Shown here: positions 1-64,000 of the stretch, one piece after another | How positions within the stretch are numbered: the first letter of the stretch is position 1 | Layout of the letters: each line of letters begins with the position of its first letter | NCBI GenBank assembly: GCA_028715415.1 | Contig: JAQURX010000002.1 | Location: 119,144-183,143 of the forward strand | Direction: 5' to 3' | DNA: 64,000 nucleotides | DNA from: Candidatus Omnitrophota bacterium | Lineage (GTDB): Bacteria; Omnitrophota; Gorgyraeia; Gygaellales; Profunditerraquicolaceae | Position numbers and translations under genes: made by a program | The notes under the pieces: model-generated | What the model saw: only the letters and a program-made list of their open reading frames with translations | Database searches by the model: none | What the model was told of the DNA's origin: nothing

Positions 1-2
1 AA

Positions 3-3000
3 AGAGGGATTGCCCATGAACAATTTACGCATGCAGAATTTAATTCAGATGCTTTTATTCAAAGGTTTTGGGATGAGAAAAGATGGGGTAGGCCATTTTA
101 CGCTTTAGCTAAGGAGGTGCCAAAATGTACAAAGCAGAGCAGCTCGAATTTACCAGGGTTATGCCCAGAAAAGACGGTATCTTTGTGGATGCGAAGTATA
201 ATAATTGGCATTACGAGTTTCATTTCCTTATTCAGCAAGACGGTAAAGTTAAAGGCGAAACAAGCACTGGCAGTTGGCTTGAACTTAGCAAAGAATTTAG
301 CAGCCTCGTTGTTAAGAGGGCTCGTTTCGTTATCGCTAATCAAGCAAAACTTATCCATCTTTAGCTTTGCTCAAGACGGATTTTTATTACCTGAAAAGAA
401 AGCGCTTTCCCTAGATAACTGCGTAAACCCAAGATTAAGGATTTTGATTGTGGATGATCAAAAATGCAACCTTGAAATAATAAGTGAAATATTAACAGGT
501 TTTGATTCATTAATAGAAATTACTACTGCAGAGAATGGAGAAAAGGCGTTAGATTTATTTAGTAAAACAGAATTTGACGCGGTGATTACTGACAAGGAGA
601 TGCCAGGAATAAGCGGCCTTTGGTTAGCTTACGAAATCCGAAAAAAGAATCCTAATGTTATTATTTTATTGGCAACTACTAAACCAAAAGACGAAACTAT
701 ATCTGATTATATACGCAGAGGAATTTTAGATGGATATATAGAAAAAAGTTATGTTGATGAGAAAATCTGGGGTGATCAACTAGAGCAAATAAAACGAAAA
801 ATATCGGGAAGACAGGCACAGGCCAAAGATTCTAATAGCGATGGGCAAGTTAACTTACAAGCTTTAAGCCCTGTCTTTTTAGCAATGATTTTGGATTCCA
901 TCCATAGCGTTATTAGTAACCATTTATTTTTCGGTTTATCTATTGTTGCTATGGTAATTGTAGCTGATTTAGGAACGAAAATGTGGGTGTGGCATAAATT
1001 GCTATTAGGTTCGGAAGTTACTGATGACCAAGGGCCTCTTAAGGATGTTGTGAAGGGGAGCTATTATCTTCATAAATCATTCTCCAGGTTTAGTTTTACT
1101 CTGTTTTCAGTCAGCATGGTGATTGGTTTTGTTTGCGTTCAATCGGTTCAAGGCGCAAATTATTTCTTTATAGCTAGCTCTGCTATTACATTAGGAGCAG
1201 TAATATCGCAAACAATCGACTGTTTTATTAATAAAGGTGGAGTTACTGATTGGATAATCTTAAAAAGACAAGTAACGAATATCGCAGATATTATGTTGTT
1301 GGCTAGTCTTTTAGTATTATTTATCGGATTTACAGTTGATATTATCAAACATTGTTTAGTAGAAGTAGATGTCCCATCTATTTTCATTTCTTTAAGCGCG
1401 ATAAATTGCATAGGCGCCTGTTTTAATAATACATATATTTCATGCCCCGCTGCAAAGTTCGTTAGAAAAAGCAATGTTTACCTCTCCGTGGCTGGTGGGG
1501 AACATTCGCTTCTTTGCAACGGGGCGTGGTCTGTTAAGGATAATGACACTCGTGCTTATCCTGCGAAGGCAAGAACGGCAATTAAAAAACCCACCGTGAC
1601 ATTATCAAAGAAAAATGGTAAAGGAAAACTTAAGATTGAAGAAATAAACTATCGGGTTCCCGGCAATCAAATTGAAAGATTAAATACTGAGGAAGAAAAC
1701 GCTTTACCTGAAAAAGTTGCTGATATCCTGGATGGCATTTTAACGCATGCCCCGCCGCATAAAGGGATTAAAATTATTATCACCGGAGAGCGCAATAAAC
1801 AGGTATTCAGCATTGATCGGGAAGGAAATATCCTTGTTTTTACGATACACTGGGTTTTATTAAGAGAAGACTTTGCCAACGGTATTGCCCACAGGCTTAC
1901 AGATATCCGTAAGATTGTTGAGGACGCGAAAGCAGTTATCCGTGATGATATTAAACAGCATGAGAAATGGGAATTAAACGGTATTAATTCAGGTTTGTCA
2001 AAAGAAATAGCCCATCGTATTGCCTGCGAAAAGAGCGTAGAGTATTTTAAAAATCATAAAAGAGAATTGATTGATTTCTTATCCGCAGTGCAAAAATGTA
2101 AATTAGATTTAACCTTGGATGAAACATACGAAAGACAGCTTTTAGAGCTTGCGTTAGAGGAAAATTGTTTAGTTACCGCGTTTGCAGAGGTTCTGTCCGT
2201 TCATAGAAGAATTTCCGAAGAAGTTAGTTATATCGCAAAAACCATTACAAATGAAGATGGCGATATTTGCTTGCAGGATTTACGCTTTTGGCATGGCAAA
2301 ACTTTATTACCTCTTGCAAAGTCGCTTAAGATTATTCATCAAAAAATCTTGTCAGAAAGAGAAGGATTGGTTTGTAATTCAAGTTTCCGTATTGCCTGCG
2401 GTAAGATAGAGATAGACTTTGCTTTTAAAGCAGGGAAAAACCATATTATGATTGTCAGGTCAGACCACGGAGATTGGCATGCTTATGCAGACGAAGAAAA
2501 TTTGTTCAGCGCTCCGGGTTCTAAAGGTGATGCAGGCTTAATCAGTGCTTACCAGACTTTGCTTAACAATCCTAAAGAAATTGAGTATGTAGGTATAGAG
2601 GAGGATAAAGATTTTTCCGCGAAATTAGCGGCGCTCAATGCTTTAAATAAAGAAAAAGGCTCTAATAAGGTTATTGAAAATGTCCTGAATGACCCTGAAT
2701 TTAAGAGAAGAGTATTCTCAATCATCAGGGCTCAGGACAGGCAAGATGATACGGGCGGATATTCTGTGGATAGGCAATGGGCAGAAAAGATTAAGGAAGA
2801 AGTTTTAAATCGCGCAGTTGATGTAATTAAAGACAGGGACATTTTTATCCTGCAGATGGAATATGAGTTATCCGCAAGGTTCTTAAAAGAATTTTGCGAG
2901 TATTTACAGCTTAAAAAAGGCTGTACTTACGATGATGCAATTTACAATACAGGCGAACTTGCAAAGCTTCTAATGGCAGGCGGGTTAGGGAGTTTTAAGC

Positions 3001-6000
3001 CTGATTTAGTAAGAGGATGGTATCAGGTTCTTGAAGAGCACTTGGGGAGTATTGAAGCATTAAATAGATTGCATGTTTTTGGCATTATGTATTCTCAGGC
3101 GATAAAAGGACAGGGTGCAGTTAAGCCTAGAGGCGCTATTGCAAATGAAGACATGGCTGATATTGTGCGAAAGTGTTTAATTAAAATTAAAACCTTTAAA
3201 GATATAGAAATTAATATGAATGGGGTAGATAAGGTTGATGTAGAGATTTATATGAATCCGTATTCTGAATTAAAAGAGTATTGGATTTATGATATACCGA
3301 ATCCCGTTACCGGCCAGAGGGTTTTTCATGAAGCATATTGTGGCGGGGCTGATGATGATTACCGCGCTATCCAGACATTGCTTTATCGGAAAGTTGTCTT
3401 GAGGTTTATTAAGGAAGGTGTTACTGAAGGGTCTATAAGCCGTAGAATGTTATTTTCTACAAGTGAAATAAACAGTACTCTTGTTATTCCGGAAGTTGTT
3501 GAGGATGAATTTGAACACGATGTGGATTTTAAGGAGTTATTAATCCATCATTATAACCATACAATTGTTCCTGCAGGCATGCCTTTATATAATTGGTATA
3601 TGTTTCATGCTTTAAAAATCGCAAAGCAGTTTTCAGACTGTATTTATAACGGCAAGGTAGATTTGGTTAGGATTACTGGTAGGGTCAGCCATATAATCAC
3701 AGGATGTTCTACAGCCCATACAAAGATATTAAGAGAAGAAATATTTAGAGAGTTCGCGGATAAAGTAACTGAAGATGAATTATTCGGCAATAGCGAAGGC
3801 TCGGATGTGGAACGTTGGCAGGGTGAAGAAATCCAAGCCTTGATTAAGGCGTATATGTTAGTTACAAAGGCCGCTACATACAGCGATTTGTTTAATGCTT
3901 TAGATAATGATAAAAAACTAAAAGCAGTTTTTATTAAAAAACTGCTAGAAATCAAGAAAAGGCAGAAGCAACTTTTTATTGATGAACTGTTTAAAGGTAC
4001 TTTTGGCCAGATTGATGTAACTAAGGATGATCTTAAAGCTGCCGGGACATCGTTGATTGATCGGCCGTTCTTTACTTTCGTAAGAAGGTTTGTTGATTAT
4101 AAGTGCGGTGATTTTATTGTAGATGTTTTATATGACCAGAATTTTAGAGAAAGAATTGTTAAGTCAGGAGCGGTAATCCTTATCGGTGGTAGAAAATTCG
4201 GCTCTTTTGCTGACATACAGCACCGCAGAATTCAGGATTTAATCAAAATAGACCCTCGGATGAAATATCATATTGTTTTTGTATCCAACCATAATGTCGC
4301 AACCTCCTGGATAATTCAGCAAGGCACTAATTTCGGAGGCATGCTTTCATGGATGGGTAAAGAAGCAGGGCCTACAAGCTTTGGTAATGCCCAGCAAAAC
4401 GGTGCTCCAAGCTTTGCTTCTCCTGACGGGGTAATTGTTGAAAGGGTTAAGGCGGTTGAGAGAGATGCCGAAGGTAATATTATAAATGGCACAGGTTATA
4501 TTGTTAATTATGGGCAAGAACGTTCATTTTCCGGAGATATCAAACCTGACAGAGAATCATTTGTCGCGAACATGGAAACTGCATGCGGGGATTATTTTAG
4601 GTCCGAGAATTACGGGGTTCTTGCTTATAATGCTTTGAGAATGGGCTTGGGCCAAGGCGACATAAGAAACCAGGCTAAGGGTTTAATTTGTGTCTGGGCA
4701 AAGATGTGTGAATCATTTGATCCTAACCAGCAATATTATAGAGTTGGGGTAGGTTCCGATATTGGAGTAGCTACAAGCCGTCTTAAGCCAGTTGGTTCGG
4801 AAGAAAAAGATATTATGCCGGATGGTGTAGTTATGCTTAAATTAAACTCTGATTTTAACGTTGGAATTAATACTGGTAATGATCGAGTTAATCAATGGTT
4901 TAAAGAGAATGCTCCAGCAATAAATAGTCGTTTTAAGGGCATGGCTAGCGATTCAAGATTAAAAGATTTAGCAGGGATGATTGAAGCTAATCCGGAAATA
5001 AAAGCCATATTTACTGCTAACGCTGAATTTGTCGGCCAAGTTATAAATAGAATTGCTTTATTCCACTGGTCGATGATTACGCGCGCGCCTCCGCTTTTGG
5101 CTCAATTGGTTGTCGTTGAAGAAATCCTGCATTATTATTTCCCCGGACAAAATGAGTTAGTACATAGTGTCATTGATGATTATATCAGAGTAAATTTGGC
5201 AACGTCCTTCCATGAAGCAATCCAAAACGCTAAACAATATGGTATTCATCCTGTAGATGCATGGGGCCAGGAAGATGCCCTCCAGCTTTATAACAGATCG
5301 CCGTATAATCACGCAAAGCATATGGAAGTGGTTATTAAGGCTGATGTTGATATGGCAGGGGATGAATTTGCGATTCAAATACTCAAATGGCTGCAATACT
5401 GGTTTATGCGTGTATCTCCTACTTCTCAAATCGGTATTCAGCTCTGCACAGGTGAGAGCCCGTTTATCGGATACCGTAAGATCGGAGAAATCCTGAAGAA
5501 TTGGGATACTAGAGAAGTACAAGAGTTTTTGCGGGCAAATGGTTTGGATACAGCCTTAAAGCCGGATATGAGAAGGGTTGTTGTTTTTGCCGTAGATGCG
5601 ATGTTTCCTCAGAAACGTACCGACTATTTTTCTTTCGCGAATTTACTTAATAGCGTATGTGACCTGTGGGGTGTGCCAAATGAAAATCGTAATCTATTCT
5701 ATGGCGATATATATGTTAGTTATGAAAATGGTAAGTGGCAGGAAAGCATCATTCCTGATAATGAATATGCAGAGATCTTAAATAGTATTGATAGGGAAGG
5801 TTTGCAGATTTTGGAATTCCAGGCAGCATGTTTGTTGGAGCGCGACCACGCCAAGAGAGATTTGCGTGGTTTTGCTTTTAATTCTGACCTTGTGCGTCAA
5901 GGCAAAAAAGTCTTTGGGCATATGTTGAGAAGAAACAATCGCGGTGACTTTGAAATTATAAAAAGAGAGATAAAACCGCTTTCTCCGGATCACATACAAT

Positions 6001-9000
6001 ATAAATATCTTGAGGGTATGCGCTTGCAGGCAGTGATGATGCATGAACGTTTAGCAGAATTTGGTGGTGCGCATATTACATTGCTTGGCGAAGGGCCATC
6101 GAATGATGGTGAGGGGCATATGGGATTCTGTGAAAGCGGAACTCATCCGAAACAGGCCTGTTTTATCGGAGCTATACATGATTTTGATGCCACATTCCAT
6201 ATCTGCGGTGCACATGCTAAAGAATTCTACGGCTTAAAGAAAATGTTCGTAGAGGTTGGAAATATACGTAAACCGAAATTCGCTTTTATCACTTATGGCC
6301 CGGCTGAATTTATGTATCGCCAAAATAAACATTCTCCACAGAGGGATATTGATAATGAAGTTACAGTTTTGGTTATTTCAACAGGTAATGTCAAGAGCCG
6401 GACTAACTTAAGGGCAATAGAAATGCCACAGGATATTACTTGTCCGATAAGCCTTGCTCAGGGTAGTAAAGGTAAATTTATTTTAGATGCAGCTGCAGCC
6501 AGGGAGTTAAGGGTAGTAAGATTCCCATGGGAATTCCAGATTATGCGCCGCGAATTCTGGAATTTATCAAATGCACGAAAATACTTCATACAAATCGCAA
6601 AGAGCTTAGGTTGTAAGATTGCAAATATCAGCATTAGGACTGCTGCCCGCCATTGGAGAAAAGATAGTTCTGCTATGCAGGAGATCCGTAAGAATAGACT
6701 ACATAATATCAAAGGATTGATTTCAGCTATTTCCGAATCTGGCCGCGAGCCTCGTCAGGTTGTGGAGGATGTTATGAAGGATATACTTTCAGGCATAATC
6801 CGACCGGAGCAAATCGTAGAAAAACTCCGAGAATATGGTATTCATCCGGGAGATCCGCTGCTTTTAGCCAATCCGCATATGGACGATGAGTTCTTAGCCA
6901 AAATGCATCTTATTCAAGTAATGGCTAAGCATTATAAATTAAAAGCTTATTATAGTTCGTTTGGATACACAGCTGTGTATAGTGATTACGTCTTAGGGTT
7001 GTTAGATTTTGCCAGCAAATTAAAGCCCGAAGAAATCAAAAGCTTAACTCCTGAAAAAAGAAAAAGTCTTGTTAAAGAATTGGTTAAAGAACAGAGTAAC
7101 TTTAAGCATGTCCCGGAATTCGATTATGAAGTCTTGCCGCATATGAGCGATAGAGAAAAAGCTCTTCGTGCGAAAGTATTGTTAATTGATTTAAATGAGA
7201 GGTTTGAATCGGCATTTGATACAGTTAATAAGATTGAACAATTAATAGAATTCCTGCGGCAAGTGGAGAAACGAAAACCGCGCGACGGTGGCGTGGATAT
7301 TGATTTTATGCGTTATGCGAAAACAACAGTCAGGTTTACCGAAGCTCAATCAGCATTGATGTCTTTGGGCATTAAATACGAAAATGTTTATTGGCCTTTA
7401 GATGTAAGTTTCTACGGCACTCCAGGCAGGCCTTTGGCAATAAGCAGAGCTGATATTGATAAAATCAAGAATATGATTCGGGATGCAGACCCAAGGATGA
7501 TTATATTCAATGGCGAACGCTTCCCGGATTTCGGCGGGCATTCTAATAACGAAATTGGTATTTGTATTGCGTTACGTGAGCTACTCAATGAAGCCCCGGA
7601 TACTGCGGCAAGAAAGAGAATTGAAGATATTATATTATTCCAATGGGCTGGTGTTTGGGATAGGATCAGTGCTGAAGATGCTAATTTGAGCGTGGTGCTT
7701 ACCAAGGATGAAATCAACGATTTTATTAAGGCATTTATTTATTACTATAGGACACAAGCACCTTACGCGCCTGTTCTTAATGCTTCTTCAAGAAAGCCTC
7801 AATCATTTGCTCATGATGTAAGGGTTAATGCCCATATCTCCGCACAAGAAATGCTTGATTTGATTGATTTGCCTCTTAAGATGTCGTCTATGCTTAGGAA
7901 CGGAGGGGGTATTTTACATTATAGATTGACCCGCTTAGGTGACTCTACGACATTACAGGAATTTGAAACTAAACAACGTACATTAGTTCGTTCTATGACC
8001 AGTATCAATTGTTCAAGCAATGCCGCAATGAATGGCCCTGCGCCATATCCTCAGGCTCTGGATAAAATTTCACAATATTTAAGAGAAGAGATGTTTGCTG
8101 TCGGAGCGATATCTTCCCGTGAGGCGCATTTATTCGAGTCTGGAACTAAGTCAATAGTTTTGGGCTGCAATTTGTTCTTAGTGCAGATTTGGAATTTTAT
8201 AGAAAAATTGATAAAGATGAGTTTATTGCCGCGGCCGTATCTTTCTTTAGGGCCAGTTCCCTTTGAAGTCACAAAAGGCGGCAGGTTTACGACAAACTAT
8301 AATTGCATTGCTTGCTTTATGGATAAAGATAAGCGTGATGAGGCGATTAAGTGGTTAAGCGCTGAAGGCGGCATAGAAGCAATGAAGGCTATGTTATATG
8401 TTTATCAGGTTGTGGCTGAACCTGTTAAGCCCATGTTGGATGTATTAAAAGAGCGATGGAGTTGTTTGGGTTGGCTTCCTAATGGGCAGTTTAATTTTAA
8501 CCAAAATGCCTCTGAAACCAAACTTCTTTTAGAAGGCATAAAAATTTGTTTAAGCAATATTGTAAGCGAGAAGAGTATAGATTTAGAAAAATGCCCACGT
8601 AAACGTGAGGGCACAAGAGCAGGGTTTTTGGTCCAATGGATGATAAAGGCTGCCCGTGAAAATATCCCACACGATAAAAGTTTTGCGTTGATTAAAGAGG
8701 TATTGTTAAAATATCCGGAAAAATCATTGCCTGTGCTGCAGACTAATTTGAAGAAAATTGTTTTAAATTTTTCTTTACGCAGCATATTGCAAGATATCGC
8801 TAAGCAGATTGAAGAAAATGAAAGAGAGCATACTTTAAGCCGTCAGTATTCCTCCGCTGGAATATGTTTCTTCTTTGTTCCGAGCGGGCAGCAAATCAAG
8901 GATTTAATTCACTTGTTGCATAGCGGCTTAAAAGTATTACGAAATTCAGGACTAAAGTTTATCGCGGAAGCTACGCGAAAACTAATGAAAATTGGATTAA

Positions 9001-12000
9001 TCCCGCGGCTATATTTTTCTTTGTACTCATTAGATGTCTCTAAGGGTAGCGCTAATCATGTTCCAGAGCTTCCGCTTTTTGTTTTAGCAGTGGATAATGA
9101 AGATTGGGAGTTGATGTTGCTCAAGCGAACATTAAAAGGTATTATTCCAGCCGATAAGATAATTGAGGCCTTAAGCGGCAATGAAGCATTAGAGTTATTT
9201 AAACAAAATAAAGATAAAATTAATTTAGTTATTACCGATAACAATATGCCGGGGATGTGGGGGCATGATTTAGCAGGAAAAATCAGAGAAATAGCTCCCA
9301 ATATTCTGATAATTATGCGCAGCACAGAGCCGGGAGTGAATAAGACGAAAGAAAATATTGATATATATGTTGATAAAGAAGGCGTTGATTGGAAAGTCGT
9401 AATCGCGCAAGCAAGGGGAATGGTCCAAGAGAGGTTAAGCAAGGAAGTTATTTCTCTGCCAGAGGCTGAACCTTTATTTCCTTCTGGCTTCGGTATCCCG
9501 GAACTTATCCCTGATTCAGCTTTGAACTTGGAACGTAGATTGACGGATCTTGTAATGCTTTTAAAGAGTAATGTTAATTTGTTGAGCCGTGATGAGATTA
9601 AAGAAGTAATTTTGCAAAAAGTAGTTTCTTTAGAAAAAATGCTTGAATTTTTAGCTGTAGCATTAAAACAAAACGTTAATCCTTGTTTAAGTTGTATTAC
9701 GAATATGAAATGTAAGGCTGTTGATGGAGAAGGGCAGTGCGGGAAATGTGTTGGTTTAACTAAATTCCATGTTAGGGAAATACAGGCCTTTCTTGCGGTG
9801 GCAAGAAACTTAGAGCGACTTCTAAAAAATGGCGCTTCCGGAGCAAATAGCCGAGCAGCTTTGAATTATAATCTGGATTTACTTACAGCTGCTTCGCCTT
9901 TTGCAATGCAATTAAACCAGGGAGGAGTTTACTTAGGCTGCAATCTCTTCTTGGCCGATTGGAATTATTTATTATGTAACTTAGTAAAGACTTTAATTAA
10001 GTGTTTAATATTTGATGTGATTGGGCTGCTGCGGGTTACGAAAAGGATTTGGTTCGCCTTCCGTGGCTGGTGGGGATCAAATCTTTTCGCAGCAGCCGAT
10101 TTTACTCAAGCAGTAGATCGATTGAAGATAATGCGTATCCTAATGTTACCGATGAAATTCAATCTGCTTCAAGAGAATAGAAGAAGTGAAGGGATTTATA
10201 GAATAGTTTGTAAGGCAATTCTAGATTTTATCAAGAATAAAGAAAATAAATTAAGCGAAGGACAGAGAATATATTTTCTCGATAAGAAAAGTATTGCTAG
10301 AGAATTAGAGATTCCATACGTATCGTTGCTTAGATATTTCATGGGCAATCAGGAGTTAAGAGAAGCACTGATGGAATTAAATAATAAAATAAAACAGCAT
10401 AATAAAATTCTTAAAGCTCGTAAGCTGAAAATAACTGTTGAGGTAGTAAGATTGGTGCTTGAGTTAACTCGTCAAGAGATGTCCCTTGGGAAAGCTGTGT
10501 CAAGATTAACCCAGCTTAAGTTGGCAAATCGTTTGGCAGTCTCAAATGGATATTTAGGGTTGTTCTTAAGAAAGAATGCATTTCTAAAAGGTGAGTTAAT
10601 TGATTTAAATAAACAGATAAAGGCTCATAATAAACAATTCAAACCGCTTAAGAAACATAGACATTATAAACTTTCGCCAAGGCTTAAAGAGGCACGTGAA
10701 AAATTGCTTACATTTTTAGGAGGTATAAAGCTTTGGGGTTTACCGAAAGAATTTATTCCTAAGAAAAAAGGAGTATTAAGTATCGCTGAAATAGCGAAAC
10801 TTGCGCAGGTGCATCCAAAAACCGTGCGTGCTCTCATAAAGCATAGCCGAAGTGTGAGCAAGTATTTCTCGTGTGTAAACCCAGCATTGATTATGTTGAC
10901 AACAATAGAGCCGCGCATGGACACTATTATTTTAGCCTGCTTAGGATGCTGGTTGTTTGTAAAGATTTATCAAGTAGCCAGGGATTTATTAAGAGCAAAG
11001 AAAGAGGAGGTCTTACCAATTAACGAGCTTGATTTTAATCCTGCTCAAATAATCAGCGAGAAAATTAGAATTCTGAAAGATAAAATTTCTGATCATCTTG
11101 AGATAATGAGCGGTTTAATTACAAGTTTATCTAAAGCTAAGGCAGGCGAGCTGACGGCTGAAACGAAAATTAAGCTTATGAGCTTAGAGAATAAAGTAAA
11201 ACAAATTAATGGGATTGTTTCTCAGTATGTTTATTCCTTAAACAGCCAATCTTTTGATGAAACTCAAGCTAATAGGGAAGATTTAGCTATTCTTTTAAGA
11301 ATAATAGCGGCTACTTTGAGGCATGTTATTCTTACAAGGCTTTTTATAATTCGTGTTCCTGTCAATGACAGCATTCATAGGAATCGCATAGATACAGAAG
11401 ATATTAAAACTATGCCGGAAGAATTTTTACGTATTAAAAAAGTATTTAAGCATCTTAGCAGAGTTAAGTCTGAAACGTATTTAAAAGCAGACATCTTGGA
11501 TTTATATATACCCGGAGTAACATCCGGAAATCTATCGGAATATTGCAGTTTCAAAGAATATATCGCGAGAAAGAAACTGGCATCTACACCAAAACCAGCT
11601 TTTGTTCCGCAGCGCAATATTCTTACTTCTTTTGGCCGCGTAGCTTCTGCCGCAAGAATATCTCCTATTATTATCATATGTATTGCCGGATGCACCTTAA
11701 AAGAAGATATTTATGGTATTGAACCATTTTTTGTATTGACGGCCGCAGTAATTGCATACCTTATCTATAAATTAAGAAAATCAAAGCTTACCAATGAAGA
11801 AATCATCAGGCAAAATGTAATCCAAATCTGGCAGAATAAAATTTATCTATTGATTGCAGGATTAATCGGATTGCTAGGCTTAGGTATATACGAATTAATT
11901 TCATGGGCTTATTATTCCGGTTTTGTCCCGCCGGCTGGAAATCCACCTTTTTATAAAGTCCCGTTTGGGCTTACAGTGCTTATGGGTAGTATGGCTTTTG

Positions 12001-15000
12001 CGCAAAATTTAATGAAGCCTTATGATATTGCTACATCTTTACGGGAGATTAGGCCGTTTCCTTTGTTCGTGATTAACGGAGCTAAAGATTATAAGATTAT
12101 TGCGGAAATTCCTCAAACACACATTGTTTACGGGAATTTCTCATTACCTGAAGAAGAAAACTTGCGCCGCAAGATAGAGGAAAGGTATTGTGTTGGTTGC
12201 AATTGTGCAGAGAGAGTAGAGGCTGTAATCCGTAATCTTAAAGTATTAATTTTAGAATATGCCAGGTTGCAGGATGATTGGCAGGGGCAGTTGCCAAACG
12301 CAAATAAAGGCTTAATAATTTTTAGCGGTCCGACTTCCGGAGCCTGCCTGTTGGGGAACAATTTACAGACTCATCGGCCCGGAATAAATATCCGGCTTTT
12401 GGACGATAGCCTTATAAACCGAGGATTAAGCCGCGAAGGATTAAGGTTACTGACACTGATGAATAGGCTTCATGAAGAAGGTGAGACCTTAAAATGGAAA
12501 CAGAGTTTGATTCTTGAGGCAGAGACGTTGTTCTTTTTAAGCCTTAAGAAATATGAAAATCAACAGGAATTTCTAAGTAGTTTAGGGCGGGTGGAAAGTA
12601 CATTTGGGCCGCAAGGTAAAATTATGCCAAGGCCAAATTTTGATTATTTCTCAAGTGTGTTTTCGGAGCAAGAAAAATTATTCACATCCGACAGGAATTT
12701 CCAATGGATTGATTTACAGGAAAAAATGTGGCAAATCTTTGAAAACGATGCCGTATACGATAACTCTATTAACTTGGTTGAACATTCAATAAGAATACAT
12801 CAGAGAATTAACCATGTTAACAAAAATAAAAGCGTTGAAATGTACAGGCTTATTGTTAGCTCTGGTTTATCCAGGCAGGCTCAAATGGCCTTGCAACATA
12901 TCATGCTTTCTTTTTACGGTTGTTGGTCTACGGAACAGCTGGATAATCTTAAGGGTATCGTAGAAGAGCTTATCCGTATGTTTGCTAAATTTGATAAGGC
13001 TGCCGGGTTTAATCATTGCTTGGAAACCATAATGCAAACCCAGAGCCCTAAGTCAATTGTCGGGGTTTTGGATGAACTCTGGCATGTAGATTTCTTAACC
13101 AAGTTATTAAGTAATAGATTTAATGTAGAGGTTATTGCATTTAGGGTTATTGTTAAGGATCAAACTGGGAATACGCAGACAGATATCGATTCTGTAATCA
13201 AGCTTTATAATAAAGAAAACCAGGAACTATTGGGAAATTACTGGGTACAATCTTCTTCAAAAAAGAATGGCATAGAAAGAAGATTGCGTAATATGTCAAA
13301 GGTTATAAAGTTTCTTGGTAATCCTGATTCTCATTGGAGCGTTTATCCAAAAGAATCTGAGTTTGTGATGATGGATGAAGAACATTGCTTTATTCCTGTT
13401 AAAGGGGTCTTTTTTACCTTCCAAACATTATACAAAGATTTAATGACAAGTTTCCGCAATTATGCATTGGAAGATGAATTGCCTAGATTAGTTAAGGATT
13501 TGCCGAATTTGAAAAATATACCGATACAATGCTATTTTGTTCCCGAAGCCAGATTTGTTCCCGCTATTGGTTCATTTAAAGCAAGGCCGAAAATATATGA
13601 TGCAGGAGTTGATACAGCCCGTAGTAAGCCAAATTCTTTAATGGGTAAAATGAACAGCATACTAAGAGACCTGCAGGTTCTACAAGCTGATTTCCTATCG
13701 CCTGTTCCCGCAAATATTGATTCTGGAGCAAGAATTAATACTATGAATAGCCGGTTCCATCTGGATTTTGATAGCAGCGAAGAAGATTTAGGGGTTGTAA
13801 GAGGGAAAATTATTTTGCCGTCTTTTAAATTTGTTCCGCTTGATGCGCTTACCGAACGCCAGGAAAGGGCACTTGAAGGAATTGATATCAAATTACAAGA
13901 AGTAAAAGAGATTATTAAAAGAATAGGTTATCCGCAATGGTTGATTCAGGAAATGCCTTGCGGGGAAATTCCCGTAAAATTCAAAGTTACTACCAGCATA
14001 GTACATAATAAATTAGCCAAAGTTGAAATAGCAGAAGGCTATGGGCCTAATTCCATAAGTTTTTCCTGGGCAATGCTTACAAGGGCTCCGCCATTGATCG
14101 CTTTGCTAACCTTTGCCGAAGAAATCCTGCATTTTGTTATTGATGAAGATTTAGAGGTGCATAATGCTATTGATTGCTATGTTGCAAATAACCTTTATGA
14201 TTATTTCTTAAGTGAAATTGAAAAAGCTAAAAGAAAAGGAATAAATCCGCATGATAATTTGTATAAATATCTCAATCGTTCCCGCCCAGTAAGCGCCAAG
14301 CAATCAATGTCAACCCCTCAGCCATATTGGAAGGCAATAGATTTAGTTAATAGTTCACAGTGCCTTCCTCCCAGAGAAAGATTACCCGTCTTAATAGATG
14401 CATTTGAGTTAGATCAAAATAATATAGTTATTGCAAATATTATTGCCCAGGAATACCTGCAAACAGCGCATCATCAATATAATACCCCGGAAGAAAAAGA
14501 TGCTTGTGGGCAAGCTGTGTTTTGGGCGAAAAAAGCTATTGATTTAGGTGGTAAACTCATCCGGGAGAATGAAGAGTATTGTGTTTTCGTTGTATACAAT
14601 CAAAAAAGAAGCTATGCAATTATTTTTAAGGTTCATTTGATTAGCGGCAGCTATAAAGAGGCTAAGAGAGCCGCGCAGAAGATTATTGAAATTGATCAGA
14701 GCGATTCTTTTGGGCATTTAAATTTAGCTGCTGTCTTGGCTAAGCAGGATAAGTTAGGAGAAGCATTGAAAGCCAATGATTGGTTTAAAGATAATAATGT
14801 GGAATTTCCTATAGCGCGTAAACAGCGTTGCGAAATTCTGCAGAAATTACAGAGATTGGATGAGGCGCGCGAGGAAGCCAGGAAATATATTGAGTTGGAT
14901 CCTTATGACCCTGATGGTTATGAAGACCTCTGCCGGATAAGCCTTGGATTAGGTGATTTTGATACGGTTATTGCTGCAGCAGATAAAATTATTTTCTTTA

Positions 15001-18000
15001 ATCCCGATAGTGGCTTGGGACATAGTAGAAAGGTTCAAGCGTTGCGTGCTAAAGGCGAGATTAAAGCAGCCTTAAGAGCCGCAGTAAAGTTCGTAAATCT
15101 ATTTCCCAAAGATTCCATAGGCTGGAGCCAGTTGTGCGACGTGTATTATGATTTAGGTGATATGGAAGGCGCTTTAAGTTCTGCTTACGAAGCTATTAGT
15201 TTAGATCCGTCCAGCCCTTACGGTTATGGACAGTTATCAAAGGTGCTTCATTATTCTGGTTTAGAGTTTGAAGCAGCGATTGTTAGTGCTATTTCTAAGG
15301 CTTTGACTCCTGTGGGCCGGGGTTCTTTCGACAGCCGTTTTAATCTTATGTACATTTTAATTAAGGAATTAGATCTTAAGTGGTTAAACGGGAATATTGA
15401 TTTACAAGAGCGCAAATTTGTCCCGTTGTTTACCCCAACCGTTGAACAAAACGAAGCCATCAACATATTTAATCAGCTTATTGCAGAAGCAATTGAAATT
15501 ATCGGGAAAATGGGGGTAGTTTTAGAACCAGAATTAATCCGCACAAAGTTAAGGGTGGATACATCAAATGGTAAACTCGCTTGCGCAGCTGTAGAGGAGG
15601 CAATAGGAGTTACCAATGCAATTATTATATCTTGGGCGATGTTCGGCCGCGTGCCAAGATTAATCGCTTTGTATACTCTTGTAGAAGAAATATTGCATTA
15701 TAGTAAAAATAAGGATAAGGAAGTCCACGACCTTGTAGATGATTATATCGCAGAAAATATATATGATGATTTTCTGGCGGCTGTCAAAGAAGCTGCTGAT
15801 AATGGAATTGTTGCTTATGATCATTTTGTAGAGCGATATCTTTTAGAGGCACGGACTCGAGTTCTTGCGTTAGGGATTTTAAGAAATCTTCTTTTAAAAA
15901 GATATTCACAAGCATTTGAATCAACATCAAAGTTACTGGCTTATGCTACTTCTGATGAGGCACAGATAGTGTTAAGAGATGCGTCGGACATGTATCCCGA
16001 ACGATTAAATCAAATAGATAGAAGCCTTTTAACTGATACTGAATGGAGTTTTTGCAGAAATTTATCTTTAGGTAATTCTCTCAAGGCTCTATATGCAGCA
16101 GCAGAATTTATCAATAAAGAAAAAGAAAGCCCTGTTGGGCATTGGCTGCGCGCAATCGCTTTAGCCCTTCAAGGACGAACATTAGATGCGTTAGGAGAAG
16201 AAAAGAAAGCAAGAGAGTTTGATTTGCAGAACTCTTTTAGTTCTTCATTCTGCTTATCTCTGCCGGTTTTGGCGCTTTTTGGCATCAATGCTTCAGGTGC
16301 ATTTCCCGTAGCTGTAATTGCTATTCTTGCTATCTTTATTTTAATTCGTCAAGGTAGTTTCTCTTTTGCCCAATACGAAAGTCAATCCTTCCAGCCCAAT
16401 GCATGCGAAAGTAATGATCAGATAGAAGTAGCCTTTTTCAATAGGAAATATTTTACGCAGTGCGGTAAAAATATTTACGGCCTCCATATAGGAGATCAAA
16501 CATATCTTTTTGTGGTTCCTAATACGTTACCAGCCAGCCAAGATATGGCAAGTAGTATCACAAATTTGCGTTTAAGCGGCGGTAATGAAACACTGGATTT
16601 TGGTAACAGTAGTTTTGATATTGAAGATAAGAAATTCCAAAGGTATTTTAAATATCTTTTAAGATTTATGACTCAATTGAGTAGTAATGAATTGAATTAT
16701 AGTGATGGTAAAATTGCGATTAAACTGTCGATTAAGTATGGTTTAGAAAGAACTCAACTAAAAATTGATTTCCCGAAAACAGAATTTTCAACCGATATTA
16801 TAGATATCGAGCACAATAAAATGACTATAGATTTTCATAATTCGCCAAATTGGAGAGAAAAATCTTTAGCAGAAAGAAGTGTGTTATGTTTTATATACCT
16901 CCCGGCAATTATGCAGCGTGAAAATCTTAGACTTGGAGATATTGCATTGGAGCTTCTTTCAAATTTGCATTTGGAAATGCACCAGAAGAAAATAAGTAAT
17001 ATAGGCGTTAGGTGTGTAGATTTTCTTAAGTTTATGGCAGGCCAGCGCCGCGAAAAAGACTTAAGATTGTTATTGAGAAAATGGGAAGATGCAGATGAGG
17101 TATTAGCTGAAAGAATTGCGGCAAAGTTGAATGATGATTTACCGTATATAGATACGGGTCTTGTTAATTTAGTTTTACTAGGTAAAAATCCGGAAGCCAA
17201 TTTCCATAAAGCAATTGCTAGTATTTTTTCCGGTTTTGGTATTTCTTTGAAATTAGAAGAATTAGCTTTCTCGTCAAGAGCATTGCATATTGTTGAATTG
17301 GTGTCTAGAAAAATCGGTTTTAATTTAGGTCCGCAGTCTACTATAAAAGAAGAAAACAAATCAACTTTGTCTTGCCATGCTTGGTCAGTTTTAGCGCTTT
17401 TTGTCGGAAGTTATCAGCAAACATCCGTCATTGAGTTTCTCTGGGCAACCGGACCGCTGTGGGTGGTGGTTGCCTTAGCTGCAGTTTTATTCTTATCGAT
17501 GATGAATTTTTCTAAATTAAATCCTTGCCGCGTACCATCAACCCAAACAACTTTAAAACAGATACTTGATTCTAAGAAGATTGATATTAATTTCAAGAGA
17601 ACAATTCTTTATCCGGATATCCTTTTGCTTCTTTTGGGTGAAAGGCCGGGGTATATAAGATGCGAAGACAACGGTGACCCAGATATAAGCAAGATAGTAA
17701 GAAGTAAGATCGGAAATAAGTTAAGATTATTTAAAGCCGGAGATGTCACTATTTCTATCCCTCTTTTTGTTGCAAGGTTGAAGAAAGAAGGTTTATTCTT
17801 GGTAAAAAGCGGGATTATATCAGAAAGTGATTTACGTGCAATCGTTTCAAATTCAGCTTCAACTTGTAGTTTATTAACCGAACTTCTACTCAAATACAAA
17901 GAAAATGAATCTGATAGCGTTCAATTAGTAAAGTTGTGTGGTTTCATAAGCGGTTATCCTTTAAAAGATATAGAGTATGCGTTGTCAGGTAATAATCCGC

Positions 18001-21000
18001 TTAGAAAAGCATGGAGTTTATACGGCCTTAAGCGTTATTCAGACCAGGGGAGGAAAGAAGCTTTATTTAATCGCTGGGATAAGTCTTTAACTGATGCTTA
18101 TTCTTTATTGGCCAATGAATCATATTTTAATTCAGTAATGCCGGCTCGGGCTTTAGTTGCTTATTTGGGCCTTAAAGTTAAATCTGAGGAAAAATGGATT
18201 TATGTCGCAAATTGGTTTAAACGTTTAGCCGGATTTTTTAAGAATATGAAGTTAGCTGATTTTGAAAGAACCAAATATAGTTCAGATATAACGGATTCCC
18301 ATATTATTATCAATAAGCATAAGAGTTCAGGATGGTCTGCCGACCAATATGATGAGGAAAGAACAAGAGTCAGCGTAAGCGGTGGAGAAATAACGTTTGA
18401 TTACCGGTATACATCGAAAATCCATAGCGGCGGGCATGAAGATAGCTTTAAGGTTGTTTTTAAAGGGAATGTAACTGAGTGCGAAGCAAGCAGGGAATGG
18501 TCTCATTATACTGACCGTTTAACACGATATGGATTTGAATTTACATATAGAGGGCCGAGCCCGCTTGTTGATTTTGTAGGAGATTTAGATAATCTGCGCG
18601 CGGTTGTAACTCCTGATTTCTTAATCTGCTTAAGGTCAGCAATAGAACACTTTGATTATAAAAATAGAGGTTGTCGTTGCCAGGCTAAAATGCTCGAACC
18701 TGTAGAACTTAGCAATATATATTTACCTTTTGTCACAGAAACAGGTATTCAGAATAGCCCTGAGTGGAGAAGAAGGTTTTTATTTGAGCGCTTATCTTCG
18801 CATCCGCAAGAAAGCTATCCGTTTATTTTTAAAGATAGTGCAGCTGATTTCTCTAATTCTTTCTACAGTTTCTCCTTTTTGGCGATAGGGCTACCGTTAG
18901 TTTTTGATTTTCAAATAAGAGTGGTCCATATTATCCTAATTTTAGCTATTCTTATGTCTCTTTTTTATAAGTATGTTGTAAGGAAACATCTTTCTTTGAA
19001 CCAAAGTGGACATAAATCAAATTATTATAAGTATGCCATATTTATTATTGTAGCGTTATTGTCTATAGCCGCCGAACTTTTTTCAAACTATACAAAACGC
19101 ATTTATGACAAATTCACGGTAGTTGTAGTTAATGCTAATAATGTAAAACCATCCGAAGCCGCCACTACTCCAACTGAAACAAAGAGAAAAAATATTCTGG
19201 CGATTGTTGATAAGCGTCTTTCGGAAATGCCCGAATCTGAATTCAAAGAACACGCTAGGAGATTCAGAAGGGCACTTCTGTGCGCATCCTCTTTTGAAGA
19301 AGGGGCTTTTATTACTTCTACTATTATGGATGTTAAGAAGCACAAGGTCGGCCTTTCTATAAATTATCAGGTTTTTGTTGAATCCAAGGCGTTAGCGCAA
19401 AAACTATTTATGGTGGTTGAAGGCCGGCAGCTTTTGAATATTGCCTGTGTTGAGCAACTCATAAATATATCCAATGAGATTCCTGTAGTTCTTGATAAAC
19501 ATAATATTCCCCGCCATGATACTGATGCTATCGTACGTTTTGCTTTGCAAAATTCTGAATTTACAGATTTACTGCGAAGGGTTGCTAATTTAATTGTTGA
19601 TGGAACGTATTTTGGGTACAGGGAGGCCATGGAATTCTTGGTTGCAGAAACAAAAAGAATGAATAATGGTAAATTCAGCCTTTCGGAATATGAAACAATG
19701 GTGAAGCAGTATATTAATTCAGGATCCGAAATGTTTATGTTTGTCTGTGAGGATGGAAGCATTGATACCGGCGCATTAAGGAGCCATTTATTTATAAACC
19801 CGGCCAGTCAAAATTTATTATCAGAATTGATTCTGTTTATTGAAATGAAACGAGTGGGCAGCGATAGCAATGCTTTGACGTCTCCCGAATTTAGTAGCCT
19901 GTTATTCTGGCTTGATTACCCTAAATATTTTTGTGATTATTCTAAGGTAAAGATAGATCATCGTTGGAAGGATAATTCTGACTTGAAAAGAATATACGGG
20001 GAGCAAGGTGATTGGTTTAAAGATTATTCGCCTCTATTTAAGCATAATTCTGATGTTCCTTTGCATTGTTTTGCGTCTGTTCCGCTATTGGCGCTTCTTG
20101 GTCCCTGGTCCATCGGACCGCTGTGGATTGCGTTAGGTATTTTTGCTTTGATATTTGTTCTGCAGTTTACACAGACAAATTCCACTTTTCCTTGTAATCC
20201 TATCGTAAAAACTATTATTGCTGCCACTAGAATACATGCCCGGCAGTCTGAAAGCCTTGCCGTGATTTCTACCTTAATTAAGGAAAGAATAGGGATTAGT
20301 TTTAATATTAAAAGTAATAAATATAACCGTGCTACAGATCCTGTTTCTGCAATTGAATTATTAAAGCTAGCCATAAATCCAGGTGATTCAATCGAAATAT
20401 CTGTCCAAGGAGATTGTTCTATAGAATTATTGAATAAGGTTTTAGATATATTCATCAGAGCCTTTCAGGATCATAATCTTGATGCATTCGGATCATATGA
20501 TCATAGGGGTGATGTATTGCGTTTATCAATAGATAATAGCAGAAATGGGGGAGGTTCTATTCTATCCTGCCACGCTTGGCCTGTCTTAGCACTCTTAAGC
20601 TTTAACTCGCTATGGCTGGCGGTTGCCTTATTTGCATTCTTAGGTGTTTTCTATCTTGAGAAGGCGATTAAGAACCCCAATTTATCAGCTGCTATGTTTA
20701 CACCAACCCGCGGATATGGCAAGCGTAAATTCTGGTTTTTAGATAAATTTAGGTCATATATACATGAATCATGGCACATTATAGCGTATATTATTTTACA
20801 TCCTTTTTCTTCGCTTCTTGGGAAAGACAGGATTACTCTTGAGTTATTAAAGGCTACTTATGGAAGTAATCGTTTTGATCCTCCGAAATCTGAAGAAGGA
20901 TTGTTTGGTGCAATAGGTTGTCTGGCGGCTCCGTTTGGAAATGCCGCTTTTCAGGCATTGCTGACTTATGCTGCTATAGGGCTTTTTTCTGACGCATCCG

Positions 21001-24000
21001 GCATAATAGACTATGTTAAGGGGGCTTTTGTTCTTTCTATTGCTGCGATTGTTGCCCTTGATAATTTTGGCTATCTTTTTATAAATTTTGTCGCGAAAGA
21101 ACCGTCCGCTGATTGGAATAAAGCTTTCTGGATGCTGACCAAAGGGAACCGAGGGCTTAGCGTAATTATAACGTCCGCAATTTCCATTTGGCTTGCGCAT
21201 ATTGGTTTTACGCAGATTCCTTTATTGTTGAACGGAGTAACTTCTTTATCAGTAGTTTTCTATTCCATTATTGTGCTGACATTTTTGCCTTGGACAATAA
21301 TAGATACTTTAATTGTCATGAAATCCGGCAGGCTAGAATCCTCGCTCTTTCCTTTTCGCTTCTGGAATAGATTTGATTCCTCTCATCAATTGGGAAAGGA
21401 TATATTATCCGGTAAAGTGCCTCCAAATATTTATGATCATCCTAATGATACCCAGATGCTTTGGCTGGGTAATGCCGAAGCGGTTTTTGCTTCTTTGAAA
21501 TATCCTCAAAAAACAGAAGAATTATTATCAAAAGTTGTTTCTGAGGCGTTGGCGAGAGGTAAGAAAAGCATTGGTTTTAAGTTAACCATGACTGTAGCTA
21601 TAGAAGAATTCTTAAAAGCTTTCTGTGAAAAAATGTACCTCGGTTTTAAAAAAGAGGAGCAAGCCGGTGGAGAAATAACCTTAACGCTTATACAGAAGCC
21701 GAGAGAAGATGTCTTAAGTATTAAAGGGCACATAGTAAAACCTAATTATAAAATAAAGGTTCTTGGCTCAAATATTATAGTTTGTTTTGCAGAGAGGCAT
21801 TTAAGCAATATTACGAAAAAGCTTTGTTGGAAGTGCAAGTTTCATATTGATACTATCCCCGGGGTTATCGCGGTTAGAGGAAAGATCGATGATGATAGAG
21901 TGTCATATTGTCCTATAGAAAAGCACGACCCTATAATCCTATTTACTGATACTCCTAAAACTAGTACATTCTTGGTCCGAAAAGTTTCTGAAGAAACAAG
22001 GGAACTTGAGGCAAAACTTACCTTTACTGTTCTTTCCGTAAAAGAAAATGGCGAGATAGAATTGGATATTAAATCTTCTGTAGAGACGAGGATAAATATT
22101 TTCTTTAAGAAAAGTAAGGTAGATTCTTTTGTTGTCGGGCCGGAAGATGATCCAGCCCGAACAGTTCCACCTTTAAAGAATCGTCAGGCAAGAGAGGAAT
22201 TAAGGGCAATTAGGAATAGGTATGCTGGAGAAATTTCAGCTTTTGCTGTAACTAATAAATATGACCCATTCCGCAGTATGGGTTGTGGTATTCTTAAAAT
22301 GCTTAAAGAGAAGAAGGTCGCCAATATTCTTAAGGGAGCAGTTATTGCGCGCGCTCCTCCTGAATCAGCTTTAGTAAGTGAAATTAATGAGTTTGAAAAA
22401 AAATATCAAGTTAAAGTCCGCGCTTTAAATCTTGCCCCAAATATTATCGCAATGCTTGCTCCGAACCCTAATCTACAAGATTTAGTCCATGAAGCATCTT
22501 CTTTATCCGGCACAAATGATTTTGTCAGCGAGTCATTAGCTAAAAAATGCGCTTATTATAGGCATGCTCTTCCAAAAATAATCGGCAAGCCCGAGAAAAC
22601 TAAAAAAGAATTTATTGAAAAAGTTAGAAAAGAGTTGCTGAAAAATCCTGTCATCGATATTAGCCAGATAAATATATTAATGCCTAAGATAGAATTCTTG
22701 GCTGAACTTTCCGCTAATACAGAGTTTACAGGCAGAAGTGAACAAAGAGTAGTTGTTGAGCATATACTTGGCAGGTTGAGGGATTTAATTTCTCCATGCA
22801 TTATCGGAGCATCACAATCTGAGAGATTAAGGGAAATAGGCCAGCAGATAAGATGCAGCCAGATTTTGCTTGAAAATATGTGGTTAAAGCGTAAGTTTGA
22901 AGCAATTGCATACAACCGTATGGGTTGGATATGGGGAGTTGCCTTCCAGCGCGAATTTGCTTATCTTTCAGAATATATATTAGCCTTAAGGGTTTTTGGT
23001 TATCCTCAGTCAGCTGTTTCTTGCACAATAGAGAGCATGGATTATTGCCTTGCCCGCCTATTTACAGCGATAGAGCATTTTATCCCTATGTCTTCTTACG
23101 ATGACGATGAATTGCGCAGAAAAGTATTCTCTCGCCTTATGGCTGATCTGGTTGAAGATAAAATATATAGCTTAAGATGCCTTTCCGTTAAAGATAGAAA
23201 CAAAAATCGATGTATTAAAGTTTTGAATGAAATTGATTTTGAGCAAATAAAGCAAGTTATCAAGAATGTAAAAAGAAATGAAATGCTTCGTGAAAAAGAG
23301 TCAGAAAGAAAGTTGGCAGGAGAATCATCTTCAGGATTCTCAGGTGGTGGGTTAGGTCCGTCATTAAGGCTATATCCTCTTCAATCACAGGTTCATTCAT
23401 TAGAACAGCGGTTAGCATTACTTCAGAAGACAGCCGCTATTAAAGATGAACCGATCGATGAAGTCCCGGAAGAGTTTAAGGTTGAGCTATCTACTTTTAG
23501 CATTGATTCTTTTTCTTTGAAGAGTACGATTGTAAGTTTGCAAAATCCGCGGACCTACCGATCTCCAAATGGCAATGTTTTCGTGGATTATTCCGGGAAT
23601 ACCATATTAATCCAAGTAGAAGGGCCTGATGCTGAGCGGGTAAGAGGCGATTTAGATATTTTTAAGATAATCGTTGAGCTGGATAAAAATGGTGGTTATA
23701 AGAAAATATCTACATTTCCCGGATTATCCGGACTAAACTTTAGAACCATTGCAATTATTCTGCAGGATTCAGAATTTAATCAAAGTATTACAAACTTACC
23801 ACCGAGATTAAAAGAATATTTTGTTTTACCAGAAGTAGATGATGCTTTACGCAGACAAGAAGCTTTAGCTACTAAGGAAATACCTTTATTTGAATATCAG
23901 CAGCAGATAAACGCTTTAAAAATAGATGAAGACCTATTGGCTGCGCTTGAGGATTTAAAATTCGCAGACTCTCAGACGATCAGGCGCAAGGCAGTTGTTT

Positions 24001-27000
24001 ACCTTGGGCATCTTGTGAATGAACAAAAACTAAGCGTGAGGAGATTCAATTCATTACAGGCAGAATTCTTCCGTCAGGATGTCCTTGAAGACTTATCTTT
24101 AATCCAGAGGGCATTTCATTCTGATATGGATTTTGTCAGTGGTATATTCCGCAATATCTTCGGCAGGGAAATTGCACCTCAGGAATACGATTATTCAACA
24201 ATAAATATCAGGTATTTTGCCCGCGGCGCAAATAAATTAATTTATCTTGTGAATTGGAAGTTTTACGGTGGAGTTGAGATGCCCGCGTTTACAATTTCTA
24301 CTTTACGCGAATCCCAGCTTGGTATCGGCGATTTTGATGAAGAGAAAATTCAGACAGCAGTAAATTATTGGGAAGAAGCATCTTTCTCCGGTTCATCTGG
24401 AATAGCAAAATTTGGCGCTTTACACAGAGTTGTAGACACAAGAGGCCAGAGTGTTGTTATGGACGCACATGGAGGAAAAGAATGGTGCACTGTTTATAAT
24501 AATGTTTTCTTATTGGCAAAGCAGTTTATCCCGGGGATGCCTTTACATAAGGCATTAACCTCCAGCTATTCAAGAAAGAATAGCGCGTTATCGGCTGCTC
24601 AAAAAGGTTATTTTGATGTTTGGGAGAGAACAAAAGGCGCAGAAGGCACGGGCGTTTTCTTGAGAAATCCTCGAGCAGCTGACATTGTGGTTTCAAATGA
24701 AGATGAAGAGACAATCCAGGCAACGATTATCGATCCCGATACTCTTGATAGAGGTGGCCGGGAAACTCTTAAATCAAACTTCCAGAGGCTTGAGGGTTGT
24801 CCAGCCAGATTTACGAGCCTTCTTAGGCAAAGCTGTATTATTGCACCATTGGGTTTTATTGATTTTTCGGGTCTTACGCAATTTTCATTATCAAGTGTTG
24901 AGCTAACAGTATTGTTGGTTGTATTTAGTATCTTCGCACTTTTGTTTATTCAATCTTTTAGTCAAAATAAAGCAACGATTTTCCCTTCTAATCAGACCAA
25001 TTTAATACTTGATATTGGAGGCGCTTGGCCTACTGCTATCAAGTTAACTCTTCAGCATCTTCATCCCAATGATTTAGTTGTTATCTTGGATATCGATCCA
25101 GACAAGATTGAATTGGCTAAACAGTCTGTTGTGCAGGCAGGGAAATTAAATCAATTTATATTCATTGAAGGCGATGTAAGGGCTCTGCCTATTGAAGTTC
25201 AAAAGTATAGGTTTAATGAAATACATGCCTACAACATTTTAAAGAAGGCTCTTACTGATTTTGATAACGGTAAGATGGAATTAGTTATACGAAGCCTGGT
25301 TCCATTGTTACAAGATGGCGGAAAATTCTATCTTGCGGGTGTTGAGGGGCAGTGCGAGCTGGGTTTATTTAGTAAAGTATTTAGTGAAGAAGGTTTTGTT
25401 TTGTCTAGAGAAGAAAAGGGCGAAAAGGCAATGGGGCATTTTGTTTCTTATGATAAGGAAAATCATTGTTTTTGTATATGGGAGAAGCTTAAGCGAGAAA
25501 ATTGCGATGTAATTATTGTTGGTTCTGGGCCTGCAGGGCTTTCCGCAGGGTTATATCTTTCCAGAGAAGGATATAAAGTTGTAATCCTTGAGAAATCATT
25601 TATCGGGGGGAATCTTATCCTTGCCGCAAATATTGAAAATTATCCGGGATTCTTGAATGTAATTGGATTTGAATTAGCGGAGAACATGAGGAAGCAGGCA
25701 GAATTAGCGGGTGTCAAGTTTGATATTAAAGAAGTAAAAGACGTTGTGATTAATGCTCATAATCAAGAAAAACTGATAAGAACAGAAAATCTGGTATATG
25801 CTGCTAAGGCTGTAGTTATTGCGACAGGCACAAGCTACAAGAAATTAGGATTGGAAAAAGAAAATGAATTTACAGGAGCAGGGATTTCTTACTGTGCTGT
25901 TTGCGATGGGCCTTTCTTCAAGGGTAAGAAAGTAGTAGTAATAGGTGGAGGCAATACTGGCGTAGAAGATGCCTTGCATTTAGCAAAAATAGCTTCTCAG
26001 GTGACGCTAATTGTGAATAAAGATTATCTTAGCGCAGATAATGTATTAATAAAACGTATCCAAGCCCTTCCGGAAATAATTATTAAATATGGCAATAAAG
26101 TAATAGAGTTAAAGGGCGACATTAAGGTAAGCGGAGTAGTGATTGAGAATATTAAAACCGGCCTTAAGGAAACAATTGATGCAGAAGGTGTTTTTGTGGC
26201 AATTGGCGTTAAGCCGAATACAGATTTTATACAAGGATTGGTTAATTTAGATGGCAAAGGTTCTGTTATTGCAGATAAAGGCTATAGGACCTCTCAAGAT
26301 GGTATTTTTGCTGTTGGCAGCGTAAGAAGTGGTAGTTATAACCAAATAATTTCTTCTGCAGGAGAGGGAGCAGCTGTTACAAAGTTTGTTACTGAATATC
26401 TAACCTCTTTGAGTAATTATCCTGCAATACTTTTTGGGAAGTGCGCAGCTCCTACACCGAAGCAAATAGATAATTTTCAAAAGTATATTAGTAAAGCAGA
26501 AGACGAATTGTATGAAGATTTCCAAGATAAAATAGTATTGGTAGATAGAACTAAAACAGGCAAGGTTGCGGATTTAACAACAGTTTCGGGGAAAATCGCA
26601 ATCCTAAAGAATTTAGCTGCAAGGGCTCCTCCGTTTGAAGAAGCTAAGAATTCTTCGTATTTCCAATTCCTTCTTAATAAGATTCTGCTCCATGAGCTAT
26701 CCGAAATAAGCAATCATTCCCATACAACAGCCTGCCAGGAAGATTTCCAGCGGTTTGATGAAGTAATAACTGATTTGGTTTCATTGATTTTTTCTTTTAA
26801 GGAATTCGGGCTTTATCCCGATCATGATTATCTCTTAGGCCTTAATAAACTGCATAATGGCATAGCTGGAGATTTGATTAAGATTGGTAATTTCCAGCGT
26901 AGAGATTTTTCATTTGAAAGGTTAGTTTTCAAAGTCATCGGGTTACTTTCTTACGAAGGGCCAAAGGCGGATTTAATCCATAAGGCAGTGTTTAACGGTT

Positions 27001-30000
27001 TAAGAGGTATGGCTGAGGGTGTAGATTTAGGAGAAGATGGCACAGGCAAGGTATTGGGCCTTGCTGGCGAGATATCCGGTTTATTTGAAGTAGTAATTAA
27101 AAGAGGAAGCACTTTAGAGAAAATAGCTTTAGGAGAACTAGAACAGATAAATAGGATAGTTTCTGATAAAACCGGAGTTGTTAAAGAATTTGACGCAGTT
27201 TCAAACAATACAGTTTATGAATTTAAATTTCATCTTTCTCTACGCAAGCTTTATCAACAGGTAATTGGAATTGATTCATGGCGGACACCTCATCTTGAAG
27301 TGCTTACGGATGTTAGGGAATTCAGTGGGGTACGAAATCTGGTTTATTTTGGAGAAACAGACGGCGGCAATGTTATTAAGGCTTTAAAAGAATTTATCCG
27401 AAACAATCCTGAAGTTTTACCACAATTTAATCTTACCGAAACTGGAATTTCAGTTAAATTAAATCTTGAACAGGTAAAAGAATTTCTTTTTTCCGATTCT
27501 ATAATCATGTTAGCAGGGGAAGAAGAATACCAGGGAAGATTTGCAGGATCTTTTGTTGATTATAAACGCCATCATGAATATACAGAAAAGCTTATTAGCA
27601 GAAAAATTAAGCAACTAAGAGGAGAAAAGTTTGACGTTATTATCGCAGTAGGCAATGTTAAACCGAAAGATTTAGAGCAGATTAAGGAAATGTCCAGAAC
27701 TAGACAACAAGAAGCTAAGCCAATAGATTCAAATGTGCTCATTAATAATTCTTATATAGCTATTCCAGTCGATACTCTGGCTAGTCCTTGTGGAGTTAAT
27801 GGCCCTATTTCTAATACAGAGTTCTCTGCGAATCTTCTATTCCAAGAAGTATATGGAGGTTCTTGCTATGAAAGCTCGCTTTGCTATAGCCAGACTCCTA
27901 TTGACCCTCAAATTATTACAGAAAACGCACAATTTATGTCAGATGCTAAGCTGACTTTTGAAGAAAAAGTAGATAAATTATTCGATCTTTTATGTACTGC
28001 ATTTATTCGGCCCGAATATGAGGCAGTTAAGCCTTTGCATCCGGGCTTGTGTTTCCGGTTAGCTGGATTTGTAGCTATATATTTTGCTGCAGCCGGCTAT
28101 TATGCATACAGGGTTAAGCAGAATGGACAAAACTTTGCAATTGTCTATGATATTGTTTCAAAGCGATATCATCTTATTGATTTTTCTGCAGCCCAATTTG
28201 TTTTAGGAGATGCCTTTGGGCATAATTATGGAGATAAATATAGGGCTTCTTATTTAGAATTAGCTACTGCCAATCCTTTTGTAGCCAATCGTCTCGGAAA
28301 ATATGCAAAAAATGGAAAGAGCAACTCTGTTTTATCCTGCTGCGCTCCTTTGGCTATGGCTTTTAGCAGCAACTTTGGTTTAACTAAAACAGTATTAGAA
28401 GCTGTAGGAATATTAGTTGCGGGGTTCATAGTATTATTTATTCTTTTCTACATATTCGCAGATAGTTCCATGAAAGAAGATCAAGCAGCAGGGAAGGGAA
28501 AACACCCGGATACTTATGAAAGAATTATTAATGTCTTAGATGGAATTGTTAATGCGATTCCCCGGGTTATTCAAGGTAAGGAAGGTATATCATTTTCTGA
28601 AACCTTAAAAGAAAAAGTTTGCATTGTCATTACACAAGAGAGAAATATGGCAAGCATTTTGGCAGCACGCAAAAAAATATGGCTTAAAGTGAATCCCGAA
28701 TTTGCCAGATATTTAAATAATAGCGCGCTTGCTTTTATGCTGGGACATGAGATGGCCGAAGCATGTGACTTGAATAGCACTTCGCGATATTTTCTCGATG
28801 TCGCAAGATCATTCTTGTGGCGTATTGCCAACTTGCTTATATTGTTTTCTCCTTTTGGTTTAATATTTATAGTTATTTCTCCCGGCTATTCTTCTGAGTT
28901 CTTTGCTATTTTGGTATTTAGTATAATACTCCGTCAAGCAATTAAATACTCCATGTATAAAAAAGAATTCAAGGCGGATAGTTTGGGGTATCTTTTCATG
29001 AAAAATGCCGGTTTTGATGCAAACGGAGCAAGAGATTTCTTTGAGGTTTATTCCAAATGTAAAATCAAATGGAATATTTATTCAATATTAGGCCTATTGC
29101 TCTTTTGGCATCATCCAACGATTAAAGCAAGGATCAAAAGCTTAGAAAGAAAACAAAAAATAGGCAGCTTAGTATTGCCGTCTTTGTTGTTTGTCTGCGC
29201 TCTTGGCTTGCTTTTCCTCAGCGGCTGCGGTACATCTCCGCATCATACAGCCTATACCATTCAAATTAATTCAATTATTGCTGGCCTTGGTTTATCGCAG
29301 TTAGGGTTTACTTCGCCATTTACGCATGTAGTTAATTTAGTCGGAATTGGATTATTATTGTCCGTATTTGCTTTTATGGTTTCGTCTAATTTACTTAGCA
29401 CTAGGGAGAGGAGTTTGGGAAGCGTAATTAACAGAGCTTTAAAGATAGGATTGCCTACAGATAGGGAAATTAGTGTTTTAGAGAGGCAACAAGAAGCCTC
29501 GATGCCGACATTGGATGATCTGTTGAGTGCTAAAGTAAGTAATCCGGTTGAAAGAACAGCATGGAAGAGAGCCTGTAATAAATTTATTGATGAAATGAAG
29601 CCTAGCAAAAAGAACAAGAGAGAATTTCGCGAGATCGTTGACGACTTTCCTTTTTATAAAAAACAGCTGTTATCGAGGCAAGTATTTATCAATAGATACC
29701 TTTCTTTGTTGATAAATGAAGCGAATGACTTAAAGTCGCTAAAGATAGCTTTTAGTCTTGTGGAGAATTATATGAGAAGTTTTAATGATTCAAATTATCT
29801 TAATTGTATGTTTGCTCATCAAGAATCTTGTAGCTTCATATTAGTTTTTCAGAGATTGGTTAATGCGGCTAAGAGTGCCGAGCAATTGAAAGTCTGGGCT
29901 TCTCTTGTTAATTATTTTATGAAGAAAATCTGCCGTTCGGAACATTTTGTTTTAAGCCTTTCAGTTTTAGCCAGGAAACTGAGAGATAAAGATATCAAAT

Positions 30001-33000
30001 TGCTTAGAGCTTACGCAGATCTAATTATGAGATACCTTAGGGAGAGCGATGATCCTATAAATAGTGTTCAGAGCCTTTTGGAGTTTCCCGAAGCTGTGCT
30101 TGATTTGGCAGTGTTAAATGCAGAGGTATTTTATGCGCCTGCAGAATTATGTTATCGCAGATACGATGAATTTACCGGTAGATATGTAAATGTTTTTGAT
30201 AAAGATGATTTTGAAAAAGAAGTAAAGTCAGGACGGGTAATAGATATAGGAGGGAAGTACTATTTTCCAATTAAAAATCCCTTCATTCCTTATGACAATG
30301 TTCATAATCGTGCCTTGCTTTATAATTCTCGAGGAGTGGACATCGTATACAAAGGAGCAGGTGCATCAGCAAGAATTGTAAAGCACGGATTAATTCTTAA
30401 CTTTAGCCATGACAAGAGCCCGCATATATTATATGGTGGGCTTCCTTCGTCCGAGGCAACCATAGATGTTGATGTTTCATTTAGAAAGGCTTACCAACAG
30501 CTTAAGGCTGAAGAAGACCCGGGGTTACTGCTTGCTGAAAGAAATGGCGCTCGTATCGATATGTATAGAAAACCGATAGCTATGGCAAGGCTTGAAGCAT
30601 TTCCTGTGGTTGTGCCGAATGGTAGCGTTAACGAAAAACAAGCCAAAGAATTATTAAAACATGCGGTTAATAAACCTGATTCACTTGGCCTACCGGAAAC
30701 TGTGAAGCTCATATTGGCGCAGCACTTCCTTAATTTTATAGGAATCCCTAAAGACAGCAAAGAAGAAAGGGATCCTACAGAATATATTTATAGTGTTCCG
30801 GTAAACCGGAGATATCAGGAAATGGATTCTCTGAAAGCTTACGGTCCGGTTTTTGAGTATTATGGTTATAAAGTTAAGTTTGATCGCAAGAAAGGAAGAA
30901 TCTATGCCAAGAACAAGCAAGGCAAGACTGTTGATTTCTCTTCGGTCAGGCGGCAAGTCGTAATTTCTGCTGCTGTCAGGTATGCCTTATTTTTGCGTAT
31001 TTTGCATAAGAAGTTTAATGGCTGCGGGTTTAATAAATATGGTTCGGTTTTTAGTGAGCATAACTGCAATCCTATCACAATATTTGATTATGATGTTATT
31101 AGATATAACGAATTAACCAAAGAAACCCGCGAAGGTGATTTAGGACAAGCAGAGGAGGCGTTGGCTAGGCTACATCTATTATATACAAGCGCTTTTCTTG
31201 GAGAAAAACGTGGTGATGATGAAGATGAATTATATGAGGATAAGTGGGCGAGCAAAAGAATTTTTGATGGAATATATAACGCTCCAATGGATAAAGGGAC
31301 CGTTTCTCAAGCTGAAGCTAAAAGTGCCCCCCTTACAGATAGGAGGAACACTTCTCCGAACGGCCCAAGAACCGGTCTCCGAACAGCTCAAGAACCGGTT
31401 TCTAAGGTTGTGGCTTTATTGCTTATGCTCGGGCTTTGCCTTGCGCAGTTAGGATTTACTTCGCCATTTACGCATATTCTTAATGTAACCGGTGTTGGCC
31501 TTATTATTCTTGGGCTAATTCTTGTTTTTTCCGGGCAATCTTTTGCGCAAAGCAATAGCAGTGCCTCATCCAATAGACGCCTTTTACAAGTCAGGAAGAT
31601 TGCAAATGTACTTAAAGATTTGAGATATCCGAAAGAAGGCATTAAAGATATTCTTCGTAAAATCACTCCTCTGGTTTCAGAAGTTAATCAGGCGAGGATT
31701 AATCTTAGTTGTGAAGATGATGGCCAACTTAAATCTGAGCTTAAGCGTTTGGTCGAGATTCTTAGATCCAATACCCATACAAGTTGGCTGCAATTAAACT
31801 TAATAAATGACTTAGTTGGTTTTGATATTTTTAAGGAGATAGATGGCTCAGTAGAGAAAGGTAATTCCGAAGAAGCAATGCGTAGAAAAGCGACTATGTT
31901 GGGGTGCGTGCCTCTTTCTCAGTTAATGTATGTAATTTTAAAATCATGCGGCTTGGAAGTATATGGAGCCATGACAATGAAACATGCATTTGCTTTAGTG
32001 CTTTTGGAAGATGGAGAAAAAGGCCTAGCAATTGACCTTCTTTTTGGCGTAGTAAGGAAAATTAATTTAAGTAAATATTATAACTACAATAAGGATACCA
32101 GAAGTTATATCCTTAAGCCTAAATTTGTGATGGCGGAAGAGGAAATTGAGGAGTTTAGAAAGAGTTTGGGGGAGGGTGAAATTAATCCTGAGAAATTATC
32201 TTCCTCTGAAAAAATAGGCTTTTTAAATTTAGTATGCCCATATTTCCAATTAACGAATTCTACCGGTTTATCTGCCGCTATTTATACTAACTCTGGGAAT
32301 GTTACTATAAAGTATGGCCTTGAGAAAGTCCCCTTTCAATCAGGTGGTTATTCCAGAGGGCAAGAATGTTTTTGTTTTTATGAACTGGCAAAGAACCTTG
32401 ATTTAATAAACGCTTTTAATAATTACAATCGTGGGCTTGCGGCTATGCATTTTGAAGATATGGAAGTCGCCCTTGATGCTTTTCAGCTTGTAATAGATGC
32501 TTTTCCTTGTTTTGAACCTGCTGTCGAAGCCTTTGAAAGAGTAGAAGAAAAACTTCAAGTAGAAGAAAATCTTCGTAATGGCGGAGATTTCTTTTCAGCG
32601 ATGGATTTTAATTCTTTTTGGGGGAATAGCTGTATTATTTCCCCGTATTTAATTTTATCTTCTTTAGGATTCAGATGTGGGATTGGTTCGCAGCAAACAG
32701 GCATTATCGAATCTCTCTGGTCAACGGGTCCGCTGTGGATGGTTGCACTAATGGTATTTTCTTTTGTTACATATCTATTCTTTGCAGGATCTTCGGGTGC
32801 ATTAACGAGGAACAATGCTCGTTCAAACGAAGAATCATTTGGCGTCATATTGGGATACGACTATGAGCGGTCAGTTATAAAGCCGTTATCACGCCAGTTG
32901 CAACAGCTTGCCCAAAATAAACTTAAACCTGTATTGACTATTAATGAAAAAGGATTAGCCGTAGCTGATTGGGTAAGCGATAAATTTAGAGAATACATTG

Positions 33001-36000
33001 TTTCCCGCAGCCATTCCATTCTTGCTCTATATAATGAGCTTATGCAGGCATTAAAGGAGAAAGGTTTTGCTCCGGCAACGGTTATAGTTCATTCTTCTTA
33101 TATCGTAGCAACAGAGGCTGAAACTTTTCTCGAACCAGAGTTAACCCTAGATACTTATGCTTGGGATAAACACGATAAAATTTATAATCTTTTACCTGAA
33201 CTCGCAGGGGGAGAAGAAATAGTTAGTTTTAGGGATTCAGAAGGCAGCCTTCATTTGCCTTTTGGGTATTTTATGCCCGATACAGGTTTTGCATTAACTA
33301 AATTAATGATGGCTGAGGCGAGTTTGGGCGCTTTAGCCAAGGACACAGCAGAATTAGAAGCATGCGCTCTTAATCATACTTACGAGGAGCTTTTTAATGG
33401 AAAAGATTTTACTTTTAAGCGTGATGATATTGGAGGAGATATTGACAAAAGCAGGATTTTGCCATTTTTAGCTTTAAAATATCATTTTGAAATCTTTTTG
33501 CGCAAAGTCTATGAGATCAGGAAATATCTTGAAGAAGGAGATCTTACAAACTTAACTATACTAAAAGAAGAAATGATTCAATTTATGGCTACGACAATTG
33601 GCGATTGTGGTTTGGATGAGAAGCAAATAGCTGAAAATTGGATAATAGATAAAGAAGTGACAGATGCAGTGCATAATTTTATTATTTCAGCCCGCGTAAA
33701 GAATGCAGGTGAACTTAAGCTTTCGGTAATTAACTCTGCTTTGCTTAACTTCTTTGCGTTTTTGTCTTTAAATGAATCCCCGCGAATTCCCGAGAATATT
33801 TCAGCCACAGATTTTAGTAAAACAACCGAGTTAGCAGCCCTAAAAAGCCATATTTTACAACGACAGGTAACAAAAGAACAACTCTTAAGGGAGCTTTTTA
33901 AGAGGAAGGTGGTTTATATTCTTGATGAAAAAAGGATGCGAGGCATCGCGGAGTTGTTAGGGGAGGTCCCTAATAATACCATGGTAGTTTTTCATGGTTT
34001 TTACTATGCGCTTAATTGCGGTTCTGGTATTGATGAGGAAAAAGTTAATCAGTCATTAAATGACTATCTTCAGAATGGGGATAATAAGTGCTTGGACGTT
34101 CCTTCATCTTTACAATGGGATGAAATTGCATGTGCAGCTTCAAGTTCTCTTAAAAAGGCTTTTGATTATTTGCATCAGCGCAATAGACGAGGCGCTAATA
34201 TAACTTATCATACTGATTTATCCGATTATTTATTCCAGACTATTAATAGTGTTACAGTTCCTTTTGGGGATAGGATAAGTAATTTTACAAATATTTTAGC
34301 TCAAAGTGCTCAGACAAGAAAAGCAGAGCATATATTAATACTCGGCAGCCGAAGGATGTTCCCGATGGACGAAGATTTCTTGAAACCGAGCAGGAACAAG
34401 CAAGGGCCGGTTGTTGAAAGATTAATTGAGGTTTTTGGAAGAGATAATGTAGCTTTAGCCTTAAATCTAATTTGTGTTGATTCAGAAGAAAACATTATTT
34501 CCCGTGCAATTTGGGGGAGTAGTTTAACTTCTTTTGCTTTAAGAGGGCCTTTGCCAGAAACTATACTTCCTGCGCCTATTTGGGATAAGGTTGGAGAAAA
34601 ATATATTTTTGGTAATTTCCCACAAGGTATTTTTGTCACTGCAGTTAAATCTGATGATGGCGATGATCGCAAGCCCGAGCCTGTAGCTCCAGATCCCGAG
34701 CCTGTAGGCGAGGATGCTCCTGTTGGGGATCTAGTTTTGGCGTGCCACACCTTGCCGGTAGTATTGTTATTAGGTTTATTAGGCCTTGGCGGATGCGGGG
34801 TCGTCTCTCATCATGCGTCCTACGTCCTTCAACAGGATTTAACTGTTGAATCCTGTTGGGCGACGGGGACGTTGTGGGTTGTTTTTGTCATGCTTTTTGC
34901 TGTGTCGATGATGTTTGCAGTGCCGGGAAATAATGGCCAATTAGGCAGAGTAAGTGGTAGTTTAAGTCTAGCCCATGCTTTAAGGTGCTCGTCAAGTTTA
35001 TATAGGTATAATGTGTCGGCAGGGGATATACCAGCTCAAGCTAAAGATAAAAGGCTATATTGGGAAAGAAAGATACAAGAGGCCCGAGACAGAAGTGATA
35101 GAAGTGGTTGGCAAGCGCTCACCACATTAAGCAGGTTAAATCATATGGAGTTATGGGCAAATTTAATAATAGATAGGGAGACCACCAGAGGATTATTGAT
35201 CTTCGGAGAAAGCACAAGTGGTAAATCAACAATTACTTCTTTGATGCTGGGTCTTAATCCAAAAAGTAAAGACGTTGGTTTAAGCAATCGTTGGATTCTG
35301 GGAGTAGATGATTTAGCTCAAGGATTCTTTGTAAAAGATAATTTGATAGCCGGGATGAAGCCTTCTTGTGATGGTAGGAATAGATGCAATTTAGAGGTGC
35401 CAGTAGAAGCAAAGCCTCTTTTTGTAGTTGTTGGCATGGTTGTGTTTTTAAATTTAAGATTCGTTCAAAAAGAGCCCATACTAAAAACAAGATTGACACA
35501 TATCCTTAGGGAAATGCACGAATCAAGTTATTTTGCTTTGACAGAAGATTTTTATAGAACACTCCCAATATTGCCTTTATTTGAGGCCCGGGTTTTAGAT
35601 AATTGTGGGCGTAGATGTGATTATCCATCTTTGGCTAAAACAATCGAAAAGACTTGGTTACAAGTTCCCGCAGTGGGGAATGCGACATCGAAAAGGTTAG
35701 CTTTGCTTAATTCTGATGCAGGGAGAAATCACTGGAACGCAACATTTTATTCCGTATTACCCATTATTTTATTCCCGCTAAGCCATTTGCAGATCCAAGA
35801 GCTAATTGAATCCCTCTGGTCAACCGGACCGCTGTGGGTGGTGGTAATATTATTGATTTGCACATTATTCTTCGCAAGCCCAAGCAGTAACAGTTTCCCC
35901 TTTAAGTCCGAAACAGTTTCTAAGAGGAAATTCTATGTAATATTAGAAGAGCATAATAGTATTCGCCTGCCTCCGGAATTAGCAAATAAAATCCTTCTTC

Positions 36001-39000
36001 TGTATCTGACTACACAAGATAGAGCATTAGTTTTTTCAGAGAATCGGAATCTTTTGCCGGATAAAGACTGGGTAAAAGTTGTTGCGGTTGCAGAAGAAGG
36101 CAGAATTTATCTTGATAAGAATTTAGTAAAAGGCCTGGATATAAGCGAAGAAAACGAAATCCCTCTTGTTTATTTAGAAGATAATAGCCCTAAAGATTTT
36201 GCACAACCTCTGCCTATTCGAAGTGCAGATAAGCCGGTTGAGAAAGAAAAGTTTTCCATCAGGCGTCTTGTGTATGGACAACTTTTGGAGTGGACTGAGA
36301 ATTTGATGGTAGAAGATACGCAGTATCAGAAAGTAAGCTCGCCGAGTAGAGGGGGAGAGGAAAATACTGTTTATATTTTTGTAATTGAAAATAGCACTCC
36401 TGAGAAAATAGCCGGCCATGTACAAGTTGTAATCAGAAATAATGACAAATCGTTTGAACGCGGCAGTAACTGGGTGCATCCTTCGCGGGAAGATAAGGCA
36501 AGCATAGAAGAAAAGTTGGATGCGGCTTACAATAATTTTGTTAAAGAGTGGCCGACAATGATGGCAGGGAAGTTAATAAAAATGTTCCTGCGCACGAGCT
36601 GTTTAATTGTATTTGCGTTATTCGCGCTTCTCTATTTAGGCGGATGCGATTTGTTTGTCCTTAGCTCACATCCTACGGAAGCCGACTCTTGGGCATTTGG
36701 TGGGCATTTATGGAGATTATTGCTGGCATCATTACTCGCAGGCGGGTTTAGTTTTGCGGGGATTCATTATGGTTTTGGCAGTGCAAGCGCGAATTCCGCA
36801 AAGCCAACCGTGGTTCATATTATGAGTAATCTTGGGCGAGGTGGAGCGGAAAGAAATACTTTGAATCTGGTAGCAGGATTGAATAAGCAATTGTTCAAAA
36901 TTATCCTTCTTGTCTGCTCTGATAATTCAGAGTATCCCGAAGAGATAAATGAAGCTATAAACGAATACGGAGTAGAAATCCGCTATTTGCCTGAAATGGC
37001 AAAACGAAGAAAACTACCTAAGGGGATTTCTTATATATATCACCGAATATATAGAGTAGTTTATTTATCCAATGTTTTAAAGAAGATAAATCCGGATATT
37101 GTGCATACCCATTGTTTCCATATGGGATTTTTAGGAGGAGTGGCTGCAAGGTTAGCCGGTATAAAAATAATAGTCTCAACCCCTCATTCTGAGCCTCCCA
37201 AGTGGCGTTATTCCTCACAAGGCAAGAATAAAGCAAGTTTGGCTTTTATGGATAGAATAATCGCCCGCGTTAGCCATTTCATCATAGCTATATCACATAT
37301 TGAAGAAAGCCGGCGCAGAGAACAAGATTTTAACAGAGTCGCAGTAACAACAATTTATCATGGTATTGACCATAATAAATTCCTAAAAGATAGTTCAGTT
37401 AAGGTTAGAAATGAATTGCAAATTGATTCTAATGCTATTGTAGTGGGTACAGTTGCTAATTTGTTTGAAGTTAAGGGTTATCCTTATTTGATTCAAGCCG
37501 CAAGGGAAGTGGTTAATAAATTTCCAAAAACAGTTTTCCTTATTGTCGGCGAAGGCGATATGCGTAAAATCCTAATGCAACAGGTGGAGAGTTTGGGGCT
37601 AAAAGAAAATGTTAAATTTTTGGGGCGCCGTGAAGACATCCCCGAAATTCTTTCAGCTATTGATTTGTTTGTTCTGCCTTCTTTAAGCGAGGCATTCGGT
37701 ATCGCAATTATGGAGGCAATGATTGTCTCAAAACCTGTAGTCGCCACTAAAGTAGGCGGGATCCCTGAATTGGTTGTTGATGGTAAAACGGGGATTTTAG
37801 TGCCGAACAAAAATTCTTCTGCATTAGCAGATGCGATTTGCTTCCTCTTAAAAGATAGAAAGAAAATGCAGGAAATGGGGCAAGCCGGAAGAAAACGGAT
37901 TATTGAAGGATTCTTATTGAGCCGCATGGCTAAGAAATACGAAGCAGTATATTTAGGCTTACTAAATGCAAGAGCACAGAAATTGCCGATTACACCGGGT
38001 GTATACACATTTGGGAATAATGGAAAATTTTCGCCGGATAATCATTACTCAACTATACCTAAAGCCTGCGGGTTAGGGATTTATGAAGGTGGAAGAATTA
38101 AGCCGGATGTTGTGCTTCAGGCGGAAAGTAAAATCGCAAACGCAACTACAGCAAAACTATTAACCAGATATCAAGATTGTCCTGAACTTGGCCCTCAGTT
38201 AATTGAGCTAGTCCAGGGAATTTTAGGCAGGCATAATAATCTTTATGTAATTAATGATGATCAACCATTTATTTGGCATAACGGCAACAGGTTCTTATTT
38301 AGTTATGTAAAAGGGCACGATATCCATCTTACATTAGGGTTTATTAAAACAATTATCGCTGTAAATAAAATGAATCTTTTTGCTACGTTATTAGAATTTG
38401 AAAAGATGAATATTGAAGTTAAAAATGAAGATATTGAGCAGGCAGAGAAATTAGCCAGAGAAATTCTTCATGTTGTTCTATCTCATGCTATTTTCTGGAC
38501 AAGCCCCATTGCAGCTTTGGTTACAAAAGGACAGTCCCACGCAGTATCTGAATTGATAAATAAGGTTAAAAAAGATGGCGCGCATATCTATGCTGCGGAT
38601 ACAAATGGAGAATTGGCAGAAGCTGTTTTAGGAAAAGTTCCTGAAGTAAGCGGGCAAGCCTGGCGCGTGCACGCTTTGGATTTAGGAACACAGTTTTATC
38701 TTTATGATGATGGTAGGGATTTTAGAGTTTATGGATATGTTTATTTGGATCCCGAAAAAGCCAAGGAGCATCTTCGTTATCCGCATATCATAATTACGAA
38801 AGCATTATGGGAGAGGTTTAAAGAAGGTAAGATTGATCTAATTGAACCGGTTTGTTTGACTTTGCATGCGGTTTTTGCAGAGAAAAAGTGCGATGCAAGA
38901 GTAAAAATAGAAATTGATATAAAAGAGGATGCTCTCCCGATAGGGGAATTCTTAAAAGAAGTACAGCTAGATCATCCTGCAGATGACGTTGTCCGGGAAG

Positions 39001-42000
39001 AAGAAAAACAAGAGTCTGTGACACCTACTGTTGTAGCCGAGGCTATTGAAGAGAAGCCTCAAGTTGCCTGTGAAGCATTAGGAATAGTGGTTGTGGGGGT
39101 TAAGATTATTAATGATTTAATCTATGGCCGAAGAAGGATATCTTTAGAGTTTAAGAGAACAGGGGTGGTTAAGGATGAGGAAGGCCAAGAGGAAGAAGGT
39201 GACGTTCCTCAGAAAGGCGAGCTTAGAAGTGTTGAATTAATTGTGGATGACCCGGAATTTAAAAACAAAAAAGAAAACAAAGAAAAGATCTGGCGGCCAA
39301 ATGAACCGATTACCGAGTTTTTTAGTAATAAGACAACATTTGATAGTAAAAGATTGCTTGCTGCTTTTGCCGATCGCGAAGAAGTCTCAAAAGAATTTAT
39401 GACTCATTCAAGTATATGGCAGAAACTACTTGCTTCGCCAGTTGTAAATATATTGCCTAAGAAATGGAAGAGCCTGCTTGTTTCAATCATGTTATTAGTG
39501 TTAGGGCTTACTTCAACTGGAAATGCTCAAGGCTTAAATTCTTCAATCCCAGGATCTTCTTGGCCCGGATATTTTATTCTTGTAACCGTTTTGCTTGCGA
39601 TAGCTTTATTGTGTGTTAAGCCATTATGGGCAAATGAGCCAAGAGAAGGTTTTAAAAAAGAAGATGAAATTAGTTTGGGGCTTCGTATCAAAAGAGCATT
39701 GCAAGAACGCAAACAGGAGGAATTCAATGATATTTGGATTAATTTGCGAAGGCGAGGATCAAAAGAGAGCCAGATTGTACAGAATCTCCTTAATTCTCAT
39801 TATATAGATATTGATTCGCTCTTTACTTTTTTTGTGTGGTCATTGGGAGAGGTGCATATTAATGTAAAAATACAGGAAGGCCTCAAGAAAATTAGAAAGG
39901 AAGCTGTTTATGATTATATTAAAGAGTTCTACCTGCCTCCTGTAATTAATGGTCTTTTGCCATTCACATTCTTGTCCCCTATAAGGTTCATAAGCCTAAT
40001 TGAGAGGTATCTTAAATATGTTGAAGAAATCTTATCCTCGGATGATCAATATATGGAGCAGTTATTTATTGATGCACTTGATTACATGATTACCTTTTCG
40101 AGTATGGGCAGAGGGTTTTGCCCTTCGAACCCCTTAGTTGAAGATGTAAGGCGGATAAAATTGCAGTATATCAAAGAAATGATTATATTTGTAAGTACAG
40201 CATGTAAAGGGAACGGAAGAAACTTAACGGAAATTTTTCAAGAGTTAGTTGAATTGATTATCGCAATCGAAAAAGTAGAAGACATTGGTTTACTCCAAGA
40301 GATAAATGATATTGTGAATAATATAAGGAAGCTATTTGCATTAAATGATGAGCGTAATACATTTGACCCGCACCGTGCAAAATTTGAGATGCATCCGGAT
40401 GAAGAGCAGGTTGAAGGAGATATGAGCAGGTGTAATGAAGATGTTGTGAAAGATGGATATATTCTTGGTGCGGTTAACGAAGCTATTGAACGGGTGGCTG
40501 ATAAAGATAATAATGTAAAGGCTGCTTTAGAGCAAATCCGCGACACAATTGTTATCCGTGCAGGCCCCGGCCTTACCTATATATGGGCTACATACCGCAA
40601 TAATATCTTCTACATAGACAAAGACCTGCTTAGCAACCAATACTTACGTTTTGAACTCCTAGTTACACTTATTCACGAAGCAAGAAAAATCGCTTATCCT
40701 GAAGCAAAAGACCATGAAAATGAAGTATTTGCGCAAGAATGCGTGAATTGGTTGCGTGAAGCCATAGGGATTGAATTGATTGTTAAGGATCATGGTGCAC
40801 ACAGAGAAATAGGCCAGGATGGTAAATTGCGTTTTGTAAATGGTAGGTTTGAAGATATTATCCCTAGTCTGCCGGAATATGCCGCGCACGGTGTTACCGC
40901 CATTATGTTTCCGGACGTTAATAAACATGCTCCGCAAAGCGTCTTTGAGATTATTGATCCTTTTGAAGTTAATCCCGATTGCGGAACCAAAGAAGATTTA
41001 AAGAGGCTTCTTGATGTTGCGCATAGTTATGGGATTAAGGTGATATTCCCTGCTATCTTAAATCACGTTTCTTTTGAAAGCGAGCTTTATTTAAAGGCAC
41101 AAACAAGCGGCGATAAAAGTTTCTTTATTACAGATGCAGACGGCCAGATTGTGAAGGCGACGGATAGGCGAGAAAAAGGTGAGTATTTCTGGACATTTGA
41201 TGCAGCTCAATTAAATTTAACGCATCCCGAAGTAAGAAAGTATCTTTTAGATGTTGTGAGGTATTGGATTAGCTTTGGTTTTGATGGGCTTTGGCTTGAT
41301 GCGGCAAGCGCTTTATTAAAGAAAAATGTTAAGAGGAATTGGCAGGATTTACTAAGAGGGGTGGATAACATTGAAAGAAATATGCCGGATGAATTTATCC
41401 CTGAAATAATTAGAACCATCCGGGAAGTCAAATTATCGGCAAGGGTTATGGCCGAGTGTTACGATGTTTTTGACCGACCAGATATGGAAGCAATGGGTGT
41501 TGATTTAACCATGGATTTTGAGGCAATTGAAGCGATTGTACAGTGTTATACTCGTAACAAAGATAACTATCCTTATTTCCTGAGAAAACTTTTAGAGGAA
41601 GATGCAGTAAGGCCGGAGCATGAAAGAATTAGGTTTGACCGTAGGCATTTTGCCCGTGTTAACCATGATAAATTGGAGTTTTGGAATCGCCAGGGGACAT
41701 TAAATAATTACGAGGCTATTTTTACCCATAGTATTCTAGGCGCTTTAGGCAGTTCACTCTGGCTTTGTGAGGGAGAGTTTGAAGGTAGAGGTTATCGTTA
41801 TGATAGGATGGGGGTAGTTCCGCTTGGAGATACATTTAAGAGAGAAAAATTAGGGGATTTCTTAAGGCGCTTATTGCCTATTATTAATCAGCCTGTATTT
41901 AAACACGGAAAATATCATTATCTTTGGCCAAATGCCCGTAACCCTGATTGGTCTCCGGTATGCGCCTTCGTCAGAGTGTATAAAGATGAAATCGTAATTA

Positions 42001-45000
42001 TAGCAGCTAATGTTCCGACTCATCCTGGTGATAAAGAAGTTGGCTGGGCGAATTTTGATATCAGTTGGTTAATAAAGAATAAAGAAGGTTTTTATAAAAC
42101 CGAAAATTTATTTACAAGAGATACTTATGCCTTGGCAATATACCCACTTAGGGAAACATCAGATCCTAATCGGAAGTTTTTCCTCACTGTTGCTGTAATG
42201 CCAGGTGAGGTACAGTATCTGAAGGTTATCAGAGTTGAGCCTCCTCACGATATTTCCGCCTTTAGCGCATATCGCGACAGTGTTATTGCTTTTATATTAG
42301 GCAGCGCCTTAATCTATTTTATTTATTCTTCACTTGGATTCTATCCTGCTTTGGCAGTTGGCTTAGTCGTTCTTTGGGCAACAGTGCAGTTTTATATTAT
42401 TGGCCGTTCAACCTTTGAGGTAGTATCTGGTGAGTTGTTTTCAAGAATCTCAAAAATTGAGGTTGCCGATACGATAGATATACCCGGGAAGAGGCCTAAA
42501 TTCATTCCCGAACAAGATGCGATAAGGATGTCTCGAAAGCAGGCTTTACATAAGCCAATAGCTACAAGTAATGGATTTGTCTGGCAACAGGCTTTTGATG
42601 GATTGCATCCAATCATCCAAAAATGGATTTTGATCCATGAAACTGGAAGGTTACATCTTTCAGGGATGCTGAAAATTATCCCGCGGGTAGACATCCCGAT
42701 AGTTTGGTTATTCGGATACTTAAAGGAACAGACAAGAAATTGGTATAAACAAGAGCTCGCTTCTGCGGAGAAGGAAATATTAGATAATGTTTTTGAAAAA
42801 GCTAACAATTTTGATTCTAGATCAATTCAACCGCTAATTAAATTAGGGGCTTATTTCCGCTTGATTAGTTTTGTCGCTTCGGAAGTTTTTGAATTAAGCG
42901 TGATTATAGGAGCGGTGATTTTATTTAAAATATCATGGCCTATAGCAATTGTGTTATTTGCAATGCTTGCTATCTTTGGCTATTCCTTCGGAGGTATATG
43001 CCGGGAAATCACAACTTTTATCTGGGCAAAGCAAAATCCCGATGTGCGTTTTAATATTATTAAACGCTGGGCTTGGTTTACGATCCCCGGAACAAATATC
43101 TTCGTGATTAAGCCGGTATTATGGCAAATAAATAAAAATATGCGTTCAGATTTATCCGCTGATGGCGATTCTGAACTTACCAGAGAAATTGTAGATCGAA
43201 TTATCGCAAATTCTTCAAAATCCCGCGTCGAAAAGATTGAGGAAGTTAATATTATATTTACTATTCGGGCCTTCTTTGAAGAAGGGCATGATCCAGATAA
43301 GAGTAGCCGCGCGTTTATTTACGGAAGGATTGCCTGTTTATTAAGAAAAACAAAGACAGAGGTTTATGTTTTAAATAATTCTCCGCATTCAGGATATTGG
43401 CAGGTATCAGCTTTAGGTGCAGGGGAGCATTTGTTAAAAATATTTATACGTCAAGATGAAGATGTTAGAGCTAAAGCTATCCATGAGACGGCAGCTGCAC
43501 TTACTGCTATTTCCGGATATCCTACTTCGCATGAAACAAATTTAGAAATTGAAAATGAATATCTGTATTGGCATAAGACTATCCAGATTTGCCATCATGA
43601 AAATCATTTTGAGGAATTTATCTTTACAGAACATGCTTTAAACGAGATTTTAGGATACGAAAAAGGAAAAATAGACTTTGCTGGTGATAACTTAAAAGGA
43701 ATTAATCCTAATCTTTTAGTCTTTATTGGTTTCTTTGCAGGGGTATTTATCATAACCGAATTCGGCGGTTTCCCACTTGGGAAATTCGTTAAGTTTATAA
43801 TCAAAATATTACCAACTATACTTTTGCCTGTTTGGTTGGTTATGTTTTCGCCTTGGTTATATAAATTTTTTAGGAATGATAACCAGCTGCCGCCTAATGA
43901 TTCCGATCTTTCGGCTGAAGGACCGAATTTGATTACTGTATCAGAGAGAGATAAGTTGGTTGAATTAATGAATAGCAAAGGTGCTGGCTATTATAGAGTT
44001 TCTTATAATGGCGAAAAAGATTCAATTGTGGTTGATAGGGTTAACTATAAACAGGAAAGAAGGATTTATGGGAATGATAGATTTTATGATAGTGAGGCGT
44101 TTCAGGTGGTGCGAAATGCTTTAAAGATGGCTTATGAAGTAGTTAGAAAAAATGCTAATGAATATCCGGAAGTCCAGGAAGCGGTAGAAAATTTGCAAAT
44201 TTATCTGATAAATGAATTGCCCCAACATAAAAAAATTAAGATTGGAGAAGAAGGAGAAGTGATGTTTTTGGCGAAAACAAAACAAGGCCAAGATAGGCGA
44301 GTTTGGGTAACTCGGCTGGATGATAAAGCGATCCTGACAACCGAACTGCTTTTTAGTTTATTGGATGATTGCCGCAATAAGGATCATTGGCAAGGTAAAG
44401 GGTATATTCCGGAAAATATGGCTGTTGTAATGCTGGCAGGGGATATTGTTCATGAATTAGTTTGTAGTAATGAAGTTTTAGTGCAGCGATTACAGCCTGA
44501 TGCTAAGGTTGGTGTTAAGGGGTATGGAGAGTATGCACATCTTGAAGGTTTAAAAGCAGAATTAGATGTCCTTAAGTTTGCTAAAGATAAAAAATGCTTG
44601 CCTGAGAAGAATATTAAGAGTTTGTCTTCAGATATGATGGAAGCAATTAAGTCCGCCGAAAAAAGCATTAAAGTTAATCAGGGTAGGGATATTGATTTGC
44701 AAAGTGACAGCGGTTATATAGAAGCCAAAGAAAATTGTGGAGTTTCCGAGGAATCTATTAGGGAATTTGAGGAAGAGGCTCTCCAAATTTTGGAATCCAA
44801 TAGTTCTGATTCAGTGTTTTGGGGAATAAATACCCGGGTTTGGGATTCACATAGAATGTTAATTATACCAGTTATAGATAGTTATAATATTGAAGTCGGA
44901 CAAGAAATAGCAGTTGGAGCTGGAATTGCGGTAAATGTAATGAATATTTTTACATATTGGAAACAGGCTTGCCGTAATTTTATAAGTAAAATAGATAACG

Positions 45001-48000
45001 GAATTAAATTAGCAGTAGACGATATAGAGAAAATAGTTTTTGAACTGGGTTGCAATATCCACAAATACGGAGATAAAGGCATAATTACTTTAAGGATAAT
45101 ATATTTAGAAGACAGGATTGCAGGGGTTGAGATTGTTGCAAGGGATGTGGGAAAAGGTATTGGTGATGTTGAGCTAAAGAGGAGAAGTGCTTTTAGTGAG
45201 GTTAGTTTGAATATTGGCGAAGGAAATGGATTAAGGACTATTATTGGGTATCCTGAACCATCAATTTTTTCCAGAGAAGGCGAAGTCGTTTATGAAACAG
45301 GCGATGGCAGTATCGGCCGCAAATTTATTTATGACTCTGGTAAAAATGAATTCGTGGAATTTCCGGAAGGAAGCAGTATCAAGCAAGGTACTCGCGTCAG
45401 ATTAACGCTAATTAAAGGAAATCCCGGGAGTACTTTATTAGGTATTGTATTTTTGCCAATTTTTGCGTCTCCATCGTTTACTTTTCTAGTAAGTGTGGCA
45501 GCAATTGTCTTATGCGTAGCTATGCTTTTACTTCTTCCGCTAATAAGAAATACCTTGAGCGCTATAAAATCGAAAAATCCTTTATATAAAAATAAGTTAG
45601 AACTTGAAGCGCAGATTGCCGAAAAGGTAAGGGTTTTGTTTGGAAAAAAGATTTCATTCAAGGCCCTATTTAGTAGAAAATCAATTTCAGTTGAGCGGGC
45701 TCGTAGAGGATTTAGTAATTTTACAGTTAAGAATATTACCGATAAAGGGGAAGAATATCAGAAACTTCGGAGTTTGGTTAAGTTATTAGCGCAAAACTAT
45801 GAAGAAATAAGCGCGGCATCAGAAAAGAAGAAGGAAAAGAAGAAATACCTTAAGGCAGCGCTTGTTTTGTATGAGTTGCTTATGCTTTCTACCCCGGATT
45901 TTATTGAAAAGCATCATTTTTGCATTAAATCAGCTGATTGCCATAAATTATTAGGGGACAGAGTTGGCGAGAACACTTATACGCATGCAGCATACGGGAT
46001 GCTCCAATCAGCTAAAGATAATCCTCAATTTGCTGAATTAGAAAAACAGGTTTTATCCAGAATACATTCTGATAATCATCCTGTTCCGGAGCAAAGCCAT
46101 ATAGGCATAGATTCTATGGGCCCAGAAGAGTATGTTTTTGGGATAGGTGTAAGAATGACAGAAACAGCCGATGGAAAATTAGGGTTGATTTGTGATTTTG
46201 ATAGAAATATCCCAGTGGATAGATACGAGGCAATTTCACAATATTTAATTGGCCTATCGAAATGCTATGGCGTGGGGATATTGATTAATTTAAACAGGGT
46301 TGAAATTTGGCGTAATTTAAGCACCAAGTCAGCAGGCGACTTTGCTTTAGGTACTATGCGTTTAGATGAAAGATTATTGAATCCAGAGGCAAGGCCTATT
46401 TTATGGGAAACCATTTTCCATGAAGTGATGACAAGCCTGTTAGTGTTGATTGAGCCAAATCGCGGGGTGCGCGAAGCTGTAGCAACAAATTTAAGCATTA
46501 AGCATTATTTAAATCCGAAAGAATTTATTTTTGGTTCGCAGAATGCCCTGGAAGATACTTTACGATATCGCAGGAATTTTATTGTAGCATTAAACTCCGG
46601 AATCTTTGAAGTTGCTCAGCCGCTTCGTGAGTTATACGGCAGCATAGAAGCTGCTTCCGGTAATGAGTTCGTAAATATTAAAGTATTTGAGAGTATTAGA
46701 AGCCAGCCACGTTATAGCCTGGAAAAAGATAAGTTGGAAGAAATTGAGAAACAAGGCGATCCATATGAAATAGTCCAGAATTCAGTTAATTTAATGAATT
46801 GGTTCTTGGAACAAGTCAATACTGTTGATTTTGTCTGGAGATATATAACTAAAGGCCAAGCAGGAAAAGATAATATCCTTAATATTATTAACGCGTCTAA
46901 TAATGATAATCCTGTGACGGTATGGAACTTAATAGTTTCGTCGCTAATAGCAAAAAGATTTACTCAAAGCAGAAGAATGGATCAAAATGGATTAATTATT
47001 GCAAACGCGATAATTGTATTAGCCCGAGTTTATGAACGCAGAATTATATTAGAAATGAAGAAAACTATAAGCTATGAGGAGCTTTTATATTTGTCTTTAA
47101 TATTAAATGAGCAGGGCCCTGTTAAGACTGACCTTCAATTCTGGGCTTTGGAAAGAGGAGCGTTTAAAGATGTCACTGTAGCTATAGAAAAAATTGCAAA
47201 TTTAAGGGGTAAGTTGGAAATTCCCGAAGTCAGATTCTATAGGCGGTTACCAGCTTTAATAGAATTTGCTTTAGCGCCGAATACAGTAGTCCCTGAAGGG
47301 GCGCATTTGGTTGTAAGTGGATATGGCGATAGGTTAAGAAAGGTACGAAATGCACAAAAACTCACTAAACAAGAAGTCAGTTTTTTAACCGGTGGAAAAG
47401 TTGATGCCGGGCGTATTAAAAGATGGGAAACGGAAAGAGTTTTGCCTCAGATGGATTTGTTAAAAATAGTAACCGATGCATTAGGTGTGCCTTTAATCCA
47501 CATAACAGATAATGCAGGAGATGTGGATTGGGATATCTTGAGATTGCGAGCGAATCGCGCTCCAAGAATAAGAAAGGTAAGGGAATTATTTGGGTTTAAG
47601 CCTATTTATGTTGCCAAGGCTTTAGGTTCAAATGTCGGGGATTATGTGTTGAGGCTTGAAGAAGGGGAAATTTACCCTAGCTTAGAAGTCATTACAAAAT
47701 TAGTTTCAGTATTTAGAGATGAAGTGAGTGCAGAATATTTCTTGGTAGGCACAAACGAGCCTGATTGGACAAAAATAGGTGTTGTTGATGGATGGGAAGA
47801 GCGGATTAAAAATGTTATAAAACAACTTGATTTGAATGTTGTAAAGCTATATCTAACAAGTCATATTGATGATCAGCGTTTTAAACAAATGATGCAGGGG
47901 GTTCTCAGGCCTTCTGTTTTAGAGATGGAGAGAATTGCTGGATATTGTTGTATTCCTCCTGAATATTTGATAAAAGGCACAAATGAACCGGATTGGAGTT

Positions 48001-51000
48001 TGTTTGCATATATATTACCCGGATATGGAATGCGTATTCGTGATTTAAGAGAAAAAAATATGCTTAAGTCTTGTGAATTAGCGGAGGTAGTTGGAGTTGG
48101 TGATGATACTATTTGTGATTGGGAATTTGAGAGAAAAATTCCTTTAGATGAAAATATTACTAAATTATCTAACGTATTAAAAGTTGATAGAATGTATATT
48201 TTAAAGGCGCTAAATCCTCCAGATTGGGATAATTATGGAGTAAAGCCTGGCTATGGCGGGAGAATTTCCAAAGCAAGATTAAAACAAGGATATTTTATTA
48301 GAAATTTAGCAAAGTTAGCAGGATATTCTCAGAATACAATAATTGGGTTAGAGAATGAGGATATTGGGCTTAGCCCATTTATATCAGAGGTTCTTGCAGA
48401 AGTATTGGGAGTTACAGTTGATTACCTTGCGCGTGATAAGAATCCTCCGGACTGGGATAATTTTGGCATTACCAAAGGCTATGGCAAGAGGATTAGGCGA
48501 GCTAGGTTGGCTAAAGGGTTGGCTCAATGTGAATTAGGTAGAAGTATAGGTTTATCAGTTAGTAGGGTTGCGGCTTGGGAGAAAGAAGAGATTGAATGTC
48601 CGACACACGAAGCATTAGAGCGGTTTGCTAAAGCTTTGGATGTGCCGATTGAGTATTTAAAGAATGGGCAAAATGCGCCAACGTGGATAAAAGAATATAA
48701 GTCAAAAGGTGCAATCGCAGGATATGGCGCGAGAATATATAAAACAAGAATAAGAAATGGTTACACAATTGAATACTTATCAATATTAACAGGCATTGAC
48801 CTCCAGACATTATTGTATCTTGAGTTAGAAAGAAGAGATAGGGTTATACCAAGAAGAAATATTTTAAGTAAAATTGCAAATGCATTAGGCGTATCTGTGG
48901 AATATATTCAGCGATCTCAAAATCCTCCGGATTGGAAAACTTTCGGAATTATTAATGGCTATGGTAGAAGAATTAGAAAAGCACGAATGGCATTAAGAAT
49001 GAGTGGGGAAGAATTGGGATTAAGAATGAATATAACAAAAAGCAATGTTTACCAATGGGAGAGTAGAGAATGGGTGGCTGGTTGTCCTATACATGAAAAA
49101 TTGGTAGCTTTTGCTTCTGCCTTAGGGGTTTCATCAGAGTATATACGAAGAGCTACAGATGAACCAGATTGGGAAACCTTCGGTATTTCTCAGGCCAGCA
49201 GCATCCTTATTGGAATCCAGCGGGAAAACAAAGGCATGAGCCGGAAAGATTTAGCGGAAAGAATCAAGGTCAATGAAAAACAAATAGCCGAATGGGAAAA
49301 CAGATATTGCCAAGACCTGCCTACATACACTAATTTTAGGCTTATGGCCGAAGCGATGAAAGTGGATATTGAAACGTTAATCCATCTTCCAAAACTTGAA
49401 GAAGCAATCGGGTTAATTGATAGCCTAATTTATAAAGGCATGCATTTAAGCGCGAAATTGTTGTTGGAGTGTTGTGTTGATACATATGGATTATATACAA
49501 ATAAAGAGTTTTCTCATTATTACGTAAAGGATATTGAAAAGAAGCTGTCCAGAGATTTGAGTGAAAAGAAGAATTATTTGATCTCCCTGGGAGTAGAAAT
49601 AAATGATGAATTATTAAATAAGCCTTTACATGTTCTGGAATATCATATTGACCAGACAATTCTTTTGCCGCTTCTAAACGGAAACGGAGAATTTGATAGG
49701 CAATTGATTATGCCGCTTTTTATTTCGGAAACACTAGATGAGTATTGCCCACGCTCAACTGCATTTAGGAGTTTAGCGCGTTTGGCAGAAATTCAACCTA
49801 AAAGGCTTGCGGATAGATTTCTAACGTTATTGCAATTACCAAGTGGAAACGGCCATGGCAACCTGCCGCGAGATTTACTAAGATTTCTTAATACGCCTTC
49901 AGGAGGGGTGTTAATTAATGCTTTGCAGAAAGAAGGAGATGGGTTGGCGAGTTTTATAGAAACGCACAGAATATTAACTGAAAAAAGCAGTTTAGCTCAT
50001 GTTTTGCAAATCCAAGACCAGGCAGGGAATGGAGAGAAAGACCACAAAAAAGTAGATTCTGCTATAAAGATGTTAAGAAATGAAGGAAAGGTGAGAAAGG
50101 CAAAAGCTTCAGAAGTTGAAAGTAACGAATCTGAGAAAAAGTTTGCCGAAGAAACCATCGGCCTTGTTTTGGATAAACCAGTGCATTGGCATACCATTAA
50201 CGCTATCCCGAGAGAATTTCCATTTGGCGGGCATATACATCAATGCAAGAATCATTACGATATTTATATACGAAAGGATCTTTTGAAATCAGGAAAAGCA
50301 GCGCACGAAGTTACGGCCGGGCTTTTGAGAGATTGCAGCCCGGGAAGAGTGCATTCTGCTGCCTGTAGTGTAGAAAACGCATTCCGCAGTAAATCAAAAG
50401 ATTTATCTGAGCCCCGCGGAGAAAACAAAGAAGACTCTTTAACTTTCTCCGAATTAAAGATTAAGCAGCGGAATTATCGTTCGAATCCGCACCAGCCTTA
50501 TTGGTTTTTAGAAGTTGAGCATCCGCATTTTTATGCAACAACCGCGGTTTGCGGGATAGATTTTCTCCCTCCTGATTTACAACCGGCTTGCGGAGGAGTG
50601 GTGTTTAAAAGTATTAAAGGTTGTGATTTGAATAATGTAGCTCTGCGCAGAAGATCGCAGAAAGAAGCCGGGTATCTTGCTCAGGAAGCAGACCGTACTT
50701 CAGCTAGATATAACGGATACTCCCGCGGTGTCGCAACAGTGGTTGTCTCAGATGGAGAAATAAGCAAGAAGAAAGTTTTGATAGAATTATCACGGGCTTT
50801 TGCATCCAGAAAACTTTTAGGTTGGAGATGCATTGCCGCTCCCAGTTTAGGCACTACAGAAGAAGATAGTAATATTATTTCAGATACAGCATATGAGACT
50901 TCTTTACGTGAGTATTTAAAAAATTCAAGAGTTAATTATGTGACAAAAAGAAAGATAGAAAAGATTATTAGGGAGAAAAAATGGAATGAGATTGACCGTG

Positions 51001-54000
51001 ATTTACGCTGGAAATTAAGATTAGTTAAGCCGGCAGTAGGTTGTACAGAAGCTAAAGGTGGGTATCCACCGTTTGCATGGCTGTTGGGTGGAATTAGTTT
51101 AGCAGCTTCTATCCAAACCCTTATTTTGTTTAAAGGTTATGATTGTTTTGTAGATATTATGATAGATGGCTTCGGCCGAACAGGGCAATCTGTTGCGCGT
51201 AGTATTATTCATGATCTGCCAGAAGAGGTAAGGATTGTAGCGGTAAGGAGTAAAGGGGAGAATGCGCAAGGGATTGTTAATCCAACGGGTTTAAATAAAA
51301 TCAGCCTGTTAATGTGTGTGCCGGAAGTAGAAAGAGGGCAGGAAGTTTGTTTAAAGTCATGTTATAAAAGTGAATGCCAGGCTGTGCTAAAGCCGGAATT
51401 TTTCAAGCAAAAAGCAGACATATTGATTCTTACTGACCGCACGTGCAAGATTAGGTATAGAGATTTAAAGGAAATTAAGGCAGATATTATTATAGAAGCA
51501 ATCCCTAATATTCTTTCCCGCAGGCAGATAAATTGGCTTTCCCGCCATGGCAAGACTTATTTTTCTTCGCTTTGTTTTGATGGAGGAATAGCGTTTGGGA
51601 ATAATCGGGAGGAAGTTATACATGAGGATTGTCCGCAGGAAACCGAGCATATTGATAATATGCGTTTACATGTGCAAACCGGAATTAATGAGCTAACAGT
51701 AGCAATTATGTATGATGCCTTGAAAAGGCGTGCAGCTGCAGCTAAAAGATTAGGAGTTGGCAGAACCCTTCCTTGGCAAGCCGGGAGAGTGTTGGCTAAA
51801 ACAATACGCCGGAACGAATATGAATTATGGAAAGAACTGCAGGCAATAACAACAAAACAAAAGAAAATTGATTGCGAGAAAATAATGGATTGGAAGGATG
51901 GATGGAAAATAGCGAAACATCTTATTCCTTGCGCCAGCCCTAAATTAATCCCCGTGTTGAATTTAGCAATTCAAAACAGCCGTAAAGGAAGAAATACCGC
52001 CTTTGCAATCTCCAGCGCTATAGCTGAGGTCGCGCGGCAACAGGCGCTCTATGACGATAACTCACCCGAGGAAGCGATTATTATTTTAGAAACTGATCTT
52101 ATGCAGTTGTTATTTTCTGTCGAGCAGATAGCTATCAAGTATAAAGGTAATATTTCTCCAGAAGATGTCATCGCCGAATTAAAGATAACAGATTCTTTCA
52201 GGATTGATTTAATTGAAAGATTGTTTGTAGAATTTAATAAAGGAAAATACTCCTGGCCATTAGCTGGAGATGATAGAGAAAATATCCTTATTAGTTTAAG
52301 AGGGTTTGAGGTGATGCAAAAGAGGGTAGCAGCTTTTAGATTAACGCGATTAACTCGTCAATTGGTAGAGCTCGGCCTTTTGCCCCGGGCAAGAGGCGTT
52401 TTACTAAAACAATTGGAAGATGCTGATGATTTTCATGTCCGCGAGGATTCCGCGCATGCGTTAGGATTTCTTCTTCTTGAAGAGAAGAATAAGCAGGCTC
52501 GGTGGGTGATCGCTGAAGCTTTGTTGCATGCGTGTTCCGACCGCAGTGAGGCAGTAGCTTTATGGGCTCATTGGGCAATTTCTATGGGCGTTACCGTTAA
52601 AGCAATAAATCTGGATGAGTTATTAGTAGATATTTCTGATGAGATAAGAATGATTAAGGATGAAATTCGCGGAGTAGATTTGAAGCGTAGCCAAAAAAGG
52701 AATACTCCCGATATTTTAGGTTATTTATATGAGATGAAAGCCAACATATGTGCTTTAAAAGACCAGAAGAAGCGTGCGTTACAAGCTTATAGGTCTGCAC
52801 GAAAACAGTACAAAAAAATGGAGAAATTGATACATGGCCCGTTAGCATTAAAATGTTCTTTGTCTTTGGCCAAAAGTTTGCAGCAGGCAGGCTATAGATC
52901 ATTGGCGATGAAGGAATTTCTTAGCCTGGTTAATCCTGAACAGATGAAAAAACATGCCGGGTATTCAACTATATTTGGGAAATTAGGCGGGCAAGAATAC
53001 TGCCTTTTGGCGCTGGAAGGCATTTTGCATATATATTCACCTATGACTCCGGAAGTTAATATACAGGTGGCAAAAAGAATTAACACTTTATTGGCTTGTA
53101 TAAGCGAAAAAGGTTGGAAAAATGTAGATTTAAAAAAGAAATTTAACCCTCTAGTTGAGATATCAGAACTTATGGTTGCGGATTTATCCGGGCAGGTGGT
53201 TTCTTATGCTCATTATCTAGGTTTGATTCTTATTTATGGAAGTGAAGTCTTTCATAGTGAAGGGTGGGAGAAAATTCAGTATGTGATAGAAGATGTTTTA
53301 ATGTATGCTGATTTAACTGATAAGAAAAATAAAAATCTTCCGGATGTAGCAATAATTTCACAGCTTAATTATAGATGCAGAAAATATAAATTAAACCCGA
53401 TTGAACATGATTTATTGTTTGGGATATTCAAAATCCTAAAGATTATTCAATCACGCGTATTTACTTTCTCAGACGAAGTTGTTTCCGGGGAAAGTATTTT
53501 CTCTTCTCGTAGCCAGGTCTCAATGAAGTTGAGATTTAGCAAAGGAAGATTCCAAATAGAACAAAGGGGGTTTCCTTTATCAAGATTATCCCCAGATGAG
53601 AGGGAGGAATTTAATAGTATACTGGGTTTTGTAAATCACAGCATACATGCGCCTCCGGAATATGATCCGAGTTTGCGTTTTTCTCCGAGCCACACCTCTG
53701 TTTGTAATCTTCGTTTTGTTTCTCACATAGATTCTGTCCAAGGTAGAAATCCTTCCATTGTTTATTGTCCTGAGATGCGCACTCTTTATATCAACCGTAT
53801 CCTTTTGGATAAGCGCATTCCTTATAATTACAAACAAGTTGCTTTCTTTGAAGACGCAGTCTTGCATATGTTTTATGGTTTGGATGAAAAGGAAGCCAAG
53901 CCGTTATTGCGGCGGTTTATTCAGGATAATATGCTTGCAAGGCCGCTCGAGGTGTTTCTTGTAGACCAGCAAGGAGCTGGATTATTAACTAACGCGCCGC

Positions 54001-57000
54001 TTTTAAGCCTTATTGGATCAGGGAAGTCAGTTACTCCGGAAACTGTGGCATTATACAGTTTTCCTGTATGCCTATTTGTGGCTGCATGGGACTTACTTAA
54101 GAAAATAAGATGGTTGATGATCGGGGTTGTTATTTTTATTACAATTTTATCCGGCTGTGCTACTAAAGGCAGAGTTAGCGTTATCGGCCAATCAAAGGGG
54201 AATAAAGATATTTTAAGGGAGTTAGAAAAGGAAACAGGTTTTATCCCTGAGTGTAAAGCTGAAATCTTAGCGATTGGTTTTGAAGGGCTTGGCAGCCATA
54301 ATATGCGTAATTACCTGGCAAATTTACACGATAAGTATATCCCTCAACTTGAGTATTTTATGATTGATGACCATCGTAAGGATGCTGTTGAAATAGTTAA
54401 ACGCGCAGTTAGGGCAGGAAAGATTATTGCTATTCTTACTTATAGTAACAACAGTAGCGTCTTTATGGGGCTTGGTGGTGGATGGCATGATTTTAGTGAA
54501 GATTTAAAAAAGATAAAGGTATGGATTGATATTGCTAAGTTTGACGATGATAATTGGAATCCTGAAATTGCAGATAATATTATTATAGTTCTTAATCTTC
54601 ATACTGATGATGTCATTCAAGGCCCATCAATGTATGCGCGAAGATTTGAAGGAGAGCCTTTAGCGATTGTTGACCGGAAATATATTAACCTTGGGCATTT
54701 GCGTATGCCTCTCGTCCCAGAAGATGCCACAGAAGATGAATGTTGGTATGCTATATCTTCAAATGAATTGTTTATCAGGGCTTGTAATCTGGTTTATGAG
54801 TTAAAACAAAAAGGCAAATTTCCCAGCACGCAGCCGTATGTTAAACCTGTAAAGATGCAGCATAAACGCCGCGGTTCCATCTCTTGGCAGGCGCTTCTAT
54901 GCTGTGCGGTTTTCACGATTCTAGGATTTGTGGGCATTGCATTGTTAAATATTCATAATGATGCTGTTGCTCAAATGGCTTCTATATCTGGAGCAAGCCC
55001 GGAGAATAATCCTGCGAGCTTAGTTCTAGATACTGCAGTAACTTTCGGTGAAAGTTCTGTTTTGGGGCTGCAAGAATCTTTATTATGGATCGTATTTGTT
55101 TATGCGGCAGCGATTATTGTGTTATTGGTTGCTGTGGTGTTTGTTTTCCACAAAATCCTGGCCGAGAAATCCATAATTAAAGACAGCGGAGAGGTATATT
55201 TTGAAAACCAAAGTTATCAGGCGAAATTATTTAATCTATCTATTTCCAGCCAGGGCAATGATGCTGAAACAGGTTTTGGGTTTAGTAAAGAGGGAAATAG
55301 CGGCGAATTGTTTATAGGGGAGAAAAACGGAGTTGATTTTATTGGAATCCAAAAAGGGCAATTTTATGGAGCAGCGCATTGGCATCCGATAAATTCAAAG
55401 AAAAATTATTTTCTCCCTAGTTTTGAAGATATATACGAATCTTATAGATACGGAATAGACTTAGCCGTTGTTGTTTGGGGAAGAGGGAATGATCTATTTG
55501 CGACTGAAGTATCCTTGCCTTTGCTTGAAGACGGCCCGATTAAGCCCTATCAAAGATACCAGAAGTTTATGGATGATTACGGCCCTAAAAAAGCGCTTAA
55601 AATATTAGAAAAATATTCTGTAATAAAATGTTATCAGCTTAGGCTGGAAGCAGGAAGGTATATCTCTAAGCAAATTCATGCAAGGCAGGTTTTAGAGGCG
55701 GTAAAAAGATTAAGTGGAGAAAAGCCCGGTTTACGCTGTTCGGGTTTGTTGTTTGCTAGCGTAATTCCGATGCTGGCGAGTAATGATGTAGGAAGTGTAA
55801 TGCCGCATGCGCCTCCATGGATCCCAATATTGTTTTTGGCCGCAATTTGTTTGTCGTATCTTATCAGTATTTCTAATTTTTCGCAATCAAATGCAAATTT
55901 CCCTCTGGAACAAGATTCTGAAATTACGTTGGATCAGCTAACAGAGAAGATAATTAACAATTGTATGAATGGAGACTTTAGATTGCTTAGGCTTGATTGG
56001 GGACAGGCAATCCACCAGCATCAAGAGTTTATTAAGCACGCCGCTGCAATAAATTCCGCAATTAAACATTTGCTTAAAAACCGTCAGGAAGATTTCATAA
56101 ATTTTAAAGATTTCCTGAAAGCTGCGATTGCCTGCCGGATTGAAATGTTGGAGCATTATCAAGCTCCTTTATCAGCTGAAGGGCTAAGGCAGATTCAGCT
56201 AACCAAGAATGTTTTAATAAAGGACAATCGTTTAACCCAAGAGGTTCTATTGAAGGAGCTTAATAGGGTATTGAATCCTTTTAGGAATTGGTTTATCTAT
56301 TTGTTTAGCGGAGAAAGAAAGGGTATTTTTAATAATACTTTTAAAAAACAGACTGAAAGGATATATTTGGTTGCGACTTGGGGGTGTTCTACGCAATGTG
56401 ACCATTGTTATATTGCAAGTTTAATCCAGGTTACGATTTTTCCTTGGGTTTGGCTGGAAGAATTAGGAAGTATTAACTATTCTAAGCATGTTGATACATA
56501 TAAAAATGATTTTTTAAGAGATTACTATGATTATGTTTTTGATAAAGATGCTTCGGATGTCGCTGATTTATTTAATATAGGGTCGGTCTCAACTTCCGGA
56601 TTTGCTCTTGGTTCAGTAGGAGAGAGGGCTTTTGTGAAGTTCTTGCAAAACAAAAAAGCTATAGGAGGGATTATTATTAGTGTTGTGCAAAGCGCTTGGG
56701 TGCGCAAAATAGGCGTAGAAAAATATATCAGGTATTTGCAGAATATCGATGGATTGTTCCAAGCTCATGGAAGAAAAGGGACTTCTTTAATATATTTCGA
56801 GTTTTCTCTTAACCGCAGGACTGATCCTGAAAATTGGTTTGAGCCTGTTAAGGGTTTTCTTAAAACGAAGGAAAAAGTCTCGCCAAACTTAGTTTTAGAG
56901 AATGCCGGAAGAATGCGCCAACTCTTTGAATGCGGATTAATAAATGCTAATGTGGTTTCTTCAATGTTTACTCATGAAAACTATAGAAAATATTTTATAA

Positions 57001-60000
57001 TTCCTGATGGGCAGGTTGTACGTGGAATTGGGTATGATAAAGATGATAATTGCGCAAGCTATAAAGTAGTTCCGGGTTTAGAAGGCATTGGTAATAAATT
57101 AATTAGATGCTGGTATTGCAGGAACAATTGTAATGGGGATAAGAGAATTAATTGTGTTGGTAGAAAAGATTATTTTGCCGCACAGGGGTTATCTTGTGCA
57201 GGAGGGTTTGCTGCGGAAGATGTGCGTGATTTGCATTGGGCGAAAAGGGTGAATAATCTACCGTTAAATTATGATGCAAGAAAAGAAGCGGTGTTGAAGG
57301 AAATTTACTCAAATACTAAAGTTGTTTCTGATCCTAATACTGTCGCTTATGTAAGGGAAAGAATCAAAGCGGCAAAAGAAAAAGTCCGCAATCATCCTCA
57401 ATGCGATGGAAGAATTATTGTTCAGCTTCAGCTTATGGAAGAATGCCCAATCCGCGCCGGCCCAATGCCTAATTTGCATGCTGTTGTTAATCGTGAACAC
57501 GAAACATCTTTCCAAAAAGCAATCTTCCTTGATACAACTGAAAGCCAATCCCTTCTTGATCCAGCCAACGAGTCCAAATTGCTAATCGGCCTTATACATG
57601 AAGCAAGAGCGCAGGCTTATCCGGCCAGCGCAGATGCGGAGAATGAAACCTTTGCCAGTATCTATTGTGGCGTTTCAATAGGAGATACAATTGAGGAGCT
57701 ATTTGATCATGATCTTTGGCTTTTGCATCGTGACGAAGATCAATATGAAAATATCCCCCCGCAATTCGGGCATCCCAAGACTTACCTTAGGGAATTATTA
57801 GGAAACTCTAAAGTCTGGGTTGATGTAGGGTGTGGCTTGGGGGTTGCTGCAGTAAAACGGGCGTTTTTTGAAAAGTATCCGCTAAAAGTTTATGCTGTTG
57901 ATATCGTTGATTGGGCAAAGAGGGTTGGGAAGATCAAAAAGTACTTAGCAGAGCAACACAGTTATCTTTGCCTTGAGGACTTTCTTGAGCTTCGCGGGAA
58001 AATGTTATCAAGCGGAAAGTTCTGTTTTATTGAGGATGATATGGCATCTGTTGTTTTGCCTGAGCCGCCGGATTTGGTTACAAATTTCTATGTATTGCAG
58101 TATATGCGCGATCCGTTTGCCGCGATAGTCAATATTTATAACCAGCTTGCATTATGGGGGAGGTTTGTTTTTGCGGTTGCTGTCCCTAAACGGGCAGGTG
58201 TTTTTAAACAATATGAATTACTATTTGATTACTTATACAATGAACACAGTGCGCTTGTTTTAAGATGGCATGACAATTCGTTGCCTGATGTTGAAACCTA
58301 TTTAGTTGAGATAAACAAAAATCAGCCAGGTACTGTCCGGAATATATTTGAACTAAATAATTCTCAAGAAGTTTTTGTTAGGCTTAGCGTCCGTGATGAG
58401 AAAAGGGTTATTATCCGAGTTCCAGCTTATGCTGGAAAATCAGTTGTTAGAGAAAGCGCATTTTTATGCCTTAACCCAGGCTTGTTGCTCGCAGCGTTCA
58501 GCGGGAGCGGATATGCTATTGGGCAGTCCTCGTTAATAATTTGTTTAGGCATAATTGTATTGGGGTATTTATTGCTAACTATTTGTTTCAGTGATGATGT
58601 TGTGAGATTGCCAGAACCAAATCCCAGTGCCTTTACTTTATGGTCAAATTTACTTATAAATAAAAATAAAAGAAGAGGGATGCTTTTATTCGGCAATAGC
58701 GGAAGCGGTAAATCATTGCTTACTGCGCTTATGCTTGGTTTTGATGAATTCGGCATAAGAGTAAATCCTCAGCCTCAATGGTTATTCGGAGGGGATGATG
58801 TAATTAAAGGTATTCCTTTAGGGAATAAGCTTTGGGCAGGTTATGATTATAAGAGCCCTGTAATAACTAGTTACGACCCCGCAATCCAAAAACGGCTTAA
58901 GGAATTAGGCTTTAGGGATCTTAGAAGAAGAAATTTAATATGGACTAATATATTCCCGGTTAACATGTTTGTACCGGTTAAACTCGCAGTTTATTTAAAT
59001 ATTACGGATAATGATAAAAAATTAACTCTTGCCCGCGAACAGCTTTTTGAGAAAATTATTGGAACAATCCAATATTCATCTTTACCTCAATGGTTTTTAA
59101 ATGCTTTCTCCGGAATAGAAATGTTGGAGGTGCCCATAGCAAGAAATCGCAGTATAAGAAATTATCCTCAGGCGGCTTTGCGGATAGAAGAAGCATGGCG
59201 CAGAAGTAGTTCAATAAAAAGACAAACTTCGACTTTATCGTGTTACGGTTTACTTTTGGCCACGATTCCTGTATTAACTAATGGTATCAGCCCTATTGTG
59301 CTGTTGTGTGGAGTGTCCGCCTTAGCAGTAATTACTCTTTGTATTGTTTCTTTATTTGCTCAATCAGGAGAACAGGCTTTACAGAATTTGAATCAGGATA
59401 ATAGAAAAGGAATCAACCTGGGAGATTCTGGGGTTGTAATTATTAATGATTCGGTAATAGAGGCAAAGGCAGAAGTGCGGAAAGCATTCAATATGCTTGG
59501 CGATCTATTAGATAAGAAATCCGAAAACAAGAAAGTTAAATTAACAGATCAATTGCTTCATAAGTTTTTTATCCGGGGGATTGAAGCTTTGTGGGCTTTT
59601 GATTTTTTCAAAGGGGATATTGTAAACCAAGAGGAAATCAAAAAGAGGATAGCTAAAGCTATTGTGGTAATTTATGAGTACAAAAGATTAATGGAGGCAT
59701 TTTGTGATTATGGTTCACAGTTAAGGAATTCCGACGCGGCAAATATGGAGTGGGGCAGGAATATGCTTGAATGTATTGATGCAGGAGTATTTGATGCGGA
59801 GTTTTTTGCTGGGTTTAATAATTTTGTTAATGTTCTTCAGGAAGCAGCGGGTAAATTGAGAGATTTTCTGCTTAATTCTTATGATCCTCATCGTGCAGCG
59901 TTGTCTCTTCGTCCTGTGATTAATACTGATATCAGGGCCTGCGGCTCTGATGAAGTTTATTGTAATGACGGAAGAATGACGAAGCCCGCTATTGCTAAAA

Positions 60001-63000
60001 CCATAGAGGTTTTAAAACTTGCTAAAAGGCGGGGTTTGATTGAAGAATCCAAGACGGATTTATTTGAGGGAAAAATAAAACTCTACCATGTTTTTAATAA
60101 CCTCAATCCGGGAGAGGATTTTTCTACAGTAAATTATCTTTGGCGTGAATCTCCAGCTAATTATTTGTTTGCAGTAGCTTTAAGAAATCCTGTAGAGGAC
60201 GAAAACGGTGGCAGCCTTCCTCCTGGGATTTACATTCCATTCGCTTTGTATTTTTGGCTGGCGTTCTGCAACTTTGATTTATTCAAGGAATTGCTTGGAT
60301 ATGAAGAGAAAAATTTCTTAGGCCAGAAAGTAAAAGCAAAGGATAGAAGGTCTATTGTAGACAGGTTAAGCGCCAAGCCGCAATTGACAAAACAACAAAG
60401 GCCGCTAGTCGTAGCAAACTTGCTTACTTATTGTTTATTGTATGAGAAAAAACTGGCATTGCTGCAGGATTTGCGTCCTGCTTTTAAAGAAGCTTATGAC
60501 AATCTAACAGCTAATCGTTTTAACACTGCTGAAATCCCGGAATTATTTAGCAGATTTTGCCTTGTTTCAGAAGATATTAACCATATATTTGGTTCATTTA
60601 TAGGGTTATGGCATACGGTTGAGGGGGTATTGTCTGAATTATATAGGGATGTCGATAAGCTCGATAACCAAGAAGAGTTGAAAGTTCTCCAAACTTTATT
60701 TGAGTTTTTGGACAAGAATACACTTTTCTGGCAGAAACCAATTTCTCCGATTATCATGACTTTGATGGATACAGTTTCGTCTTATAGCTATATTGACAGC
60801 GTAGATAAAGAAGGATTTCCTTTGATGTCAGAGGTAATTAAGAATATGAGTATATCGCGCTGGCTATACCAAAAGTTTGCAGCAATCAGGAAACAATTAG
60901 GGATTTCTATTCAAAAGTGCATAATCTTGTTTCCTTTTGCCGGGCTTTTGCTTTGTTTGGGCGACCTGCATCGCGCGAAGTGGGGGATGAAGCCTACTAA
61001 AGCCGAGATTGAATCTGATATCTCCGGATCAAGCAGTTTTACAAAAAATACATATTTCTTAAAGGTAGTTGAGGATGCAATTACATTAGCTGAATCAAAA
61101 GATAACCGTGTAGCAAGGACATTGAGGGCAATCAAGGATTCTATAGTAGTAAGGGCAGGGCCCTTTACCTATATATGGGGAACTTTCCGCAACAATACAC
61201 TCTACCTCGACCAAACATTACTAATTAACCCTTCCTTACGCGAAGAATTAGCCTTAACCCTTATCCATGAAGCAAGAAAGATTGCTTATCCTAAAGCCCA
61301 AGATGAAGAAAATGAGAATTTCGCAAGGCTCTGTTTCCGCGAAAGCAGCCATAAAATATCATTTACCTTAGATGAACTAGTTTCAATAATTCTAAACGAA
61401 TGTACAAACGGAAACTTTGCTTCTCTTTCTCTGTATTGGAGCCAAAAAACATACCAATACCAGGAATTTATTAAACATGCCTGCGCTATTAATACTGCGA
61501 TTAAGAAACTCATCTCCGAGTCAGTAACAGTAGATAAGGCTTTCCGGAAAGAATTTTTCAAAGCAGCAATCGCGACGAGAATTGATATGATTGAACATTA
61601 TATGGCACCTCTTTCCGATATGGGTCGGGATTTGATTCATGATATAAAGCAAAGGATGGATAAGTTTACAGAAGATTCTTGCTTGGATATCATTGCAAGT
61701 CTTATGAAGCCCGATCGAGAACTCTTTATCAAATTATTTAATGAGGAGAGGTTAAGGATTATTGGTTATCAACTATTTGCTCCAAAAGTTGTAGCTACCT
61801 GGGGTTGTTCTGAACAGTGCGACCATTGTGATGGCGCAAGCCTGTTCCGGGTAGATTGTTTCCCATATATCTGGCTTGAAGAAGCCCAAGAACGCGGCTA
61901 CCAGATTGACCATTACAAAAATGGGTATTTTAAAGATTACTATGATTTTGTTTATGATAAGGATGGGTCAAGTGTAGTCGCAAAGTTTGGTGCAAGCTTT
62001 GCTTATACCGCGCCAATTGAAGAAGGATCGGTAGCAGAGCGTGCTTTAGAAAACTTATGGTTAAGTTTTACTATTTATATCAGTCTTGCTCCGAGTGCAT
62101 TCTGGCGCAGGGTTGGAACTGAAAGATATATGGATGCATTGATTAATATGGAGAGGATATGCCTGAATGCAAAAAATAGTAATATTGCTTATAAATATAT
62201 TGCATATAGATTTTGCCGTTTAGATGATCCCCAGATGTATTTTGAGAATTTGTTTAAATGGGATAATATCGTAGAAGAATCAAGACAAGGGCAGCCTACT
62301 GAAATAAGTAATTGCGGGAGATACTGGCAGTTGGCTTCACTTGGAATATTGGATTTAACCCAGGCAAGTGGGTCGTTTGCTATTGAAAGAGAAGATACCG
62401 GCCGAATTTTTATTTTACCCGATGGCCAAGTTATTAGAGGATTGACTTGTGAAGACGATATCCATTTACGCCGCTATGAAACCGTTCCTTCTCTTGGCCC
62501 AATCAGCAAGAGGTCTATTAGGTGCTGGAATTGTCATTTTGATTGCCAAGGTAAGAATCAAGAAGGCTGTCCGGGAAGAAAGGCATATTTTACTGCACAT
62601 GGATTATCAGAAACAGGCGGGTTTAGTGTTTATTGCGGCATTCCTTTGCCTGCAATCCGGGTATTATTCAAGGCATTTTCGATAATTAGTGTTGTGTTGC
62701 TATCTTTATTCATTAAAGGCTGTGGTTATATCCCAGGAATTGTTAAAGATGTTTTTGCCCAACAATCCTATTGTTCTGATAATTCAAAATATATTGAAGA
62801 AAACACGCGTGTTATTGATAGAAATGGAATTTCAGTTAGATATTTTGACGCAGGTGATGCTTTGGAAACAATTTTATTGGTTCCGGGATTTGATGAAACT
62901 ATTGAAATATTTAGATGCAATGTTGAAGCTTTGGTCCAAGCAGGGTTTAGAGTAGTATGTTTTGACCTTCCGGGGTTTGGACAGACAGGTATCCCGGGTA

Positions 63001-64000
63001 ATTTTGATTTTTCAACTGCAGCATACGCCGGCTTTATTCACGATATGCTCAATGGATTAGATATCCAGGAAGTCTATCTAACCGGGCATTCCATGGGAGG
63101 AAAAATAGTACTTAAATTCTGCTTACTATATCCGGAAATGGTAAAGAGGGCTGTAGTAATTAGCTCGGTAGGTATTGTTTCAAAAGATTCTTGGCTTGAT
63201 TTTGCTATGGAGTTATTTCCTCAAACATTCGATAATCCTGTTAATGCGGCAATTTTAAATAGTGACGCTTTAGATCCTCTCAACGATGAAGAATTTGCTG
63301 CACTTTCAAATCTAAATATTCCATTTTCAATTCTCTGGGGTGAGGGAGATGTCATCGCCCAACCGTGGGAAGCAGCTGTTCTTTCCGAAAAACTTCATAA
63401 TTCATCTGTAACTATTTATGATGACGCCGGGCATCTTGTTACGACAGAAGAAAGTACAAATGTTAACAGCTTGCTAATTAAATTCTTCCAATTCAGCCTT
63501 GCTTTTGCTGCGGTTTTAGCCTTAGGAGGATGTACAGAAGGTTTAAAAATTGCATCTTTAGAAATTGATAATGTAATGGCAGGGAAAGAGATATTTTTAT
63601 TAGTAATAATCCTTTCATTTCTTGGCATTCTTAGTTTTTCTCGATCAAATTCAAATTTTCCTCAGGAAAAAAATTCAGTTAAAAAGTCAATCGAAGATTA
63701 TTCTGAAATCACATTGGATCAATTAATAGAAAGGATAATTAACGATTGCAAGAATGGAGATTTCAGGCTGCTTGAGCTTAATTGGGACCAGGTAATCTAT
63801 AGATATCAGGAATTTATTAAACATGCCTGCGCTATTAATACTGCGATTAAGAAACTCATCTCCGAGTCAGTAACAGTAGATAAGGCTTTCCGGAAAGAAT
63901 TTTTCAAAGCAGCAATCGCGACGAGAATTGATATGTTTGAGCATTATAAGGCTCCTCTTTCGAGATTTGGGATTGATGTGGTTAGGGATATAAAAGAGCG
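3..64000 (+). CDS. Giant multidomain ORF in frame 3, truncated by both window edges. More than 21,300 sense codons with no in-frame stop seen. Mosaic of enzymatic, regulatory and hydrophobic modules.
   Basis: I tiled the whole window into frame-3 triplets by hand and found no TAA/TAG/TGA. Independently indexed motifs at 438 (RILIVDD), 25506 ([11 protein letters not shown]), 28740, 31353, 37689 ([11 protein letters not shown]), 41277 (GFDGLWLDAA), 48021 and 63081 (GHSMGG) all start at positions divisible by 3. Codon usage is uniformly RNY-like with A/T-rich third positions. The ORF track has no frame-3 ORF, consistent with one ORF above its length cap. Confidence 0.85.
110..119 (+). promoter_or_regulatory. 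Shine-Dalgarno-like TAAGGAGGTG upstream of ATG 125
   Basis: AGGAGG at 112-117 with a 7-nt spacer to the ATG. AAG GAG GTG is an unusual codon choice for this AT-rich gene if it is read in frame 3. Confidence 0.45.
125..364 (+). CDS. 79-aa small ORF in frame 2, nested in or overlapping the giant frame. It has a canonical RBS, and its product is a small mixed-composition protein of unknown function.
   Basis: It is listed in the ORF track. TAAGGAGGTG lies at 110-119, 5-7 nt before ATG 125. Frame 2 here has about 30% G at the first codon position and a balanced amino-acid composition (W, H, Y, D, E, K). The frame-3 reading of the same stretch is low-complexity S/L/I/K with many NCG and NAG codons that are atypical of the giant gene. 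Frame-2 stops are at 110-112 (TAA) and 362-364 (TAG). Confidence 0.4.
   Translation: MYKAEQLEFTRVMPRKDGIFVDAKYNNWHYEFHFLIQQDGKVKGETSTGSWLELSKEFSSLVVKRARFVIANQAKLIHL
359..365 (+). promoter_or_regulatory. CUU-UAG-C site with the geometry of the prfB-type +1 frameshift. It joins the end of the small frame-2 ORF to the giant frame-3 ORF.
   Basis: The frame-2 codons are CTT(359-361) TAG(362-364). The frame-3 codons are TTT(360-362) AGC(363-365). There is no SD-like stimulator immediately upstream, so this could be coincidence. Confidence 0.2.
429..800 (+). other. Receiver (REC, CheY-like) domain 1 within the giant ORF
   Basis: PRLRILIVDDQ (beta1 with DD pair), AVITDKEMPGISG (phospho-acceptor Asp in an ITD context plus MPG), IILLATTKPKD (conserved T and K region). 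Confidence 0.7.
850..1480 (+). other. Polytopic hydrophobic region of about 4-5 predicted TM helices
   Basis: Long stretches with no charged residues: LSPVFLAMILDSIHSVISNHLFFGLSIVAMVIVADLG, FSFTLFSVSMVIGFVCV, FFIASSAITLGAVISQTI, IADIMLLASLLVLFIGFTVDII, SIFISLSAINCIGACF. Confidence 0.5.
5055..5260 (+). repeat. Paralogous protein module 'W.M.TRAPPL.A.L..EEILH...H..ID.Y', copy 1 of 3
   Basis: HWSMITRAPPLLAQLVVVEEILHYYFPGQNELVHSVIDDYIRVNLATSFHEAIQNAKQYGIHPVD. Compare the copies at 14060 and 15625. Confidence 0.6.
9060..9440 (+). other. Receiver (REC) domain 2, with a divergent acidic pocket
   Basis: LFVLAVDNEDWELMLLKRTLKG, NLVITDNNMPGMWGHDLAGKIREIAPNILIIMRSTEP...K. The Asp in the ITD context and the MPG motif are conserved, and DNED replaces DD. 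Confidence 0.6.
9684..9750 (+). other. Four-cysteine CxxC...CxxC zinc-ribbon-like motif
   Basis: NPCLSCITNMKCKAVDGEGQCGKCVG. Confidence 0.35.
14060..14270 (+). repeat. Paralogous 'TRAPPL/EEILH' module, copy 2
   Basis: SWAMLTRAPPLIALLTFAEEILHFVIDEDLEVHNAIDCYVANNLYDYFLSEIEKAKRKGINPHD. Confidence 0.6.
14530..15300 (+). other. TPR-repeat region of several tetratricopeptide repeats. A second TPR-like stretch follows at about 15880-16200.
   Basis: EEARKYIELDPYDPDGYEDLCRISLGLGDFDTVIAAADKIIFFNPDSGLGHSRKVQALRAKGEIKAALRAAVKFVNLFPKDSIGWSQLCDVYYDLGDMEGALSSAYEAISLDPSSPYGYGQL has the classic W/L-G-Y..A..-F..A..-P periodicity. Confidence 0.65.
15625..15830 (+). repeat. Paralogous 'TRAPPL/EEILH' module, copy 3
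   Basis: SWAMFGRVPRLIALYTLVEEILHYSKNKDKEVHDLVDDYIAENIYDDFLAAVKEAADNGIVAYD. Confidence 0.55.
17375..17480 (+). repeat. Hydrophobic hairpin motif 'SCHAW.VLALF ... E.LW(A/S)TGPLWVVV', copy 1. DNA core ctgggcaaccggaccgctgtgggtggtggt at 17441-17470.
   Basis: LSCHAWSVLALFVGSYQQTSVIEFLWATGPLWVVVALAAVLFLSMMNF. Confidence 0.6.
20055..20170 (+). repeat. Hydrophobic hairpin motif, copy 2 (ggaccgctgtgg at about 20115). A partial third 'SCHAWPVLALL' copy lies at about 20565-20650.
   Basis: LHCFASVPLLALLGPWSIGPLWIALGIFALIFVLQF. SILSCHAWPVLALLSFNSLWLAVALFAFLGVFYL. Confidence 0.55.
24990..25380 (+). other. Class-I SAM-dependent methyltransferase-like Rossmann module
   Basis: NLILDIGGAWPTAIKL (motif I-like), LVVILDIDPDKIELAK (acidic post-I), FIFIEGDVRALPIE (motif II-like), LLQDGGKFYLAG (motif III-like). 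Confidence 0.45.
25500..26410 (+). other. Complete thioredoxin-disulfide reductase (TrxB)-like FAD/NAD(P)H module with a CAVCD redox-active disulfide
   Basis: [30 protein letters not shown] (FAD GxGxxG). CAVCDG at 25893-25910. KKVVVIGGGNTGVEDALHLAKIASQVTLIV (NADPH GxGxxG/A). GIFAVGSV...GEGAAV at the C-terminus. Confidence 0.8.
29285..29360 (+). repeat. Repeat 'AQLGFTSPFTH..N..G.GL', copy 1. The DNA core is near-identical to 31446-31478.
   Basis: GLGLSQLGFTSPFTHVVNLVGIGLLLSVF. The core cagttagg(g/a)tttacttcgccatttacgcat is shared. Confidence 0.6.
31440..31520 (+). repeat. Repeat 'AQLGFTSPFTH', copy 2
   Basis: LGLCLAQLGFTSPFTHILNVTGVGLIILGLILVF. Confidence 0.6.
32700..32770 (+). repeat. Hydrophobic 'ESLWSTGPLW' motif copy (DNA ggtccgctgtgg)
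   Basis: GIIESLWSTGPLWMVALMVFSFVTYLFF. Confidence 0.5.
34650..34740 (+). other. Acidic and Pro-rich low-complexity linker
   Basis: DDGDDRKPEPVAPDPEPVGEDAPVGD, immediately followed by the hydrophobic hairpin at 34740-34900. Confidence 0.5.
34740..34900 (+). repeat. Hydrophobic hairpin motif copy (LACHTLPVVLLLGLLGLGGCG ... ESCWATGTLWVVFVMLF) containing an internal lipobox-like LGGC
   Basis: Diverged copy of the CHAW/TGPLW pair. Its DNA tgggcgacggggacgttgtgggttgtt resembles the 17441 core. Confidence 0.5.
35150..35330 (+). other. HprK-C-like P-loop module 1 (GESTSGKST Walker A followed by DD)
   Basis: LWANLIIDRETTRGLLIFGESTSGKSTITSLMLGLNPKSKDVGLSNRWILGVDDLAQGF. Compare the HPr-kinase C-terminal pattern G.LI.G.SG.GKSE.AL.L...G..LV.DD. 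Confidence 0.45.
35790..35870 (+). repeat. Hydrophobic 'ESLWSTGPLWVVV' motif copy. DNA ctggtcaaccggaccgctgtgggtggtggt at 35815-35844 matches 17441-17470 at 29 of 30 positions.
   Basis: LIESLWSTGPLWVVVILLICTLFF. Confidence 0.6.
36790..37965 (+). other. GT4-family (GT-B fold) glycosyltransferase module
   Basis: KPTVVHIMSNLGRGGAERNTLNLVAGL at the N-terminal half. [48 protein letters not shown] is the E-x7-E retaining GT-B signature. Confidence 0.75.
40555..40770 (+). repeat. Paralogous module 'IRAGP..TYIW.T.RNN..Y.D...L...L...LIHEARKIAYP', copy 1
   Basis: IVIRAGPGLTYIWATYRNNIFYIDKDLLSNQYLRFELLVTLIHEARKIAYPEAKDHENEVFAQEC. Confidence 0.55.
40840..42250 (+). other. GH13 (alpha-amylase family) TIM-barrel catalytic module with conserved regions I-IV apparently intact
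   Basis: Region I is GIKVIFPAILNHVS. Region II is GFDGLWLDAASAL at 41277 (nucleophile Asp). Region III is RVMAECYDVFD (acid/base Glu). Region IV is RRHFARVNHDKLE (NHD). Confidence 0.7.
44870..45265 (+). other. GHKL-type ATPase (HATPase_c, histidine-kinase or anti-sigma Ser-kinase-like) module
   Basis: N-box ELGCNIHKYGDKG. G1 box IVARDVGKGIGD. G2 box IGEGNGLRTI. Confidence 0.6.
47310..49390 (+). repeat. Tandem array of about nine XRE/Cro-C1-type helix-turn-helix domains. Each is about 75 aa (about 228 nt), joined by a conserved 'N(P/E)PDW..FG...GYG.RIR' linker.
   Basis: YGDRLRKVRNAQKLTKQEVSFLTGGKVDAGRIKRWE. YGMRIRDLREKNMLKSCELAEVVGVGDDTICDWEFERKIPLDENITKLSNVL. KNPPDWDNFGITKGYGKRIRRARLAKGLAQCELGRSIGLSVSRVAAWEKEEIECPTHEALERFAKALDVPIEYL. 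QNPPDWKTFGIINGYGRRIRKARMALRMSGEELG... Confidence 0.75.
51130..51560 (+). other. Possible NAD(P)-binding Rossmann module (D-2-hydroxyacid-dehydrogenase-like GxGxxG...AR)
   Basis: IMIDGFGRTGQSVARSIIHDLPEEVRIVAVR. Confidence 0.35.
52330..52600 (+). other. HEAT/PBS-lyase-like alpha-solenoid repeats
   Basis: DDFHVREDSAHALGFLLLEEKNKQARWVIAEALLHACSDRSEAVALWAHWAIS. Confidence 0.3.
55880..57250 (+). repeat. Radical-SAM-like module, copy 1: CX3CX2C plus a C-terminal Cys-rich (SPASM/twitch-like) segment
   Basis: ATWGCSTQCDHCY at 56385-56408. C-terminal CWYCRNNCNGDKRINCVGRKDYFAAQGLSCAGG. N-terminal ITLDQLTEKIINNCMNGDFRLLRLDW...QEFIKHAAAIN. Confidence 0.5.
57580..57670 (+). repeat. 'LIHEAR' module, copy 2 (partial)
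   Basis: LLIGLIHEARAQAYPASADAENETFAS. Confidence 0.45.
57750..58230 (+). other. Class-I SAM-dependent methyltransferase module
   Basis: Motif I VWVDVGCGLGVAAV. Post-I VYAVDIVDWA. FCFIEDDMASVVLPEPPDLV. FYVLQYMRDPFAAIVNIYNQLALWGRFVFAV. Confidence 0.6.
58640..58810 (+). other. HprK-C-like P-loop module 2 (paralog of the module at 35150)
   Basis: LWSNLLINKNKRRGMLLFGNSGSGKSLLTALMLGFDEFGIRVNPQPQWLFGGDDVIKG. Confidence 0.45.
61150..61340 (+). repeat. 'IRAGP...LIHEARKIAYP' module, copy 3
   Basis: IVVRAGPFTYIWGTFRNNTLYLDQTLLINPSLREELALTLIHEARKIAYPKAQDEENENFARLCF. Confidence 0.55.
61340..62660 (+). repeat. Radical-SAM-like module, copy 2
   Basis: ATWGCSEQCDHCDG at 61806-61829. C-terminal CWNCHFDCQGKNQEGCPGRKAYFTAHGLSETGG. 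It is collinear with copy 1 throughout. Confidence 0.5.
61461..61589 (+). repeat. 129-bp segment identical to 63807-63935, an intragenic direct repeat about 2.35 kb apart
   Basis: caggaatttattaaacatgcctgcgctattaatactgcgattaagaaactcatctccgag...gcgacgagaattgatatg is the same in both places. The copy-1 equivalent at about 56020-56160 is only about two-thirds identical. Confidence 0.9.
62790..63490 (+). other. Alpha/beta-hydrolase-fold module (GHSMGG nucleophile elbow), bracketed by lipobox-like hydrophobic segments
   Basis: ILLVPGFDETIEIFRCNVEALVQAGFRVVCFDLPGFGQTG, VYLTGHSMGGKIVLKFCLLYPEMVKRAVVISSVG, GEGDVIA...DDAGHLVTTEE (catalytic His region). Confidence 0.75.
63640..64000 (+). repeat. Radical-SAM-like module, copy 3 (N-terminal part only, running off the window). 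Its N-terminus resembles copy 1 and its middle is DNA-identical to copy 2.
   Basis: FSRSNSNFPQEKNSVKKSIEDYSEITLDQLIERIINDCKNGDFRLLELNWDQVIYRYQEFIKHACAINTAIKKLI... Confidence 0.55.
63807..63935 (+). repeat. Second copy of the 129-bp identical repeat (partner at 61461-61589)
   Basis: Character-by-character comparison of the two stretches. Confidence 0.9.

Follow-up and report, generated by a model that had tools for sequence, protein, structure and literature searches.

Giant proteins of the 'Archaeovorin' type have been described in Omnitrophota (West-Roberts et al. 2023, bioRxiv 10.1101/2023.11.21.568195), together with a 'multi-enzyme metabolic' class of such giants (bioRxiv 10.64898/2026.06.07.730766). 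These published proteins contain glycosyltransferase (GT), glycoside hydrolase (GH), methyltransferase, peptidase, receiver, and signal-peptidase-II domains, which the papers call highly divergent, and glycogen-synthase-like GTs are common among them. Giant multi-enzyme proteins with both a GT and a GH are thus already known from Omnitrophota. The papers emphasize how unreliable transmembrane prediction is for proteins of this kind and place many domains outside the cell, while about half of the giants are described as having a TM-only, cytoplasm-facing topology.

The window analyzed here is a 64-kb stretch of DNA, and the whole of it is a single stop-free frame encoding more than 21,332 amino acids. 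Frame +3 (3..63998, + strand) contains 0 stops in 21,332 codons and is open at both ends of the window, while the remaining five frames contain 691–2,286 stops each. The only other ORFs of at least 150 aa in the window are two antisense frames, neither of which has a Pfam match. All of the features discussed below lie on the + strand in the giant frame. Hydropathy shows that the chain is punctuated by membrane segments, and with the open frame this bears out the original prediction that a GT4 and a GH13 domain are located on one giant, membrane-punctuated chain. The ORF also carries 2 receiver domains, a partial GT35-like Phosphorylase (PF00343) segment (aa 1216–1488, E 4.2e-10), methyltransferases, an alpha/beta-hydrolase, a Pyr_redox_2 match at 1.7e-42, and an HTH_3 array of at least five domains. 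Domain types that bind NDP-sugars, SAM, FAD/NAD(P)H, and DNA share the chain, and the set as a whole is a mosaic of cytoplasm-type domains.

Like the published giants, this ORF is far above 10,000 aa, has many transmembrane helices, and shares the mosaic of PF00534 GT, glycoside hydrolase, methyltransferase, peptidase, receiver, signal-peptidase-II, and TPR domains. Its domains are likewise highly divergent, with relatives in Omnitrophota MAGs. In contrast, PF00128 (alpha-amylase) is present here but is unmentioned in the text of both giant-protein papers, and SecA_DEAD, HEAT, NUDIX, and C39 domains have no match within the window, past both ends of which the ORF continues.

The GT4 domain (36801..37955, aa 12267–12651) is a full-length GT-B fold with Pfam, NCBIfam, and solved-structure matches. 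The Pfam matches are Glycos_transf_1 at 8.1e-47 and Glyco_transf_4 at 5.9e-19, and the solved structures include BshA (2jjm, 4e-33) and GlgM (6tvp, 6.4e-26). The EX7E motif of retaining GT-B enzymes, E12563-AFGIAIM-E12571, is at 37689..37715. It opens the string EAFGIAIMEAM (aa 12563, nt 37689), which is followed by GGIPE at aa 12585, and the block aligns with seSFGlvllEAM...GGIPEvi of BshA. The GT4 call and its signature therefore stand as first made. The search found 2,889 homologues with an E-value of 1e-10 or below, the strongest of which are stand-alone GT4s of about 370–400 aa, 33–38% identical over the full length. The closest relatives are stand-alone cytoplasmic exopolysaccharide (EPS) and cell-envelope GT4s (TIGR03088 stp2, EpsE, PelF, and BshA), which share the two-Rossmann GT-B architecture, EX7E, and GGIPE. 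The TIGR03088 profile (stp2 PEP-CTERM/XrtA GT) matches at 1.4e-65 over positions 1–371 of 374, and glgA_Coryne matches at 2.1e-38. Since the domain scores below every equivalog cutoff (221.8 for TIGR03088, against 409), no specific pathway can be assigned. Instead of being encoded in a polysaccharide gene cluster, the GT4 here is fused between two transmembrane hairpins in the giant ORF. It is a GT4 of the ordinary type, and the module looks fully competent. Most likely its sugar donor would be a nucleotide sugar and its acceptor a polysaccharide or a lipid-linked molecule, in line with the annotations of its stand-alone EPS and cell-envelope relatives.

The GH13 (alpha-amylase family) domain (40800..42257, aa 13600–14085) has a (beta/alpha)8 barrel and a C-terminal beta-sandwich. 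Alpha-amylase PF00128 matches at 1e-19, with 71.6 bits where the cutoff is 22, over profile positions 18–275 of 446. The best sequence matches among solved structures are TreS (5x7u) and neopullulanase (1j0h), both at about 2e-17, and TIGR02456 treS_nterm matches at 3.4e-17. The Pfam and PDB sequence similarity ends shortly after region II, and the C-terminal half used alone found no solved GH13 in the PDB by sequence. The AlphaFold model of aa 13590–14082 folds as a GH13 with pTM 0.83, and Foldseek matched it with TVAII (1wzl, 5.5e-26) and with neopullulanase 1j0h, with TMq about 0.7. Thus, the GH13 assignment holds by profile as well as by the structural modeling that the original prediction had proposed, and for the GT4 and the GH13 alike the support far exceeds what chance would give. 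Furthermore, an HMM of an Omnitrophota/Margulisiibacteriota clade matches the domain over its full length (238.8 bits, E 3.9e-75), and the clade profile itself matches solved GH13 structures at 4.6e-39, spanning both halves. Identity to the solved structures is only 17–20%; the barrel, the C domain, and the region I Asn-His, region II nucleophile Asp, region III Glu, and probably region IV His-Asp are held in common with neopullulanase/TVAII and TreS. Region V reads AAQLN, which is neither of the subfamily markers QPDLN and MPKLN. Also unlike those enzymes, the GH13 here is part of a giant chain, flanked by a zincin-like domain on one side and a transmembrane hairpin on the other.

All four conserved-region strings are found where they were first noticed, although calling the catalytic machinery intact overstates the case. 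Region I (PAILNH, 41049..41066, starting at aa 13683), usually DxxxNH, keeps the Asn and His but has Pro 13683 in place of the usual Asp; among aligned relatives this position is Asp in 153, Glu in 4, and Pro in 0. Region II (GFDGLWLDAA, 41277..41306, from aa 13759) keeps the nucleophile, Asp 13766, so the LDAA aspartate is not substituted. Two residues before it, Trp 13764 (codon TGG, nt 41292–41294) replaces an Arg that is present in 162 of the 167 aligned relatives (about 97%), including all of the closest ones. The ten-residue AlphaFold blocks around the region II strand have mean pLDDT of 97 and 89. This Arg is the fourth most invariant residue of GH13 (PMC8467227). In region III (AECYD, 41451..41465, from aa 13817), the acid/base residue, Glu 13818, falls in register, with flAEa aligned to GEiw/GEvw of solved GH13 and located on predicted strand beta5. 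The candidate region IV (FARVNHD, 41649..41669, from aa 13883) would supply His 13888 and Asp 13889. Its register is ambiguous by alignment, and a look-alike, FDRRH-F (aa 13878–13883), lies directly upstream; in the DNA, TTTGACCGTAGGCAT adjoins TTTGCCCGTGTTAACCAT. The alignment of vHFl-ENHDEER to rHFARVNHDKLE favors the NHD register, as does a strand at FAR in the model, where pLDDT is low, whereas a gapless alignment to the clade HMM sets Phe 13883 at the Asp position. The nucleophile Asp and the acid/base Glu are thus retained here, as is, probably, the transition-state Asp of region IV. By comparison, the closest relatives (P0035–P0038 and P0042–P0044) all keep the Asp, Arg, Glu, and His-Asp. 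Given the changes of Arg to Trp and of the region I Asp to Pro, we predict something other than a standard amylase: a weak or altered glucan-binding module, or a non-catalytic one. The missing Arg is no proof of inactivity. Because no close homologue of this copy (above about 33% identity) was found in any collection searched, selective conservation and recent decay of the Trp and Pro cannot be told apart.

A recurrent domain without a Pfam family, which we call HEA, has one copy directly upstream of the GH13 barrel (40365..40751, aa 13455–13583), which it abuts. It is zincin-like and M48-like, and we compared it with M48/M56-type and mini-zincin peptidases (HtpX, BlaR1, BepA, selecase, and deuterolysin). 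Its pattern ...LL...eL..tLiHE aligns with the M48 peptidase 3c37, although this match is not significant (E 1.1). Unlike these peptidases, the HEA domain lacks the second His of HExxH, with HEARK in this copy and HEARV, HEAAV, or HEAGV also seen, and it has an invariant D-x-H-R-A-K motif near its N-terminus.

Could the GH13-like domain, perhaps along with further modules, be a decaying relic of genes fused in frame, under relaxed selection with only the frame kept open? The loss of two near-invariant residues in this copy alone, a C-terminal half that is unrecognizable to the PDB by sequence, the quasi-duplicated region IV, the missing zinc-binding His of the HEA domain, and the published divergence of giants' domains are all consistent with decay. 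However, the full-length score against the clade, the confident fold, the retained nucleophile and Glu, and 64 kb without a frameshift or stop speak against it, and the 40–50% identity of the HEA copies to one another argues for selection. We consider a relic quite improbable.

The original prediction had treated the GT4 and the GH13 as a pair that builds and cleaves glycan. Their spacing, given as about 2.9 kb, is 2.85 kb, from nt 37955 to nt 40800, which is about 950 aa with other elements between. These include an unassigned soluble stretch (37980..39452, aa 12660–13150) with an acidic, charged linker around aa 13040–13100 and no Pfam or NCBIfam match; an exhaustive search found no homologues covering aa 12883–13443. 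The nearest relatives of the GH13 and of the adjacent HEA domain are Candidatus Omnitrophota MAG proteins. By sequence, the GH13 module falls in a small clade of alpha-amylase-family domains that occur within long proteins of Omnitrophota or as stand-alone proteins of about 480 aa, one of the latter from Margulisiibacteriota. Such a GT4 is absent from all six Omnitrophota long proteins that have this type of GH13; therefore, the two do not form a conserved unit.

A functional alpha-glucan module (glycogen, trehalose, or maltose-1-phosphate) would combine a glycogen-synthase-like or GlgM-like GT4, a TreS-, branching-, or neopullulanase-like GH13, and the GT35-like phosphorylase segment, with storage glucan made and remodeled at the cytoplasmic membrane face. 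The GlgM and glgA_Coryne matches of the GT4, the TreS and neopullulanase matches at the top of the GH13 list, the resemblance of NHDKLEFW to the TreS-type region IV NHDELTLE, the Phosphorylase match, and the frequency of glycogen-synthase-like GTs in giants fit this idea. Nevertheless, the top GT4 matches are EPS-type rather than glucan synthases, the GH13 copy has neither the Arg before the nucleophile nor the region I Asp, the two domains do not co-occur in relatives, and the partial GT35 match is 11,000 aa away. We regard such a module as unlikely.

The topology was judged from our own hydropathy scan and the positive-inside rule, with the N-terminus and any signal peptide outside the window. 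Hairpin H1 (36597..36776, aa 12199–12258), just upstream of the GT4, has the basic N-flank KLIKMFLR and the loop SSHPTEADSWAFGG, without Lys or Arg. H2 (39474..39629, aa 13158–13209), between the GT4 and the GH13, has the loop TSTGNAQGLNSSIPGSSWPGY with no Lys or Arg and the flanks ILPKKWKS and KPLWANEPREGFKK. H3 (42282..42404, aa 14094–14134) comes right after the GH13, with the 3-residue loop FYP. The scan found 23 two-core clusters, and 13 of these, including H1, H2, and H3, have a loop without Lys or Arg and basic flanks; several hydrophobic segments appear single, so parity cannot be assumed for the chain as a whole. Since the hairpin between them has a loop free of charge and flanks rich in Lys and Arg, the GT4 and the GH13 are probably on the same side of the membrane, and by the positive-inside rule that side is read as the cytoplasm.

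It had also been proposed that the two enzymes are displayed on the cell surface, where they remodel or digest the envelope of prey or host. In favor are published hypotheses for Omnitrophota giants, with a 39,678-aa V. archaeovorus protein enriched in attached cells and many domains predicted to be extracellular, and also the many transmembrane segments of the present chain. Against display are the short, charge-free hairpin loops with basic flanks, and the presence along the chain of receiver, HTH, FAD/NAD(P)H, and SAM domains; lytic transglycosylase, lysozyme, adhesin, and dockerin domains were not found in the window. GT4 (GT-B Leloir) enzymes depend on nucleotide sugars as donors, and these are found in the cytoplasm; GH13 substrates are alpha-glucans, not murein, pseudomurein, or S-layers. 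Neither enzyme thus points to attack on prey walls, and we give a surface role little credence. The attribution to Omnitrophota fits the MAG relatives; the expectation of cell-wall-active domains is not supported here.

The reading that we favor, and consider probable, is an Omnitrophota-type giant multi-enzyme protein tethered to the membrane with its domains on the cytoplasmic face, the GT4 competent and the GH13 altered. In-out-in transmembrane hairpins would pin the chain to the inner membrane and so keep its large domains facing the cytoplasm. The single polypeptide would carry a string of ordinary enzyme and regulator domains, with the GT4 and the GH13 adjacent by accretion rather than as a coupled build-and-cleave pair.

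The reading frame that encodes both the GT4 glycosyltransferase and the GH13 domain (frame +3, nt 3–63998) is free of stops over all of its 21,332 codons, whereas the stop counts of the remaining five frames are 691–2,286. In this frame, residue i begins at nt 3i. The GC skew is positive along the whole window. Recoding, a pseudogene, or mis-assembly behind the giant frame was rejected on the absence of stops of any kind and on the uniformly positive skew. Two antisense ORFs, nt 37493–38008 and 16835–17359, gave no Pfam match and were taken as spurious. All of the domains, repeats, and hairpins described below are on the + strand in this frame. The ORF exceeds 21,332 aa, a hydropathy scan of it gives 53 segments of 19 residues that are strongly hydrophobic, and its domains are a mixture of GT, GH, methyltransferase, and peptidase types; it thus has the features of the Omnitrophota giant multi-enzyme or Archaeovorin-type proteins (at least 10,000 aa, many TM helices, and such a mosaic). 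Giant ORFs of more than 20 kb are common in Omnitrophota (PMC10066038), and the attribution of this one to the Omnitrophota type was borne out, as the relatives of its GH13 domain and of a second domain described below are named as Candidatus Omnitrophota MAG proteins. The nearest relatives, P0031, P0032, P0034, P0036, and P0047 from the representative search, are all NCBI entries of this kind.

The GT4 domain occupies aa 12267–12651. Both GT-B Rossmann-like halves are present in Pfam, Glyco_transf_4 at 5.9e-19 (aa ~12280–12458) and Glycos_transf_1 at 8.1e-47 (aa ~12469–12632), and the motifs from which GT4 had been predicted are found where they were reported. The EX7E motif (E12563...E12571) and GGIPE at aa 12585 are in register with the corresponding motifs of the best solved relatives, BshA (2jjm, 4e-33) and GlgM (6tvp, 6.4e-26). 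The GG(I/V)PE loop of GT4 enzymes is nucleotide-sugar-binding. The profile TIGR03088, for the PEP-CTERM/XrtA-associated GT4, aligns over positions 1–371 of 374 at 1.4e-65, under its equivalog cutoff; indeed, all NCBIfam matches are under their curated cutoffs (best 221.8 versus 409.05), so that no specific GT4 equivalog was found. The database search gave 2,889 homologues at ≤1e-10. The best of these are ordinary stand-alone GT4 proteins of ~370–400 aa with 33–38% identity, and no giant protein is among them. The names in the source records include ‘glycosyltransferase involved in cell wall biosynthesis’, PelF, and PEP-CTERM/EpsH1-associated sugar transferase. We conclude that the GT4 is a Leloir-type enzyme of the conventional exopolysaccharide or envelope kind, and that it is probably active.

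The GH13 domain (aa 13600–14085) is far more divergent. The Alpha-amylase family PF00128 matches at 1e-19, with 71.6 bits where the gathering score is 22, and covers aa ~13616–13850, only positions 18–275 of the 446 in the profile. Similarly, phmmer against solved GH13 enzymes (TreS 5x7u, neopullulanase 1j0h, and TVAII) gives ~2e-17 for the N-terminal half only, stopping just past region II. The C-terminal half alone does not match a solved GH13 among the PDB sequences; regions III and IV could be placed only through the profile of an Omnitrophota clade. This clade, found by exhaustive representative search, consists of full-length relatives with 29–33% identity, some inside proteins of 3,400–3,900 aa (P0035, P0036, and P0038) and others as stand-alone proteins of ~480 aa (P0037, P0042–P0044, and P0055). 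The clade HMM matches the entire GH13 domain (238.8 bits, 3.9e-75), and the clade profile matches solved GH13 enzymes over both halves (4.6e-39). One relative is annotated ‘alpha-amylase family glycosyl hydrolase, partial’, from a Candidatus Omnitrophota MAG, and one stand-alone relative is from Margulisiibacteriota. A word-indexed search with the domain returned only ordinary GH13 proteins of ~500 aa, 23–35% identical over 20–62% of the query, with no giant relatives, and no close relatives were found in GTDB representative genome contigs or JGI metagenome contigs.

The structure prediction that had been proposed for this stretch supports the assignment. The AlphaFold model of aa 13590–14082 (pTM 0.83, mean pLDDT 75) shows a (β/α)8 barrel followed by a C-terminal β-sandwich. 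A Foldseek search with the model finds whole GH13 structures, TVAII and neopullulanase, at 5.5e-26 to 2.6e-25, with TMq of 0.69–0.71 and with both the barrel and the C domain covered. Together with the PF00128 match above cutoff and the presence of all of the predicted GH13 motifs at their positions, the profiles and the model identify the domain as a homologous member of the GH13 family (clan GH-H).

Is the active site of this GH13 intact, as the original prediction had it? The nucleophile, Asp-13766, directly follows the predicted strand 173–176, at the end of β4 (region II), and it is in the invariant Asp column, so the Asp of the ‘LDAA’ motif has not been substituted. The acid/base, Glu-13818 (β5, region III), is in the invariant column of two of the alignments (A1 and A4), and the clade profile maps it to the Glu of the GEiw/GEvw motif of solved GH13 enzymes. 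Asn-13687 and His-13688 of region I are also kept in register. However, two other positions depart from the family. The Asp of the region I DxxxNH motif is Pro-13683 here; in the aligned relatives, this position is Asp in 153, Glu in 4, and Pro in 0. The Arg two residues before the nucleophile, which has been described as the fourth most invariant GH13 residue, behind the catalytic triad (PMC8467227), is Trp-13764 here; of 167 aligned relatives, 162 have the Arg, as do all of the closest ones. The closest relatives all keep the Asp, Arg, Glu, and His-Asp, in DFIPNHVS, GFDGFRIDA, FLAEA, and KDGHDIRD.

The third member of the triad depends on the register of region IV. In the gapless alignment to the clade HMM, Phe-13883 is at the Asp position (vhfkDGHDiRd versus IRFDRRHFARV). 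In the pairwise alignment with a second group of relatives (vHFl-ENHDEER versus rHFARVNHDKLE), a one-residue insertion keeps Asp-13889, and the general GH13 alignment also gives this NHD reading. The predicted strand FAR agrees with the NHD reading as well, although the model has pLDDT <50 there. The DNA at 41634–41669 accounts for the ambiguity: a quasi-duplicated 15/18-nt unit, TTTGACCGTAGGCAT beside TTTGCCCGTGTTAACCAT, encodes FDRRH and FARVNH at region IV, and it may be a small in-frame duplication. From the alignments and the model, we favor the NHD reading, with Asp-13889, as the likely true region IV. Thus, the triad is probably present, with Asp-13766 and Glu-13818 in register and Asp-13889 preferred; an ‘intact’ active site is not supported, given Trp-13764 and Pro-13683. 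The scaffold around the triad is non-canonical and unlike that of any relative retrieved. We infer that catalysis by this GH13 would be weaker than usual or changed in kind, or that the domain would serve for binding.

The GT4 and GH13 domains are separated by 2.85 kb, and they had been read as a pair that builds and cleaves a glycan. We found no evidence for a conserved functional GT4–GH13 unit. With the GT4 of the window as query, no GT4 was found at E ≤1e-3 in any of the six long Omnitrophota proteins that contain this type of GH13 (P0035, P0036, P0038, P0049, P0060, and P0159). Furthermore, the two domains have diverged unequally: the GT4 is ~35% identical to thousands of stand-alone enzymes, whereas the GH13 is at most ~33% identical to a handful. 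The proposed pairing is therefore not upheld.

Several other elements flank or separate the GT4 and the GH13. The first is a transmembrane hairpin (H1, aa 12199–12258, from hydropathy) ahead of the GT4. The ~490 aa after the GT4 matched no family in Pfam, NCBIfam, or the exhaustive homologue search. A second hairpin (H2, aa 13158–13209) has a 21-residue loop without Lys or Arg, flanked by KKWK and KPLWANEPREGFKK. This is followed by a helical stretch and then by an unannotated domain of ~130 aa (aa 13455–13583), with HEARK in place of HExxH, which adjoins the GH13 barrel and which we call the HEA domain. A third, tight hairpin (H3, aa 14094–14134) follows the GH13.

The HEA domain is recurrent. 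In addition to the copy at window 40365–40751, there are copies at 57216–57671 (aa 19072–19223) and 60963–61367 (aa 20321–20455), and the representative search gave 13 related protein entries, most of them long, with one to three copies apiece; the five whose names were checked are without exception proteins of Candidatus Omnitrophota MAGs. The copies are 28–51% identical to the first copy of the window, with the invariant or near-invariant motifs D-x-H-R-A-K, IRAGP, YLD, LIHEA, and D..NE; most copies lack the second His of HExxH. When all 20 copies were compared with Pfam, even E values as high as 1 pointed to no consistent family. A confident AlphaFold model (pLDDT 85) predicts a zincin (M48-like) fold. 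By sequence, the PDB offers a single match, to an M48 peptidase; the alignment falls exactly on the HE motif but is nonsignificant, with an E of 1.1. We speculate that the HEA domain may be an atypical or degenerate protease, perhaps tied to the processing of the giant chain. What follows it varies: GH13 or Methyltransf_23 at once, Bac_transf at once (P0031), GNAT ~450 aa on, or nothing recognizable. This varied content rules out a fixed module of HEA domain then enzyme as a strict rule.

The location of the enzymes was considered from the hairpins. By hydropathy, the whole window contains 23 two-core clusters, 13 of which have a loop free of Lys and Arg with basic flanks. This is a crude method, and the local hairpins were used alone because the parity of TM segments over the whole ORF is confounded by too many ambiguous single segments in the scan; TM predictions for Omnitrophota giants also disagree among themselves (West-Roberts et al., bioRxiv 10.1101/2023.11.21.568195). 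Because the loops lack Lys and Arg and the flanks are basic, the positive-inside rule suggests that the hairpins are in–out–in anchors, which would keep the large domains at the cytoplasmic side of the membrane, with the GT4 and GH13 both there. Such a placement fits the cofactors that the other domains of the chain, listed below, require. The hairpins and the cytoplasm-type domains on the same chain thus speak against the role at the cell surface, or on a prey or host envelope, suggested in the original prediction. A hairpin sequence motif recurs at aa ~5790–5831, 6850–6879, 10890–10929, 11610–11640, and 11915–11952 (window ~17370–35860), with a weakly hydrophobic helix 1 (..SCHAW.VLAL..) and then (E)SLWSTGPLWVVV.., and this suggests that the membrane anchors themselves are a duplicated module.

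The same ORF also carries SAM methyltransferases, an α/β-hydrolase, and the membrane peptidases SPase II and M48 in Pfam. A SAM-methyltransferase-like segment is followed by Pyr_redox_2 (1.7e-42) at window 25005–26366 (aa ~8335–8788); the latter is a cytoplasm-type FAD/NAD(P)H enzyme, a pyridine-nucleotide-disulphide oxidoreductase. Methyltransf_23 (1.3e-06; window 57786–58181, aa 19262–19393) begins ~40 aa past the second HEA copy, and Abhydrolase_1 (6.8e-16) is at 62868–63269 (aa 20956–21089). The peptidases, both integral-membrane, are signal peptidase II (Peptidase_A8, 2.1e-05; 942–1328, aa 314–442) and Peptidase_M48 (2.4e-06; 28710–29150, aa 9570–9716); in principle, the giant protein could be processed by one or the other. 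A partial GT35-like phosphorylase segment at 3648–4466 (aa 1216–1488) matches PF00343 (4.2e-10, positions 321–591 of 713) and TIGR02093 (3.3e-08), and is a second α-glucan-related domain, far upstream of the GH13. Two response-regulator receiver domains, at 441–764 (aa 147–254, 1.8e-18) and 9081–9359 (aa 3027–3119, 3e-10), are ~34% identical to each other, and no histidine-kinase domain was detected within the window. At least five XRE-type HTH_3 DNA-binding domains (PF01381, 1.7e-44) stand in tandem at 47232–49382 (aa 15744–16460), with four stretches within one 1,000-aa piece and one upstream, the copies being 25–38% identical; such an array is odd for a membrane-tethered giant protein. Large internal repeats without a Pfam assignment, 36–74% identical, are at 55746–57137, 61365–62630, and 63498–63998 (aa 18582–19045, 20455–20876, and 21166–21332) and flank the second and third HEA copies; for example, aa 20455–20550 and 21237–21332 are 74% identical.

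This combination of domains is ordinary for the giant-protein class and does not overturn current views. The ‘Archaeovorins’ are defined by glycosyl transferases, methyltransferases, glycosyl hydrolases, and peptidases (West-Roberts et al.). A 2026 preprint (bioRxiv 10.64898/2026.06.07.730766) describes a ‘multi-enzyme metabolic’ class of long proteins, which the window protein fits; it reports PF00534 in 127 of 916 long proteins, lists receiver and signal-peptidase-II domains among them, and gives a TM-only, cytoplasm-facing topology for 46%. PF00128 is absent from the text of both papers. Most full-length Omnitrophota giants have a divergent SecA_DEAD domain; none was found in the 21,332 aa, scanned as 1,000-aa pieces, of this ORF, which runs past both ends of the window.

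In one joint reading, to which we give little credence, the stretch would be a single cassette, with two unusual parts, in a cytoplasmic assembly line tethered to the membrane. The HEA domain, an M48-like zincin without the second zinc-binding His that keeps the invariant DxHRAK and HEA, would be a dedicated self-processing or docking element marking module boundaries in Omnitrophota giants. The GH13, its −1 subsite re-shaped by Trp for Arg and Pro for the region I Asp, would not be an amylase but would bind or trim a non-glucan α-linked polymer from the neighboring PelF/EPS-like GT4.

The stretch provides a checked example of cargo layout in an Omnitrophota giant, in which the GT4, apparently intact, and the GH13, which is divergent, are each set between TM hairpins. 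Since the GH13 lacks the Arg and the Asp, it also serves as a warning that the ‘CAZyme content’ of a giant ORF should not be equated with activity. The zincin-like HEA domain, being recurrent, is a candidate means of learning whether giant proteins undergo processing. As to whether the enzymes of the giants act outside the cell against prey or inside it in its own metabolism, the local hairpin evidence points inward.

Follow-up and report, generated by a model that had tools for sequence, protein, structure and literature searches.

The 64,000-nucleotide stretch of Candidatus Omnitrophota DNA analysed here (the window) encodes, inside a giant protein, a cassette that chains nine Cro/C1 (XRE, P22-c2-like) helix-turn-helix (HTH) domains in one array. 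This array is genuine, old and translated in-frame. The function that we tentatively propose for it, as our best guess, is multivalent DNA binding, by which DNA would be tethered to the giant protein.

The host protein

The array belongs to a single plus-strand reading frame that starts at nucleotide 3 and has 21,332 codons and no stop, whereas the remaining two plus frames of the 64-kb window contain 1615 and 2286 stops. The frame runs off both window ends, so the protein has at least 21,332 residues. At least ten unrelated Pfam families tile it (Response_reg, Phosphorylase, Pyr_redox_2, Peptidase_M48, GT4, Alpha-amylase, HTH_3, Methyltransf_23 and Abhydrolase_1 among the domains found), and TPR and signal-peptidase-II-like domains are also present. 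Transmembrane segments were judged by a crude Kyte–Doolittle scan, which gave about 70 hydrophobic 19-residue windows with a score of at least 1.6, many of them above 2.2. Dockerin (PF00404) and TSP3 (PF18884) repeats were not found across the 21,332 residues of the window at a Pfam E ≤ 0.001 (E ≤ 0.01 for the last 1,332 residues). The GT4 segment was uninformative as a taxonomic marker, its best matches (26–47% identity, 34–40% among the top ones) coming from diverse phyla.

The array sits in a soluble stretch of this protein, and many transmembrane segments and enzyme domains lie elsewhere in it. The reading frame and the hydrophobic segments on either side of the array are as follows.

3..63998, + strand: open reading frame, host protein of the array (0 stops; Pfam; hydropathy)
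45432..45545, + strand: hydrophobic stretch, aa 15144-15181, N-terminal border of the array-bearing soluble segment (Kyte–Doolittle peak 2.95)
54099..54158, + strand: next strong hydrophobic segment 3' of the array, aa 18033-18052 (hydropathy and sequence)

The first hydrophobic stretch is followed by the K/R-rich sequence RNTLSAIKSKNPLYKNK, and the segment 3' of the array resembles the signal peptide of a lipoprotein, lipobox included (KKIRWLMIGVVIFITILSGC). For the array flanks (aa 15182-15767 and 16466-18013), Pfam and PDB sequence comparison gave no Pfam match above threshold, no PDB match and no recognisable oligomerisation domain. A sub-threshold GAPDH-type Rossmann start was the one signal seen in the flanks.

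The nine repeats

Pfam HTH_3 (PF01381) matches the region 46002-50999 with 181.8 bits (E = 2.1e-54) in eight separate stretches; membership was decided by the Pfam gathering score of 23 bits. The HMM made from the repeats themselves recovers exactly nine copies, with independent E-values from 1e-22 to 1e-33, and no further copy elsewhere in the 21,332 residues. This bears out the original prediction of about nine XRE-type HTH copies translated in-frame at 47310-49390, a region without a single stop, and its placing of them inside a giant membrane-associated protein agrees with a host frame rich in transmembrane segments. The period, put at roughly 228 nt, was close to the measured spacing of 225–246 nt (mean about 234). 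The repeats, with their independent E-values (iE) and best matches among repeats of related proteins or of the array itself (W), are listed below.

47304..47534, + strand: R1, first of the leader triplet (iE 1.4e-28; reciprocal best match P0081_R1)
47547..47771, + strand: R2, leader triplet, degenerate start RAPRIR (iE 1.1e-22; reciprocal best match P0081_R2)
47772..47999, + strand: R3, leader triplet (iE 1.3e-30; reciprocal best match P0081_R3, score 186)
48006..48230, + strand: R4, type a (iE 9e-33; best matches P0001_R8, P0003_R10, R15, R4)
48231..48458, + strand: R5, type b (iE 1.7e-29; best matches W_R7, P0003_R11 and R5)
48459..48686, + strand: R6, type c by P0003 order (iE 6.8e-33; best matches P0003_R12, 166, and W_R8, 163)
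48705..48938, + strand: R7, type b, paralogue of R5, net charge +6 (iE 1.8e-29)
48939..49175, + strand: R8, paralogue of R6 (iE 1.9e-32)
49176..49397, + strand: R9, terminal repeat and end of the array (iE 7e-25; best match the terminal repeat R19 of P0002)

A Y/W-G-x-R-I start had been described for every repeat. Seven of the nine begin with G-[YW]-G-x-R-[IL]; the exceptions are R2 and R9, the latter starting with SSILIG and having neither the G-Y-G start nor the NxPDW end. The XRE fold contains a buried salt bridge between an arginine of helix 1 and a glutamate at the end of helix 3 (R10-E35 in the 434 repressor). In alignment with the 434 and P22 repressors, both residues are found in R1, R2 and R4-R9, and both are substituted in R3 and its orthologue P0081_R3, as they also are, by inspection of sequence, in the P0003 repeats of type c. 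The recognition helix starts with acidic residues in about half of the repeats (DD in R3 and R4, D in R2, E in R9). R3 and R4 have a net negative charge (-3 in R4), and R6 is basic (+4). Among 57 aligned repeats, conservation sits in the hydrophobic core and the connector and not on the DNA-facing surface, and positions 1–4 of helix 3 are hypervariable. A repeat alignment contained no stretch conserved enough for a pattern search.

Connector and predicted structure

The linker between repeats, described earlier as a near-invariant NPPDW-type sequence, is present in variants at seven of the eight junctions, where the motif [ND]-x-P-[DT]-W is read as NEPDW (twice), TDEPDW, NPPDW (three times) and NAPTW; the R1/R2 junction carries GDVDW in its place. 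The E-P-D-W columns rank among the most conserved of the 57 aligned repeats. The connector between R4 and R5 belongs to a direct-repeat family.

48212..48278, + strand: R4/R5 connector, NPPDWDNYGVKPGYGGRI, direct-repeat family

The copies of this 67-nt family (48212-48278, 48440-48506 and 48920-48986) lie 228 and 480 nt apart. Only the connectors of the array are still recognisable as a DNA repeat, with a nucleotide identity of their codons of 67–78% (given also as 67–72% for the 67-nt family). No tandem array was called at the DNA level by TRF, even at a minimum score of 30, and Rfam found nothing over the array. The suggestion that a repeat finder could misreport the array as a non-coding, diverged tandem repeat was thus not borne out, since identity at this level is kept by the connector codons only. 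In long Omnitrophota proteins tandem Pfam repeats are reported to be the rule, and protein repeats that are old and diverged, with no tandem in the nucleotide sequence, are reported as typical (10.64898/2026.06.07.730766).

Each repeat is predicted to form the anticipated five-helix bundle, in which helices 2 and 3 are the HTH. The model of R4-R6 has a pLDDT of 90.2 and a pTM of 0.68, with linker pLDDT of 86–95. In the nine-repeat model the pTM falls to 0.34 and the linker pLDDT to 49–66, and the inter-domain geometry is undefined. A rigid rod, or a rigid form of the polyvalent DNA- or protein-binding rail suggested originally, was considered and is unsupported because of this low whole-array pTM.

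Relatives and shuffling of the cassette

Poly-XRE arrays are rare but not unique. An exhaustive profile search of 1.84 billion representative proteins gave about 231 at E ≤ 1e-30; among the matches listed, about 28 have nine or more copies, up to 34. The statement that XRE domains are normally single or at most duplicated therefore stands as a rule but not for these proteins. The N-x-P-D-W type of connector is found in four clusters only (P0081, P0003, P0002 and P0001), one of which is annotated as Omnitrophota. None of the four is characterised, and neither poly-XRE arrays nor HTH domains of giant Omnitrophota proteins turned up in a literature search. The array is the sole segment that the host frame has in common with them, no homology being found outside it.

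P0081 (NCBI MFA5146366.1, from a Candidatus Omnitrophota MAG) is a protein of 5105 aa with three repeats, named at NCBI just 'helix-turn-helix domain-containing protein'. Its triplet is orthologous to R1-R3 (40% identity over 234 aa). P0003 (3023 aa) contains 17 repeats in the a-b-c order of the array's internal units; P0002 (2332 aa) has 19, the last of which (R19) matches R9; P0001 (1170 aa) has nine, as in the host protein. The connector of P0002 and P0001 is longer by 4–6 residues. The cassette is a module that domain shuffling has carried from protein to protein, and the order within it (leader triplet R1-R3, a/b/c-type units, connector-less terminal repeat) is conserved. Orthology is limited to R1-R3 against P0081 and, by unit type, to P0003; one-to-one orthology of the nine repeats with those of P0001 is unsupported. 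HATPase_c-like and sigma-like modules, seen by eye in P0081, have no Pfam support at E ≤ 0.001. P0002 carries a Sigma70_r4 fusion, and N-termini resembling Sec signal peptides are found on the large relatives P0002, P0003, P0004, P0010, P0052 and P0081.

A query with all 1,844 aa that lie between the hydrophobic borders found no homologue at E ≤ 1e-8, although the array alone did find P0001; candidate selection probably accounts for this negative. Scans of GTDB representative genomes and JGI metagenomes for close relatives gave only generic single XRE genes or one weak match. The sequences beside stand-alone relatives showed no operator-like repeat arrays, and nothing beyond hairpins and a few short repeats in two copies.

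These data also bear on whether the array is a protein feature at all. It might be suspected of being the remnant of a pseudogene, an artefact of assembly or a non-coding tandem repeat, open by chance in one frame, given that no near-identical protein exists in a database of 5.8 billion. However, one frame is stop-free over 64 kb whereas the others contain thousands of stops, nine diverged repeats match the family independently and give confident five-helix models, no tandem repeat is present in the DNA, and independent assemblies (NCBI, JGI, ENA and Logan) carry homologous cassettes. The frame, the domain matches and the independent homologues make such an explanation extremely improbable and effectively refute it.

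The array could also be a passive spacer, in which stable helical beads, their spacing set by the connector, would position the neighbouring enzymatic modules and bind no ligand. Such a role is consistent with the restriction of conservation to fold-core residues and connector under a hypervariable surface, and with the well-defined linkers of the three-repeat model; tandem scaffold-type repeats are, moreover, reported to be common in long Omnitrophota proteins (10.64898/2026.06.07.730766). We nevertheless consider it improbable. The whole-array prediction does not support a rigid rod. Constraint beyond fold stability is indicated by the order of the repeat types and by the orthologous triplet (40% identity), in which the helix-3 R-x-K-Q-M of R3 is kept, and the recurrence of the cassette in otherwise unrelated proteins suggests a function of its own.

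Possible functions of the array

The analysis shows the reading frame, domain family, fold, copy number and connector of the cassette, as well as its distribution and internal order, whereas DNA binding, the side of the membrane on which the array would lie and its biological role are inferred. In the tethering model, the nine-domain chain would act as a multivalent nucleic-acid (DNA) binder, to which each domain would add one weak half-site-type contact via helices 2 and 3. Covalent chaining would replace the dimerisation required by ordinary XRE repressors, and the nine domains would jointly keep DNA bound to the giant protein, itself anchored in the membrane, whether to tether the nucleoid or a locus or to act as a membrane-tethered regulator. 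Several observations argue against DNA reading: the acidic recognition-helix starts fit canonical operator reading by every unit poorly, the conserved positions lie away from the DNA-facing surface, and operator-like arrays are lacking beside the stand-alone relatives. Moreover, the signal-peptide-like N-termini of the six large relatives would make their arrays extracytoplasmic.

XRE folds also bind proteins (RodZ-MreB, SinR-SinI, Stl-dUTPase) and ribosomes (MBF1/EDF1). The domains may have been co-opted as protein–protein modules, as in RodZ, SinR-SinI and Stl-dUTPase. The chain would then gather several copies of one partner, or a set of different ones, at the membrane-anchored giant protein, where a cytoskeletal filament or further modules of that protein could be bound. 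Several XRE binders of proteins or ribosomes (among RodZ, SinR, Stl and MBF1/EDF1) do turn up among the structural matches of the array. However, the closest matches in both sequence and structure are DNA-bound repressor domains and not RodZ, the 57 repeats show little conservation at surface positions other than those of the connector, and the Sigma70_r4 fusion of P0002 points to DNA. Protein docking is, in our opinion, a somewhat less likely alternative to the DNA tether.

A more specific form of DNA binding can be considered, in which the cassette is an ordered DNA-reading rail on direct repeats. The XRE modules (leader triplet, a/b/c units, terminal repeat) would jointly read a long composite site, and so couple a chromosome to the giant membrane protein. 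With its sub-functionalised modules it would correspond, among HTH proteins, to zinc-finger or TALE arrays. Since the relatives carry signal-peptide-like N-termini, the chromosome coupled in this way could belong to the cell itself or to a prey or host cell. We regard this version as quite improbable.

Few DNA-binding modules are as common in bacteria as XRE HTH domains, which nearly always act as dimers of single domains. Here nine of them (and as many as 19 in the relatives) form a conserved, ordered chain that has its own connector and has been moved, as a cassette, between very large proteins of a phylum that is barely studied and possibly predatory. If the array binds DNA, it would represent a new way to build a long-footprint DNA binder and would give a first functional handle on the opaque giant Omnitrophota proteins, including the disputed membrane side of their action. 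If it does not, it is a clear reuse of the XRE fold as a scaffold or docking unit. Being small, soluble and confidently modelled, the cassette is among the few parts of such a protein that could be expressed and directly tested.

Comparison with known systems

Like the 'multi-enzyme metabolic cluster' class of Omnitrophota proteins (10.64898/2026.06.07.730766), the host protein has at least 10,000 aa and many Pfam domains, none of them dominant. With that class and with the Archaeovorins (West-Roberts et al. 2023, 10.1101/2023.11.21.568195) it shares many transmembrane helices, as well as glycosyltransferase, methyltransferase, peptidase, response-regulator receiver, TPR and signal-peptidase-II-like domains. 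Dockerin and TSP3, the domains of dockerin-type giant proteins and of the Archaeovorin architecture cluster, were not found in the window; the remaining gene lies outside it. HTH or XRE arrays are not mentioned in these two studies or in Seymour et al. 2023.

RodZ, a structural match of the array, carries an XRE-fold domain (HTH_25, which matches the array with 36.9 bits) on the cytoplasmic side of a membrane protein and binds MreB rather than DNA. However, RodZ has one N-terminal HTH, one transmembrane helix and RodZ_C, whereas the array has nine HTH domains, no adjacent transmembrane helix and no RodZ_C.

The repeats are members of the same family as the Cro/C1 (XRE) domains of the P22 c2, 434 and lambda repressors and SinR (HTH_3). 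Ordinary members occur singly in small proteins and dimerise to bind DNA. The array differs in that a polypeptide of more than 21,000 aa chains nine of them through an N-x-P-D-W...G-[YW]-G connector, with several acidic recognition helices and no recognisable dimerisation or sensor domain. The architecture thus departs from the XRE norm although every domain is a member. DNA-reading repeats are chained in the CUT domains of CUX1/SATB1, POU-specific domains, Myb R1R2R3, zinc fingers and TALE proteins, and the CUT and POU-specific domains have a lambda-repressor-like fold. The likeness of these chains to the array, small linked modules in order, is an analogy and not a sequence relationship.

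Copies and reading frame of the array

The original prediction of about nine consecutive, in-frame XRE-type helix-turn-helix (HTH) domains at 47310-49390 was borne out. A frame scan found no stop over the array or over the rest of the 64,000 nt in the plus frame starting at nucleotide 3, while the other two plus frames contain 1615 and 2286 stops. The large ORF is missing from the ORF listing because it overruns both window ends.

3-63998, plus strand: reading frame without stops, 21,332 codons, open at both ends

In Pfam searches of nt 46002-50999, HTH_3 matched in eight separate stretches (E=2.1e-54), and matches to HTH_19, HTH_31, HTH_26, HTH_25, and Phage_CI_repr were also obtained. An HMM made from the repeats identified exactly nine copies (R1-R9), each with an independent E of 1e-22 to 1e-33, spanning aa 15768-16465 (nt 47304-49397); it found no copy in the remainder of the 21,332-aa ORF. 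With the frame uninterrupted and the copies scored independently, the explanation of the array as an artefact is effectively excluded. The repeat starts are 225-246 nt apart and pairwise identity is 12-44%. The start and connector motifs named in the prediction are present: G-[YW]-G-x-R-[IL] in seven of the nine repeats, and [ND]-x-P-[DT]-W, usually followed by x2-[FY]-G-[IV], at seven of the eight junctions. The suggestion that a repeat finder could misreport the array did not hold, as TRF calls no array at the DNA level, where only the connector codons are alike (67-78% nucleotide identity between copies 228 and 480 nt apart). Rfam gave no match in the array. For Omnitrophota giants, repeats that have diverged in the protein and leave no tandem in the nucleotides are described as typical (10.64898/2026.06.07.730766, a preprint with 5,761 Omnitrophota proteins of at least 10,000 aa).

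Fold of the units

AlphaFold2, supplied with an alignment of six three-repeat blocks, modeled R4-R6 with pLDDT 90.2 and pTM 0.68, showing five helices per repeat and linkers at pLDDT 86-95. In the whole-array model (pLDDT 77.9), every repeat is likewise five-helical, and both models thus predict the expected five-helix XRE bundle in each unit. With a pTM of 0.34 and linkers at pLDDT 49-66, this model leaves the global shape of the array undefined. Alignment with P22 c2, 434 repressor, and SinR showed that a G-x-R-I-R..R start and an EYL..G end are usual for the family, as its helix-1 and helix-5 signatures; what is specific to the array, compared with these proteins, is the N-x-P-D-W connector followed by 7-13 residues. 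R3 and its orthologue, the third repeat of P0081 (a relative with the same connector), have lost both the Arg and the Glu of the buried pair that marks the family. Reading of the sequences by eye showed that the type-c repeats of another such relative, P0003, also lack both partners.

Relatives and history of the cassette

In a word-indexed search, the only protein found at E<=1e-10 was P0001 from a JGI metagenome, a stand-alone ORF. When 1.84 billion representative proteins were searched exhaustively with a profile, 300,192 matched, 231 of them at E<=1e-30; by our own count of the matches listed, about 28 of these 231 contain at least nine stretches, with a maximum of 34. Poly-XRE proteins thus occur in several lineages, yet are rare. 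The connector-type unit of the array was found in four clusters only:

P0001: 1170 aa, 9 repeats
P0002: 2332 aa, 19 repeats, Sigma70_r4 domain upstream
P0003: 3023 aa, 17 repeats
P0081: 5105 aa, 3 repeats, NCBI MFA5146366.1, Candidatus Omnitrophota MAG

P0036 and P0052, two poly-HTH proteins whose linkers differ from this type, are annotated as Omnitrophota as well. Several observations concern the gene neighborhoods. The P0001 gene is followed by a MoxR (AAA_3), DUF58, BatA, and VWA gene set, a Bat-type operon (L001 4012-10808). Directly after the P0081 gene lies another very large gene of at least 4767 aa (L004 25597-35318), whose domains include PALP, AAA_11/AAA_12 of helicase type, and HD; large genes are clustered in this MAG. 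A/T-rich elements with repeated GTTACA / TTGTTACA precede both the P0003 gene and the next gene, encoding a 1363-aa phosphoglucomutase-domain protein (L002 9905-9935 and 19436-19479); they might represent a promoter or operator motif common to both genes.

When the retrieved proteins were all compared by BLASTP with the 21,332 aa, the array proved to be the only segment in common. The relationships among repeats were examined by all-against-all scoring of 57 repeats. The leader triplet R1-R3 and the three repeats of P0081 are reciprocal best hits in order (40% identity over 234 aa), and R4-R5-R6, representing the internal unit types a, b, and c, match P0003 repeats 10-11-12 with the order kept. 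Within the window, R5 pairs with R7 and R6 with R8, and the partner of R9, which ends the array and has no connector, is the terminal repeat of P0002. Given these pairings, and with no other segment shared, the array is old and internally differentiated, and it has moved as one block among large proteins that are otherwise unrelated. Position-wise orthology between the nine window repeats and the nine of P0001 was not supported by the comparison.

Putative function and side of the membrane

In the alignment of the 57 repeats, conservation falls on columns that build the fold core or belong to the connector, namely G-W/Y-G-x-R-I, the Arg of helix 1, W-E-x-E, the Pro that follows helix 3, Y62, G66, and E-P-D-W; the least conserved columns are recognition-helix positions 1-4. 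Asp or Glu stands at the start of this helix in about half of the repeats in the window. Charges of individual repeats are mixed (R4, -3; R7, +6), with +12 and pI 9.0 for the whole array. A putative rail for docking proteins, in the manner of RodZ, SinR-SinI, or Stl, is a possible, rather unlikely, role and ranks second; after it comes a putative passive spacer, which is improbable. Multivalent DNA binding is tentatively considered the single most likely role, in view of the family to which the domains belong, their best structural matches, the basic net charge of the array, and the Sigma70_r4 domain fused to it in one relative. The latter domain (Sigma70_r4/ECF-sigma C-terminal) occupies aa 488-538 of P0002 (E=1.5e-14), directly before the 19-repeat array. 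In such DNA binding, dimerisation would be replaced by covalent chaining of domains.

Several features speak for a cytoplasmic array: the hydrophobic segments that bound it (aa 15144-15181 and 18033-18052) both have a K/R-rich flank facing the array, it has 8 Cys in 698 aa, a sub-threshold NAD-type Rossmann start lies downstream, and P0001 has no signal peptide. The downstream sequence, IDGFGRTGQSVARSI at window 51150-51260 (aa 17050-17086), matches a GAPDH NAD-binding N-terminus below threshold (E=0.0034). Because this match starts just after it, the hydrophobic window at aa 17025-17043 is probably a Rossmann beta-strand, not a membrane helix. Against a cytoplasmic array stand the Sec-signal-peptide-like N-termini of the large poly-HTH proteins P0002, P0003, P0004, P0010, P0052, and P0081, e.g., MKKIIYKIISSILIVTFFAQDILWA followed by DPE. 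In these relatives, DNA-binding-type arrays would lie behind export signals. A similar tail, Y-x6-7-I-x2-A, was observed at the very C-terminus of P0001-P0004, P0008, P0010, and P0081, the proteins covered by this comparison.

Host protein and comparison with known giants

Other Pfam domains in the host ORF are Response_reg, Phosphorylase, TPR, Pyr_redox_2, Peptidase_M48, GT4, Alpha-amylase, Methyltransf_23, and Abhydrolase_1, and a hydropathy scan revealed about 70 hydrophobic windows. The window has a GC content of about 38% and a GC skew above zero along its whole length (0.08-0.33). A transmembrane motif, LW[SA]TGPLW plus a hydrophobic run, occurs four times and may be a repeated membrane "punctuation" between modules. 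There are also three internal lipoprotein-signal-peptide-like segments with a lipobox, e.g., KKIRWLMIGVVIFITILSGC followed by ATKG, where residue shuffling gives an expectation of 0.09.

LW[SA]TGPLW motif sites: window about 17430-17500, 20090-20170, 32700-32790, and 35800-35880 (aa 5817, 6705, 10909, 11942)
Lipobox segments: window 36579-36647, 54099-54158, and 63480-63533 (aa 12193-12215, 18033-18052, 21160-21177)

Together with a weak, below cut-off match to Peptidase_A8 (signal-peptidase-II; aa 314-442, window 942-1328, E=5e-4), the lipobox segments could mean that the giant protein undergoes processing or lipid anchoring at sites within the chain.

No description of a chained, connector-type, ordered XRE cassette was found in the literature searched, and HTH arrays are unmentioned in 10.1101/2023.11.21.568195, 10.64898/2026.06.07.730766, and Seymour et al. 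(2023). The cassette is restricted to a handful of protein clusters. Neither the XRE domain nor the setting in a giant protein is new: the domain set and hydrophobic windows of the host ORF resemble giant Omnitrophota proteins with the Archaeovorin domain set (10.1101/2023.11.21.568195), and the ORF likewise fits the "multi-enzyme metabolic cluster" class of Omnitrophota giants (10.64898/2026.06.07.730766).

Follow-up and report, generated by a model that had tools for sequence, protein, structure and literature searches.

We found that a giant reading frame of the Omnitrophota type contains three paralogous copies of an unannotated module that is likely a highly diverged member of the radical-SAM superfamily, and that copies 2 and 3 have likely undergone recent intragenic gene conversion. 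We put the probability of this reading at roughly 0.68. It would assign a 'dark' block of Omnitrophota-type giant genes to a known enzyme superfamily.

The window (the whole 64-kb stretch of DNA that we analyzed) is read through by a single frame. Over the whole window there were no stop codons in frame +2 versus 691-2286 in the other frames, as expected from the giant gene that had been proposed from the sequence. Pfam domains in this ORF include Response_reg, SPase II, phosphorylase, TPR, Pyr_redox_2, M48, GT4, alpha-amylase, five HTH_3, methyltransferase and abhydrolase, and the 64-kb window encodes 46 strongly hydrophobic segments. That is, the ORF is multi-domain and multi-TM. It resembles the 'Archaeovorin'-type giant proteins of Omnitrophota, as described in the accessible parts of two preprints (West-Roberts et al. 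2023, bioRxiv 10.1101/2023.11.21.568195; Nielsen & Lui 2026, bioRxiv 10.64898/2026.06.07.730766), in its length (at least 21,332 codons), in its dozens of TM-type segments, in its mixture of GT4, TPR, methyltransferase, response-regulator, peptidase and sugar-metabolism domains (phosphorylase, amylase), and in that relatives of the module reside in Omnitrophota MAGs. It differs in that these 64 kb contain neither a SecA_DEAD domain nor a canonical PF04055 domain; the ends of the gene lie outside the window. Pfam Radical_SAM is named as one of the common domains in Omnitrophota giant proteins in the Suppl. Fig. S1 legend of 10.1101/2023.11.21.568195 and in the accessible part of 10.64898/2026.06.07.730766. 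In those same parts of the two preprints we found no mention of the module family described here.

Searching the translated frame with each module (BLASTP) gave exactly three copies, the number that the sequence-only reading had reported, and the motifs it quoted were present. No further copy was found in the remaining 55 kb. The features are as follows.

3..63998, + strand: stop-free frame of 21,332 codons that runs off both ends of the window, with all three modules inside
55809..55877, + strand: hydrophobic TM/leader-like segment APPWIPILFLAAICLSYLI (KD 1.9), abutting copy 1 upstream
55878..57248, + strand: module copy 1, complete, 457 aa (BLASTP; AF2 model)
55929..56342, + strand: N-terminal all-helical domain of copy 1 (model residues 18-155), with motifs ITLDQL, YQEFIKHAAAIN and RIEMLEHYQAPLS
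56355..56930, + strand: radical-SAM-like alternating beta/alpha core of copy 1 (model residues 160-351)
56385..56408, + strand: CX3CX2C motif of copy 1, CSTQCDHC (module residues C170, C174, C177)
57108..57164, + strand: C-terminal four-Cys motif of copy 1, CWYCRNNCNGDKRINCVGR, a candidate auxiliary metal or cluster site
60963-61334, + strand: 'LIHEAR..AYP' domain (~125 aa) that precedes copy 2 in place of a leader
61338..62657, + strand: module copy 2, complete, 440 aa, without hydrophobic leader (BLASTP)
61461..61589, + strand: perfect-identity tract of 129 nt, copy 2 side, encoding EFIKHACAINTAIKKLISESVTVDKAFRKEFFKAAIATRIDM
61806..61829, + strand: CX3CX2C motif of copy 2, CSEQCDHC
62523..62579, + strand: C-terminal four-Cys motif of copy 2, CWNCHFDCQGKNQEGCPGR
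63573..63635, + strand: hydrophobic leader before copy 3, a paralog of the one before copy 1
63636..63998, + strand: module copy 3, mosaic, N-terminal 120 aa only, ending at the window edge
63807..63935, + strand: perfect-identity tract of 129 nt, copy 3 side, within a 181-nt stretch at 92% identity

Copies 1 and 2 share 39% amino acid identity over 434 aa (E 6e-86), by which they are old duplicates. Copy 3 was 74% identical to copy 2 and 57% identical to copy 1 at the amino acid level (BLASTP), and copies 1 and 3 compared with their leaders included (aa 18582-18735 vs 21166-21331) were 47% identical. Among all 21,332 codons, CX3CX2C occurs only at the two sites listed, and CX2CX3CXGX5CXGR was found at the two four-Cys motifs.

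The module belongs to a family. Word-indexed protein searches gave only four matches with a single query and six with a profile, and none of these had a Pfam domain or a name that indicated function, so a full HMMER search was required to see it. Searched with a profile, 1.84 billion representatives then yielded 57 relatives. The Cys triad of CX3CX(H/Y/F)C is kept in 48-50 of 50 family members, and its third Cys is preceded by H in 25, Y in 11 and F in 8 (44 of 49); the roughly 50 members compared are otherwise just 20-40% identical. Motifs in the core after beta2, beta3 and beta4 are conserved across the family. The complete N-terminal helical domain is restricted to a close subfamily, and its 'Y.APLS..G' part is family-wide. 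Family members occur inside giant multi-domain ORFs or as stand-alone proteins of ~550 aa, and named sources are Omnitrophota MAGs, MAGs labeled 'uncultured Planctomycetia/Planctomycetales' and one Desulfobacteraceae MAG. NCBIfam models run on 38 members matched unrelated fused domains only, mainly histidine kinases. Neighbors of the stand-alone homologs (PhoH/PIN, SIR2, RR-EAL, unknowns) were conserved between close pairs only, and these neighborhoods revealed no RiPP-like precursor, substrate gene or conserved partner.

The motif, the predicted fold and sub-threshold matches of relatives all point to the radical-SAM superfamily and lend partial support to what the sequence-only reading had proposed, although no Pfam or NCBIfam model matched the modules themselves. 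Copies 1 and 2 gave no match to radical-SAM or SPASM models at E<=1 (Pfam) or E<=10 (NCBIfam), and a phmmer search of PDB sequences with copy 1 also came back empty. Pfam Radical_SAM (PF04055) was matched in the correct register by 8 of 26 scanned family members (best E 2e-5, 25.3 bits), none of them reaching the gathering score of 29.5 bits. In these relatives the start of the profile aligns just upstream of the Cys motif, and coverage was profile positions 1-147 in one (P0021) and 2-139 in another (P0047). When the family profile was compared to PDB sequences, 8 of 13 matches at E<=10 (all at E>0.05) were radical SAM enzymes, including CysS, TYW1, YydG, TM_1862 and SkfB, and their alignments lie at the Cys loop or in the beta4-beta5 region.

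An AF2 model of copy 1 (m28e05dc38578, 38 sequences) had a pLDDT of 90.1 and a pTM of 0.91. A first AF2 run, on copy 2 with 7 sequences, had a pLDDT of 59 with the Cys loop unmodeled, and was left out of the fold search. The order in the copy 1 model is beta1, Cys loop, alpha1, then alternating strands and helices, that is, a predicted partial (beta/alpha)6 TIM-barrel core. In the model, CX3CX2C follows immediately on strand 162-168, in the loop after beta1. Foldseek with this model gave no match at E<=0.001. The nearest structural neighbors were peptide- or protein-modifying enzymes, and the closest radical SAM (PF04055) proteins, of the SPASM/twitch class, are EpeE/YydG (8ai1), SuiB (5v1q), SkfB (6efn), anSME (4k36) and ChlB (9gm3). 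RimO is also among these neighbors and, with MiaB, viperin and MoaA, is a further radical SAM comparator. 'TSGF' follows beta3, and 'S...S.W.R..G...Y' at beta4 aligns with 'ISLDA..YRRI.GG..Y' of TYW1.

The module differs from these enzymes in several ways. It has no HMM match above threshold; the canonical GGE SAM-binding site after beta2 is absent, and a conserved D-x-L-R-D-Y-Y-D stands there instead; the third Cys is most often preceded by His; the ~140-aa N-terminal domain is helical and not an RRE-type winged helix; and the module sits within a giant ORF, behind a signal-peptide/TM-like leader. Routine HMM annotation overlooks the module; a family profile and structure prediction were needed to recognize it, and surveys of giant proteins may therefore undercount radical-SAM-like chemistry.

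Based on the model and the conserved motifs, a complete module would consist of the N-terminal helical domain, the partial (beta/alpha)6 barrel and a beta-sheet, followed by the four-Cys tail. The invariant CX3CX(H/Y/F)C triad in the beta1 loop would bind a [4Fe-4S] cluster, which would reductively cleave SAM to give a 5'-deoxyadenosyl radical that could abstract hydrogen from a substrate. Peptides or proteins are the probable substrates, since the nearest structural neighbors modify these.

In the tail, the four Cys would bind either a Zn ion or an auxiliary cluster. It had been likened to SPASM/twitch domains, but neither its Cys pattern nor HMM searches bore this out. The SPASM pattern has seven Cys, CX9-15GX4C - gap - CX2CX5CX3C - gap - C, or is truncated in the twitch version. 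The tail of the module, CX2CX3-4CXGX4-6C, has only four conserved Cys (18-21 of ~21 close members) and does not follow the seven-Cys pattern. The 'LPDG....G' hairpin has Gly where SPASM carries Cys, and the upstream 'CGR' Cys is missing from copy 1 and several homologs. SPASM HMMs (PF13186, TIGR04085) matched neither whole modules nor 10 isolated C-terminal regions of the family (E<=10).

The stand-alone homologs start with Sec-type signal-peptide or lipobox-like leaders, at the place equivalent to the hydrophobic segment before copy 1. The same module is found in two settings, alone as a gene that brings its own export-like leader, and in frame within giant ORFs. These leaders, together with the hydrophobic segments before copies 1 and 3, predict a non-cytoplasmic location, which is a poor fit for an Fe-S enzyme that depends on SAM and a reductant. 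The combination of an invariant Fe-S/SAM-type motif with Sec-like leaders is an oddity.

It is possible that the modules descend from radical SAM enzymes and no longer carry out SAM radical chemistry. They would then be exported or membrane-surface Cys-rich domains (metal-binding, disulfide-stabilized or redox-sensing) with a structural or binding role in a giant envelope-associated protein. The leaders and hydrophobic segments would fit this explanation, as would D.LRDYYD in place of GGE and the lack of a radical-SAM HMM above threshold. The accessible part of the 2023 preprint also predicts most annotated domains of the giants to be extracellular, while calling TM predictions there unreliable (10.1101/2023.11.21.568195). 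However, a triad that is invariant in about 50 otherwise dissimilar members is what is expected of retained cluster ligands, the core motifs after beta2, beta3 and beta4 have been kept, and the accessible part of the 2026 preprint argues that metabolic domains face the cytoplasm (10.64898/2026.06.07.730766). We consider loss of the chemistry unlikely.

A combined reading is also conceivable, and we regard it as quite doubtful: a radical-SAM-type Fe-S enzyme targeted to the cell envelope by Sec leaders, with intragenic conversion as part of the birth and homogenization of giant genes. The leader would target the stand-alone proteins, and the preceding TM segments would do so for the giant polyprotein. 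The module might modify the giant protein in cis or act on molecules of the prey or host surface, and Omnitrophota giant genes would grow by duplicating whole gene-like units, with conversion tracts homogenizing them. If true, a radical SAM enzyme would be at work outside the canonical cytoplasmic setting.

Returning to the radical-SAM-like modules themselves, copies 2 and 3 share a tract that had been described as identical over 129 bp. Positions 61461-61589 and 63807-63935 are indeed exactly the same, in frame and offset by 2346 nt (782 codons), and this pair is the only exact repeat >=40 nt in the window. It lies in a 181-nt stretch (63781-63961 vs 61435-61615) that is 92% identical. The tract is sharply bounded, with boundaries in the conserved motifs QEFIKHA and RIDM and paralogous flanks that are 40-75% identical; on the 3' side, identity falls off gradually. 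Over the tract, copy 1 is about 55-60% identical at the nucleotide level, slightly lower than the ~65% given before.

The proposed mosaic structure of copy 3, with a copy-1-like N-terminus, was borne out. Over 63621-63806, its identity is 75-87% with copy 1 and 40-58% with copy 2. The tract itself is that of copy 2, and 63936-63998 is 60-72% identical to copy 2. In the tract, 42 of 42 degenerate codons were the same; in the flanks this holds for 11 of the 27 codons that encode the same amino acid. With the copy 1/copy 2 codon-identity baseline of 0.49, P is about 1e-13 for the tract, which excludes chance identity. Selection for identity at the protein or nucleotide level was ruled out, because same-amino-acid codons differ in 16 of 27 cases in the flanks and in none of 42 in the tract. 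Recent duplication of the whole module, which had been offered together with gene conversion as an explanation, was ruled out by the divergence of the flanks; the absence of synonymous differences favors conversion.

The tract without synonymous divergence, the divergent paralogous surroundings and the mosaic recipient fit recent intragenic gene conversion between copies 2 and 3, as judged from a single assembled sequence. Copy 3 would have a copy-1-like 5' backbone in which a 129-nt segment was recently homogenized with copy 2. These properties, and boundaries in conserved motifs, are shared with intragenic (ectopic) gene conversion in large bacterial genes, with the difference that the paralogs here are whole enzyme-like modules in one ORF and not adhesin or antigen repeats. 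We found no evidence of programmed variation here; the tracts form a simple direct repeat. RecA-type recombination between the arms of this in-frame repeat could delete or duplicate 782 codons. When metagenome contigs were searched for an exact 41-nt match that would continue copy 3 past the window, none was found.

Giant ORFs of relatives contain similar intragenic tracts between paralogs, one of 136 nt that is perfect (L011) and one of 70 nt with one mismatch (L004). It could be argued that the 129-nt identity is an artifact of assembly or polishing, either because two similar paralogous segments collapsed into one consensus or because sequences were joined chimerically where their k-mer paths coincide: both lengths, 129 nt and 136 nt, approach the largest k-mers that common metagenome assemblers use, and the L004 contig terminates within its comparable repeat. 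Against this, the flanks of both copies are unique and the reading frame stays open, and the gradual 3' decay, with 92% identity over 181 nt, is as expected from nested conversion events. In addition, a paralog at 55-70% identity is too distant for its reads to be misplaced onto the other copy and replace it there, and bubble-popping could at most convert ~98% to 100% identity, in which case recent homogenization is still required. An artifact seems very unlikely to us. We consider it likewise very unlikely that the modules are no radical-SAM relatives at all but contain an unrelated alpha/beta domain with a chance CX3CX2C, its fold matches reflecting generic Rossmann/flavodoxin-like topology.

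The duplication, mosaicism and probable fresh conversion tract of the radical-SAM-like modules are sequence evidence on how giant genes are built and remodeled. The route indicated is that gene-like units are fused and duplicated whole, followed by intragenic recombination. A scan of genome contigs found 11 related loci, all at <=41% identity and in MAGs of the three kinds named above, and on contig CAZWJT010000006.1 three copies of the module lie in one giant frame within about 22 kb.

We found three paralogous modules near the 3' end of the window, where the sequence-only reading had placed them. BLASTP of the modules against the translated giant frame (the stop-free + strand frame that spans the window) gave exactly these three, and no fourth copy in the upstream 55 kb. 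Copy 2 was 39% identical in amino acid sequence to copy 1 over 434 residues (E 6e-86). The 120 amino acids of copy 3 visible before the window end were 74% identical to copy 2 and 57% identical to copy 1. Both Cys motifs quoted earlier were located by motif scan in copies 1 and 2, and CX3CX2C occurs only at these two places in the 21,332 residues of the giant frame.

Module copies, their motifs and the intervening hydrolase
55878-57248, + strand, module copy 1 (BLASTP)
56385-56408, + strand, CX3CX2C motif, copy 1 (motif scan)
57108-57164, + strand, C-terminal CX2CX3CXGX5CXGR motif, copy 1 (motif scan)
61338-62657, + strand, module copy 2 (BLASTP)
61806-61829, + strand, CX3CX2C motif, copy 2 (motif scan)
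62523-62579, + strand, C-terminal CX2CX3CXGX5CXGR motif, copy 2 (motif scan)
62868-63270, + strand, Abhydrolase_1, a complete alpha/beta-hydrolase domain between copies 2 and 3 (Pfam, E 6e-28)
63636 to window end, + strand, module copy 3 (BLASTP)

Copies 2 and 3 share a tract of perfect identity, as had been claimed: 61461-61589 and 63807-63935 match at 129/129 positions. This is the only pair of exact repeats of at least 40 nt in the window, and its offset of 2346 nt (782 codons) is in frame. We compared copy 3 to the other two copies in a codon-aware alignment. From 63621 to 63806, including part of the hydrophobic leader, copy 3 was 75-87% identical to copy 1 and 40-58% identical to copy 2. 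Within the tract it was 100% identical to copy 2 and about 55-60% identical to copy 1, slightly below the ~65% first reported. From 63936 to 63998 the values were 40-67% to copy 1 and 60-72% to copy 2. That is, copy 3 is a mosaic with a copy-1-like N-terminus, as proposed. The left edge of the tract is abrupt and the right edge decays (92% identity over 181 nt), with 63 nt visible 3' of the tract up to the window end.

The identity of the tract probably reflects a recent DNA-level homogenisation event. It is unlikely to be an assembly artefact because every flank is unique and the frame remains open. Constraint on the protein is excluded by codon use: all 42 degenerate codons inside the tract were identical, compared to 11 of 27 same-amino-acid codons in the flanks (copy 1/copy 2 baseline 0.49; P about 1e-13). 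The tract ends sit in QEFIKHA and RIDM, the N-terminal domain's two best-conserved peptide motifs; conserved motifs are the expected resolution points for exchange between diverged paralogues. The simplest history is that old duplications were followed, recently, by gene conversion between copy 2 and copy 3, and the earlier suggestion of conversion agrees with the lack of synonymous differences in the tract, the diverged flanks and the mosaic copy 3. Recombination between two direct repeats in frame, as here, could delete 782 codons, taking out the core of copy 2 and the whole hydrolase, or could produce the reciprocal duplication.

Comparable tracts were found at related loci in other MAGs. 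L011 has a 136-nt perfect tract (2306-2441 vs 3335-3470) directly after its module, with a similarly sharp and then decaying profile. In L004 the tract is 70 nt long and contains one mismatch (9703-9772 vs 12928-12997), and the contig end falls inside the repeat. Both join in-frame paralogous segments, otherwise diverged, that adjoin the module. These tracts suggest that intragenic conversion recurs in related giant ORFs and that the repeats cause breaks in assemblies. In addition, contig CAZWJT010000006.1 (L012/L013, about 48.7-68.8 kb) holds three copies of the module in about 22 kb of one stop-free frame, each 25-26% identical to copy 2 of the window. Clustered copies are therefore not unique to the window.

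The modules had been called radical-SAM-like. A direct HMM match did not materialize: no radical-SAM or SPASM model matched copies 1 and 2 (Pfam E<=1; NCBIfam E<=10), and phmmer against PDB sequences gave no match. Among 5.8 billion proteins, a word-indexed search turned up just four relatives (35-39% identity), none with a function-level name or Pfam domain. A HMMER profile search of 1.84 billion representatives recovered 57 relatives, 44 of them at E<=1e-10, many inside fragments of 2,200-6,500-aa proteins and others stand-alone at about 540 aa.

Several other lines supported a radical-SAM-like core. The Cys triad is invariant in all members covering it (48-50 of 50), preceded at the third Cys by H in 25, Y in 11 and F in 8, and the motifs of distant members resemble the textbook radical-SAM beta1-loop (e.g. 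VNVTWGCSGGCVYC, LNLSRGCDTRCPFC and VYVTEGCSRQCHYC). Pfam Radical_SAM matched 8/26 members scanned below threshold (best E 2e-5, 25.3 bits; cut-off 29.5), always starting just ahead of the Cys motif; two matches cover up to 147 profile positions. Of 13 matches of the family profile to PDB sequences at E<=10, eight were radical SAM enzymes: CysS, TYW1 (two entries), YydG (three entries), TM_1862 and SkfB, aligned at the Cys loop or the beta4-beta5 region. An AlphaFold2 model of copy 1 (38 sequences; pLDDT 90.1, pTM 0.91) had the following elements.

AlphaFold2 model of copy 1
residues 18-155, helical domain
residues 162-168, strand
C170, C174, C177, Cys loop
up to residue 351, six alternating strand/helix units
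residues 372-397, beta-sheet
C411, C414, C418, C426, four-Cys tail

Each line is weak singly. Taken together, we infer that the module is homologous to the radical SAM superfamily, with a probability of roughly 0.8; catalytic activity is less certain. The triad would ligate a [4Fe-4S] cluster, and this cluster would cleave SAM, generating a 5'-deoxyadenosyl radical. Because the nearest structural neighbours of the module are enzymes that modify peptides and proteins, its substrate is probably one of these. The N-terminal helical domain may serve for substrate binding, or for docking the module onto the giant protein.

The C-terminal tail (CX2CX3-4CXGX4-6C, then GR...F...GLS..GGF) is kept only in the ~21 closest members. 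Its resemblance to SPASM/twitch auxiliary-cluster domains was not supported: 10 isolated C-terminal regions gave no SPASM match at E<=10, and the seven-Cys pattern that defines SPASM is absent from the tail. In the 'LPDG....G' hairpin, Gly takes the place of a SPASM Cys, and the upstream 'CGR' Cys is missing from copy 1 and several homologues. The tail does lie in the position of an auxiliary-cluster domain, so it may plausibly bind such a cluster or Zn.

When species-representative genomes were scanned, 11 related loci emerged, none above 41% identity, in Omnitrophota MAGs, MAGs labelled 'uncultured Planctomycetia/Planctomycetales' and one Desulfobacteraceae MAG. In six, the module is in a frame running off both locus ends; in five (L001-L003, L007, L009) it is a stand-alone ORF of 543-578 codons. 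The stand-alone versions of ~550 aa, at these five loci and as proteins P0002-P0006, open with Sec-type leaders (e.g. MKKTNSFIKITIFTIVYTLLFANISFADD), that of P0002 with a lipobox-like IIAC. Such a leader, which predicts export, is unexpected on a putative Fe-S/SAM-dependent enzyme and is the main oddity of the family. Genes beside the stand-alone ORFs (PhoH/PIN, SIR2, RR-EAL) gave no clue to function, and none resembled a precursor-peptide gene; the RiPP context raised earlier was not supported. Hydrophobic segments also precede window copies 1 and 3. Based on these and the stand-alone ORFs with leaders, the giant gene resembles a string of gene-like units fused in frame.

The giant frame has no stop in 21,332 codons (nt 3-63998) and is open at both window ends; the other five frames have 691-2286 stops each. 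It has 46 strongly hydrophobic segments (median spacing ~240 aa), and GC skew is positive in all 2-kb bins (0.08-0.33). Pfam domains include Response_reg, signal peptidase II, phosphorylase, TPR, Pyr_redox_2, M48 peptidase, methyltransferases, GT4, alpha-amylase, five HTH_3 and the one alpha/beta hydrolase. In this the frame resembles the Omnitrophota giant genes of 'Archaeovorin' type (bioRxiv 10.1101/2023.11.21.568195) and the very long Gorgyraeia proteins (bioRxiv 10.64898/2026.06.07.730766), and Pfam Radical_SAM is among the frequent domains in both. The module is probably a new, unannotated and divergent member of a known superfamily, within a known class of giant genes.

The five HTH_3 (Cro/C1-type) domains are in tandem at about 48490-49400 (Pfam E 1e-52), odd company, as a DNA-binding array, for a giant membrane-associated ORF. 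A P-loop-like paralogous pair ('GNSGSGKS' type; 35151-35354 and 58638-58841) is in the same frame with 23 kb between, 43% identical over 68 aa. A ~125-aa domain with the motif 'VRAGP...LIHEAR..AYP....ENE.FA' and no Pfam match occurs three times: at 60963-61334, adjoining copy 2 on its 5' side; at 40365-40742 (52% aa identity to the former); and at 57363-57662, after copy 1 (30%). Opposite the giant frame, the longest antisense open stretch (54136-54942, - strand) runs for 269 codons and probably results from codon bias in the + strand gene.
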